A stretch of 64,000 nt of DNA from Lophium mytilinum. Taxonomy: Eukaryota. Shown here piece by piece: positions 1 through 64,000 of this stretch; position 1 is the stretch's first letter; every line of letters starts with the position of its first letter. Made by a program: the position numbers and the translations under genes. The notes below the pieces were generated by a model that saw nothing but the letters and a program-made list of their open reading frames with translations, was not told the DNA's origin and did no database searches. The stretch spans positions 3,410,001-3,474,000 of the forward strand of contig MU004181.1 of assembly GCA_010093605.1 (NCBI GenBank), given 5' to 3'.

Positions 1-772
1 GAGGCAGCCCAACGCTAGAGGAGCGCGCCATTGGTTGCCGGATCCGCCGGTGTAGTAGTAGAAGCCTACTCCGACGTACGATGAAACGAGGTATCCTATG
101 TTTATCATTGCTGCGTGGATGTTTGACAGTGCGCCGCGGTGGTAGGGCGGCACGAACTCAGTTATCCATAAGGGTATGGAGTTCATGAGCACGAGGTTTC
201 TGGTACTTACGTTAGCTCAATTTTGGTACCTATACTGGAGGCCATGTATGAAGGCAGGATTGGCCTACCCGAAGCCATTAGTGAATCGGAATACAATGCT
301 AGTTTATGTCAGTAAGGGCTGTAGGGTTCTAGCAGGAAGGTGACTGCATACAACATGGCGACATGCACCGAGCCAGCTTGCAAAGCAAGAGACAAGAGCA
401 CTATCACGCAGGCGGTGGCGATGGCAATCCGTCGGCCAAAGCGGTCAGCATACCAGGCGTTGAAGACGCAACCAAAGAAACCGCCAGCGTAGAAGAGGGA
501 GTTCATCGCTCCAATAATCTGAGATGCATTTTTGGCCGTTGCGAGACCCATGTACTCAAAGAACGAGGGTTGGCCTATTTTAGAATCAGCGATCAGACGC
601 TCTAAGTGAGCAAAAGGTAGAGGGTGAGAGTACCAAGGGTGGTAGCAATGATGGCAGCCGCATAACCCAACGACAGGCTGCCAAACGAGACTCCAGTCAC
701 TCTCCATACGGTGGATGCCTTGTAGTGACCGCGATGATCTTTACTGATATTAGTCTCGGCATTCGACTCCAT
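1..772 (-). CDS. MFS sugar porter family transporter, 5' part (runs off the left edge; introns)
   Basis: ATG at 772 (MESNAETN...GVSFGSLSLGYAAAIIATTLG). A GT-AG intron at ~633-575 is followed by QPSFFEYMGL...GAMNSLFYAGGFFG...ADRFGRR (sugar porter loop motif). Later exons give PLWITEFVPPYHRGALSNIH. Confidence 0.85.
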
Positions 773-1704
773 GGTTGAGTAGATGCAGGAGTTGCTTCCC
801 AGTGACCTGGTCGAGTGCTGCTGGTGGAGTACCGATTGGATCACAGGACTGTATAACTGCAGGTTCCAGATACTTGCATGCTTCTTGGGTGTCACTGGGG
901 TATATTGATCGACTCGGAACGAGGCCCCGCATAGCTTAACAATGCCCCGGAATTCAGTTATCTGGGGTATGGGGGTTGATCTGACGATCTTCCTCTGATG
1001 GGGTATGGCGACAGTCGGCAATCACGGAAAACATCCTTGAAAGCCGCGATCCCGGAATACGGGGCTGCAGTCACTTCTGACATTATTGATTGGATGTTGG
1101 AGATAAACTCTTTAAGGAGATTATAGCGTGGTCAAGGCGCTCTCGGAAATTGAATGTGTGATGAACGTTACCTACACAATAGTCAACTGTAGGAAGAGAA
1201 CCATGGACTCAAAGTCCTATTGCAAACATGGAAGTGCAGATCGACAAATGAGAAGAGATATCTTGATATGATCGTATCCAGCACAAAGGAGATTTTGAAG
1301 CGAGTAATATATCGGGTCGGAAGCAGCATTCTACGATATGCTGTTACATATTCAGACGTGCCAGACTGATGATATCGAGGATTCGCCAACACTTCGAAGG
1401 TGTTCGCCGTATTAGCGAAAGACCCCTGGACCTTCTGCTTACAGACCTAGACGCAAACCTAGTGCCTGATTTCCGGTCTTCGGTCCTGGGTAGGGAGGCC
1501 TAAGTCGAATTATTGTCTAAACGATCGTACTTCACAGTATTCTCGTTCTTGAGTCCAGGCGCAGAAACTATCTGGTCTAATGGAAAGGCGCATCGCGCAA
1601 AAATGGGTTAGGCTCATGTTAAAATTCAGACTCTGAAGGCTTGCCCATGTCGGGAGATGGTGAAACTGCTTTGCGGTTTCTGGGAGCTACATGCTAGCGC
1701 CACT

Positions 1705-2326
1705 TCACCACAAAGAGAGTTGTAAGTAAATCGTATCGATCCTGGACGTATTAGAGAAGGGTGACACTAGGCAATGTCAAAACATACCATCGATCGAACT
1801 TATGGCCGACCCTTTTCAGATGGCCCATTTGCTCGAATCCAAACTTCTCGTAATACTCTTTAAGGCCAAGGCCATTTTTCCCACTCTGTTCGTCAACAGC
1901 CATACAGGCGATTAGGTTCCTAACTCGAGCGTCTTCGTCCCTTGCAACAGTAACGAAATCAGCGTGGTCCTCGGGATGCTTCATTACTTCGATCAGCTTT
2001 CTTAGCAGAAGAGTGCCGGCCCCTTTGGCTCTGTGGTCTGGGTGGCAGAATAGAGATATTTCGACGGTGTGTCTATATCCACTCTTCCCAGTACGGAAGC
2101 CAGAGGCATATGCAAACCCGACAATGTCAGCTGTCACATTGTCGACGGCTACGATATAGGGCAGGCCTTGCGAGACCACTGCCCTGAACTTGGACAGAGC
2201 TTCGTCGTCGGTTGCGGGCGTGATTGTGAATGTGATCACGGTGTTGAGGACGTAGAAGGCGTGAATTGCGTTGATATGGGGGATATCGCCTTCCCCAGCG
2301 GCGCGTAACGCAACCTGAGGTGCCAT
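1705..2326 (-). CDS. GNAT N-acetyltransferase (YncA/phosphinothricin acetyltransferase-like)
   Basis: Motifs: INAIHAFYVLNTVITF, GYRHTVEISLFCHPDHRAKGAG (acetyl-CoA motif), YEKFGF...VGHKFDRW. A short intron near 1787 precedes a last exon IDTIYLQLSLW* ending at 1705. Confidence 0.85.
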
Positions 2327-2639
2327 TGGGGGAGATGAAGCGGTGCAGTCGACTGAGCTGGCACTTTGGCGACGACAGCTTCTAATTCATCGACTCATTG
2401 CTCGCAGGGTGGTGATGCAGGGCGCACAACATCTTCGTATCGCTCTCACGCATCGAGGAGCGGCTGTCAGCGGACCCAGCTTCGGCTCAACTTGCCCCCG
2501 AAGGCTACGCGCTTGAGGAGCTTTTTGGCACACGCCCTGGAGCAAGCATGTCTAGCACGGTGCGCGAGCTTCAAACCTTTTTTACTTCCCCTCCATCCCA
2601 CCCGCCCGCCATTCCTCAACCTCCTCATCCTCCTCCACC

Positions 2640-4448
2640 ATGCGTCACGCTCAGATATTCTCCGGGTCTTCGCATCCCTCCCTCGTCGACGGCATCTGCG
2701 ACCGTCTCGGCCAACGCCCAGGCAAGGCGGAGCTCAAGAAGTTCAGCAACGGCGAGACAAGCGTGCAGATCCGTGAGTCGCTCTCCTCCAATTGCTCCCA
2801 ACAACCACTCACAATACGTAGAAACGTCGATTCGAGATCAAGATGTGTTTATTGTGCAGAGTGGCAGCGAGAAGTAGGCTTTCCAGCCCGCCCCGCCGCC
2901 TCTTTATTGACTGTTCAGGATCAACGACAATGTCATGGAGCTGCTCATTATGATCTCTGCGTGCAAGGGCGGCTCTGCCAGGTCTATCACAGGTCAGCGG
3001 CTTCTCAGCTCCCATTTGTTCCGCGCTGACCTTCCGCAGCTGTCATGCCCTACTTCCCCTACTCGCGTCAATCCAAGAAGAAGACGCACAGAGGAGCCAT
3101 AACCGCCAGAATGGTTGCCAACCTACTCCACGTCGCCGGCGTCAACCATGTCATAACCATTGACCTCCACGCCAGCCAGATGCAGGGATTCTTCAAGTGC
3201 CCTGTCGATAATCTTGTGGCTGAACCCCTCCTTGCTCGCTGGGTCCGCGCGAACGTATCAAACTGGCAGGAGGCGGTAGTCGTGAGCAAGAACCCGGGTG
3301 GTACAAAGCGGGTCACGTCCTTCGCGGATGCTCTTCAGCTCAATTTCGGCATGGTCACTACCGACCGCCGCAGAACTCGTCCCATAACATTCAACGAGAG
3401 TGCCATCTTCGAACGCTTGGCGCTGGATGGCACATACGAGACAACGGGATTAGGCGAAGCTGCTCTGGACATCGAGGCGCAAATTCCGCCCCTAGAGCCC
3501 ACCGTCAGTAATTCTTCTGCTGATGCTGGTAAGGCACGAGCTACTAGAACAAGGGCGACGTCTGGATCACATGCCAGACGACTCGTGAATGGCAGCTTGG
3601 AGATACCCTCAAGCCCGTTGTCTAAGTCTACTCGCATCAATTCTATCTCTAACGAATCGCCTCCGCTCATGGCTATGCAACCAGATAAGACCAACGACTC
3701 AACGGGTGAACCAGATGAGGACATAGGCGCGGATACGGGCGATGAATACACCGACGAGGTATGCACATACCCATTAGAACTACGGTGCACCTACTGATCA
3801 AGCCAGCGTGCTCGTGATGTCATCCATGGCCGCTTAGTACAAGGTCATATCGTAGACGAAGAATACCCATCTCCTGCCATGTCTGCAGTGTCCAGCTCCA
3901 CGATGCACCGAAATCGACCACCATCAGACGGCGACGAAACGATACCCGAACACATGATGTCCTCATTCATGTCGACCGCCTCCTCGTTGCATCAAAATCA
4001 TAACTCGGACCACCCGCTAGGCGGTACTATAGACGCCAATGCTAGCGACGAGGAAGAGGAAGAAGACCTCAAAAATCCTGAATTGGAAACCATGGTAACC
4101 TTAGTAGGCAAGGTCAAGGATAGACCGGTCTTCATCATGGACGACATGATTGACAAAGCTGGATCATGGATAGCAGCTGCCGAGACAGTAGTCAAACGTG
4201 GTGGTGCAACCAAGGTTTACTGCATGGCCACCCATGGACTGTTTGGAGGTGATTCGCTGGCAGAATTGGAGGCCTGCGAATGCATTGATGCCGTTGTGGT
4301 CACCAACGCCTTCCCAATCCCTCCACACAAGGCCGTACAAACCCGCAAACTCATCATTCTGCCGGTTGATAATCTGCTCGCGGAATCCATACGTCGTAAC
4401 CATCATGGCGAGAGTATGTCCTCACTTTACGTCGGGCATTACGATTGA
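2640..4448 (+). CDS. PRS1: Ribose-phosphate pyrophosphokinase, Prs1-type with long internal insertion
   Basis: Motifs: MRHAQIFSGSSHP, KFSNGETSV, PYFPYSRQSKKKTHRGAITARMVANLL, DLHASQMQGFF, IMDDMIDKAGS, MATHGLF. About 4 GT-AG introns. A ~200-aa acidic/low-complexity insert is typical of fungal Prs1. Confidence 0.9.
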
Positions 4449-5198
4449 ATCGATAGCAAACGACCCGGATTACTTTGGTAAGTGTATAGTGCAGTCTTTC
4501 GATTTTGTCAGACAGTCTCAACGGTGCGGCGGCTTTACCACGATTATGGCAGTTTCAGCGTGGCGCTTTGGGTGGTTTTTGGCAGAGTCTCAGGCTCTTC
4601 CGGTTTTACGACTATTAAGCTTGGCTTAAAAAATTACGGACGCCCCACGGCATAGGCGTAGATGGATTTTATGACCGGAACGAAATCACCATGTACCAAA
4701 ACAGGTTTACGAGTAAGTAGCAGCTAAAAGCATTTCAAATCCTATGGCCTTCGTGGATTGCCTTCCAGATGGACTACATAGGTACTCTCCATAGCCATCT
4801 CTTTATTGGGCAACGGCAAGGTTGTCATTTCACCAGCGATGTGGGACCTTGGGTTCTACAGGAGTTCCATCTACGTCGGATGGCTTTCCTAACGGAGCGC
4901 TGGAAAATTGATGATGCTCCTCTAGTTCTCCTTTGGGGGAACAGGGAGTGGTCGAGAATAGAATGCGTGGCTTTCGCTGCGGGAAAACTTGCGTGGATGC
5001 TGTGCAAGAAAACTTCTCGGACATAAATTCCTGAGTAGCGAACTGCGGCTATCTCATATGTTCACTGTTTGTTTTAATCACGAAACATTATGCTAACCTA
5101 GTGGTGTCTGAATTTGGAATCTTTATGGGACTGTTTGTGAAGAACATCATTCCTTCTGTCGAAGATGGGTCATTCCAAGACTGTGATAAGAGGGGTCT

Positions 5199-5996
5199 CT
5201 ATTTTTTCATCATTGAAACCACGCCTGCCACGGCGGCTATCCCGCCTAATATCCAACCCCAAGCAACCAGCCCAGCCAACACCTGTCTCTTAGCAAACTC
5301 CTCAATAGCCTGCCCATCGTTCGAGTTTGGAAACTCGGTCTCTGGAACATCAACTCCGAGAGCATCGCACAGTGGGCCCCAGCCGTCTCTCACATCAAAG
5401 AACACCAGTTTCTCCTCGGGCACGACCTTTTTCAAGTACTCCATATGCCGGTCCCACACCCGTCTTCTATACAGATTGGCATCTCCGGGGCGACTGTACA
5501 GCTCTCCATAGCGTCCTGCCTGCAATGCATCCAGATACGCCGGGAAATGCCTCATGGTGGTCAACGGCAGCAAGACCACCCTCAAATACCACTGAAGTGC
5601 TTGCTGAGACGTCGCGCCGATACTCTTCGCCCACTCATCCGGATCGCGCACCGTGCATATCACTTTCGCGTCGGGGTATAGCTCTAGCAACTCCGGAACG
5701 AACTGCGCGCCTGGAGTGTCTGTCGTTGCGGCATAGCCATCCAGGGTGCTCTTTAACGTGCGCAGGACGAAGGCTCTGTCGGATAGAGAGCGGATAGGCG
5801 TGTGTTTCAGGATCTGGATCCAGGATGTGATGTGCGAAGGGGGCCCGAGGCAGGTTTGCGTCCCGCCATGGTAGACGGGTGCGTCGAGGAGGATCTCTAG
5901 GGCTTGGCTTAGAGATGCTGTGCCTGTGCGTGAGAGGCCGGCGCCGATGACTTGTAGTGAAGTGCCAGGGCGAGGCTGGGAGGCTTCTTGGCCCAT
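5199..5996 (-). CDS. P-loop sulfotransferase-like protein (often annotated NAD-dependent epimerase/dehydratase)
   Basis: Single 265-aa ORF with VIGAGLSRTGTASL, YPDAKVICTVRDPDEW and VPEEKLVFFDVRDGWGPLC..L...VP...FP..N. It has a C-terminal hydrophobic helix and an N-terminal MGQEAS. Confidence 0.8.
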   Translation of the reverse strand: MGQEASQPRPGTSLQVIGAGLSRTGTASLSQALEILLDAPVYHGGTQTCLGPPSHITSWIQILKHTPIRSLSDRAFVLRTLKSTLDGYAATTDTPGAQFVPELLELYPDAKVICTVRDPDEWAKSIGATSQQALQWYLRVVLLPLTTMRHFPAYLDALQAGRYGELYSRPGDANLYRRRVWDRHMEYLKKVVPEEKLVFFDVRDGWGPLCDALGVDVPETEFPNSNDGQAIEEFAKRQVLAGLVAWGWILGGIAAVAGVVSMMKK

Positions 5997-6464
5997 TCTT
6001 GGTTCAGATTCTTGAGGTTGACAGGTTGGGTTTTGGTGGGTGGATGTGGAATGGTGGAGCTGGCATGAGGTGCGCTTGTGTTTGGTTGCTGCTGTCCAGT
6101 CCTTCGCTTTTGACGTTGAAGTACTGTTGAGTGCTTACGTGTGTGCGGATTCACCAATACCCCGTTCGGGCACTATTTTAGCTTGGTGAGAGCTTGTTTG
6201 GGCGCCTTGGTTTCGATCAATTAGCTTCATGGCCCATTATCTCTCGTGAACTTAGATTGCTATGGCATACTTTACTGTCACGAATATATCGGTCGACCGG
6301 CCTTAGTTTCCATGATCTAGGATGATCTGAAGATAAACTTGCGAATACTTCTACTTCCGGTAACCGCTGTACTCCGTAAGACTCGGCTTCTCATTGGACC
6401 ATCCGATGTACGAAGTAAGCTCGAAGCGCTCCTTGAAACCCTAATCCACCCAAGAAACTTGTTG

Positions 6465-7100
6465 CGGACTGGATCCGGGCAGGCCGATTGCGTAGGCCGA
6501 TTGATCACGTGCTCTTGCAAACGAACTTAACCGAATCTTATGAACTTCACAAAATCATCACGGTCCATCACCATAGCCACAAATTGTGGGCTGCGCGTTG
6601 TTCGCGCGTCTTCCCCAGATTCTTGCTGTATCCTGCATCTCTTATATTGCAGCCAACTTCTTCCTATTAGCCTTTATATACCTTGCTGTGTAAACTTCTA
6701 TAAACTGTGTATACATCTAGGATAGATCCAGAAATAGAGCGTTAGAGGTGCCAGGGCCCCCGGAGGAGGTACAACAACAGGGGTGGCCCTCGCTAGCGAC
6801 GCCTATTGAAACTCCTACTTTCTTTACTCCCTTTAATTATTCTCAGATTCTAAGAGGCTAGAAACTCTCCCTTAACCCTGTCCTAGTCTATTACTACAAT
6901 ACAAACCCTAAATAACTGCTAAAGCGTAGATGTACTAGCAAGCGTGAACAGGAGCGTGCCTAAATAGCAATCCTATCCTCCGGATGGCCCCCGTACCGGA
7001 GTTTGCCGGATCTTGTGAAGTTCATAAGATTCGGTTAAGTTCGTTTGCAAGAGCACGTGATCAATCGGCCTACGCAATCGGCCTGCCCGGATCCAAACCG
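6465..7100. mobile_element. Non-autonomous Mutator-like (MULE) TIR element / MITE, 636 bp
   Basis: 6470-6552 is the exact reverse complement of 7013-7095 (83 bp; 88 bp with 2 mismatches). The 9-bp direct repeat AACTTGTTG flanks it at 6456-6464 and 7101-7109. Confidence 0.9.
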
Positions 7101-7535
7101 AACTTGTTGGGGCTATCAGCATATCTCGACCAGATGCACTCGCACATCAATCAGCTCATCCGATTAAAATCTTAAGCTGCCCTAGTGAGGCAGGTTGTCG
7201 TTCATACTTTGCCGCGTTCCCGCGAGTCTCGCGACGGATAAATTGCGGATTAATCGACGTACATGGATACGATTGGCTGGATCTTATTAAATACTGCACG
7301 ATTTTCAAATAGTTGGGATGTCTGCAATTTACCAGTCTGCGCGGCCCGGCGGCCAGATACAGAGGCTATTGTTACGCGTCGCGGCACTATCAAAAGCTTA
7401 AGATACACTGTAATTGCATACTTATATAGAAGGGTTTTAGGAGATACTGCCTTGAAGTCCAAAGATGTAGCTTTAAAGGATCCTCTCCGCTTATGAGTGG
7501 ATTGCGAATCGAGTAAAGTGCAAGCTTTGTCAAAT

Positions 7536-8970
7536 ATGCTCCGATTATTCGTTCGAATCAGTGCTCTATCTATCGCAGTAATCAGTCTATGTCTCCTAGC
7601 ACTCGTCTTTCGCGATCGACGCGTGGAAGGGGCCCATCCGCTCTCATTTGACAGGGCACCTCCATGCTCACCAAAGCAATCTAATTCAGAAGAAACGATG
7701 AAATCACTCTCATTGACGGAAGCACAATGCGCATGTATGTTTCCGCGATTGACTAGAGAGGTTGATCGAGCTGTTGGAAGAGGCAACTTTACTTTCGAAC
7801 GAGAGTCTGGTAACTACAAGGGAATGGTTCAAGGGAGGATCGAGAACGGAAATGTGGGTTCGGCCTGCCTCTATTGCGGCGAGATTAGTGGCTGACGGCA
7901 AAGTCTTCCAGCTTCATATCATCTCAGTCTCTAGAGAGTCTGCTGAGGAAGTCATCTGGGTATGCCACCTGGGTTGTAGATTGCTGTTTGGTATTGACAA
8001 CTTACCTTCCAGGAGAGAACAGCCGTGCTACACCAACTCCACAGAGCGTTACTCACGTCCCCAGAACCACTCCCAGATACGGTCTTCGCTCTCGTCGTGA
8101 ACGACAATCCAAAGAACAACTCCTGGTCTTTCGCTCGCCCGAGTAAGGAGCCGGTTGGTATGAACTATTGGCTTATGCCCCACTTTTCGTACTGGTCCTG
8201 GCCGTTACCCTTCGTCGGTATGATGAGCGACGTACTATCAAAGATCGCCTTTGTCGAAGAAACAATACCATGGGAGAGTAAGGTCGACAAAGCGGTGTGG
8301 CGCGGTACCCCATGGTTCAATCCAGCCGGAAGTCCCAATCTTCGACCTGGACTGCTTGAGGCTGCTGGAGGACAAAAACAGTGGGCGGATGTGCAGAGTC
8401 TGAAGTGGGAGAGTGGAGGAAAAGCGAAGAATGCTATTGCGATTGAGGACTTTTGCAAGTACAAGTACGTAATTTATGCCGAAGTGAGTTGTTGAACCAG
8501 TCTTCTGTGTGTAGTTTGAGCAAGCTGACGAGCAGGGCGTTACTTACTCTGGGAGGTTGCACTACCATCAAGCATGCGCTTCGGTACTTTTGACACCCAA
8601 GTTCAATTGGCTCCAGCATACCAGTCACCTCATACGTGCTGTCAACTCGTCTAGTCTACTGTCATCTGACAGCATTGACTACTCTCACGCAAATGCCGTC
8701 GAAGTATCCTCGGATTGGTCGGATCTTGAAGCCACCGTCATGTATCTACGAAATCATCAAGAAATCGCAAGAAGTATCGCACAAAGGCAAAGAGAAGTGA
8801 TGACCGAGCAAGGGCACTTGTCGCCGGCTGCGGAAACGTGTTATTGGAGGGCTCTAATAAGGGAATGGAGTAAGGTGGCTGTGGCGAGTGAGAGCGATGA
8901 TGGAAGAGGGTGGGGCAATGTGGAGGGGGCTAGATGGGAGACTTTTAGTTTGAATGGAAAAGTGGAGTAG
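7536..8970 (+). CDS. Glycosyltransferase family 90 (CAP10/DUF821-like)
   Basis: N-terminal signal anchor, then SLSLTEAQCACMFP, LHQLHRALLTSPEPLPDTVF, WLMPHFSYWSWP, WESKVDKAVWRG, IEDFCKYKYVIYAEG|VTYSGRL, DWSDLEAT and LSPAAETCYWRALI. About 3 introns. Confidence 0.85.
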
Positions 8971-9387
8971 GATATTTGAGTACAGTAGCTGTGTGCATAC
9001 GCAGTACGTCTCCACATTACCCGGGGCCCTTTTGAAAAAACAGTGAGCAGTGCTATCTTAGTTGTGTTACAAGCGCAGTGTTTGTTCGTCTGAGAATGCT
9101 TTCATGACCTGAAGACGTGGATTAAGAGTATTAGTAGATGAGTACAAAGGGTAATGTACATGTATCTATGCACGGATGCCTGCGAATCTGGAGAATCCCG
9201 GCAGCCCCTGTCTCGGACCCTGCGGATAGTCTTCCCCACACATGTTACCCCTGCCCGCTCTGCCACTCGGAATCTCCATGACGAAAAGATCCCGAGCCGG
9301 CTCTGTAACCTCACCGTGCCTCATCTCTCCCACTTAATACCTACTACCTCTAGCGCTACCTCATCACAAGTGTTGGAGCTCGAAATC

Positions 9388-11222
9388 ATGCGACGCGGAC
9401 AGCGAGAAGCAAGTGTGGATGATCAGGATGGCAGGGCGGACTCGGAAAGGCAAAGGCGGGAGAGGAAACGCGCACAGAACCGGCGCTCGCAGCAATGCTT
9501 TAGAGAGCGACAGGGTATAGCTCTATACTTTCTTAGATGATAATGGCCTTATTCTAACCTATTGCTCTAGCTGCTCGGATCCAAGAGTTGACAGACATGG
9601 TAGAAGAGCTGAAGAAACAGCCCAACACTTCATCCAATAATGACGGACAGAACCGCGTTGATTTACTGAAGGTTAATATGGTTCTGCCAAAAGGGAGGGA
9701 GTGAGCTAATCAGGATGCTTTCTACAGGAGAATCAAGAACTAAGACAAGCGCTGCTGAGCATGCGGAAGAGTCTACTTAGTTTATCGTCGGCTGCCGCTT
9801 TTAGTGCTGGTAGGCCCCCTCGCCTTTGAAATCAACTTCAAGAACAAATGCTGATATTTCTCGTTCGGAAAGACTCGGACGTACTCAAACGCATACTTAA
9901 CAAGCCGGGAGGACACAAAATCGATAACCCCGACGCCGATTCGCCGCAAACCGAGGGTACCGAGGACATACCTTTTGCGCCACTGGAAACCAACGCTTCA
10001 AAAAACCAGATTACGACCAACGTCTTTCAAGATCCACTGCCAGGGAACTTTGAAGTAACAGGAGATACTGCACAAGCATTTGATGCTTTCCTCAACAATG
10101 ACAGGTTCTTCGAAGAGATGAATTTAGTCGCATCGAGCAGGCATACGGGGAATGTTGGTGCGAACAAGCGAAACGATCCAACCGGCATGAATAACCCGTC
10201 CTCCGGGTTTTCAGCAGATAGCCTTTACAACCTCATATCCGGCCATCAGGGCCCTATCATCGAATCTAACTTCCTCCACAACATGTTAGCACAACCGGAA
10301 GTGGCAACCCCCGGACCGCAAGCCAAGGGACGCACACATGGGAGTTCACTCATTACTCTTGAGGCGGTTATAGAGGAGGTTCTCTCTACGATGAAGTTCC
10401 ATGCGATAAGAGATCGACTCGAGATTCCACGTACAACGCTATCTCTTTCCCCAGAGGAGATTGAGCTCTTTGACAGTCACACGCGCACCGGCGTTACTTC
10501 TCTTGCAGTGCGGGCTTTCTTGAAAAGCACTCATCTAGGCGGATATACTCGTGTAATGGTAAGTTACTATCACTAAATTTGAATGATCTCCGCGTCAAGT
10601 GTAGCTACTGATTGGCCTCCTCAGGGATTTACGGGTCTCGTGGAAAATATCATGCAATGGCGAATGGCACCGACTAGCGAGAACCGGGCCAAAATACCTC
10701 CTCCATTCACTCCTACCGTGCTTCAGCAACGTTTCACCGATCACCATCCGGCTATAGATTTCTTGACATGGGGAGACCTTCGAGACCAGCTACTGCTTTA
10801 CGTCAATCTGAGTTGCGTCGACCTCAACAAACTTCTTTACGACTCTGTCCGATGCGTCGTGCGGGAGTTTCACCACCTCCAGGTTGCGGTTCCGGTGCTA
10901 GATACGGTTGCCTATATAGCAACTACACATAGCGCTGTCTCAACTAAGGCGACAGCAGTAACGAATGAAATCTATGGCCCTGGCTACGGGCTCAAGGATG
11001 AAAGACTTATGGAGACGGTGGTCGACCGAATTCATAAGCATGGCTTTGACAAGCTCGAAGAACGCAAGCTTTCTCCCACCTTTGGGGTGGCCTATCCATT
11101 CTTGGATATCTCGAACAGTAAGGCTCCTCCACGCATCCGAGTGGCACTTGCTTACAATGTACCGTGTAGCTGTCACCAAGATGCCTGTGGTGGATTATAG
11201 ATCTATCCAAAGCTGCTTTTGA
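9388..11222 (+). CDS. bZIP transcription factor with C-terminal DUF3425-like domain
   Basis: Basic region RRERKRAQNRRSQQCFRERQ, then a spliced zipper (ARIQELTDMVEELKK...ENQELRQALL). C-terminal PTVLQQ..HHPAIDFLTWGDLRDQLL. Several introns, boundaries approximate. Confidence 0.75.
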
Positions 11223-12683
11223 GGCCCTGAAGATGTGTACTTTGGATGTCCAAGGTTGATATGGCCGCGGCGAAGCACAACTGTCCGAGAAGGAGCTTGC
11301 GGAGCCCTGACCTATGCGCATGGACGATCGATGAGCTCGATGCTGTAAACCTTATCTAAATTGGGCATGCTTCCATCGGCACTGCAAGCTAGCGGATCTC
11401 GATATCGGATCTCAGTGTTGGCCTGTGCTCACGGAGCCAATTTAGGCATCGTTGGGGTGCTTGGGGCGCCACGATCCGGGAGATCTTCGCTCACAGTCGC
11501 TGTTCCCGAGACGTGCTCCGATCCGGTCGTCGAAGTTTAGAAGCAGCGCACGTTTTGGAGGCGCAGTACTTTGTTGCAGAACACGAACACGAGCACGGGT
11601 CGTGGCGGTTTGGTGCGTTGTGGCTGGACGAGAGCGCGAAGGAACGGCAGGGAGAAGTGCAGCTCTAGATCAAGCCACGAGGCTTGGAAAGACTGTAGAC
11701 ACGCGCTAAGAAAGTCTGTGCCATCACTGTCAATTCTTTTCACGTTGGAATATCGAGCGGTATTAAATACTTGAGAGAGCATACTTGAGTAGTAGATGAA
11801 GCATCCAAGAGCTCTCGGAGCTATATTTATACCCTGTAGCGAGAAAAGTTTCGAAGTGTTGCACTCGGTCTAGTTCTGAAATGCCTTTCCGGTCTTTGGC
11901 GCTACGGGAGAACTCACGCCAGTGGCTGTCACATCGCTGCCGGCCGCAGACAGCCCGTCGATATGGAGCGGGAGTGAACTGATGCTTTTCGCTAAGCACA
12001 ACAAGGGCATGATAAGCTTCCTCTAGCTCTCGCTGTCCTGGGGCTGATCGGCAGGCTAAGCTCGTCACCACCCGCGCTGTCGGTGTCCAATTGTTGCGCG
12101 AGCGGCCATGGAATGTGCTCCTTCGTGCTCACTGCACGTCTGGGATTCTCCTCCTTCATGGCTGCTGCAGTCTGACATCGGCATATGGCTGCCGGTCGGG
12201 GATAACACCATCACGAGCACCCCATCTGCGCAAGCGCTGCCTCAACGAGCGTGCAAGCGCAGGGGTTGAGACCGAGGAGGGTTGCCAAGTGCAGCGCTGT
12301 GCGTCTCGGATGATGGCAATCCGGCGCCACACAACAAGCTTAACTTAGGCCCCCGAATGGTGGTCCGACAGGTGCAGTTCCAGGTCGATCGCATGCCTCG
12401 TTCGGGCCGCCTGCTCCACTGTAGCGGGGCCCTCCCAGCGCTTCTTCAGTCCCTCTGCTGCCGCTTTCAGGAAGGCCCTCCACTGTGCCACGTTTCTATG
12501 CGCGCTTCATCCATCGCTCCTCTGCCAAGAGCAAAGCTTACATTTGACCTGGACCCCGGAAATCGCGCTATGATGTGAGCCTTAGTCCATAAATCTGAGA
12601 GCTCCCCATCGCCCAGCCTGTGCTTTGCATTCGCTCCCGTCTCTTCCGCCCTCCCCTTCACCCACTCCCTCTCTCTACCTGCC

Positions 12684-13909
12684 ATGGACCGCGACGACAT
12701 TACAGCGGAGACCCCGCTCATGGAGCACATGGTCATCCCGCCAGTCTTCAAGTCACTTTCCCGCAATGTCGACAGCTTGGCGGAATCGCACTCGGTGCCT
12801 CCACATGTAGACTTTCCAATTCGTACGCTCTGCCAATCGGCCGTGTAAATTGAGCTTTTGCTAATCTCCGAGAAGCCTCTTTTACTTTTGCGAAGAAAGA
12901 TGCCAGCGGACGGCGACTACCGCAAGCCATTGCCCACCGCGGATACAAAGCAAAATTCCCCGAGAACACCATGGGCGCCTTCAAGGGAGCTGTCGAAGTT
13001 GGAGCACATGCCATAGAGACTGACATCCACCTGACTAAAGACGGAGTTGTTGTGCTTTCGCATGTGAGCTTAGATTTCGAGACGCGATAGCCTCGCCATA
13101 CTGATCTCGTCCAGGACGCAGACCTCAAGAGGTGTTTTGGGAGACCGGAGAAGATCATAGACTGCGACTGGAAACTTTTGAGCGATCTGCAGACGCTCAA
13201 GGAACCTCGCCAACACATGCCGCGGCTTTCCGACCTTTTGGAATACGTCGCGCAGCCTGGTATGGAAGATATATGGGTGCTCCTAGACATCAAGGTGAGT
13301 AACACTATCACTTCCTAAAATCATATAAACTAATATGAACAGCTGGATAATGACGCCGACGACGTAATGCGTTTGATTGGCGAGACTATTCGCAGTGTCT
13401 CTCCCTCCGACAAGCGTCCATGGAACTCACGGATTCTCCTTGGCTGCTGGGCTGCGAAATACATACCACTATGCGCCGACTACCTCCCAGGCTTCCCCGT
13501 CACTCATATTGGATTCTCCATTCTTTACGCAAAACACTTCTTCAACGTGCCAAACGTGTCTTTCAACATTCTCCAACAGGTTCTAATGACACCATGGGGA
13601 AGCGCTTTCATCAAAAAGATAAAATCCCACAAAAGGCCAATCTTTGCGTGGACTGTCAATGATGAGAAGAGGATGAGGTGGGGGATTAGGAAAGAGCTAG
13701 ACGGCATAGTAACGGATGATCCAAAGCTCTTCTTGGAAGTTCGCAAAGGGTGGCATGAGGGAATGAAGGACGGCTTCGGAATCATGCTTTGGTATGACAT
13801 TCTAAAGATCAACATTTTGGCAGTGGTATTCGGCTTCTTGTTCTGGAGGAAATTTAAGGCTTCAGAAGACAAGAAGCTAATCAAGAGACGAGTCACAGAG
13901 GAACAGTGA
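12684..13909 (+). CDS. Glycerophosphodiester phosphodiesterase (Pgc1-like phosphatidylglycerol phospholipase C)
   Basis: [61 protein letters not shown] and DGIVTDDP, plus a C-terminal TM helix. The start codon is tentative. Confidence 0.85.
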
Positions 13910-14207
13910 TGAGCATTTAGCAGAAATACCGATGTTGTGAGAGGGCATCTCGAGCATCTGTATACAGGCGCATTGGCATAGAATATGGGACCGACTCTAA
14001 GTTTCACAGTAACACAGATAATAGCATGATTGACACTTGAAATCAATTTACATCAACTGGTGAATTCTGAGTCTGATCTGACAGCGTGCTTGTGAAGTGT
14101 CAATTTTTGTGTTGCCTGAGGCATCAACAATTTGAGCGCGACACGAAATTCAACTCCCCGCAACGCGTCCGCCGACCCACCAAACTAAACAACCACAACT
14201 TTGCAAG

Positions 14208-16102
14208 ATGCCCAGGTACGCCTCACGCCTGCGAATACAGCGCAATACATGCTTACACCTCGTATAGAGAAATCATCACTCTGCAAGCCGGCCAATGCGG
14301 TAATAGCGGTGCGTTACTCCCACTGTCGACTCATTCCTCATGAGCTTCTTCCGCCCCTTGCAACGCGAACCATCTTGGCTACAGAAACCGGCGCAGAGTC
14401 CTCGGCGATGAGATAATAATGTACTGATTGTACTGTTACAGTGGGCTCCCAATTCTGGCAGCAACTTTGTCAAGAGCACGGCATAAACCAAGACGGCAAT
14501 CTTGAGGATTTCGCGACAGAGGGCGGCGATAGGAAAGACGTCTTCTTCTATCAAGTAAGAGAAGTTTATGTCTCTGCTAGCTATATCTTATGCTGACAAT
14601 GAATCCAGTCGGACGACACAAGATATATACCGCGGGCAATATTACTGGACCTAGAACCCCGAGTGCGTGAGGATCTTCAAACATGGAATTATGCCCTTGG
14701 TCTGGATACGTGGTGGCTAACAAAGGACCAGGTGCTCAATGCGATCCAAAACGGCCCCTACAAGAACATATACAACCCCGAGAACTTCTATATCCATAAA
14801 GATGGGACTGGCGCGGGAAATAATTGGGGCGCTGGATACTCGATGGGGGAACAAGTTCATGAGGAGGTCATGGATATGATCGACCGAGAAGCGGATGGGA
14901 GTGACTCCCTTGAGGTAGGTACAATGAGCTGGGATAAGGACATTGCTAAAGAGTTCGTAGGGCTTCATGCTGCTACATTCGATCGCTGGTGGAACCGGTT
15001 CCGGCCTTGGGAGTTTCCTTTTGGAGAGATTGAATGATCATTTTCCGAAGAAGCTTATACAAACATACTCCGTCTTTCCGGATACGCATGATCCCGCTGG
15101 AGGGGATATTGTAGTACAGCCCTACAATTCTCTATTGTCGATGCGGAGATTGACGCAAAATGCCGATTCAGTAGTAAGTATTCTCTACTGTGCGAATTGA
15201 ACTTGACAGCTAACAAATTCCAGGTTGTCCTCGACAATGGAGCACTATCTAGAATTGCGGCGGACCGGCTTCACGTTCAAGAACCTTCGTTCCAACAGAC
15301 CAATCAACTAGTCAGTTTTTCAAGATTCATGTATAAGCTCCATCAGCTAACCATATGTAGGTCTCAACGGTCATGTCCGCCAGCACAACCACTTTAAGAT
15401 ACCCGGGCTACATGCATAACGATCTCGTTGGAATTGTAGCTTCCCTTATCCCGACTCCACGTTGCCATTTCTTGATGACTGCGTACACACCCTTCACAGG
15501 CGAAAATGTTGAACAGGCCAAGACTGTCCGCAAGACGACCGTCCTCGATGTCATGAGGCGCTTGCTACAACCGAAGAATCGCATGGTCTCGACCAATCCT
15601 AGTAAAAAGAGCTGCTACATTTCGATCCTCAACATCATACAAGGCGAGGCGGATCCGACTGATGTAAGTATCATGAAGATGCAAACACGTCAAAGTTAAT
15701 TCTGATCAGGTCCACAAATCTCTCCTCCGCATCCGCGAGCGCCGTCTCGCAACATTCATACCTTGGGGGCCCGCTTCCATCCAAGTCGCACTCACCCGCA
15801 AATCCCCCTACGTCACCTCCTCACACCGCGTTTCTGGCCTCATGCTGGCCAACCATACCGGCATCGCCACGCTATTCAAGCGCACCGTCTTCCAGTACGA
15901 CCGGCTACGAAAACGAAACGCGTTCCTGGAGCAGTACAAGCGCGAGGCGCCATTTGCAGATGGGCTAGGCGAGTTTGACGAGGCTAGGGAGGTTGTGACG
16001 GATCTGATCAGGGAGTATGAGGAGGCGGAAGAGCCGGACTATCTAAGCAAGGAGGTGGACGGGGCTCCGGAGAAGAAGGATAGTGATAATCCGCATGCGT
16101 AG
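14208..16102 (+). CDS. TUB4: Gamma-tubulin
   Basis: [72 protein letters not shown]. About 8 short introns. Confidence 0.97.
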
Positions 16103-17129
16103 GGATGGTGTGTGCATCTGAGGGCTAGGGCGGGCGTCTTCGTGGGATTGCAATGGCGTTGGTGGCCGGTTTCCTGTTTGATGATGTCTTTATGAACTTC
16201 TCCAGCGTCGACCCATAAGCATTTGAAAACGTTGCAAATGATCATAGCTCTGACTGACGGTTGTGAGACTCCAAAGTCCCTGGGGACGTGAGAAAAGTCT
16301 TAAGTCAAGTAATGAACCTTTGAACAGAGAAGAGAGTAAACCGCTTTGTATTAGCATTCAAGACTCACCTTATCCAATCATGATATGCCTGATAAGAGCT
16401 CGGGACGGCTGTCTCAGCCACGCTGATCGGGGTTCATGTTTGAAGCCAAGAACCTGGCACGCGGGGCACGAAAAAGGTGGCACCCTCAACCCGCATTTGC
16501 CTCTTGTACACTTGTCTGTCGCTGTTTGGAGTGCTTCAATACATCTTTTGAAATGTAAAAAAGATAGAACCTTTTAGCTTTGGGCTATCTGGAAACCGGT
16601 CGAAGCACTCCAAGCAATGGCAGACATGTATACACACGACCGCAAAAGATAGATCTTGGTGAGTGTGCCACTTTTTTCATGCCCGGCGTGCCTGGCTGGC
16701 ACACCGGGGTGAGCTCTAAGACGTACCCATATGACGTCGCACTTCAAGCTCCATGTGAACTCATACCAGAAGGAGTATTTGAACCAAAAGGACGAGCAAA
16801 ATAATCGATTGCTGTTCAGCTGCGAATTTCGCTTGTCAGTCAGCCTTTTGGAAGCTTCGTCAGCTGATCCTCCGGCCTTCTACTTGCGGACACTAATCTC
16901 CTCAACTCCACTTCTCTCCACCGAGCTCCATTGACCACAGCTCGCCACCGTCACACGTCTTTCGAACGCCCATCGCTATCGTGCGCATCGCTGGTGCGCC
17001 TCTACACGATTGTTGCAGCCTACAATCGGCTTGTCGCAATAGATCGCTGCCTGCACGCCACATCCGTTGAACTCCGGCTCACCATCTAAGCACTGCCCAC
17101 CATCGCAAACCATCTACAACTTGCGCAAC

Positions 17130-18298
17130 ATGTCTTCCGGTGGATATGGCGGATACCAACAATATGGGGGCAACCCATATGGCGGGAATGAGGCGTCCAA
17201 CCCGTACGGACAAAACACTGAGGCTTCTGGTTATGGAGCTTCAAATCCTTACGGCGCACCGGTAAGCTTTAAGCATTTTGAGAGTCGCACAGAGCTCTCC
17301 TTTCACGCAATGCCCCGTAGCTAATTGTCTACGTAGCAAGGACAGACTCAGAACGCACCGCCGCTAAGCCATGAAGTGTCGAACTACTCCCAGGCCTCTC
17401 AGTACTCCAACAACCCAACCCCAGCCGCGGCGCCCTTTCCCACGCAAGCAAGCGCTCCATTGTCCCAGAATGACTTCCTGGAGCGCGTCAAGGGCGCAAA
17501 GACCCGAATCAACCAGCTTTCTACGAACGTCTCTTCTATCGCTAGTATCCACCAGCGCATGCTGTCGTCCCCAGACAACGCGTCGTCGGCACAATTGGAG
17601 AATCTCGTGTCGCAAACGCAGCTCCAGAACACCGGAATCAAGGACGAGATCAAGTACCTCGAAAGAGATGCCGCGAAGTCGCCGGACAGCAATCTCAAGA
17701 CTTCCCAAGTTCAGAATCTGAAAACGTCTTTCCAGGCCCAGCTGAAGAGCTATCAGGACGAAGAGAGGGAGTACAGCAGCCGGTATCGCGATGCGATTGC
17801 CCGGCAATACCGCATTGTAAACCCAGAGGCGACGGACGATGAGGTGAATCAGGCAGCGAACGCGGATTGGGGCAACGAGGGTGTTTTCCAGACTGCTGTA
17901 AGTTTCCTGCTTTGCCATTGCTTTACAGACCGGGCACTAACCTCATTCCTCTATAGCTCAAGAGCAACCGCACTGGCCAGGCATCTAGCGTGCTAGGTGC
18001 GGTCAGGGCACGACACAATGATATCCAGAAGATTGAGCAGACATTGGGCGATTTGGCATTGCTCTTCCAGCAATTGAACGAGGCAGTCGTCTACCAAGAG
18101 CCTGCCGTGGCCGCCGTGGAACAGCAGACAGAGCACGTCAAAGATGACACCGAGGGAGCGAATGTTGCTCTCGATAAGGGCATTGTCAGCGCTAGGAGGG
18201 CCAGGAAGCTGAAATGGTACACGCTGCTCGTTGTGGTGCTCATTATCGCCATTATTGCTCTCGTGCTAGGTCTGTACTTTGGGCTGAAGAAGAACTGA
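17130..18298 (+). CDS. Plasma-membrane syntaxin (Sso1/Sso2-like Qa-SNARE)
   Basis: G/Y-rich N-terminus, Habc region (RQYRIVNPEATDDEV), SNARE motif VRARHNDIQKIEQTLGDLALLFQQL and a C-terminal TM. 2 introns. Confidence 0.9.
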
Positions 18299-19614
18299 GG
18301 AGGAAGGCCATCTACTTGGGTGGATGTCGGTGCTCTCAAAATCGATTTGCGGGCGTTCTGTAGTAATATGAGGTGATAATGGCAGCAGTCGAGGCGGTTC
18401 GTCGTTTGTGTATACCAGTCACTCGCTCCAGTCGAGCTCAAGAGCATTATGAGTAATAATTTCACGACCAAGGGGGAAGCGGTTGGTAGAAGCGCATACA
18501 TAGGAACGAGAGTTAGCTATTGTCGCGTCCCAAGATTTACTTACGTGTGCAGCAATCTCGTTCACGATCCAAGAGAGTGCCCAGTTGTTTGCAGATGAGT
18601 GCCAAGTCGTCTGAGGCATGGCGGTGGTGATAGCAGACACGTGAGACTAGCTTCATTCGTGCCTGAGGCTCTTAGGTCGTCAATGTCATGCTATGGTAAC
18701 TCACAGCCTATCCAGGATCTCATCTATCAACACATAAAGTGCTAGATCATCCTTTTACACTCCCATCGAGAACCCACGTTACGACTGGGGTCAGGGAACA
18801 GCGGCGGATACTCATGATTTGGATGTCAGCGTCTTGCTCTACCACGATACGATGTTGCTCAACACGAAACGTTATGAATGCTGACGGCCGAACCTCGAGG
18901 GCAAGGCCCATCCTAATGGACACGAACTCTCCAGCCTGATTCAACTAAGTCAGTCCAAGAGACTGAGGACTGGCACCTCGGTGTTCCTGGCGCAGAGCTG
19001 CTGGGCATTCCACCACAGTCCTTGGAGTCTACCAACGCACGGCATCTGTGGCATTGCATTGCGCGTCTCTGCCCATCGCTCGTCTCCACGAAGCCGTGGC
19101 AGCAACAATGACGTCGCGGCAACACAACAGTGGAATGTGAAACAGCACTCTCCAGCCGGGAACAGCAAGACGAATGAATATCGGCGGGCGCTGTTGATCG
19201 CGGGCGAGAATAGATGGGGCAAATTAACTCAGGTTTCCATCCTGGCGCCGCGGCCGCAGGGGCGCTCAGGGGACGGGCGGCTGGTGGGCGTGAATGGTCG
19301 GCGAGACCCTCTTTTCGCCATCTGGTCTGGGCAACGTCCCGTGCGCCTCTCAGACCCCCTGGCTCTCTCCTGAATACTAGATATGGGGGACGCCTCAACC
19401 GCGTTCCTGTTCTTTCACTCTCTCAACAACTGCTCTGTCCTGTTTTTCTGTGCTCTTTCCCTCGCTTTTAGCTAATTCACCCCTTCTCTGGAAGTTCCTC
19501 ACTCGTTTCGGAACTTTCTACCTCTGTTTTTCCACGCCTCTCGCTCGCAGCATTTTGCTGTTACACTACTAGCTTCTACCCACAGGCACTTTTTCTAATA
19601 CCCATTTCGCCATC

Positions 19615-21147
19615 ATGAAGACTTTCGCTGCCTCCCTTGCCCTTGTTGCGGCTCTTTCTTCCTCGGTGCTCGCCTCTCCAGCCAACTTGGAGGCGCGCGC
19701 AACTGCTGCCAGCACTGGCAAGCTTCCCGCCGTCACAGTGAAGGGCAATGGTTAGTCCTACGCGATTTCTGATCGTAGCTCCGTCTCAAGTTTCTTGGCT
19801 ATGTACTGACACGCACTAGCCTTCTTCGCTGGCGACGATCGATTCTATATTCGTGGAGTTGACTACCAACCAGGTATGTTGGACTACTACCGCGTTAACG
19901 TCTCATAAGCTAACTATGAATACAGGTGGTGCTTCCGATGCTAAGGATCCTATTGCCGATGTTGCTGGTTGCAAGCGTGACGTTGCGTACTTCAAGAAGC
20001 TGGGCATAAACACGGTCCGAGTTTACACTGTCGACAACACTGCCGACCACGACGAGTGTATGAGCATGCTGGCCGATGCGGGCATCTACCTAGCATTAGA
20101 CGTCAACACCCCGAAATACTCTATCAACCGCGCCGAGCCTGAGGTCTCGTACAATGACGTGTACCTGCAAAGCATCTTTGCTACCATTGATGCCTTTGCC
20201 AGTTACAGCAACACCCTTCTCTTCTTTTCTGGCAACGAAGTCATCAACGACGACTCTACCACCGCATGTGCTCCTTACGTCAAGGCCGTTACCCGCGACA
20301 TGAGACAATACATTGGCACGCGCGGCTATCGCTCCATTCCTGTCGGATATTCCGCAGCTGACGTCGACTCGAACCGTCTCGAAATGGCCCAATACATGAA
20401 CTGCGGAACCGATGCTGAGCGAAGCGACTTCTTTGCATTCAACGACTACTCCTGGTGCGACCCGTCCAGCTTCACCAAGTCCGGCTGGGACCAGAAGGTT
20501 CAGACGTACAAGAACTACAGCATCCCTCTTTTGTAAGTCTTTTGCCGGCGCGGTAGAGATGTTGGTGCTAATCATAGTACAGCCTGTCTGAGTTCGGTTG
20601 CAACACCAACACTCGCGAGTTCAACGAAATTGCTTCCCTCTACAGCGATGACATGACTGCTGTCTACTCTGGAGGCCTCGTCTACGAATACTCTGAAGAG
20701 GGTTCCAAATACGGATTGGTCAAGATCTCGGGCAACAGCGTCACCCCATTGGATGACTTCAATACCCTCAAGACCAAGCTGGCTGCGACCAAGGCTCCTA
20801 CCGGTGACGGTGGCTACTTGAAGGATGGAGCTGCCACCAAGTGCCCAGCTCAGTCGAGCACCTGGAACGTCACCTGGGGCAACGATCTCCCGTCTATCCC
20901 GGTCCCAGCGAAGAAGTACTTGACCAGCGGTGCCGGAAAGGGTCCTGGTCTCAAGGGCGCTGGATCGCAGAACTCTGGCACCCAGAGCACTGGTACCGCC
21001 CCCGCCAACGCCGGCCAGGTCTCATCCACCTCCACCGCTTCCACCGGTGCGGCTGCCTCTCTCCGCGTCCCCGAGTTCTCAGCGGCCCCATACTTATGCG
21101 GACTCGTTGTTCTCGCATCTACGCTCCTCGGCGCTACCCTGTTGTAA
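19615..21147 (+). CDS. GH72 1,3-beta-glucanosyltransferase (Gel1/Gas-like, no X8 domain), GPI-anchored
   Basis: Signal peptide, RFYIRGVDYQP, LGINTVRVY, FFSGNEV, FFAFNDYSWC, LSEFGCN and YSGGLVYEY. It ends in a Ser/Thr-rich tail and a hydrophobic GPI signal. Confidence 0.93.
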
Positions 21148-21696
21148 ATATGACACTTTGGAGGCGCACATGGGTTGGTTGGCTTTAGCAAATTACAGAT
21201 GGTATCACTGCATTGTCTTAATCGGACTGGCAGGTTGGATCTGTTGATTGGATCCTTGGCTAGGGATTCTTAACACTGATGGTTTTCCTAGATGGACTTT
21301 TTCCTTGGGTGTGGTCTTTTTCCTTTGCGTACTACATATTATGTTCTGCAAAATTACCAACCTTATGGTGGTGTGGTAACTCATGAGGCTGCGAGTCTGT
21401 TTTAGAAATGAAAATACACTATTACCTTCTAGATTATCTCTTGGCTTGTGATACCGTAGGCTATTGACGGAGGAAGCAGAAGGCTACGTATCGTGTCACT
21501 GCCAGTTACACTGTGCTGACTTGGCCTGATTTGCAAGCGGATATAACTCAAGCAACTGTCACGTGATTTGCCATCTTATCGATAAGCTCGCCTTGCGATC
21601 ACCAGACTTCAACACCTCAAGCTTCGTAACTTTCTACATTTCGTCTCCCTACGGAATTACTCTTTTACCCAACTTTTCGCCTCCAATTGAACAGCT

Positions 21697-23651
21697 ATGC
21701 CACGCGACCCCCTCATCGGACTGGTAGGCAAGCCCTCATCCGGCAAGTCAACCACACTCAACAGGTGCGCCCGCTCCCTCCCGCACAGAGAAGGATCAAC
21801 ATTCTGAGGCGTGGTAGCTTGACGGACGCGTCGTCGAAAGTCGGTGCGTATACCACCCATATCTCTTCTTTTGCACAGCATATCTCTTCGGAAAGACTGA
21901 CAACGCGCAGGCAATTTCCCGTAAGCAACTCATATCCACCCCACCACCCCACTATACTCCCCCGGATGCGGATGAAGACTCACACGATATTTTGCGCGCA
22001 GCTTTACAACTATAGACCCCCAACGCGCCATCGGCTACCTCCAGATCCCCTGCGCCTGCTCCCGCTTCGGCGTCAGCGACCGCTGCAAACCGAATTACGG
22101 CGCGTGTGTGGACGGGCGGCGCAGCGTGCCTATCGAATTGCTAGACGTAGCTGGGCTAGTGCCTGGCGCGCATTTAGGACGGGGGCTGGGGAACAAGTTC
22201 CTGGATGACCTGAGACATGCGGATGCGCTGGTGCATGTGGTTGATGTGAGCGGGACCACGGATGCAGAGGGTACGTTTGAGATCGGAGAAAGGAAATTGG
22301 TAGCAAGGGAATGATTATTTTTTAATTGGGCTGATGGGCGGTGGTCTAGGCAAGGCGACGAGGGGATACGACCCTTCGCAGGATATCGTGTGGCTAAGAT
22401 CGGAGATCGTGCGGTGGATACAGGGGAATCTGATGGAGAAGTGGTGAGACCGCGTCAACCTTTCCCCCGGGTTTTTCCAAAAGATGGCGTCTGACGTCTG
22501 CAATCAGGGGATCAATAAAACGACGGCATGTTGCCGTAAGTAAGTCGTCTATATTTTGGGATACCATTCAAATCGCTGACGGCTCGTCTCTTTGTAGAAG
22601 CTACCGCCGTCGAAACCCTGCAAAACCAATTCTCCGGCTATGGCAGCACGTCTTCTGTGGTGGCAAGATGTCTAGACAAGATGGGCTTGAAAGAGCCGCT
22701 GCAGGATTGGTCGAACGAGACGATCGAAAAGGTCGTGGTTGCGTTTACGGACGAGAAGTTCCCAACTGTGATAGCGCTGAACAAGATTGACCACCCGGAC
22801 GCTGACAAGGTGAGAAAGAACGGTTGAAGATTGGAGAGGCGTCCAGCACACTCCTAACAACTTTCAAAATCTAGAACATCGCCAAAATTGCAAAAGCTCA
22901 AGACCCCGAATCCATCGTCCTCTGTTCCGCCATTAGCGAAGTGTTCCTCCGTCGGTTAGCGAAGCAAGGCTTCGTGCGGTACACCGAGGGCAGTGACATG
23001 GTAGAAACAAGAGAAGATCTGATAGAAGACGGCGATCCGGATGGAGGGGGCTTAAAGGAGATGGATGAGAAGCTGAAGAAGTACGGTCAAGTCATACTCT
23101 CTATGTTCAGACATCGCTACTCCAGACTGAACCATCGGTGTCTTTGAACACGACATCTAACTAAATGATCTATAGCCGTATCGAAAACCTCAAAGACATG
23201 GTCCTCTACCGCTTCGGCAGCACGGGCGTCGTGCAAGTCCTCTCCCGTGCCGCAGAGCTCCTCGGTCTCGTCCCTGTGTTTCCCGTCCGAAATATAAACA
23301 CCTTCACATCTGACTCGGCGTCTAGTAATGCCGTATTTCGAGATTGTGTGCTTGTGAAACGGTGAGATATACCCATAAATCTCTTAGGATGACTGCAGTA
23401 CACCATTACTGACGCTGGACGGCAATTTAGGGGATCGACAGTCGGCGACGTCTATCGGAAAGTCATGGGCGACGCACCGATGGCGTACGTGGAGACGGCA
23501 GGCGGCGTGAGGGTCGCGGAAGATGATCTCGTGACGGTGGGGAAGAACGATGTGAGCTATTGCATCCATGTCGTTTTATTGGCTTTTTCTATTCTGAGTT
23601 TTATCCAACTAACCATTGTAGGTTCTATCCTTTAAAGTTGGCCGAGCTTGA
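21697..23651 (+). CDS. Obg-family GTPase (Ygr210c-like)
   Basis: [61 protein letters not shown] and LNKID, with a TGS-like C-terminus ending VLSFKVGRA*. About 10 introns. Confidence 0.9.
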
Positions 23652-24387
23652 GAAAGCCCGTTGGCATATAAAGTGGAGATTCGCTTCCGGCATACCTACT
23701 GTAGATATAGATTCGGCACTATGTAAAGTAAAATGGGTTAATGGAGGTGCTCTAGGAAAGGTCTGAGTAGACTATGGCTGGAGTGCTACAGGTCCAAGTG
23801 CCTAGCTCAGTGAACAGGTTGAAAAGATTAGTTCCATGAGCCTCAGCTTCATCTCGCAGAGTATTTCCACCTGATTGGGCCCCTCGCGTTAGAACCCAGA
23901 AAGCACTTACCGACCCACTAATGGCCGCATGACCCCTGAATCCCAAGACTGCAAAACACCACCCTCCCCAGGGAAGAAGGGCGTAGAAACTCTATCTAGC
24001 CCACGGGAATCAATACTACTAAGATGTCATTGTCTCAGAGTTTCCACCTCCTTGAGTCTCGTTCTTCTTTCTTAAGCTCAACTCAATGTTACCGCCAACT
24101 CTCCCCACCAACAGAAAGGCAGAATGTCACACGTGAAAAAAGTCACATACCGGAAAGGTCAGAAAACGAATTGTACTCGTATGCCACTAATCCACCAAGC
24201 GCCGATGCAAGGAGCGTATAAGTGAGTATATACAATCGAAACCAACCACAACCACCCCAACGACTCCCTACCGAATGCTCGACACCCTACCAAAGAAAAG
24301 CTCTCATATCCTCACCGCGGTTCGTTCGCCCAGCAAACCTCACACCGCCACTCCCCCCATGCACGCACACACCATGCTGCGCTGCCC

Positions 24388-25374
24388 TTACTCCAACTCC
24401 GGCTTCCCCAAAATCCCCCTCGCCATATGGCGCTTGCGGAGGTTAAACTCGACCGCGCGCTTCTTCGCCGCCGGGCTCTGGGTAAACGCCGCGCTGCCGC
24501 CAAAGGGCCCCGCGAGCGCCGAGTTCTGCATGCGCACGACGCAGACGTTCTGCGCGCCGCCGACGGAGCCAGTGCATGTCATGCCGGCGGGCATCTGCAC
24601 CTTGACGGGGAAGTCGGTTGTGGTGGCGCCCGAGAGGCCGCCGACGCCGATGCCGGGGACGTTTTGGGAGACTTGGGCGGTTTGGAAGGCGGTGGCGTCG
24701 GTGCCGCCGCTTGTGGGGTCGACTGCGGCGGTTAGGGGGCTAATGGGGGGTTAGGTCAGTAGGTTGTTTGATGGGGTTGGGGAAGGGATAAGGGGGCGTA
24801 CCCGGCACCGTCTTGGTTCACTTGGTGGAAAGTCATGGTGATGGAGCCGTCGTCAGCGCATGTGGGCAGGCCGGACGTGGCGCCCTTGCCGGCGGCGGCG
24901 GAGACGCCTTGCTCAGAGGTGCCTTTGGCGGTCTTCGCGCCGGCCGCAGTGGCACCGCCTGCGTTTGCTTTCCCAGCTCCGCCGGCTGCTCCTCCACCGT
25001 TGCCGCCAGTGAGAGCGTCGAGAAGGCCGCGCTTCTTGGTGGCTCCCATGAAAGAGGAGATGGCGGCAGCGGCATCGACCGGGCCGGTGGATGTTCGGCC
25101 AAGGGCAGAGGCTTTGTTGGTGCCTAGCTCCTTATTGCGGATGATGCTAGTGTCGGCTTCAGCGCCGCAGGCTGGAGATGCACAGTCTCTAGGGGTACCA
25201 TCGGCAACTGTGGGGTGTCAGTATGCACGGTTGCTCATTGCTTGTAGGGTATTGAGGTTTACCTGAGAGTCCAGGCATGTTCACTCCGTTGGCTCCTTGG
25301 ATCTCGGTGATGACACCGTGGGCAGAAATATGAGCCGCAAGGGCTGCGAGCAAGATGGCTGGGGAGTAACGCAT
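24388..25374 (-). CDS. Secreted Egh16/GAS/MAS-like protein (DUF3129)
   Basis: Signal peptide followed by HGVITEIQGANG, DGTPRDC...EADTSII, TFHQVNQDGAG|PLTAAVDPTSGG, MPAGMTCTG and CVVRMQNSALAGPFGG. 2 introns. Confidence 0.85.
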
Positions 25375-27710
25375 TATGGCGGTTGGAGTTGATGATAATG
25401 ATACGAGGTGATGAAATAAATTGAATGAGCGTTGAGCTTCGGGGGTAAACTGAAGCGACCTGCGCAGGAAAGAAAGTAATTATGAGAGAAGAAGAGAAGA
25501 GGAGCGACTTCAAGTTGCTATGATGAGCGATATTGATGTTACCTGCGGATCCTAGGGCTTAAGTATTTTTCTGGAGACTTTTAGCGCTGCCCCAGAAGCT
25601 TGACCACCGACAAGCTTCCGCTGTCTGATTGTCAGCGTCTTGCCTAGACCAGACGCCCTCACTTGCCCCTGCCAACATGTAGCTCCGGATAGTTGGCACT
25701 CTGTATGAGAACTGGAAAGATCGAACCTCGCTGAGACAGTCACGAGAACGAACAAAAGCCAGATGGAAGGAGAGCGCTTAGGGCTATACCAGGGCAAGCT
25801 GGACTCTGAGCCTTGGCTGCAAGGCTACCATAGCAAGTTTAGTAAGGCGAATTCCAGATGCAGAACTGAATGCCCAATCGACTTCGCACTTGACAATTAA
25901 GAGAAGGTCAAGGCGAAGGGGGCAAACGCATTGACCGTTTGTGGCGTTTCGGCCGGCCCCAAAGTCGTATCCTAATCTGATTCAAAACGCATGGCTGCGA
26001 CCGAGAGGTTTGAAAGAATGGACCTATAAGGAGGAGAACTTCACAGAAGCATCCGAGGCTGCTCAGTTCGACTAGGGCGGACATGGGGTTCCGTTGACTT
26101 AGAGCTTTCGGAAGGTTTCGCAGTCCCTAGCCGACTGAGGCGCAGCTCTCTCATGTTGTCCAAAACACAAGGGATCATAGAAGATCCGAGAAAACCGAGA
26201 AACGTTGGAGAGGCCGCTTGCTATACATGGAACCAAAGGGATGATGTTCGGCGGTTATTCACCGCCTGTGTCGAAGAAAGGTGACTGCGATGTAGAAAGC
26301 CAAAGACGAGACTCAGCACCATTGATGGTCACATAAAAATTCAAGTGCTTAAAGTGGCGCGCCTAATGGTAGTGCTGAAAAGAAACACTGCCCTATCTTG
26401 CTACCATGGCGTCGTTACTGAGAGAGTCAGTAGTACGTCTCATGCTTGGTGAGCTAAATGGTCCCTCTGCGTGTCTAGCCACACTATCACAAACGGACTC
26501 AGAGAGGAAGAAGATAGAGAAGCTCAAAACAATAGGGCGATCCTCGTCAAACTATCCGCCCGTAAGGCCCCTGCTAAAGCTTAGGAGAATGGCTAAACAG
26601 AGGTAGTTGCAAGTCAAAGCCAGCGGAAGATCGCGGCTAGCTTCGTCGAGGCTTGGAAACAAGCCCGAGCCTAAATTTGCTGGCGAAGCGTTTCAGAGGG
26701 CAGAACAGTAGGTTGTGGCGGACAGCGAGAGATGAAACTGGAGAAGGGAAGTCGTTTGGAATCTGAGGTTGAGCTGGCGGCTTGGCACACGTGACTCATC
26801 TGCTTCATCTCATCCCCGTGCTGATCTTCGACATGGGTAGCGGATCTGGTGGGTGATCACCAAAGCGGGTCTTATCAGTACATCCAAATCATAGAGATTG
26901 GGGCATTCGGACCGTGCAACAGCTCATGAATAATTGATCATACTGCTTTGTATCGGGGGCCGTAGCTTTAGGCCTCAAAACCTATTCGGAATCTCCGTCA
27001 AAGTTGCATAATTCGAAACCGCATCCGAGAACCCAGCTACTCCTACCCGCGGATGTCTCATAACCCTCTTCAGAAGAGAACGGCGAAACGCCACATGAGC
27101 CATGACCATCCTAGATCCCTACCCGACACAGAAGCAGCCAAAGAGATCGTGTCTCACTAGCAACGGCCCGAGGCACAGATCGCAGATGCCAGATTAAGTT
27201 ATACAGCAGTTCACTACGTCCGGTGACCTAGCGCGAAAACTGAGACGACCCCAGTCGACCACTTTTCCGGGCTAATGGTGATTTGGCTCAAAGACTGATT
27301 GGCTAGGAGGCTGCTAATTACCCTTAAGGCCGGCCGGAAAAGCTACCTTAAATGGTAAGTCTGTGGCTTGATTTTAGCGCTTGTTCACCGGACGTGGTGA
27401 ATTGCTGTACTGCACGTCTATTCTAATCTGTGTACACCTATCTGCCACCGCTGAAGGTGGCATGGCAGCACACCAGGCTTATCAAAACCATAGTTCTGAG
27501 ATGCACACAGATGTATAGAAAAAATCAGGTGGTATCATGGGCATAAGCCACTTATCGAATTGAGCCAGCCACCACGTCTACAGCTTCTAACATTACCCCA
27601 TATCCCTCCCACACGCGCACGACCTTCCTATATACACCAGTCGTCCCCCCTCCCCTCCCTTCCCCTTTCCCATCCCTCAAAGCCCCGCTTCAAAACCCCC
27701 TCAACCCCCT

Positions 27711-28169
27711 TCACAACTTCGCCTTCCCCGCCCTCTTAACCTCTCTCTCCACCGCCTCCTTCCCCTTCCCGGCGACCTCCTCATCCTGCGCCGGCGTCCC
27801 CGTCGAGCACCCAATCGCCCCCAACACCCTGCCCTCCGCATCCACAATCGGCACCCCGCCGCCCACCGTCAAAAACCGTCCGCCATTGCTATTCCAGATC
27901 CCAAACGCCGCGCCCCCGGGCCACACGGCCTCTTTATACACCGACGTCGGCGCGCGGTGGCCGGCTGCTGTGAATGCCTTGTCGATGGCGATGGAGATGC
28001 TGGTCAGCTTCGCGCCGTCCATGCGGTGGAAGGCCAGCAGGTGCGTCGCGCTGTCCACGATGGCGATGTTCATGGGCACGCCGATGGCGGTGGCATGGGC
28101 GGCGGCGGCGGCAAGGGCGGTTTGCGCGCCTGCGAGGGTGAGAGTGGGTGTTGTGGTTGTGGGAGGCAT
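27711..28169 (-). CDS. DUF336 / GlcG-HbpS-like putative heme-binding protein
   Basis: Intronless 152-aa ORF with MNIAIVD..HLLAFHRMDGA, SIAIDKAFTA and GGGVPIV....VLGAIGCS.G...QDEEVA. It ends in AKL. Confidence 0.88.
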   Translation of the reverse strand: MPPTTTTPTLTLAGAQTALAAAAAHATAIGVPMNIAIVDSATHLLAFHRMDGAKLTSISIAIDKAFTAAGHRAPTSVYKEAVWPGGAAFGIWNSNGGRFLTVGGGVPIVDAEGRVLGAIGCSTGTPAQDEEVAGKGKEAVEREVKRAGKAKL

Positions 28170-28903
28170 TGTTTGGCAAGGGATGCGTTTGGCGAGGGGT
28201 TGAGGAGGGGGTTGGGTGGGTTTCTTGAGGGTGGACGTATGTATAGAAACTATAGTGTAGAGTAGTATGAGCGTAGTCGAGGTGTCTCGAGCTCGCTGTG
28301 GTGACTGGGGGATTACATGTTGGTGGTGGTTGTGAGAGAAGATTGAACGGAGGCGTCATGCGTTTATCGCCGGACCTCGGGATGTCGATAGTGGGCTCAG
28401 GAATGCGGGCGGGATCAGATGTGCAAGGAAGGTTTACCGACTCAACCTCCGAGAAATGCGTCGTTCTACGGTGTGCACGAATACGATGGTAAACTGGATT
28501 CGAGACCACATCAGAGGTTCCAGCAAATGCAAATTCTCACAACTGTGTAGAATTGAATCAGGGTATCAGGGGCTGTACCGCCCAAAGTCACGCATGACTT
28601 GTTATGAACCTCGTCCGTCAAGATGTATCCTACAAGCGAACCACATCAACTGTACCAGAATATCAACAGCCGAGTCGCCCTGAAAACATATTCTGGTAAA
28701 GTGATCGAATCCTTTCCCACCCAATAAGTACCAGCCATGTTCAATATGGATTGGTATGACAGACATTGCTTCGCCCACATGAAAAGTGTCGAATATACCG
28801 CAGTCCAAAGCCCAAGAGAAGACAATGATCCACGCGTTCATCCGGCCACTTCATCAAGACCACCCATATGTAGTCCTGCAAGCTCAGCGTTTACGCCCCA
28901 TGA

Positions 28904-31711
28904 TTAAGCATTCATCCAGGGATCTTCATCGTCTGCGACGTCGTAGTCCATGTCTGCAGATCTGAAGTCGGTGCCGCCGTTGCCAAACTCCTCCATCTTT
29001 GTGTCATCCTCGACAATCTCGTCTTGCTTCGACGAAGTCGAATCCTCGGTAGTCAGAGTGATTGGCGGATTCGCAACCCAGGACAGCTCAACGTGTCCGA
29101 TGTTGGGAATCTTGGAGGCCGCACCAATGAACTTTCTTCTTGTTAACATTACCCAAACAGAATATGCAAGGGGACTTACCCCTTCAGCGATGTAGCGCTC
29201 CTTGAAGACTACAACTTGCGCGTCTTGACGATCGGGGTGTGGCTCAATACTCTCGAAATCGAAATTGTTCTAGAAGAAGTCAGCATCAGCTCTAGGCCTC
29301 CAAGGGCAATTAAGGAGAGAGTTAGTAGGTCCTGCTGTTCAGTAAGTGTTCCAAATGGCTCAACCTCTCCCCAATCTGTATCACTCGCTCCTCACTTCTA
29401 TCCTCGAGGTCTCCTTTACCGTCTGCAGATGCCGCCCGTTTTGCTTCCACCCTCCCCAGATTTCCAAATTCCAGTTGCTGTTTGTAAGCCATCCTTTTCT
29501 TTCCGTCCTCCCCAAAACGCCCTGCCGTCTTACCGAAGTATGGGCCCTCAGCCCATCCAGCCACACGCCAGATATCATGAAGCAAACGCCATGTGCAGAG
29601 AAGAAAAGGAAATGGAGTGTGAGCCTTACCAGAAGATATTGGCGCAGCGCTTCATCCTGCGCAGTTCCTGCCTCTACACCAGCAACGGCGACTCGCTTAG
29701 GTCGGTTGTCGAGCCGCTTGACTCCTCCGCGAGCTCCATACGGAGCGCCGGTGAAGCCTCCGCGACCGCGGTACGAAGAAGCGTAGCCCCGTCCACGTCC
29801 AACGTATCCTCTAGCTCGATATGAGCCACGTCCCCTGCCGTGCCAGCCTGCTGCGGTGTGTTTAGCATCGTCTTCGGGATCCAAACCTAGCCCTTCGGCT
29901 TCGGCCTGTAATTCTGCGAGCTTCGCTTGAAGAGCATCTTGCTTACTACCGCTGACGTCTACATTGATAGAGTCATCCTCCGAGAGATCGTTAGTCGCAA
30001 CAGTGCCTTGCTTCGCAGCCAATTTCTCGAGCAACCGCTTCTTTTCCTCAGCGGCCTTCTTGATCAGCGCTTCAGCTTCTTTGCGCTTCTCCTCTATTTC
30101 TTGGCGTTTCTTGGTCTTCTCCTCGTACAACGCCTGTGCTTCGGCCTGTTTTCGCTGGACCTCTTCAGGATCAATCATCTCTTCGTCAATCTTGGAGCCT
30201 CCTGGCGACCGGACTTTTGGAGCTCCATTGGAATGGATTGGAGGAGTCGGCACAGAATCTGGCTTGTACCAGTACACTTTGACGAAGCGATTGTCGAAAA
30301 TGACTTTTGGGCTGTCGTAAGCACTCTTCGCGGCGAAATGATCATCGAACTTGACAATGGCAAGGCGCTTGTACGCCTGCATCTGGACGTCCACGATGTT
30401 CCCGAATTCAGAGAAGAATTCGCGGACCTGTTTCTCCTCAAACTTCTCCTCCGGGATCTGCTCAACAACAATTGTAGTACTTGACCGATCATTCAGATAA
30501 CCTGAGAATGAGAATGGAGCTCGGCCTCGGTTGGCGGTGAAAGCGCCTCTGTCGCCACGTCCACGTCCGCGGCCCCGACCTCTATACTCGAAAGAGTCAC
30601 GTCCGTTCATACCTTGCTGCGGCTCAACCGCGAGTGACGCCTTGTTGGGATCGTATTCTGGTACGGTGGGATCAGCTGTGCGTAAACCTGGGAAATGAGT
30701 TGGAAAGAATGGTAAAACATAAGTACCGTCAGCCGAAGGCGGAACGACTATGTGATCTTCGCCATGCTCGTATGGGCAGACGCTACCGCGGGCACAGAAG
30801 CCCTTGGTATCGTAGTCACTGCATCTCTCCTTCTTGGGTACTTGCAGATTTTGTCCAGGGGAACCGGCAGGACCAAATCCGGTAGGAGAGTTAGCTAGTG
30901 GCATCTGTGGAACTCCCAATCCTGGAACTGGAAAGCCCATTGCGTGCATCGCCATCATTGCAGCCATAGGATTGTTGGGATCGAAAGATGGAAAGCCGGG
31001 TGGAGCAGTGGGCATCATAGGTATGTTTGTCATATTCGACATAGCGGGCACGCCCCTGAGCCCTGGCATACCTGCCATGGGGAAGGGGAACTCGGGGCCT
31101 CCGAAAGCTCCTCGACCGTTATGTCCGCCACGGCGCATTTGTTTGACCGCCCTGTTGCTGCCAGCCCCGCGGCCGTAGTGGTTGTCGCGACCATCTCGAG
31201 GTTCGCTGGGCTCTCGCTCGTCGAATGTGCGCTTTCGAGGTCCTTCAATTGACGATAGTCCAGGGATAGGGACGTCCTTATTCTTCAGAGCCGCCGGGCC
31301 GGTAGGAGGGTTGAAGGTCGGGGCAGTTGCAGATAGTTTGGGCGCAGTAGGAGGAACGTAATCAGGCCGGTAAGATTTCTCGCGAACAACCGTGAGCATC
31401 TCGTCAACGAATCCAACGGTATCTAAGGCTAGGTTAGCTATCTTGTTACGACCAGTGCCTTCGGCGAGCTTCTTACTATCATGGAGGAAGTCCCCCAAGT
31501 TGTCGAGACAGCTCTTCCGGATATGCTCGTCGCTGCCATCGCTGCGGATAAGAGCGAGGATGTAGTCGCCTAAGACCTCAGAATCTGCATCTGAGCTGCA
31601 TATCCAGTTAGTACATTTCTATATGGTCCGCCGTGGGAGAACTCACACTTCTTCAAGCTTCGGGATGATCCAGTGCTTAAGCGGCACCAAATCGTCTTCC
31701 GACACGAACAT
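28904..31711 (-). CDS. RBM26/RBM27 (Rmn1)-like RNA-binding protein: PWI, CCCH zinc finger, RRM(s)
   Basis: MFVSEDDLVPLKHWIIPKLEE|SSDADSEVLGDYILAL (PWI), CSDYDTKGFCARGSVCPYEH (CCCH), TTIVVEQIPEE...FSEFGNI...IFDNRFVKVYW (RRM). RGG repeats and LDNRPK follow. About 5 introns. Confidence 0.88.
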
Positions 31712-32800
31712 GGTGTCTGTCGAGTCGCGCGGCGTAGCAAATTGGTGGTGCAGGCGTCTCAGAGAGAAGAGAGAAAGTCGAGCTCGTGCGGATCGGCGCG
31801 AGGCTTGTAGGGTGGAATTGCCACGCGAGAAAGTGTCTCCAGCACTTGCGCAAGCTGCCTGCGGGGTCGCGAGCAGGTTGCGGTGGTGTTGGGTTTCGCG
31901 CGGTGGTGGTGGTGGGTGCGAAGAGACGCGAAACCGTCATGTAGGATTTCACGTGGCAGGTCACGTGCGTAGAGATAGATTGATAAGATTGATAAGACCG
32001 ATCTTTAGCGTCTTTCTGTTTCGGCTTAGCGGTTTTTCTGCTCTTATGTAATCGCTCTCCAAACCCCCTACAAAAAAAATGTACGCTGCTTCTCACTCTA
32101 CTTTCTTGTCCCATGCATTCCTACCAGATCCCTCCCCTTTCAAATTCCAACTTGGTGAAGGCTTGCGTTGCGCTGCATGCTACAGCTCATTCTCTGCCTC
32201 TTCACTGCTTTACTGCCTCATCTGGTACAGAACACTCTAGTAGCAGCTCGGCGAAGAGCTACGTCCTGTTTATTAGCCTACCTGGCTACAACGTCGATAG
32301 GACGTGCAATAGATGCATTCACCCCGTCTACGTGCCTGCTGAGTTAGCTACGCTACCTGCCAGTGACACCGCGACCCCTCCAATCAGAGAAAGCAAGAGT
32401 CCTAATCAGTGCAAGCCATTCCTGCACGTCTAACATAAGCAGTGAAATGTATTTGATTTTACATAAGCATAAGTTACCGTGTCGCTGCCCAGCATGTGGC
32501 TGTTAGGGCTGTGGCTGTGCGGTATGATTGTGGATTAGCGGATTTTCGCCTCGTAAAAGGTCATGCCTGCCCGTCTTCAGTCCTTCCAAGAAACAACCCA
32601 TCGAAATTCTGGTAACCAATTCAAGCAACCCCGTTCAGACATGTATCTTCATCTCAACTCATCCAGTCCTCTCTGATATAGAGAACATCGACGTTATAAG
32701 ACTAAACGGTGCACTTCCTGCTAGCTTCAGCCTTCCAGCCTATTCACCAACCTTTTAGTTTTGTAGTTCCAATTTTTTCCCATTTCAGGCATTGTACGAA

Positions 32801-34651
32801 ATGTGCTTTTATGAACAGCTCCGATTCGCGTGTGGTGACTGGAAATGGGGTCACTTCAGACAGCATTGTAACAGGGAACACCGGATGGGCGAAACTTGTG
32901 GGATAAAAATGATCCATCATACAACGCAACGGCCTTCGAAATGCAAGGTTTGTGAGAAATTGGACAGGAAGCTTCGCAAAATCGGGACAGAATTGGACAG
33001 AATCCGCCGCTGGAATCGCGAGGGTCGGAACCCGGCCTCAATTGAGAGGTCCAGGGATACCATCCAAGAGCTGGACCATGAGTACGAAAATATCAATGTC
33101 GAGATCTCCTCTCGTTGGGGATGGTCTGGTATGAATGGGCAACTAGAGCGAGCAGAGCCAGAAATGGCTTGTATAGGGCCAAAGATGGACGTTTACCAGC
33201 GAACTTGTGGTACATTAGCGCCACAGTCACGAGACCTGATTCAAGCATTTACCGATAGCATGCGTCAAAAGGCTTTAAGACAAGCGGAGATCGAGAAAAG
33301 GCTTGATATGCTTGTTCTACGAACCATGTCACTAGGTTTCGACACCGATGACGAAAGTCCGCAATATAACTACAATACGCCTAATACTATATCGAAGAAC
33401 CCGATACTGGCGCCGTAAGAGCGTACTACACCACGTTTTGAGGATATTACTTATACTGTAAATAGAGAAACCCTCCATCGAGTACGATCAATCGAGCAAC
33501 AAAAACAACCCATACTACCGCAGAGGCAAGGCCCGACTGTACCTGTTGTTCGGCAGCCTCTTACTATTCACGCAAGCCGACTTCACCCTCCAATCGATCT
33601 CTCTTGCCAACAAATCAGGCTGCTTGAATTGACATCAGCTCCCGGGGCAAAGGATATAGCAGGAAATTTTCACTGCGTCAACATTTCCGACAGCCCCCGC
33701 TATGTCGCCTTATCATATACGTGGGGAGCTTATGGAAATGAGAAACATATTTTAGTTGACGGTAAAGTGCTCCAAGTTAGAGATAACTTATGGTCATTCT
33801 TATACCATCGCGCATCGCATGCTTCGGAGAATTTATACCTTTACTGGATTGACGCCATCTGTATAGACCAGGACAATCACAAGGAGCGCAATCATCAAGT
33901 TGGCCTAATGAGGCAGATTTATTCAACAGCCTCACTCGTACTGATATGGCTTGGCCAAGAGAAGGACGATAGTGATGCCGCTATGGAATTTGTTGCGGTG
34001 GAAAGTTTGAAACCACTCAAACGGAAGGGGAGCGGGTACAAAGCGCTCTGGACAAGGCGGCAAGCGAAGGCACTATCAATTTTGAGCGAAAGATCTTACT
34101 GGAGACGCGTTTGGATTATTCAAGAGGTCGTTAACGCAAACCGTATTGTCGTGAGCTGCGGAACGAAAACCTTTGAATGGCGAGCGCTCGAAAACATGTA
34201 TCACAAGCTCAAGATTCTTGATCTAAGTGGATGGATCCAATATCACGAATTCGCCACCGGAATCTTCACAGGCGCTGCCATGGCTATAGTCTGGCAAAGA
34301 GCTCATTTCAGACACCCCGATACCCCAACACCCAGGTTGCGAGCTTTGCTACTAGCTTTTCAACACTCGCAATGCTCCGACAGCCGCGACAAAGTATATG
34401 GCTTACTAGGTCTAATTAGTGCGGCTACGAGTAACTCAGTGGACTATACCCTGACAACTGAGCAGCTCTATGAGCGTGTTGTAGCTTTAGAATGCTCACT
34501 AGACACAAGTAACAGTCGGTTACGCAAAGATGACATGCGGTTTTGTAAAATGCTTCGGCGATCATTGAGACTTCCCGAATGGTCAGTGATCGGCACAATG
34601 CAAATTGCTGACGATATGGACGATCTGAACGAGAGGTGGGACAGAGTTTAA
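32801..34651 (+). CDS. HET-domain protein, probably fused to an N-terminal Cys-rich domain via intron 33415-33465
   Basis: Exon 1: MCFYEQLRFACGDWKWGHFRQHCNREHRMGETCG...CKVC. Exon 2 HET motifs: QIRLLEL, YVALSYTWG, WIDAICIDQD...ERNHQVGLMRQIYSTA, YWRRVWIIQEV, DSRDKVYGLLGL. The GTAAGA...TAG intron keeps the frame (599 aa). Confidence 0.75.
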
Positions 34652-35579
34652 GTTCTCGTGGAACTTGGCAAACGCCGAGTCTGATTTTGGTTAGCATACC
34701 TATCTTCATTTCGCTGTGGTGCTAGTGTAATGCACCCCTTGTGAATAACATAGAATGCTGTTTAAAGTGGAGCTCGTCCGTGCGATTCGAAATCGATTCA
34801 GGCATACTATTGGCCCAGCTCGTATATTGAACCATGAGAAGTGGATTAGTTTTGGTGCTGTAAGAAGTGTAAAGTGGGAAAAGTCCGTGCAATTGAAAGT
34901 CGATCATGGCACAATATTGCTGTACGCCTTGAATCGAACCTTGTTCTCTAGGTTGATCTCAATACTGTGAGATGTATCATCGGGAGTCAGCAGCCTTCCA
35001 GTACTGGTTATATTAGGGCATGATTATGTATTTAACTTCGATTATTTTAGATAACGCTGTCTTTGACGACTTCCATGTGCAAAAGCTCCCTCAAGCCATA
35101 TACTTATTAGTCATCCAATGTCCACATGGTTTGTAGACTAGGAAGCACTTCGGGTGCTACACAAGGTCAAAGCGATAGAACAATCTGACATGGTATCTAG
35201 AGCTAGGCAATATGGGTCTAGCGCGGCTCCTTCGTCAAACGTTCCCCACTGCTGCCTGACCTGACTGATCAAAAGCATCAAGATATCAGGACATTTCGAA
35301 GACTTATCCTGTCTAGTCGACTACGTGCTTTCTCTATTACCTTTACCATCCTCTGAACCCGGCGCAGTGCACTGAGGACCCTCTTAGAACACAGTCTTAG
35401 CTCTTCTCAACCCCGCAGCCATCATCCTATCGATACGTCCCGAGGTCCCGTGCGATCTTGGCCACATTTGCAATACCTCGACCAATGTGACAAACAGAGC
35501 TAAAAGCTTTGGAACGTTACACCCGGCCACGTTCAAGAAAGGTATAGGCATTGATGTAAGGATCTGGCCTACGTAAATC

Positions 35580-38016
35580 ATGTCGGCTACCGAGGGGAGT
35601 AGCCATGCTGGCGACAATGCTCCCCAAAAACCATCTGACCAGCAATTAAACCGAGCCTGCGAACCATGTAGGCTGTCGAAAGTACGCTGCCTCATAGATC
35701 CTGGGTCGTCAACATGTCAACGCTGCGCGAAAGCAAAACGGACGTGTGTCTTCGTCGCGCCCCAAAAGAGGCGACAGCGTAAACGAACCGACGTAAGAGT
35801 CGCAGAACTTGAGCGTGAAGTAAGACAGATGCGTGCTCTTCTAAAAGCGTCTAAGATATCCCACGGTATTCAAGAAACAGAAGAACTCGACGACTCCAAT
35901 TCGGACGATCAAGAGAGCACGCCAGACCCAACACCAGACCCGGCATCCGTCAAACTACCCTCACTAACGCACCTCCCCTGGGGAAGGGAGTCTCCCCTTC
36001 AACCACCTGTAGAGTCTCCTGGGGCTTCGGAATCCGAAATGGCGTCCGATATCGTCTCACGTGGTCTCATAACCATGGACATGGCCAACGAGTTCCTAGA
36101 TTTGTACAGAGATGAGCTCTGTGACTACTACCCTGGAACGCTCATACCGAGTGCTTGTACTGCCAGCGAGCTCAGACAGTCCAAGCCAGTCCTCTTCTTA
36201 TCGATCATGGCAGCAACTAGCCAGTCGAAAGGCTTCGAGTTATCCGAGCGTCTTTTTGCAGAAGTATTGAAGGTTTATGCGGATCGCATCTTCATCAAAG
36301 GGGAAAAGAGGCTTGAATATGTGCAAGCACTAGTCAATACAATTTGCTACTATACGGCGCCCGGCACACAAGCTCAACTGCAGTTTTATCAGTACTCGAA
36401 CATGGCAGCTACAATGGCGATCGAGATTGGAATTGCTTCAAAACCTCGAACCCATAAGCAACTACCAGAGAAACATGGTGGAGATTTGGTACCAGTGTCA
36501 TCTCCAGATGGGCTCTTGGAGAACTGCCGAACTATACTGCTATGCTATCTTTTGACGGCAGGGTAAGTTTCATCTGCGTTTGATCTTTGCGGCCACTACT
36601 GATCTGGCTAGATTATCGATGAGACTACGCAGGCCCAATATTCTTGTATTCAATAGCTGGATGGCTGAGTGTATGAGCTTACTAGAGACATCGCCCATTC
36701 TGGCAGACAAGCAAGTATGCGCATGGTGAGCAAGCCAAACCCGTCGACTCTCGACTAGTGTAGCTGATATAGAGTGTTGTAGGGTCAAATTGCAGCGAAT
36801 AGCAGACGAGGCTACAACGGCATTTGGGTTCGACGACGCAAGCACAAGCTTTGGCCTCACAGAGTTACGCATGCAAGTCGTTCTCCGCGAATTCGAACGG
36901 AAGATGGACGCGTGGATGAGACAAACTCCGCCCGATGTCATGAATCGTAAGTTACCCAATCTTCTCTAGAAGCTTTCGGAGCTGATTTTTCATTAGTGTC
37001 TATGCGCATATCATATCAGCAAAACATAATCATGATGTGGGATTTCGCAATTGACGAAGGAAAGCACGATGCTCCCAATTTTCGGAACAAATACTTCACT
37101 TTACCATCCCTCGATCAGCCGCCGGATCAACTTGAGAAGACGACGCCCCTGAAGTCCCTTCAAATCACCGCGACCTTGAAGTGTATGGATGCTTCCCAAT
37201 CACTCCTGGATGAATTTCTCAGTCTTTCGCCTAAAGAACTGCAAAATGTGCCAAATGTTTTTTTTGTTCGGGCAGTCTTTTCTCTAGTAGTCCTCATGAA
37301 AGCGGACTACGCTCTGGGGACCAACCAAGAAGGCCTCGGCGAATTGATGGATGGGCAGAGCCTGAAGCTCGACTACTACCTCAACACCGTCGTCAGTCGT
37401 ATCACCGAAACGATCGGACCCCAGGTTTGCGTAAGTAATCTACCATGCCGCCGAGAGTCTCGCTGCAGTTCTCCCTTACTGACATTGGCCTCCTCAGCGC
37501 GTGCCGTCTCATTGGCTCAATGTGATAAATACGAGAATCTTACCATGGTACGAACAATACCAGCAAGTTCGACATTCCCGAAATGCATCTCCTCAGCAAG
37601 CAGTAACCGTAGAGAGTCACGACCCAACATCTCATTCCAACCCGCCTCCCGCACCTATCGTCTACCCTACGGGTGCGTTCGTGGCTTTTCCAGGGGGCCG
37701 CTCCGTCTCACTTTCCATCACGGGATCTGATCTAACGCCATCAACTTCCGCTACTGGTGGCCACGAACACCTGACCTTTCCGAAATCGCCAGCGAATATG
37801 GATCAAGCCCCAAACTTTGACTCCCAATGGAACTTTTTGGCGGATGATTCGACTTATGTGGCAGAAAAGCCTGCCTTTCCAGCAGATATGAACACCTTGT
37901 TCGACCAGGGAGACCTTTACTTCTGGAACGACGAGATGGACCTTAGCGGGACGTGGATGCCACCAGGCAACGGCTTCGACAACCTGCAGTCTCAATATCC
38001 ACCACAGGGCTCTTGA
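35580..38016 (+). CDS. Zn(II)2Cys6 fungal transcription factor
   Basis: RACEPCRLSKVRCLIDPGSSTCQRCAKAKRTC, followed by RVAELE and a middle homology region (ELRQSKPVLFLSIMAA, ENCRTILLCY). About 4 introns. Confidence 0.9.
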
Positions 38017-38882
38017 TGGTGGGTTGACGCGTCTCATTCTTAGCCCGTTGCACAAGGACTTCGGGATACGAGAAGGATTACGGAGAAGGACCGGGCGCTC
38101 GTCACTGGCAAGCTCTAGCGACGTCGTAAGTCATGAGGCACCCATACCTCGTTCAATCTCTCTTACCGTAGCCTAGATTGCTTTAGCAGTTGAATCGTAA
38201 TTCGACCCATGCACACTCTCTGAAGCCTTGCAGAAGGCATCGGCTTCGGAGATTACAGGGCGCGGACAGAGGGCAAATCCACTCGTGACGAAGGTAGGAT
38301 GCTTTGGCTGCTATAGTACTGCGCTGGTAATGTAGACATTGTGTGAATCATGTTGTACAATTCACTCAAGTTCTCTTCTCATCCCTTTGATGCCGGTGTT
38401 GAGACGACAGCTTCACTGCGGTGGACTCGATTCCGTCCTTATAAGTTGTTCACGCTGCAGTGCAACGCTACACCTAGCACGAGAGAAACGGGCAGCCAGG
38501 CGGTAAGGCTTCTTCGGCGTTACGACCAGTTGGCTAGCAAGTTAGCTCGGTGGCAGCCCTCCCCCGACAGCCGGTCTTGTATTCAGTCTAGGCGTTTTCT
38601 AGGCTGTTTCTTTGCCTGTCGCAACTCATGGCGTAGTTGGCCAGCACGAATACTTGCGCTGTACTATGTAGGTAGAAATTGTATCTCGGTGTTTCACCAC
38701 GTCCCGATCACGTGGCGATTCGGGGGTCCCACACCGCCGATGCCACGCCCAATTTGTCTATCAAGATATACTCTTTCTGCACCTCACCTTCTGCGCATCG
38801 TCTATCGTTAGAGCCCTTACTCCGGCATCTCATAATCCCTGCATACATAGCTTATACAGCCAAATTATTGCAAGCAGCCGTT

Positions 38883-40691
38883 ATGGGCGACTCCGCCGAC
38901 CCTGAATCCCCCACTGCTCGCTCGCAGACACCGCTGGCTGCGGTTGAAGAACGGGAAGTTGACCAGGCTGCCGTCACGGCAACGGGCGATGTTTCAGACC
39001 AATACCCGCATGGCATGAAGCTCGCGCTGATCATGGTCTCACTTTTCATGAGCGCCTTTCTTGCCGCTCTCGTGAGTGGCCAGCCGAGTCTATTCACACC
39101 TACCCGCTAACGAGCAACAGGATAGGACTATCCTAGCCACGGCTATCCCTAAGATTACGGACGATTTCAACTCCATTGGCGACATTGGCTGGTATGCTTC
39201 TGCATTTCTCTTAACCGGATGCTCGTTCATGCTCTTCTTCGGCAAGATGTACACTCTGTACAATATCAAATGGATCTTCTTGACTTGCATCGTTATTTTC
39301 GAGGCTGGCTCCGCGATCTGTGGTGCTGCTCCAAATTCTAAAACTCTGATTGCTGGTCGTGCGGTGGCGGGATTAGGCTCTGCGGGCATGTTTTCCGGCA
39401 TTGTCATCATAGGGACTCACGTCGTTCCGTTAAAGAACCGACCACTCTTCCAAGCTATCTTTGGTGCAGTGTTTGGGATCTCCTCGGTTATTGGGCCTCT
39501 CCTTGGAGGCGTCTTCGCCGACCACGTTTCGTGGCGATGGTGTACGTGAACCAATCTGATAGTCGCGAAAGACAGACATCGCTGACAACATGACCAGGCT
39601 TTTACATCAATCTCCCCATTGGCGGCATTACAATAGTCATCCTCATGCTATTCCTCAAACTCAAATTCCCCGTCCGCGCTAATGAGATGTCCTATCGCCA
39701 GCAGTTGAATGAACTCGACCCCCTCGGCACCTTCATCTTCCTCCCAGCCTGCGTCTCCCTCCTCCTCGCCTTGAAATGGGGCGGCACGGAGAAGCCCTGG
39801 AACAACAGAGACGTAATCGCCTGTCTTGTCCTCTCAGTCGTTCTTTTCATCGCCTTCATCATCGTCCAGCGCATCAAAGGCGAGACCGCCACGGTACCCC
39901 CTCGGATCATAAAGCAACGAAGCATCGCATCAGGCCTCTACAGCTCCACCTGCACCGGCGGCGCCCTCCTTATCATGGTCTTCTACGTTCCCATCTGGTT
40001 CCAGAGCGTCAGGGGGGTTTCAGCCGTACAGTCCGGCATCGACGTCATCCCCATGGTCCTGTCTCTCTCCGCCGGCGCACCAACTGGTGGCATATTCACC
40101 TTCAAGACCGGCTACTACGTGCCCTGCATGTTCGCCTCTACCATCATCGCCTCAATCGGCTTAGGCTTGATCACGACCTGGGATATCCATACCAGCCAGG
40201 CGAAATGGATCGCATACCAATTTCTCTTTGGATACGGGCTTGGAATCGGCATGCAGCAACCAAACATGGCCGCGCAAACCGTGCTGCACAAGAAGGACGT
40301 CCCCATTGGCTCTTCGCTGATATTCTTCGGACAGTCACTGGGCGGCGCCATCTTTGCGTCGGTCGGGCAGTCTATTTTCACGAATAAGCTTCAGGCCAAT
40401 CTGGTTGCGGTTGGCGGGCTGAACGTTCCCGCTATTCTCGGAGGAGGTGCGACGAATTTGAAGCATGTTGTGCCGCCTGAAAAGCTTCCTCGGGTCTTGG
40501 TGGGCTACAACGATGCGCTGATCAAGACATTCTACGCTGGGCTAGCGCTCATATGCGCTGGGATTCTTGGAGCGGCTACGATGGAGTGGAAGAGCATCAA
40601 GAAGGGGGAAGGCCAGGGGGATAAGAGAGTCGACTCTGGACCGCAAGCGACCGGACCTCAGGCTACTACTACTGAGGTTGAGAAAGCTTGA
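38883..40691 (+). CDS. DHA2 (14-TMS) MFS drug/toxin efflux transporter
   Basis: FLAAL|DRTILATAIPKITDDF, DIGWYASAFLL, FEAGSAICGAAPNS..LIAGRAVAGLG, SWRWCFYINLPIG, FYVPIWFQSVRG, MEWKSIK. 2 introns. Confidence 0.92.
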
Positions 40692-42572
40692 GAGCGCGAA
40701 CAGTTGTGGTCCGCGCAGCTGGAAGAAGAAAAAACGAGCCGAGTTTGCGGCTTCAGCGGTCGCGCCTCAGGCCATTTCTGCAAACGCGGAAATAGATGTA
40801 TATACCGTGGAGTATCGGTGCCACAGGTCGATTCCTCCTGTGAATATCTGGGTGCATGACATGGGTGGCGTTCTGGACTTTGGGGGAAATACCAGATATA
40901 GTAATCTATAGATAGATCGGCGGAACGTGTACTATAGGGTAAGGGTAATTACTTAAAGAGTACATAGCGTACATAGTGTTCTCCTCTCAGAAGAACTCGG
41001 ATATATTTGCAAAGAGCAAATAACTCACCTCTTATCGATATTCCCGGTACATCAAATGTGTTTGTTTGTGTATGTTCTTTCAATGACCTAGAGCTTGATC
41101 GGATGTAGGAAGTTGAATATAGGAGATGATATCCAGGGGTACTGAGGTAATGCGCACGTCTTGCTTGCCTACCGCTGCCCGGAACTCCGAAACGGCATCG
41201 AATCAAGGGAAACCTTCGCCTCCTTGGTACTCTTCTTAAAGGCAATATAAAAGCGAAAGTGTTCCCTTTCAGTCTATCCTTTTCTCCTTCTCAGTATTCC
41301 CTTTCTTACCTTATCTTCCACCTCCTCGATACCCTTCTTATAATCATAGCACAATCGAAGGTCTTCCCTGGAAGTCTACCTTCTCCTCCTCCTTGACATT
41401 CATTTTCTTGATCAATCTCCCCCAAAGCCCCCCTGAAATTGTCCTGACTCAATTGTCTCAAGTAGCTATCCAGTCCGCCAACGGCAGGCCACACATCGCC
41501 GTATTAGCATAGCGCCGCGGAAGCGTCCCAAATGTGATATCCTTGATCTCATAACTAGCTGCATTGATCGCAGTATCTTTGACAAGACTGTGGATGAATG
41601 ATAAAGCCATATTGTTCTAATTGTCTCCAATTTTGTGGGACAAGGAGTAGGCGAGTTACCCTTGCCTGAGGTTAAACTACTGCGAGTTTAAATGTGAGAT
41701 GGGCCTTTCCAAAAGAAGGTGCGTCTGCCCAAACACTATCAGAAGTTGATGTCGAGTATCGCACGACCTATTGTAAATTGGAAGAAATCGTTCAGTTCTA
41801 TTTAAAAAAGCTTTCGTGCTCTATCTCAAGGCTAAGGGCCCTGGGCACATGAAAGTTACACTCTGACAGAATCTTAACGCTAAGAAGAATCCCAGATAGC
41901 TGTGATACAAACGTTACTATGGACTGGCGGTAATGCGCGTGGAGGAGTGATGGATGCAGGAGGCTACCACGTGGCCAGCTTTTGGAAGAACATGAGGTCA
42001 AGAAGCCCGCGCTTTGTCAAAAGAGGTTTAGCGGACTTTAGCTGCCTTATTGTCCGAGTGCGATAACAACCTCAACGGCTTCGGGCATCTATCTTCATCC
42101 CTCGTCTACCGATTCCCGGAAACATTCTTCTTGCTGTCTGCTTATATTGAATCTGAAAGTAGGTTTTGTTTCTGTTCATTAGAGATCTCGTAGCTCCATT
42201 TGTCCCATAGAACTAGTGTCCAACCCACCCTATCTTCGAGCCTTGCAACCTTCAGCGGTCGACCTATTAGCGCCCATCTTTCCTCCGGCCGAACTGGTCA
42301 GGACTCAAGGAACTGTTGCCTCTCCAATTTCCCCCTTATGTCCTCCCTCATTTTGTTGTATTCCATATCCAAGTCATTTGATCGGAGAAAATTCCGATCA
42401 TAACCCATCCAGCGGCCGAATCTACCAAATATACGATTGTGTCCAATAGCGGACTCGCACTTACTTTGTTGTTTATCTTGTCGTTCTATTTCAAACAATC
42501 TAGTCACATCACGAGCGAGTATAAATGGAGCGCCGGACTCACCGTTCAAATTCTAGAGCGAGAACACCAGAA

Positions 42573-44441
42573 ATGTCAAGGCTGCAGCAAGATCTCATTG
42601 AAAGCTACCATCGTCACACCATCACAACGCCGAACGGGGATCATCCAAACATGATACGCCGCATATTACCCAACGGGAAAAGGCCACATATAGGTATCAT
42701 CGGTGCTGGCGTTGCTGGCCTCCGATGTGCAGATGTTCTTACCCAATATGGAGCCAAAGTGACAATATTGGAGGGCAGGGATCGAGTTGGGGGAAGGGTA
42801 ATTGGTACCTTCGCAGACGTCATTAAGATCTATCCTGACAAGATGATACTAGCTATGTCAAAGCGATAAACTGGGCCATCTTGTCGATCTGTAGGTCTGC
42901 GAACGGCACCTACTCCCTTACTTGCTGTCACGTACTGATGAATCCTTTCCCAGCGGGCCGAACTGGATACACGGGACTGACGACAATCCAATGCTAGACT
43001 TGGCCAAAGAAACTGGAACAGTCACCAATGCTTGGGATGGCCGACAGGCTTACTTCGATCATCTTGGCCACAGAGTGCCCGACAAGGTATCCGCAGAAGT
43101 CACCGAGTTGGTGTGGGGAGTGATTGAAGAGGCGATGCAGTTTAGCAATGCTGAAGCGAAAAGTATTCCTTCAAAAGAGAGCCTGATGGATTTTTTCCGT
43201 GAGAAGGTTAAGGACCTTTTCCATGAAAAGAATGTAGACAACAAGATCAGCAAAAAAGGAGACATGGTGCTAAAGATGGCCGAAATGTGGGGCGCTTTCA
43301 TCGGAAGCCCAATCCAAAAGCAGAGCTTGAAGTTCCTTTGGCTTGAAGAATGCATTGATGGGGAGAATCTGTTTGTTTCGGAGACATACCATAAGGTGCT
43401 CTCTCGTATTGCTCAGCCTGCGTTGGACAACGCCGAGATCAAGTTTCGACACAAAGCGACTCATTTTGCTACAAAGGAGCTTCATGGGGAACCCAGAATT
43501 GATGTTGAGGTGGTCGACGGGGAAACGAGAACATTTGATGAAGTCGTAGTGACAACACCGCTTGGATGGCTAAAAAGGAATCAAGATGCTTTCGTTCCAG
43601 CTCTCCCATCCCGGCTTGTAGAGGCTATCGATGCAATAGGCTATGGGCATCTAGACAAGGTGAGTACTGTATCACTTCTTTGAGAACGGGATTGGCTACT
43701 GAATCACAACAGGTCTATATCAGCTTTCCTTCCGCGTTCTGGGATCAGTCTATTTCGAAGACCGAAGAAGATTCTGCGGTCTCCACAAACCCTCATGCAT
43801 CGGTACCAAACGTCACAGCAACTACTGCACCATTACATCAACCTTCCTCCGAGGCAAAAACTACTTCGAAGCACTATCCAGGGTTCACCCATTGGGCAGC
43901 ACCAACATACGCACACGAAACGAACCCCAACAAATGGAATCAAGAGTGTGTCAACCTTGCAGCGCTCCCTGGAAAGACAGCGCACCCGACCCTGCTCTTT
44001 TACACCTTTGGCCCGACGTCCCAGCACATCGCTACTCTACTACGCAGCAGTAGCTCTGAATCCGCGGCTGAAGCGGCAATCCTGAAATTCTTGGAACCAT
44101 ACTACTCCCGCCTCCCGAACTACTCTGCCGAGTCGGTAGAATGTAAGCCGACTGCTTTGCTGGCCACTGGCTGGGCGAACGACGAGCTCGCTGGTTATGG
44201 CAGTTATTGTAACTTCCAGGTTGGCTTAGAGCGGGGCGATGAAGATATCGAGGTGATGCGAGAGGGGATGCCGGAACGCGGCATTTGGCTTGCTGGAGAG
44301 CATACCGCTCCGTTCGTTGCGTTAGGTACTGTCACTGGCGCTTATTGGGCGGGCGAAGGTGTTGCGAGACGAATTGCTAGCGCTTACGGTCTTGACAAGA
44401 TGGAAGGCGTTGGGAAAACGAGCAATGGGTCTGCAAATTGA
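42573..44441 (+). CDS. Flavin-containing amine oxidase (polyamine oxidase-like)
   Basis: HIGIIGAGVAGL (FAD binding), ILEGRDRVGGR, DL|GPNWIHG, VVTTPLGWLK, GYGSY and LAGEHTA...GTVTGAYWAG. The start may be 42573 or 42651. 3 introns. Confidence 0.9.
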
Positions 44442-47400
44442 ATGCCAGAGCCACTGTAGTGTGAGCTCTAGGGAGTCATGCTAGGTATTGATGCGAACAT
44501 GACTGGGATGTTCTCCTTCCTTTTGGCGTTCTTTTGCATGGTGTTTTTGAAGCATACGGATGCATCGTCAGTTAGGTGGATCTCCATTTCGTCTTATCGT
44601 GGTTCAGATCCATTTCCAGAGTTCTCTCCTCTCCGTAGGCGTGGAGTAGTAGTTTAATTTCCTCTAAAGACCTTTACATTGCTGTCATAGCCTCGTCGTG
44701 GACTCCTTCCCCGTTCAAGTGCACACATCCTAGGTCATCCCCTCTTCTCCGCACCGCGCGAATGCACTCCGCATTCTAGCAGCTCACGTGGAGGCCCAAA
44801 AATCCTCAGGCTTCATCCCTTCTGCAGCAGCGGAAGTATCTAGCGCTCTTCTTTACTCTTTCGGTGCTTCTTTCCCCAAACCCATCCTACAAAGGTATCA
44901 AAGGTTCATACGAGAACACATGTGTGCTGTTCTTCATCCATCCATCCACCAATCACACCATTCTGCCACCCGCTACATTCACCCACTCCACTGTAGCGAA
45001 TATCACTGTCTCGAGCACCAATCAGAGACCATCCGAAAGCATCACCAGAACACGCATCGCAGGAAGAAGCGAGACTAGGAGCGTAGCGGGCAGCGCCATC
45101 GACCGATCCGCCTCCCAAGCGCCCACCGTCGTTCGTTAGAAGTTGCACCCAAGGCAGTCGTTTTCCATCACAGGGATGGCACCACCGCACTCCTCTTTTT
45201 CCCTCCGAGGCGGCCAGTGGCGTCTTACCGGCCAAGCCACGATCGACAGCCCTAAATCGAAATCGGCTTAGATTGACGAGACGCCACTGATGTCATCGCG
45301 CAAGGGGCAGCATATCCATCGACGACGTCAAACCCCAAATCCGCGACCCATCCACGAGGAGCGGACCACGCTTCGCGCGGTCCACGATTCCAGGAAACTG
45401 CGAGTAAGAAACATAGGAGTTCCAAGATGTTCTAGCGGCTCCAATCGGCCGCACTCCGCTCTGTGCTTGAACCTTGGAACCGGCGTCCGACGATCAAAGC
45501 GACGTTCCGCCTTGCCGTCCTGCCGCACGTTGTCACCATGAGATACGGGTTGGTGCCCGGCTCCACTTCTCTCGGGTCCTACTCCGACCGTGGACGGTGA
45601 ATGATACGCAGTAGTGCCGTAGCCGGGCGAAAGCAAACAGCACTGTCTCGCCTGATTGTGGCTGTCTCTTCGTCGAGATTCTCCACTGCAGCGCTGGCGC
45701 ATAATGTATGTTAGCAAGCAGCTACGCACGTCACTGTCACTACATTCTTTCTCTCCGCTAGAAGGTCCAATCATGGTTGGGGGGAGACTCCAGCCACTCA
45801 GCAGCCCAGCCACATGAAAATTCTGATGGGGAGGGCTGAATATCGCTGCCCAGCTTGTCGGTCGTTGCGTGTTTCGGATCCAAGACGCACGCAGCGCTGA
45901 TCATGGTGCCACATTGGCCTTGCCCGCTCCGCCTACCAAGTATCCGAAGTGGGTTCTTGGAGCAAATGCTGAGAAATCCTGTGATTACGGCTGCTGGCAC
46001 CTAAGCGTTGCGGTGTATAAGCCACGCGACGAGACGAGCCATCGCCCATCGTGCCGCTCGACAAGAAACAAAAAAGTCGTCACAGCGGTGTAGTGGCGGT
46101 CGAGGTGCGTAGCTGACACTGACACCGCCTTGCAGTCCGGGCGTTTCCTCTCAACGCGCCACCATCCGTCATCGCGTTGCTCTGATCCTGGGTGGCTCCC
46201 GCTTTCCCTGCGTCGGGCTACAGTTTGGATTGCCTGTATCTTGGCGGCAAACGTTTTATAATGCCTACAAACGCCTCCAGGACGCCAGATTAACACGCCT
46301 ATGCCAATTAAGGCCTAGTAACTAGTTCCTAGGCCTATTTAAGTATTAGCTTTATTATCTTATATTATAGAGGTATTTTTAGCTACTATATAACTCTATA
46401 TAGGCCTTAGCTATAGTATTAAGATATAATTTCTTATATACTTTATATGCCGCACCCCTATTATTATTATAATATTATTTTAGAGTATATATAATTAATA
46501 ATTTTAGCTATTCTTTAATAGTTCTAGTATAGTTTAGTAGTTAGTAGGGCGGTATTAGGTTAGTATCTACTACTATATCTATAGCTATAATAATAGGTAC
46601 TAACCTAGCTCTACTATAAATAAGAGACCTTTTTATAGATTTAATTTCTAGTAAGGTTACTTTCTTTTTACTTCTTACCTTTTAGTAAAGAATAGCGCTA
46701 AGTCTAAGAATTATTAAGCTAGAATTTAGTATAATTTAGTATAGAAATTAATAAAGTTATAAATTTTTAAATAAAAGTATAAAAATAGTAAGTAAGAATA
46801 CTTAGTAGTAATAGATTTTAATTAGGGAATAAATAAGTAGAGTAGTATTAAGTTTCTACGTAATCTAATTAGCTTACTAAGTAGAACTAACCTAATTAGG
46901 TAGTTAGTAATAGCCTCTAAATTAGGCTTAGATTATAGCCAGCATTCTACTAGTAGAAGTAGTTAATATAATTAATTAAAAATTAACTAAAAATATATAA
47001 GAAGTAACTAATAAAGGCCTATATACTAAACTAAGGAAAAATAAGCCTAGAGACTATAAAAAAGGGCTTAATTTCTATATAAAAGTATTAAAATATATTA
47101 AATTATTATATATTCTCTATACTTCTATTTATTCTATTTATTATAACCTCTTAAACTATATACTAAGTACGCCTAGCCCTCTACTCTTATAGAGCTATAG
47201 CTATTACCTATATACTATTAATTACGCTATACTAGACCTTAAAGCACCTTCTTAGGTAGCGCTAGGTAGGTATTTAATAGAATAATATTCTTAGTTTTTA
47301 CGGGCTAAGAATAGCGCTTAACTAGGTACGCTAGTAGTAGGTGTATAGCCTTATAGAACCTTAGCTATAAGGTAATTTAATAGAAGAATTATATCTATCT

Positions 47401-47972
47401 TTCTATCTTCTACTTAAGGGCGCTAATAATAGTAATAGTATAGTAGTAAAAAAAGTTATAATTCTAGAATTCTTTATATATATAATTATATAGATTAAGG
47501 TATACTATATAGACCTTTACTATATAGTAGTAGAGAATATATACTAAAAGAGAGGTACTATCTAAATTAGTAAATATATTTAGATAGTAGTAGTATATAG
47601 TACCCTCCCTCTATACCTATATATAGAGCTTCTAGCTATACTAAAAAAAGTACTTAAAGCTATTAAAATTATAAAAGTACTAGATAGAGGTGCTAAGCTT
47701 TATAATTTTAGTATAGCGCTTAGTATAAGTTATAATATATTAGTACTAGATAAAGCTAATAAGTAAGAGTATTAACTTTAAGCGCTTATTATAGATAACC
47801 TTATTCTAAAACTTACTTACACCGCTAGTAATAGATCTAAAGCGCCTAGTAGGGCAGTCTCTTAATAGCTACTTTCTAGAGTTCTAAGTAAGTATATAGG
47901 CTATAGCGCCCGAGCTATAGATAGCTATTTTAGCTATATTCTACTAAAATAATATATTATTAGTATATTAAG

Positions 47973-48192
47973 TATTACAGTATAAACCTAGAATTCTAAT
48001 AATTACATGCTAAGGTTATATGCCGTCCCTTACGTAACCTAAGTAAGACGCTAGCCCGGCGCTAGGCCGCGGCCTATGCGCCGGCGTTAAACTATAACCT
48101 CTTAAGAGCTTCTAGCTCTCTCTTTTCTTCTTAGCTTAGATTTTTATAATAGTTAATATACCTTATTACTTATATTATATTAGCCCTCTATA
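47973..48192 (+). repeat. 5' LTR of Gypsy copy 1
   Basis: 220 bp, colinear with 55547-55766; all differences seen are C/T or G/A transitions. Confidence 0.93.
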
Positions 48193-51100
48193 TAATCTAA
48201 GCTTACTCTTCTATACTTAGAATCTTATTAATTTTTTCTAGAACTCTATCGCGAGATCTAGGCGTTTTTACTAAAACTAATTAAATACCTACCTGCCGGC
48301 CTAGCTATATAGCTACACGCGGCACTTAAATTTAATCTAGTAAACTATAATCTAGCACCGCCTCCTTTAAATAAGCTAGTAGTTAATTTAATAGCTAGGC
48401 TTTAAGATAATTTAAAGACTCTAGGCGCTATAAATAGCGCTAACCTAAATACTTTAGAAGAACTACCTATTACCTATACTTCTATAACTCTATTAATAGC
48501 TAGTAATAAGAAAGCCCGCTATACTACGCAACTTGCGCATTTTTAAGGCGTAGTAAAAGGCTCTTCTACTCTAGCTATTATTTCTAGCTCCCGGTATAAA
48601 ACTAGAGAACTAATTCTAAATATCTAAGAAGAGACCTAAGCCTTCTTATAGACTATAGATAATACCTAGCGTACTAATATCTAGCGCCCTAACGCCTAGC
48701 GCACTAATACCTAGCGCCCTAAATACTTAGTAGATAATTAAGTTAATACTACTAGACCCGTAAACTAGAACTAGAACTAGACTATTACTAATAAACTTAA
48801 TCTAGACTAAGACTCTAATAATAAAGGCGGCTTTATTACGCCTAGTATAAACATTCTAGGTAAGCGCACTATTTAATTTATTATAGAAGATAATATATAT
48901 AACCCTTACACCTAAGCTAGTAGTAGTAAGCTATACGCTATCTATTACTAAGTATCTATAGTAGATTAATAAGCCTTTATTCTAGTTGCGCGCTATAAGA
49001 CTAAATAGGTTCTAGACGCTAAACCTAAATATATAGATATTCTAGAAGGACTATAAGAAACTAACCTATAGCGCTATATATAGCTACTAGTCTAGCTTCT
49101 TAACTATTATAGTAATAGTACTATAACTATTAATACTATAGTTACTAATAAGATAGAGTTTACCGCTATAGTAAATAAAAATAACCTAGTATAGTAGAAG
49201 TCCTTCTAGAAGCTTTATATAGAGTATAAAGTAGGCTTTAAAGAAGCTAATAAAAAAGATAAGCTCTATAATAACCTCTAGAATAAGTACTAGAAGTATA
49301 AATAAGATACCTCTAATAACACTACTATAGTAGAATAAAAGTTAGAGGCCTATTACACTAAGTAGCTATAGTAAGTTGCAAGTAGTTATTAGGCTAATCT
49401 TAAGCTTAACTAGATGCGCCTATATTATAATTACTAGCGTAGTAAGTACTAAACTCTTAAAGAGATATATAAGAAACTTACTACTTATATTAAAGAGCTT
49501 AAATAATAGCTTTCTTAATAGACTTATCTACCGCCCTTAGACTCTAACTATAATTCTAATAATAATAATAATAGCACCCGCTTTTCTATACCTATAGTAC
49601 CGGTTTACTGTTATTCTATTAGCTAGCCGCTGCAGTTTAAACCTATTAAGAGTAAGTCCGCCACTCTATTTACGCCCGTTTAGGACCTCGGCGCGTACGC
49701 GGTAATATCTTATTACCCTAATCTAGATAAGTTTAGTAGCAGTAATAAGAATAAGCTATTCTACTAATAATAGTATATATAGGTACTTAGTAAGCTAGAT
49801 ATCTATACACTACTATATGCTATCTTATATTATTATATAGTATATATCCGCAATAGGCTTAAGGGTAAAGTATTTAATATAATCTTCTACCGCGCTAAAC
49901 CTAATAGTAATAAGCTATACCTCTCTATAGAGAAATTAATTAATAACCTAAATAAAGTCTATAGACCTTTTAATAAAGTAGTAGACGCGCGTACTAATTT
50001 ATATAATAGTAAGTTTATATAAGAGAAAGATAAGCGCGTTATAACCTAGGTAGAATACTTTAATACTAGCGTAGCCTCCCTCTACCTTAAAGACCCTAAG
50101 AAGATCTACTATATATAGTATAATTTTACTAACAGCCTTAAGTATAAGGCCGCTAATAGATAAGATACTAATATAATAACTTTTATTATATTTCTCTAGA
50201 CTTTAGAATTATAGCTTAATATTATTAAACTAAATAAGAATACCTAAAAGAATAAGAAGACCTCTAAGTCTACGCGCGATAACTATAAAGCTACGGGCGG
50301 TAGCTTATCTATGCCTTACCGCCCGCTACTTACTAACGCCGAGCGTATATCTAAGAATAATACTAGTAACGCTATCTCTAGTACTACTACTACTACTACT
50401 ATAAATAACTCCTCTAGCCTCTTTAGTTGCAACTGCTATACTATTACGCGCCTTAAGTAGCTTAGATATTACTAGAACTATCTAGAGCGTAGATATATAG
50501 CTAATAGCAACGCCCTATATATTAGATAATAGCTAGTCCCTATCTATAAGGTTAGTAGTCTTACTAATAAGATTAGCCTTACTAGCGTTAATATTAGCGC
50601 TATAAATACTAGCTCTACCTATAATAAGATAATAAAAAATGCCTAGTTCTTAGTAATAGTTACTACTAAGAACCTCTAGCCTTTAATAATAGGAAATTAA
50701 GAGCGGTTATAGATAGAATTACTATTTTAGAATAAGAAATTAAGCTAGTTATTATGCGTATATCTACTCTTACGCCGCAACTAGTTAACGGCGAATAATT
50801 TAGCTTCTTAGGTAGAATCCTCTAATCTAATTCTATTTCTAACTTTTTTACCGCTAAGATTCTTTCTAATATAGAATTAGGCTCTTAATTTCTTTATTTA
50901 AAGACTACGCGCCTTTATAAGATATCTACCTAACCCCTTTTATAACCTATTATTCTTAAGCTTACTAATAGTAAGCCCTCTATTATACTAGACCGCGTAG
51001 TAGATATTACCTTCTATATATATAACTACTATAATACTATTACTTACTATATTACTAATACTAGATAATATAATATAATCTTAGGTATACTATAGCTTTA

Positions 51101-51274
51101 GCTTTATAACCCCACTATTAGTTTTAGAAAGACCTAGCTAGTCTTCTAATCTAACTACTATATATCTAACTACCTCTAATATAGTAGGCCTATTATTATA
51201 AAGAGCCTTATTTATTTAAAATATATTAAAATTAAACTGTACTAGAACCTAGATAATTTCCACGGCTCTTAATA

Positions 51275-51340
51275 TAACCCTAACCCTAACTCTAACTCTA
51301 ACTCTAACTCTAACTCTAACTCTAACCCTAATTCTAATCT
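51275..51340 (+). repeat. Hexamer tandem repeat (TAACYC)~11 inside the Gypsy pol region
   Basis: Reads TAACCC TAACCC (TAACTC)6 TAACCC TAATTC TAATCT. A shorter version lies at ~61727-61756 in copy 2. Confidence 0.85.
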
Positions 51341-54300
51341 TAGCCCGGTTATTAAAGGGCCTAATAACGTAGAAGACTCCCCTTAGCTTAATTATAATAG
51401 TAAGCCCCTTCCGCCTAAACTAGTTTTACCGGACAAGCCCCTAGTATATAATATTTAGTTTATTTCCGCGTACGCCTATTCTACTATAGCTAAGTAGAAT
51501 AGGGACGCGGTAATAACTATTACTTTATAAGACTTTAAATAATTAAACTAGCCCTAGAAAATAGATAAGCAACACGCCTATAGATACTAGGTAGTAAACC
51601 TTATAGGTATTACTATAGAGGACTACTATTACTTTAAGAAAAAGATAACTAAATTACTATATACTAAGAATTAGCTATAAGAAAAAGTTCTACCCTTTTT
51701 CTACTAGATTTTAGACGCCTTTAATCTATAAGTAGTAAATAAGCTACTACTATATAGGCCTAGCGTGGATTACGCTATTAACTTTAAGAACCCTAATACT
51801 AAACCGCCTATCCCTTGCTAGTATAGCCTCTTCTATAATAAGCTCTGCGCAGTTAAGGCCTATATTAATAAGATGCTTAGAAAGAGCTTTATTTACCCTA
51901 GTACATTGCTATTTATAGCGCCCGTTATTATTATCTATAAGCTAGGCGGAGGACTCTGCATTTATATTAATTACTGTTTACTAAATAAAATTATAATTAA
52001 AGATAGAAACGCCTCTTTTCTCTTATATAATATAATTACGCAGCTTTATAAAGCTAAGATATACTCTATCTTTAATATTATTGCTGCCTTTAATAATATT
52101 TATATTAAGAATAGTAATTAGCTAAAAACGGCCTTTTAGACTTAATACGGCGTTTTTAAATTTAATATTATGCCTTTTAGCTTATATAACGCCCCTAGAA
52201 CATTTTAATTATTTATTAACTCTATATTATAACTATACCTTAATATCTACTATATAGCCTATATAGACGACGTCCTTATATATAGTAATAATAAGAAAGA
52301 TTATAAAAAGAACTATATAAATATTCTTACCGCCTTATATAATGTAGGTCTCTTTCTTAATATTAATAAGTATTACTTCTTAGTTAAACGTGTTAAGTAT
52401 CTTGGACTAATTATTACGCCTAACAGTATAGAAATAGACTTAACTAAAGTTAGTACTATCTAGGACTAGAAGCTGCCCCGGAATATTAAGGACGTTTAAT
52501 TCTTTTTAGGTTTCTATAACTTCTACCGGCAATTTATTACTAGCTATTTATAAATAGCTACTCTACTAACTAAACTTACTAAGAAAATAATAGAATAAGG
52601 TAATTTTCCCCTACTTACTAATAGTTTAGCAGCGCAGGCCTTTAAGAAGCTTAAAGCCTTATTTCTTTCTATACTAGTTCTAGCCTACTTTAACCTAGAC
52701 TTAGACTATATACTAGAGACTAACGCCTTAAACTATATTATAGTAGTAATCCTCTCTTAATAAGGCCTAGATAGAATTCTTTAACCTATAGCTTTTCTTT
52801 CTAAAAAGATAACTCTAGCTAAGTATAACTATAAAATCTATAATAAGAAACTACTTGCTATTATATAGGCCTTTAAGGAATAGCGCTCTAAACTTATAGA
52901 TATTATTAATCTAATACTTATCTAAATAGACTATAAGAACCTAGAATACTTTATATTATTAAAGTAGCTTAACTACTACTAGGCCTATTAGGCTAAATAC
53001 CTCTTATAGTTTAATTTTATCCTAAACTAGCAACTAGGTAAGTAGTTAACTAAGCCTAATAGCCTTACTTATAGGCCTAGTAATATTCTAGATAATCTAA
53101 ATAATTCTAGAATAATATATTAAACGCAAACTATTCTAAAAAAGAGGAACTTACTAGACGGTATATATTAAGCCCTTTAACTAGCTAGCATGCTCCTAAA
53201 TAAATAGAAAGTTCTAGTTATTAGAATTACCTAGCTTATATATAAAGTAGCTAAATAGTACCTAACTAATATTCTATATATTATTCTAGCCGCCAATAAG
53301 ACTAGAGAAAAGAGATACTTAACTAAGGCCGTAGTAGACTATAGTAAGTTAGATAAAGATCTATACAACGCTGCCTCTAACGTTACTGTATTAATCGCCC
53401 CTAAACCCGCACCTACAGGTTCTACCGCTAAAGAAGGAGCGCCGAAGGTATCTAAGCCTAGTAATAAGTTAGATAAGAACTTACTAGGGAACTATACTAA
53501 TAACGCTACTATTTAGTAGATTAATTAAGTATATATAGAGAATAATATTCTCTAGCATATTATGCACGTAAAAGAGATAGGTAAATAGTAAATTCTACTT
53601 AAACTTATTTAGAAATAAGGAATTAAAATTAAGCTTAGTAACTATAAAATTTATAAAAATAGGCTATTTATTAATAGCTACTTATATATTCTATATAATG
53701 TAAAGCTCTATATACAGTTAATTAAGAAAGCCTATAACTTTCTTTCTAGAGGCTATACTAGAAGAAACTCCCTCTACTATTACCTCTTCTTTTAGTACTA
53801 CTAGCTAGGTATTATAAACTTTATTACTATATATATTAATACTTATTTTATATATAGACGTATAAAGGTCTATAAAGAAGGTAAATATAGCTTACTTAAG
53901 CCCCTACCTATTCTAAATTAATACTAGATAGATATATCTATTAATTTTATTACTAAGCTACCCTCTTATATAGTTAAGGGCTGTATATACTAATATATTA
54001 TAGTAGTAGTTAACCGGCTATCTAAAAAGTATAAGTTTATCCCTCTAGACTCTATAGAGCTAGAAGATATTGCGTAAGCCTTTATTAACTAGATTTAGTA
54101 TAAAGAAGGCTATCTAGACTATATTATATTTAACTATAGAGTATAGTTTATATCTTTCTTTTAGAAATACCTATATAAATATATAGAAACGCATCTAAAG
54201 CTATCTACTATAGCCTACCCGAAGACTAATAGATAGATAGAGATTATTAATGCAGGTCTTAAGTAGTACCTACGCGCGTACGTCTATTACCTGTAGAATA

Positions 54301-55546
54301 ATTAGGTAAACCTTATTACCTTTACTAAGTTTAAAGCTAATATAGATATTAACTAGTCTATAGGCGTCTCCCTCTTTAAGGCTACTAAAGAATACACGCT
54401 AAGAAGTGGCCTTAAACCCTCTTTATAAGGAATTATTATACTAGAGTCTAAAAAATAAGGCGTAGACGCCGCTAAGAAGCTTATTATATAAATTTATAAC
54501 TTATATAAGTTCCTTAAAGGCGAACTACGTTGGAATTAATCTAAAATAAAGGAACTAGCTAACTAGAACTAATTGCCGGCCTCTAAGTTTAAAGTTAATA
54601 ATATAGTTATACTTAATACTAAGAATATCTATACTATATAACTAAGTAAGTCTCTTAACTATAAGAATCTTAGTCCCTTCTATATAACGCGTATTATTAA
54701 TAATATAGTATATAAGCTAGAACTTTCTAAGTCTATAAAAGAAATCTTTCTAGTATTCTATCTATAGCTACTCTATTAAATTAATAAGAATCCGCCTCTT
54801 CTAGAATAATATCTAGAACCCCTGCCTGCGCTTAAAATAGAAGAAGATAGCTTTATAGGGCAGTACTATATTAATAAAGTTCTTAATTCTAGATTTAACG
54901 GCCGCTAACTAGATCTATATATAGGCAAGAAACTATACCTTATATATAAGATAGCCTAGATAGGTTATAATAATACCCGGCCTAAATAGAAACCTTACTA
55001 GAACGCGGACGGCTATAATAAGCTTCTTATAGAGTATTATAATAAATATAGCCTTAAAGTAGAACCTTATTTAATATTTAGTACGTCTAAATAGAAGGTT
55101 GCAAAGATAATAGGTAAGAGTATAAGCGCTGCCGCGGTAATAGTAGGCCTATAGAATATTCTTAGTACTAGCCTAAGTAAGTATAAATAGTAACCTTATT
55201 AGGTAGCTAAGTTATCTTATAAGAAGGCTATTCTATATAGGCAACCTAAAGTAGGACTCTAATAGGTAGAAGCTAATAATAGGCCTTAGATTAATTTATA
55301 CGGTCCGCTTGCAGCGCTTAAGAATAACTATAAGAATAAATATAAGGATAAATATAAGAGTAAATATAAGGATAAAAATAATAGATATAGTAAGGCTGCA
55401 CTAATAACTATATATAATAGTAAGTATATAAATAAAAGAGCTATATAAGCGGCTTAATATAGATAGAATGGAAAGAATAGAATAGATAGAGGAGCTATAA
55501 TATATTATAAACCTTATAGAACTTTAGCTTTTAAAGAGGGGGGTAG

Positions 55547-55766
55547 TATTATAGTATAAACCTAGAATTCTAATAATTATATACTAAGGTTATATGCCGT
55601 CCCTTATATAACCTAAGTAAGACGCTAGCCCGGCGCTAGGCTGCGGCCTGTGCGCCGGCGTTAAACTATAACCTCTTAAGAGCTCCTAGCTCTCTCTCTC
55701 CTCCTTAGCTTAGATTTTTATAATAGTTAATACACCTTATTACTTATATTATATCGGCCCTTTATA
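55547..55766 (+). repeat. 3' LTR of Gypsy copy 1
   Basis: Preceded by the polypurine tract and followed by the TTAAG TSD. Confidence 0.93.
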
Positions 55767-57330
55767 TTAAGTAACTATATAGAATAAGTATAAGCTAGTA
55801 ACTCTATAGGCCTTCTTAATATTCTCTATAAGGTGCTAGTAATAGTATATAGCGTAGCAGGCTAGAAAGTAGATAGTAATAGCGTTAATTAGGCCTTTAT
55901 TATAATTACTATAAAAAAAATAGTATAAGTAGGTAGATTTTTAAATAATTTACTATAGAGAATAGTATAGTTAATAGAAACTATAAAAATAGGTATAGAA
56001 ATTAACTATAGCGTTAAGAAGTATATAGAAGAAAATTAAGAGATATAAGTACTATTATAAATAGGCGTATAGAAATTAAGAGGGGGCTATTATAATTTTT
56101 ATTAATATCTATACTTATTTATTATAATGGAAACTTACTTATAAATATATAATTTCTTACTAAAATTAATATATTTAGCGCGTTCTTTCTATAATAAATA
56201 AACGTATAGATATTCTTAAAAAAGAAAATAATACTTATAAGTAGATAGTCTACTAGCTAGCTTTTAGAACTACTATAGCCCTAATTATATTTATATAGAA
56301 CTACGCCTATATCTTATTACTTTTATTCTTTATAATACTCTATGCTAGCGGATAGATTTTATTATTCTAGTTATATCTAATAGCTATTAGAATAACGCCT
56401 TTATAGCTATTCTACTAGTATATTCTATTAAGTTCTATCTATCTAAGACTATTACTAAAAAAGAGGTTACTCTTTTTAGAATAGATAAAGATGTATAGAA
56501 AAATATTACCCTATATTATAAGGTCTATTATAACGCCTAGGTTAGCCTTATAGAGGCGCTAGAGAAACTTAGAAATTCTCTAGTAGTTCTCTTGCGTAGT
56601 AACTATCTTCTTACTAGTAAGAATCTTCTAAACCTTTTAAGCCTACACCTTTTTAATAGGCCCTCTATAGTATATTATAACTATAGACTAGATAGTTACT
56701 ATTAGTATTACTCTATTAATATATAGAAATTAAAATAGTACCTCTAGTAGATACTTAATATAAGTATAAGGCGCCCGGGCAACTAGTAGAGCCCTAATAT
56801 AATAGTAGAGGTTATTAACCTTTACTATAGTAATTAACTTCTTATTCTTCTTTCTTATAGTATAGAGACGCTAGTTATAATCCTCTATTAAATAGTAGCG
56901 GAGGTTTAGGTAGCTATTCTTACTAGTATATATATAAGAAGCCTATTATTTCTTAATAGCTATATTATAGATAAGAAGTTAAATCTTATTCTAATAGCTA
57001 AATTAATTACTAATATTAGAAATACTAGCTAATTATATCGCGGCAATAAGGTAGGCAATAAAAAGTAGTTAATTTAGGCTAGAAATAGCTTAATTTAGGG
57101 TAGAATTAAAGGCTATAGATAATAGTAAGTATATAGATAATAGTAGAGCTATAAATAATAATAGTAAGGCTATATAAAAGGCTATATAAAAGGCTATATA
57201 AAATAGAAAGAATAAATTAAGGCCTTTAAAAAGGTATAGAAAGGGCCTCTATATAGTAAGTTCTTATAGCTTTATAGTATTAAAATCTATTAATTTTTAT
57301 TACTTTTTTATTACTAATATAGTATAGAAA

Positions 57331-60300
57331 TATAGAGGGCTAATATAATATAAGTAATAAGGTATATTAACTATTATAAAAATCTAAGCTAAGAAGAAGA
57401 GAGAGAGCTAGGAGCTCTTAAGAGGTTATAGTTTAACGCTAGCGCATAGGCTGCAGCCTAGCACTAGGCTAGCGTCTCGCTTAGGTTATGTAAGGGGCGG
57501 CACGTAACCTTAGTATATAATTATTATAATTTTAGATTTATACTATAATACTATCCCCCCCTTTAAAAGCTAAAGTTCTATAAGGCTTATAATATATTAT
57601 AGCTTCTCTATTCTTTCTATTCTATTTCTATTAAGCTACTTATATAGCCTTACTATTTATATACTTACTACTATCTATAGTCTTACTATATCTATTATTT
57701 CTATTATTTCTACTATTTTTATTATTTTTATTCTTATATTTATTTTTAAGCGCTGTAAGCGGGCTATATAAATTAACCTAAGGCCTATTATTAGCTTCTA
57801 CCTATTAGAGTTCTACTTTAGGTTGCCTATATAGAATAGCCTTCTTATAAGATAACTTAGCTATTTAATAAGGTTGCTATTTATACTTACTTAGGCTAGT
57901 ATTAAGAATATTCTATAGGCCTACTATTACTATAGTAGCGCTTATACTTTTACCTATTATCTTTATAACCTTCTATTTAGATATTTTAAATATTAAATAA
58001 GGTTCTAGTTTAAGGCTATACTTAGTATAGTATTCTATAAGAAGTTTATTATAACTATTAGTATTCTAATAGGGTTTCTATTTAGGCTATATATTATTAT
58101 ATCTAGTCTAGGCTATCTTATAGACTACGTAAGGCTTCTTACCTATATAGAAATTAAGGTGTTAGCTATTAAAGTAAAAGTCTAATACCTTATTAATATA
58201 GTATTTCCCTATAAAGCTATCTTCTTCTATCTTAAGTATAGGTAGAGGTTCTAGATGTTATTCTAGAAGGGAAGAATTTTTATTAATTTAATAGAGTAAC
58301 TATAGATAGAATACTAGAAAGATTTCCTTTATAGAGTTAGAAAGTTCTAGCTTATAGGCTATATTATTAATAACCTATATTATATAAAAGGGACTAAGAT
58401 TCTTATAGTTAAGAGACTTACTTAGCTATATAGTATAAATATTCTTAGTATTTAGTATAACTATATTATTAACTTTAAATTCTAGGGTAGGTAGATAGTT
58501 CTAGTCGGCCAGCTTCTTTATTTTTAACTAATTCTAGCGTAGTTTATCTTTAAGGAACTTACGTAGGTTATAAATATAGGTAACTAGCTTTTTAGCTATA
58601 TTAACGCCTTATTACTCGGGTCCTAGAATAATAATACTATATAATAATAGTTCTAGCCCGCTATAGGGCGTATAGCTCTTAGTAGCTTTAAAAGATAATA
58701 TACTAGTAGACTAGTTAATATTAGTATTAGCTTTAAACTTAGTAAAGGTAATTAGGTTTATCTAATTATTTTACAGGTAATAAATATATACGCGTAGGTA
58801 TTATTTTAGGCCTACATTAATAATCTTAGTCTAGCTATTAGTTTCTAGGTAGACTATTATAGATAGCTTTAGATATATTTCTACGCATTTATATAGGTAT
58901 TTCTAAAAGAAAGATATAAACTATATACTATAGTTAGATATAATATAGTTTAGATAGCCTTCTTTACGCTAGATTTAGTTAATAAAAGCTTATATAATAT
59001 CTTCTAGCTCTATAGAGTCTAGAGGAATAAACTTATACTTCTTAAAAAGCTAGTTAATAACTACTATAATATATTAATATATACGGCCCTTAATTATATA
59101 AGAGGGTAGCTTAGTAATAAAATTAATAGATATATCTATCTAGTATTAGTTTAAAATAGGTAGTAGTTTAAGTAGGCTATACTTACTATCTTTATAGACC
59201 TTTATGCGCCTATATATAAGATAGGCGTTAATATATATAGTAATAGAGTTTATAATTCTTAGCTAATAGTACTAGAAGAAGAGATAGTAGTAGAGGGAGT
59301 TTCTTCTAGTATAGCCTCTAGAAAGAGAGTTATAGGCTTCTTTAATTAACTATATTTAAAGCTTTATATTATATAGAATATATAGGCGGCCGTTTATAAA
59401 TAGCCGGTTTTTATAAATTTTATAATTACTAAGCTTAATCTTAATACTCTATTTCTAAATAAGTTTAAGCAGAATATATTATTTACTAGTTTCCTTAGCG
59501 TGCATAATATACTAGAGAATATTATCCTCTATATAAGCTTAATTAATCTACTAGATAGTAGTATTATTAGTATAGTTATCTAGTAAGTTCTTATCTAACT
59601 TATTACTAGGTTTAGATACTTCTAGCGCTTCTTCTCTAGGTAGATTACTAGTAGCTATAGGCTTAGAAGTAATAGATATAGTAATATTAGGGGTAGTATT
59701 CTATAGATCTTTATCTAACTTACTATAATTAGCTATAACCTTAGTTAGGCGCTTCTTTACTTTTATTCTATTAGCTACTAGAATAATATATAGAATATCT
59801 ATAGAGTATTATTCTATAACTTTATATATTAGCTTAGTAAGCCGAATAATAGATACTTTTTATTTATTAAGAAGTATACTAGTAAGCTAGAGGGCTTAGT
59901 ATATTTCTTCTAGTAGGTTTCTTTTCTTTAATATAGTCTATATTTAATATATAGTTCTAGAGTTATTTAAATTATCTAGAATATTACTAGGCCTATAAGT
60001 AAGGCTATTAGGCTTAGTTAACTACTTACCTAGTTGCTAGTTTAGAATAAAATTAAACTATAAGAGGTATTCTATCTAGTAGGCTTAGTAGTAATTAAGC
60101 TGCTTTAATAATATAAAGTATTCTAGGTTCTTATAATCTATTTAAATAAGTGTAGGGTTAATAACGCCTATAAGTTTAGGGCGCTATTTCTTAAAGGCCT
60201 ATATAATAGTAAGTAATTTCTTATTATAAATCTTATAATTATACTTAGCTAGAGTTATCTTCTTTAATAGAAAGGTAATAGGATATAGAATTCTATCTAG

Positions 60301-62959
60301 TCCGCGTTATAAAAGAATTACTACTACTATATAGTTAAAGGCATTAGTTTTAAAAATATAATCTAAATCTAGATTAAAATAGGTAAGAATAGAAGCTATA
60401 AGAAATAAGGCTTTAAGTTTTTTAAAGGCTTAAGCTACTAGGCTATTAGTAAGTAGTAGAAAGTTACCTTATTCTATAGTTTTCTTAGTAAGCTCTATTA
60501 GCGGAGCGGTAATTTATAAGTAGCTAGCAATAAATCGCCTATAAAAGTTATAGAAGCTAAAAAAGAATTATATATTCTTAATATTATAGGGCAGCTTCTA
60601 GTCTTAAATAGCGCTAACTTTAGTAGAGTCTATTTCCATTCTATTAGGCGTAATAATTAGGCCTAGGTATTTAACCTTTTTAACTAAGAAGTAATACTTA
60701 TTAATATTAAAATAGAGTCCCGCATTATAGAGAGCAGTAAGAATATTTATATAGTTCTTCTTATAGTTTTTTTTATTATTACTATATACTAGAATATTAT
60801 CTATATAGGCTATATAGTAGATATTAAAATATAGTTATAGAATAGAGTTAATAAATAATTAGAACGTGCCGGGGGTATTATATAAGCTAAAGAGTATAAT
60901 ATTAAATTTAAAGACGCTATATTAGGTGTAAAAGGCTATTTTAGGCTAATTACTATTCTTAACGCGGATATTATTAAATGCGGTAATAATATTAAAGATA
61001 GAGTATATCTTAGCTTTATAAAGCTATATAATAGTATTATATAGAAGTAGAGGGGCATTTCTATTCTTAATTATAATTTTATTTAGTAAGTAATAATTAA
61101 TATAGATGTATAGTTCTCTACCTAGCTTATAGATAATAATAATAGGCGCTATAAAAGGTAATATACTAGGGCGGATAAAGCTCTTTTCTAGCATCTTATT
61201 AATATAGGCCTTAACTATATAGAGCTTATTCTAAGAAAGGCTATACTAGTAAGAGATAGGCAGTTTAGTATTAGGGTCTTTAAAGTTAATAGCGTAATCT
61301 ATACTTAGCCTATATAATAGTAGTTTATTTACTACTTATAAATTAAAGGTATCTAAAATCTAGTAGAAAAAAGGTAGAACTTTTTACTATAGCTAATCTT
61401 TAGTATATAGTAATTTAGTTATTTTTTTTTTAAAGTAATAGTAATCTTCTATAGTAATGCTAGCAAGGTTTACTATCTAGCGCCCGTAGGCGTGTTACTT
61501 ATCTATTTTATTAGGCTAGTCTAATTACTTAAAGTCTTATAAGGTAATAGTTATTACCGCATTTTTATTTTATTTTACTATAGTAGAATAGGTATATATA
61601 GAGATAAACTAAATATTATATTTAAGTAGTTTATCTAGTAGAACTAGTTTAAAAGAAAGAGGTTTCCTATTATAGTTAAGCTAAGAGGAGTCTTTAGTAT
61701 TATTAGGCCCTTTAATAATAGAACTAAGGTTAGAGTTAAAGTTAGAGTTAGAGTTATATTAAAAGCTATAGAAATCTTCTAGGTTTTAGTATAGCTTAAT
61801 TTTAATATATTTTAAGTAAATAAGGCTCTTTATAACTACTAGCCTACTATAATAGAGGTAGTTAGATATATAGTAGTTAGATTAGAAGATTAGCTAGGTC
61901 TTTCTAAAACTAGTAGTAGGGTTATAAAGTTAAAACTAGGGCATGCCTAGAATTATATTATATTATCTAGTATTAGTAATATAGTAGGTAATAGTATTAT
62001 AGTAGTTACCTATATAAAAGGTAATATCTACTACGCATTTTAGTATAATAGAGGGCTTACTATTAGTAAGCTTAAAAATAATAGGTTATAAGAGGGGTTA
62101 GGTAGATATTTTATAAAGGCGTGCAGTCTTTAAATAAAGAAACTAAAGCCTAATTCTATATTAGAAAGAATCTTAGTAGTAAATAAATTAGAATTAGATT
62201 AGAGGATTCTACCTAAGAAGCTAAACTATTTGCTGTTAACTAGTTAAGGCGTAAGGATAGATATACGCATAATAACCGGCTTAGTTTCTTATTTTAAAAT
62301 AGTAATCCTATCTATAACTACTCTTAATTTTTTATTATTAAAGGCTATTAGGGGTTCTTAGTAGTAACTATTACTAAAAACTAAGTATTTTCTATTATCT
62401 TATTATAGGTAGAGCTAGTATTTATAGCGCTAATATTAATATTAATACTAGTAAGATTAATCTTATTTATAAGGCTACTAACCTTATAGATTAGAACTAG
62501 CTATTAGCTAATATATAGGGCGTTACTATTAGCTATATATCTATACTTAAGATAGTTCTAGTAGTAACCTAGCTACTTAAGGCGGGTAATAGTGTAGTAA
62601 TTATAACTAAAGGGGCCTAGAGAATTATTTATAGTAGTAGTAGTTAGAGTAGTATTACTAGTATTATTCTTAAATATACGCTTAGCATTAGTAAGTAGTA
62701 GCCGGCGAGGCGCATTAAAGGCTAATCTAGTACCGGTGGCTTTATAGGTATTATATATAGACTTAGAGGCGTTCTTATTCTTATAGATATTCTTATTTAG
62801 TTTAATAATATTAAGCTAGAATTCTAAAGTCTAGAGGAATATAATAAAAGTTATAATATTACTATTTTATCTATTAGTAGCCTTATACTTAAGGCTATTA
62901 GTAAGATTTTACTATATATAGTAGATCTTTTTAGAGTTCTTAAGATAGAGGGAGGCTAC
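57331..62959 (-). mobile_element. Second, inverted copy of the same Gypsy element (3' LTR 57331-57550 through pol into gag), interrupted at 62959
   Basis: 57331-57550 is the reverse-complement LTR, followed by the reverse-complement PPT (CTATCCCCCCCTTT). The sequence is colinear with copy 1 back to ~50071. Confidence 0.9.
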
Positions 62960-64000
62960 TATTATAAACCTAGAACGCGAGCTACTCTAGAATAAGTATT
63001 CTAGAAGGAGAACGGCTCTAGAATAGATATTCTAGAACTAATAGTGTGCTAGAATATAGGCTATTCTAGAATAAATATTCTAGAATAAGTATAGTCCTAG
63101 AATAGAGGTACTAGAACCTAAGGGAACCTAGTATAGTAAGATAGATATAGTTCTAGCTATATCTATATATAGAAGGGTATTTAAAGAATAGTAGAAAGGT
63201 AACTAGAAAAGGTAGTAGTTATAGAATATAAGGTTATATAACTAATCTCCCGGATCTTACTTAGTATAAACGCTAAGGGTAAAATTAAGAAGAGTAGAGG
63301 GTAATCTCTATAATCTTAGTAATCTTATATTAAGAATAGAGATTAAGAAGAGTAGAAAGAGCAGGACTAAATTATATAAAGGTTAAATAACTATAAAAGT
63401 CTAGAGAATTCCCTATTATCTTTTATTCTTTATACTTAACTTCTTATTATATCTAGTATATAGAACTTAATAGCAATTAATTATAACTTAAGTATCTTAA
63501 CTATCTTTATATACTTTTAATACTATTAAAGCTACCTTTCTTCTAATATTCTACTTATTTATACTTAAACCTTATATTATATATTAGCCTATAACGCAGT
63601 TAACTAGTAGATAAGTAGAAACCTAACTATCTAGACTCTTTCCCTAAAGTTTCTTAGTATAATCTTTAGGTAAATAAGTAGTTTATAATACTTTAAGTAC
63701 CTATAAGTATTAGATACCTATATAATAAGTTAAACTATTCTAGTAATATCTATAACTTTAGAAATAACTAGTTAGCCTACTATAGTATAGCGTATAGCTA
63801 AGTAGAATAGATAGCTTGCGGAGCTATATACTATAATATTATAGCTTTAGATAAAGGTAGAGTAGTAGGCTTAGGTCTAGTTAACTAAGGTACCTTTACT
63901 AAGAAAGTATAATAGTACCTAAGGAAAGCTTAATAGCTTTCTTATAGAAATATAACTTTACCTTTACTATAACTAGGCTATATACCCTAAGAAACCTAAT
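62960..64000. mobile_element. Third RIP-degraded element (probably a different LTR retrotransposon) inserted into Gypsy copy 2; runs off the window
   Basis: Homology to copy 1 stops after ...GGGAGGCTAC. The new sequence begins TATTATAAACC (RIP form of TGT...) and has internal TATTCTAGAATAA-type repeats. Confidence 0.6.

What the first reader, a model, noticed from the sequence alone, without database searches (positions are those of the whole stretch)
32801..34651. HET cell-death domain fused in frame to a small Cys-rich (putative Zn-binding) N-terminal domain
Seen in sequence: the HET reading frame has no ATG of its own and stays open back to a TAG acceptor at 33463-33465. The upstream ORF has a GTAAGA donor at 33415 overlapping its stop. 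Removing the 51-bp intron joins CC+A (Pro) in frame, giving 599 aa. The N-terminus (C-x8-C-GDWKWG-x4-HC-x8-TCG...C-x2-C plus a coiled coil) resembles a ~110-aa hypothetical protein that I recall as usually stand-alone in Pezizomycotina. No NACHT/NB-ARC, WD40, ankyrin or HET-6-type tail follows the HET domain. Established: HET domains (PF06985) are effectors of fungal allorecognition and cell death. Inference: this could be an uncharacterised sensor- or decoy-plus-effector architecture, in which a copy of a conserved host protein gates a death domain. Unspliced transcripts would make only the ~205-aa N-terminal protein, so splicing could act as a switch.
Basis: partly seen in the sequence, partly recalled or inferred. 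Interest (0 to 1): 0.7.

Follow-up and report, generated by a model that had tools for sequence, protein, structure and literature searches.

The report
Six-cysteine cap fused to HET domain
This is a real, spliced fungal gene that joins a small, uncharacterised six-cysteine domain to a HET cell-death domain, and the same pairing recurs in many related fungal HET genes, so it is an undescribed but not unique design.

Summary
ORF1 (32801-33418) and the HET frame lie in the same frame, separated only by the TAA inside a 51-nt GTAAGA...TAG intron (33415-33465). An assembled contig of a public run, which I read as RNA, joins 33414 to 33466 exactly. The spliced product is identical to the 599-aa NCBI protein 'HET-domain-containing protein [Lophium mytilinum]'.

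The N-terminal about 113 aa (the 'cap') has invariant M1, C2, C11, C23, C33 and C51. It is predicted as three strands plus a helical hairpin. It has no Pfam or PDB relative. It belongs to a Pezizomycotina-wide family of 377 cluster representatives, mostly free-standing proteins of 110-125 aa.

The fusion is not unique. 19 of the 119 nearest HET relatives carry a cap at their N-terminus. Exon 1 also holds the subfamily's conserved pre-HET helix. Caps are also fused to twin retropepsin-like proteases, a kinase and PNP_UDP.

The decoy and splicing-switch ideas remain untested. Only the spliced form was assembled. My best reading is that the cap is a regulatory or assembly module on a TIR-like death domain.

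The parts
32393..32442 (+). Alternative 5'UTR intron (GCAAGA...CTAAC...AG, 50 nt)
   Evidence: record 3 joins sequence ending at 32392 to 32443 (depth 3.8), while record 1 runs straight through (depth 4.5). The sequence was read.
32443..32800 (+). 5'UTR covered by the main transcript contig; holds 5 upstream ATGs
   Evidence: The contig starts at 32443. The uATGs lie at 32447, 32494, 32524, 32563 and 32641, with uORFs of 4-37 codons.
32801..33414 (+). Coding exon 1 (aa 1-204 plus two bases of codon 205)
32801..32935 (+). Cap beta module, aa 1-45, with invariant M1, C2, C11, C23, C33 (C48 and C51 follow at the start of helix 1)
   Evidence: Alignment A3 of 60 sequences. AF2 strands 2-8, 14-22 and 36-43, with pLDDT about 95, dipping to 79-86 over aa 21-40.
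32945..33139 (+). Cap helical hairpin, aa 49-113 (helices 49-74 and 78-113; W71 nearly invariant)
   Evidence: AF2 model with pLDDT above 95. Only generic helical-hairpin fold matches, Z up to 8.8.
33221..33331 (+). Pre-HET helix, aa 141-177, with motif LDMLVLRTM (aa 168-176, 33302-33328)
   Evidence: AF2 helix 143-177. The motif [LM][DNS]xx[VI][LI]xxM occurs in 60 of the 86 HET relatives that have at least 95 aa before HET, at a median of 104 aa upstream. In this protein it lies 119 aa upstream.
33415..33465 (+). 51-nt phase-2 intron, GTAAGA...TAG, 35% GC, holding the in-frame TAA (33416-33418)
   Evidence: Skipped exactly by the contig of run X1.
33466..34651 (+). Coding exon 2 (last base of codon 205 to stop TAA 34649-34651)
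33701..34126 (+). HET domain as Pfam defines it (aa 284-425 of the 599-aa protein); the conserved region continues to about aa 578
   Evidence: PF06985, E 6.9e-31 and 1.7e-30. Homologues align to the C-terminus.
34652..34970 (+). 3'UTR as far as the contig reaches
   Evidence: The contig ends at 34970.

Best explanation
SHOWN: one gene of Lophium mytilinum is transcribed and spliced into an mRNA for a 599-aa protein. Its order is a six-Cys cap (three strands plus a helical hairpin, aa 1-113), a pre-HET helix (aa 141-177), a linker of about 100 aa modelled at low confidence, and a HET domain with its conserved blocks intact. The cap is a Pezizomycotina-wide module. It almost always sits at the extreme N-terminus. 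It is usually free-standing at about 110-125 aa, but it also heads HET, twin retropepsin-like protease, kinase and PNP_UDP proteins. Cap-HET is a recurrent design within this HET subfamily. INFERRED: the cap is a metal-stabilised (probably Zn) protein-protein module, and its hairpin controls when the HET domain self-associates. HET is reported to be TIR-like and sufficient to kill when overexpressed, and TIR-type domains act when brought together. The cap would therefore hold the death domain off until a cue or partner, possibly a free-standing cap protein, assembles it. The gene belongs to the fungal cell-death/immunity repertoire. It is not necessarily an allorecognition (het) locus.
For: Gene and splicing: joint 33414/33466, GT..AG, contig depth 20.1, spanning both halves; product equals P0053. 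HET. The blocks ALSYTWG, WIDAICIDQ and YWRRVWIIQE agree with the consensus of alignment A4. Cap family: 377 representatives at E<=1e-3 and 239 at E<=1e-10. By my hand count, the match starts at residue 1 in about 106 of the 150 listed rows. All 80 metagenome loci start at M1, and 44 of 51 distinct products are complete ORFs of 94-141 aa. Named members come from Dothideo-, Lecanoro-, Sordario-, Eurotio- and Leotiomycetes (class assignments are my recall; species names). Invariant residues are M1, C2, C11, C23, C33 and C51. The cap model is confident. Recurrence: 19 of 119 HET relatives are capped, including one marginal hit, P0300. 7 of 7 capped relatives rescanned have Pfam HET. Examples are Cadophora P0207, Lentithecium P0252 and Fusarium P0231 and P0224 (names). 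On the HET tree, several capped rows sit next to near-identical rows with shorter N-termini, such as P0271/P0275 and P0224/P0226, so the true share is probably higher. One unit: the pre-HET helix lies in exon 1. Other partners: Asp_protease_2 in P0055, P0158 and P0180 and in the single ORFs L002, L022 and L045; Pkinase in P0095; PNP_UDP_1 in P0089. HET as TIR-like and sufficient for death: passages read in PMC12881547, PMC10197012 and PMC9815663.
Against: Nothing here shows what the cap does. Metal binding is inferred only from six invariant Cys. No PDB or Pfam relative exists to lean on. The full-length model is poor across aa 179-341 (pLDDT below 50) and says nothing about cap-HET contact. 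Its Foldseek search returned no TIR match, so TIR-likeness rests on the literature and not on my data. Most other HET-fused caps keep only the beta module (HMM positions 1 to about 52) and replace the hairpin with other sequence. A hairpin-based mechanism therefore cannot be general. The Lophium cap is much closer to free-standing proteins (median 48%, range 36-66%, over about 102 aa; 84 of 84 hit) than to other HET caps (22-50% over 12-90 aa; 19 of 20 hit). That pattern fits a recent capture or refresh as well as it fits inheritance. Run X1 is only guessed to be RNA.
Confidence: 0.7

Rival explanations
1. Integrated decoy or sensor. A copy of a conserved free-standing host protein is fused to HET, so that tampering with it, or a mismatch with its partner, triggers death.
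For: The Lophium cap is unusually similar to free-standing proteins, up to 66% over about 102 aa. In the probable metagenome relative the N part is 63% identical while the HET C-half is 87% identical. The N part therefore evolves faster, as recognition modules often do.
Against: No NLR or other sensor scaffold is present. The same cap heads several unrelated enzymes. A cap is spread across the HET subfamily. Together these points fit a general control module better than a target mimic. No target or effector is known. I could not check whether Lophium has a free-standing paralogue, because no genome is held. P0002 and P0204 are linked only by equal contig length (11828).
Confidence: 0.12
2. Splicing switch. 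Regulated retention of the 51-nt intron yields a 205-aa cap-only protein, because the stop sits inside the donor site. That protein would act as a regulator or antidote to the full-length killer.
For: The in-frame TAA lies within GTAAGA. The relative's N-part ORF (P0002) ends at the same place. Free-standing caps are the family norm.
Against: Any phase-2 intron that begins GTAA or GTGA gives an immediate stop, so this feature is generic. In run X1 only the spliced form was assembled across this intron, at depth 20.1. In the same run both forms of the 5'UTR intron were assembled, at 4.5 and 3.8. A retained form would also have a 3' tail of about 1.5 kb after the stop (33419 to 34970).
Confidence: 0.1
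3. The cap is a passive N-terminal structural or targeting tag, affecting stability or localisation, with no role in switching HET.
For: It is strictly bound to the N-terminus with an invariant M1-C2. It has many unrelated C-terminal partners. The linker to HET is long and modelled at low confidence.
Against: Free-standing caps with no cargo are the commonest form: 44 of 51 distinct ORF products. That is odd for a mere tag. Conservation extends through the hairpin surface.
Confidence: 0.12
4. Two separate genes, stop-codon readthrough, or a decaying pseudogene mis-joined by annotation.
For: A single in-frame TAA separates two ORFs in one frame. Readthrough would also give a fusion protein.
Against: The contig removes exactly 51 nt at GT..AG and spans both parts. 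The HET frame has no ATG before 33908, which lies inside the domain. Both parts are intact and conserved. Other genomes have the same order.
Confidence: 0.02

Closest known systems
[quoted passage not shown]
   Same: It has a Pfam HET domain with its conserved blocks and no NOD or repeat module. HET is often the only recognisable domain (PMC10197012 passages).
   Different: Here HET sits C-terminal to a defined six-Cys cap plus a helix. None of the passages or listings I read mention such a cap. Nothing shows that this gene is an allorecognition locus.
HNWD NLRs (HET-E/D/R: HET-NACHT-WD40)
   Same: Same death domain, proposed to be TIR-like.
   Different: There is no NACHT or WD40 domain. In HNWD proteins HET is N-terminal and controlled from its C-terminal side. 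Here the candidate control module lies on the N-terminal side.
Integrated-decoy immune receptors (concept from plant NLRs; recalled, not from a call)
   Same: A domain that also exists as a free-standing cellular protein is fused to a death-signalling protein.
   Different: There is no NLR. The cap is a promiscuous N-terminal module on several enzyme types. No targeted host protein is known.
Free-standing cap proteins (unnamed 'hypothetical proteins', e.g. Eremomyces P152DRAFT_461135, Phyllosticta IWZ01DRAFT_482676)
   Same: 36-66% identity over about 102 aa, with the same invariant Cys and hairpin.
   Different: Those proteins end after the hairpin at 110-125 aa. The window's protein continues into a pre-HET helix, a linker and HET.
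Cadophora sp. DSE1049 DL98DRAFT_655500 (P0207, 500 aa)
   Same: Cap followed by HET. Overall identity is 40%, the cap is 49% identical over 79 aligned positions, and the best HET-region segment is 52% identical.
   Different: The cap match stops early in helix 2 (aa 1-76 of the Lophium cap). The second hairpin helix and the middle region do not align.

Membership tests
HET domain (Pfam PF06985) | Profile match above the curated cut-off | tested here: met
   108 bits against a cut-off of 22.5, E 6.9e-31, profile positions 1-146 of 146. 106.7 bits on P0053.
HET domain (Pfam PF06985) | Conserved blocks (..SYxWG, WIDxxCIxQ, YWxRxWxxQE, including the Glu said to be functionally relevant) | tested here: met
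   The protein reads ALSYTWG, WIDAICIDQ and YWRRVWIIQE, matching the consensus of A4. Which Glu corresponds to the TIR catalytic Glu is recall plus the PMC9815663 passage; I did not map it here.
HET domain (Pfam PF06985) | Induces cell death when expressed | not testable with these tools
   Reported for other HET domains (Paoletti & Clave 2007, as cited in passages read).
TIR-like fold | Structural similarity of the HET region to solved TIR domains | tested here: inconclusive
   Foldseek on the full-length model found no match at E<=1e-3. The HET N-half was modelled at pLDDT below 50.
Fungal NLR (e.g. HET-NACHT-WD40) | NACHT/NB-ARC nucleotide-binding domain and C-terminal repeats | tested here: not met
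   Pfam at E<=1 lists only HET for the C-terminal 410 aa. At E<=1e-3 it lists only HET on the 599-aa protein.
het (allorecognition) locus | Allelic or partner-gene polymorphism under balancing selection that causes incompatibility | not testable with these tools
   Only one genome sequence is available and no population data. The review passage says that only a small fraction of HET genes are het loci.
Six-Cys cap family (unnamed) | Starts at M1-C2; C11, C23, C33, C48 and C51 present; W16, G30, T32, G34, K57 and W71 conserved; three strands plus a helical hairpin | tested here: met
   The window sequence has all of these residues. phmmer gives E down to 1.2e-33 against family representatives. 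AF2 model.
Zinc finger / zinc ribbon | Metal-binding fold related to a known zinc-finger class | tested here: inconclusive
   There is no Pfam match below E 0.18 and no PDB sequence relative. The fold searches were dominated by the hairpin. The beta module was not searched on its own, and metal binding cannot be tested here.
Integrated decoy | Integrated domain homologous to a free-standing cellular protein | tested here: met
Integrated decoy | Host receptor scaffold (NLR) and a known targeted host protein | tested here: not met
   There is no NLR domain. No target is known.

The most novel reading that the evidence does not exclude
The six-Cys cap marks an unrecognised, Pezizomycotina-wide, non-NLR control system. 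One small N-terminal metal/Cys module, free-standing in most copies and always starting M-C, is wired to interchangeable executioner enzymes: HET/TIR-like, twin retropepsin-like protease, PNP_UDP and kinase. These are largely the same enzyme types that fungal NLRs carry. Free-standing caps would be the partners (trigger or antidote) of capped effectors. Alternatively, the cap itself would sense redox or metal state through its cysteines and exposed N-terminal Cys. The Lophium gene, whose cap is nearly free-standing-like, would be a recently rewired member.
Probability: 0.2. Interest if true: 0.75.

Novelty: new variant of a known kind. Interest (0 to 1): 0.4.

Why it matters
HET genes are among the most abundant and least understood fungal cell-death genes. 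The iScience 2023 review states that HET is often the sole identifiable domain and that no recent evolutionary analysis of HET proteins exists (passage read). This work defines a confidently modelled N-terminal module that recurs on a whole HET subfamily and on other enzyme types. That gives a concrete handle on how non-NLR HET proteins might be controlled, and it gives a family (cap HMM) that could be annotated. The particular Lophium gene is only one example and is already in the databases as a HET protein.

Tried and rejected
1. No RNA holder was listed as such. The only holder, X1, is 'RNA? (a guess)'. I treat it as RNA because it carries GT..AG and GC..AG joints that are absent from the genome sequence.

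2. No contig covers the intron in X1. Contigs drop rare variants, so this does not prove that retention is absent.

3. No whole genome is held, so I could not search Lophium for a free-standing cap paralogue. None of the 51 hits is named Lophium. This is weak evidence, because that search depends on shared words and on annotation.

4. The first metagenome scan with P0002 found nothing. The second gave 80 cap loci but not P0002's contig. tblastn with the Lophium HET part hit 0 of the 80 loci. The link between P0002 and P0204 therefore rests only on their equal contig length.

5. Homodimer prediction of the cap (aa 1-116, two copies, plus 2 Zn) gave no answer: score 0.30 against a mark of 0.32. 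This is evidence neither way.

6. Fold searches of the 205-aa model returned only generic helical hairpins. The full-length model returned nothing. The PDB profile search returned only coiled-coil noise.

7. The Atlas returned only unnamed Ascomycota clusters (after a busy error).

8. Earlier findings of this scan: none.

9. Paper searches for the cap motifs, for 'HET domain' with cysteine/zinc terms, and for Lophium found no description. Passage searches in PMC9815663 and PMC4540973 also found none. The supplements of these papers were not opened, so a cluster table there could still list the cap.

10. There is no paralogue of the cap or of HET elsewhere in the window.
Full report
OBSERVATION

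An ATG at 32801 opens a 205-codon ORF that ends at TAA 33416-33418. GTAAGA starts at 33415, so the donor G is the third base of codon 205 and the stop lies inside the donor site. TAG ends at 33465.

One detail differs from the finding. The intron is 51 = 3x17 nt, so ORF1 and the HET ORF are in the same frame and are separated by that single TAA. The stop-to-stop HET ORF therefore reaches back to 33419. The TAG is out of frame. The first in-frame ATG of the HET frame is at 33908, inside the HET domain, so the HET part has no plausible start of its own.

A script joined 32801-33414 to 33466-34651. It gave 599 codons plus a terminal stop, identical to P0053, 'HET-domain-containing protein [Lophium mytilinum]'. 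This names the organism and shows that the fused model is already in NCBI and UniRef.

SPLICING IS OBSERVED

One public run (coded X1, kept as assembled contigs, 'RNA?' by guess) holds 96% of the sampled words of the locus. When laid on the window, a 2477-nt contig of depth 20.1 covers 32443-33414 and 33466-34970 and skips exactly 51 nt with GT..AG ends. Upstream, the assembly branches into a colinear piece (depth 4.5) and a piece that joins 32392 to 32443 (depth 3.8). The second piece is a 50-nt GC..AG intron with a CTAAC branch site in the 5'UTR.

Two splice-type joints that are absent from the genomic sequence make RNA the sensible reading of this run. No contig covers the 51-nt intron. The same assembly kept both forms of the 5'UTR intron, so retention of the coding intron was at most minor in that sample. 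Contigs cannot exclude it.

The annotation probably used similar data, so the NCBI model and this contig are not independent of each other. The contig is nevertheless direct evidence.

THE TWO MODULES

Pfam finds HET (PF06985, E 6.9e-31, full profile length) and nothing else. There is no NACHT, NB-ARC, WD40 or ankyrin domain. The blocks ALSYTWG, WIDAICIDQ and YWRRVWIIQE are intact.

The N-terminal 205 aa have no Pfam hit better than E 0.18. phmmer against 1.84 billion representatives finds 377 proteins at E<=1e-3 and 239 at E<=1e-10, matching only aa 1 to about 100-110. By my hand count, in about 106 of the 150 listed rows the match starts at residue 1 of both query and target.

In an alignment of 60 members, M1, C2, C11, C23, C33 and C51 are invariant. 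W16, E26, R28, G30, T32, G34, C48, K57 and W71 are at least 90% conserved.

AlphaFold2 with that alignment gives three strands (2-8, 14-22, 36-43) and a helical hairpin (49-74, 78-113), mostly at pLDDT about 95-98 with a dip to 79-86 over aa 21-40. A helix at 143-177 follows.

Nothing known matches this module:
- Foldseek against the PDB gave nothing at E<=1e-3.
- The wide VIA search gave only generic hairpins, Z up to 8.8, a level the tool itself calls common for helical models.
- A profile search of PDB sequences gave only coiled-coil noise.
- The Atlas neighbours are unnamed Ascomycota clusters.

Zn binding is therefore an inference from six invariant cysteines, including a C-x2-C at the start of helix 1. 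It is not a result.

THE CAP FAMILY

Most members are free-standing. The word-indexed search lists 51 proteins, mostly 112-135 aa, from lichen-forming and other ascomycetes. A metagenome scan gave 80 loci, all starting at M1, with 51 distinct products. 44 of these are complete intronless ORFs of 94-141 aa. Named members come from Eremomyces, Lineolata, Phyllosticta, Clohesyomyces, Beauveria, Ophiocordyceps, Aspergillus, Fusarium and Cadophora. The range is therefore Pezizomycotina-wide.

The cap is also a promiscuous N-terminal module. It occurs in these longer forms:
- Single uninterrupted ORFs joining it to two retropepsin-like lobes: L002, L022 and L045, with Pfam Asp_protease_2, and also P0055, P0158 and P0180.
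- P0095, which carries a protein kinase domain.
- The 1522-aa Aspergillus pseudoustus protein P0089, which carries PNP_UDP_1.
- P0069, which carries ankyrin repeats.
- L056, in which about 950 aa are inserted between the two hairpin helices.

Of the 42 longer proteins scanned, only P0053 had HET. However, that list came from a 50%-identity representative library, which hides fused forms.

THE FUSION IS RECURRENT

I searched with the HET part alone. 2082 proteins reached E<=1e-3, and the best 120 were listed. This showed that many relatives of 520-690 aa start MC[YFWL]Y...C.

An HMM of cap aa 1-113 hit 14 of the 119 relatives. One of these hits covers only the hairpin of an N-truncated model, P0215. 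An iterated HMM of aa 1-58 hit 19 of 119, always at the N-terminus. P0300 is marginal at 14 bits, and the E-values refer to that small set. All 7 of the 7 capped relatives that I rescanned have Pfam HET. Named examples are:
- Cadophora sp. DSE1049 DL98DRAFT_655500 (P0207, 40% identical overall).
- Lentithecium fluviatile (P0252).
- Aaosphaeria arxii (P0282).
- Fusarium vanettenii NECHADRAFT_79724 (P0231).
- F. solani-melongenae (P0224).

I built a FastTree of the HET regions with 110 rows. Ten N-truncated rows without block 1 were dropped: P0204, P0256, P0269, P0297, P0305, P0307, P0309, P0312, P0314 and P0320. On this tree the cap label is scattered, needing 19 changes for 20 capped rows, no better than shuffles. 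Several capped rows sit beside near-identical rows with shorter N-termini, for example P0271/P0275, P0224/P0226 and P0252/P0233. Much of the apparent absence is therefore probably an artefact of prokaryote-style or incomplete gene calls. The tree is quick, and its long branches carry warnings, so I use it only for this qualitative point.

The Lophium protein sits in a starred three-row group with P0203 and P0300. That group lies in a nine-row group (support 82) that also holds Cadophora P0207.

EXON 1 IS MORE THAN A CAPTURED SMALL GENE

Helix 143-177 carries LDMLVLRTM (aa 168-176). The motif [LM][DNS]xx[VI][LI]xxM occurs in 60 of the 86 HET relatives that have at least 95 aa before HET block 1. 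It lies at a median of 104 aa (range 85-156) upstream of that block. In Lophium it lies 119 aa upstream. The intron therefore splits the linker of an old single gene. It does not sit at the seam between a small gene and a HET gene.

The Lophium cap is nevertheless unusual among HET caps. It keeps the whole hairpin. It is 36-66% identical (median 48%) to 84 of 84 free-standing proteins over about 102 aa. It is only 22-50% identical, over 12-90 aa, to 19 of 20 other HET caps. Most of those keep only the beta module and follow it with Cys/His-rich stretches. Either the Lophium lineage preserved the ancestral form, or its N-terminus was refreshed from a free-standing gene. I cannot tell which.

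A CLOSE RELATIVE

P0002 is a JGI metagenome ORF, 63% identical over all 205 aa, and it ends at the same position as ORF1. P0204 is 87% identical to aa 378-599. Both come from a contig of length 11828. If they are one gene, the arrangement and the stop-in-donor are conserved, and the N part diverges about three times faster than the HET C-half. I could not fetch the contig, so this remains a lead.

HOW IT LIKELY WORKS

Established from papers, as passages read:
- HET is proposed to be a distant TIR relative with a conserved glutamate.
- HET is sufficient to induce death when overexpressed.
- Most HET genes are not het loci.

From general knowledge of TIR domains (recalled), activity depends on self-association.

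My inference is that the cap is a metal-stabilised interaction module. It is tethered to HET by a linker of about 100 aa that is modelled at low confidence, and it sets the conditions under which HET assembles. The cap's partner set (HET, PNP_UDP, kinase, protease) overlaps the effector repertoire of fungal NLRs. This points to a cell-death or immunity role.

The decoy reading and the splicing-switch reading are possible but unsupported. A stop right after a phase-2 GTAA donor is a generic feature. A homodimer prediction of the cap gave no verdict. The full-length model gives no information on domain contacts, and its fold search found no TIR match.

CONTEXT

The gene lies among ordinary genes: GNAT, PRPP synthetase, sulfotransferase, tubulin, syntaxin, GH72, an RRM protein upstream on the minus strand, and a fungal transcription-factor-like ORF, an MFS transporter and an amine oxidase downstream. 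There is no second HET or cap copy in the window. From about 46 kb to the end, GC falls to 26-32% and no ORF of 130 aa or more occurs.

VERDICT

The architecture is not described in anything I could search, but it is recurrent, and this instance is already annotated as a HET protein. It is a new variant of a known kind, of moderate interest. The value lies in the cap family rather than in this one gene.

Noticed in passing
window 46001-64000: A block of about 18 kb at 26-32% GC, against about 47-57% elsewhere. It has no stop-free frame of 130 aa or more after 45900. It looks like degraded, RIP-type repeat DNA bordering the gene-rich part.
   Followed up: no
window 32393-32800: The 5'UTR holds an alternatively used 50-nt GC..AG intron (32393-32442). 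Both forms were assembled, at depths 3.8 and 4.5. It also holds five upstream ATGs with uORFs of 4-37 codons. This suggests translational control.
   Followed up: partly
L056:1147-4407: A single 1087-aa ORF. The cap's beta module and helix 1 sit at the N-terminus and the second hairpin helix sits at the very C-terminus, with about 950 aa and no Pfam match inserted between them. L067 looks like a relative.
   Followed up: partly
L002:1041-2129, L022:3774-5255, L045:125-1630: Uninterrupted ORFs that join the cap to two retropepsin-like lobes, each with a D[ST]G motif (Pfam Asp_protease_2). This is a recurrent second cap architecture.
   Followed up: partly
proteins P0222-P0284 (HET relatives): Between the cap and the pre-HET helix, many relatives carry repeated C..(G)C.L...H...H-like Cys/His stretches, e.g. 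'CATAGCFLPANHGPPH'. These are absent from the Lophium protein. Seen by eye only.
   Followed up: no
P0089 (Aspergillus pseudoustus, 1522 aa), P0095 (667 aa): The cap also heads a protein with a C-terminal PNP_UDP_1 domain, and it lies (from residue 122 of the model) in a protein with a kinase domain. These could be gene-model fusions. I did not check them at the DNA level.
   Followed up: no
window 32001-36000: The HET gene region is 47-48% GC, a little below the 53-54% of the 6 kb upstream.
   Followed up: no
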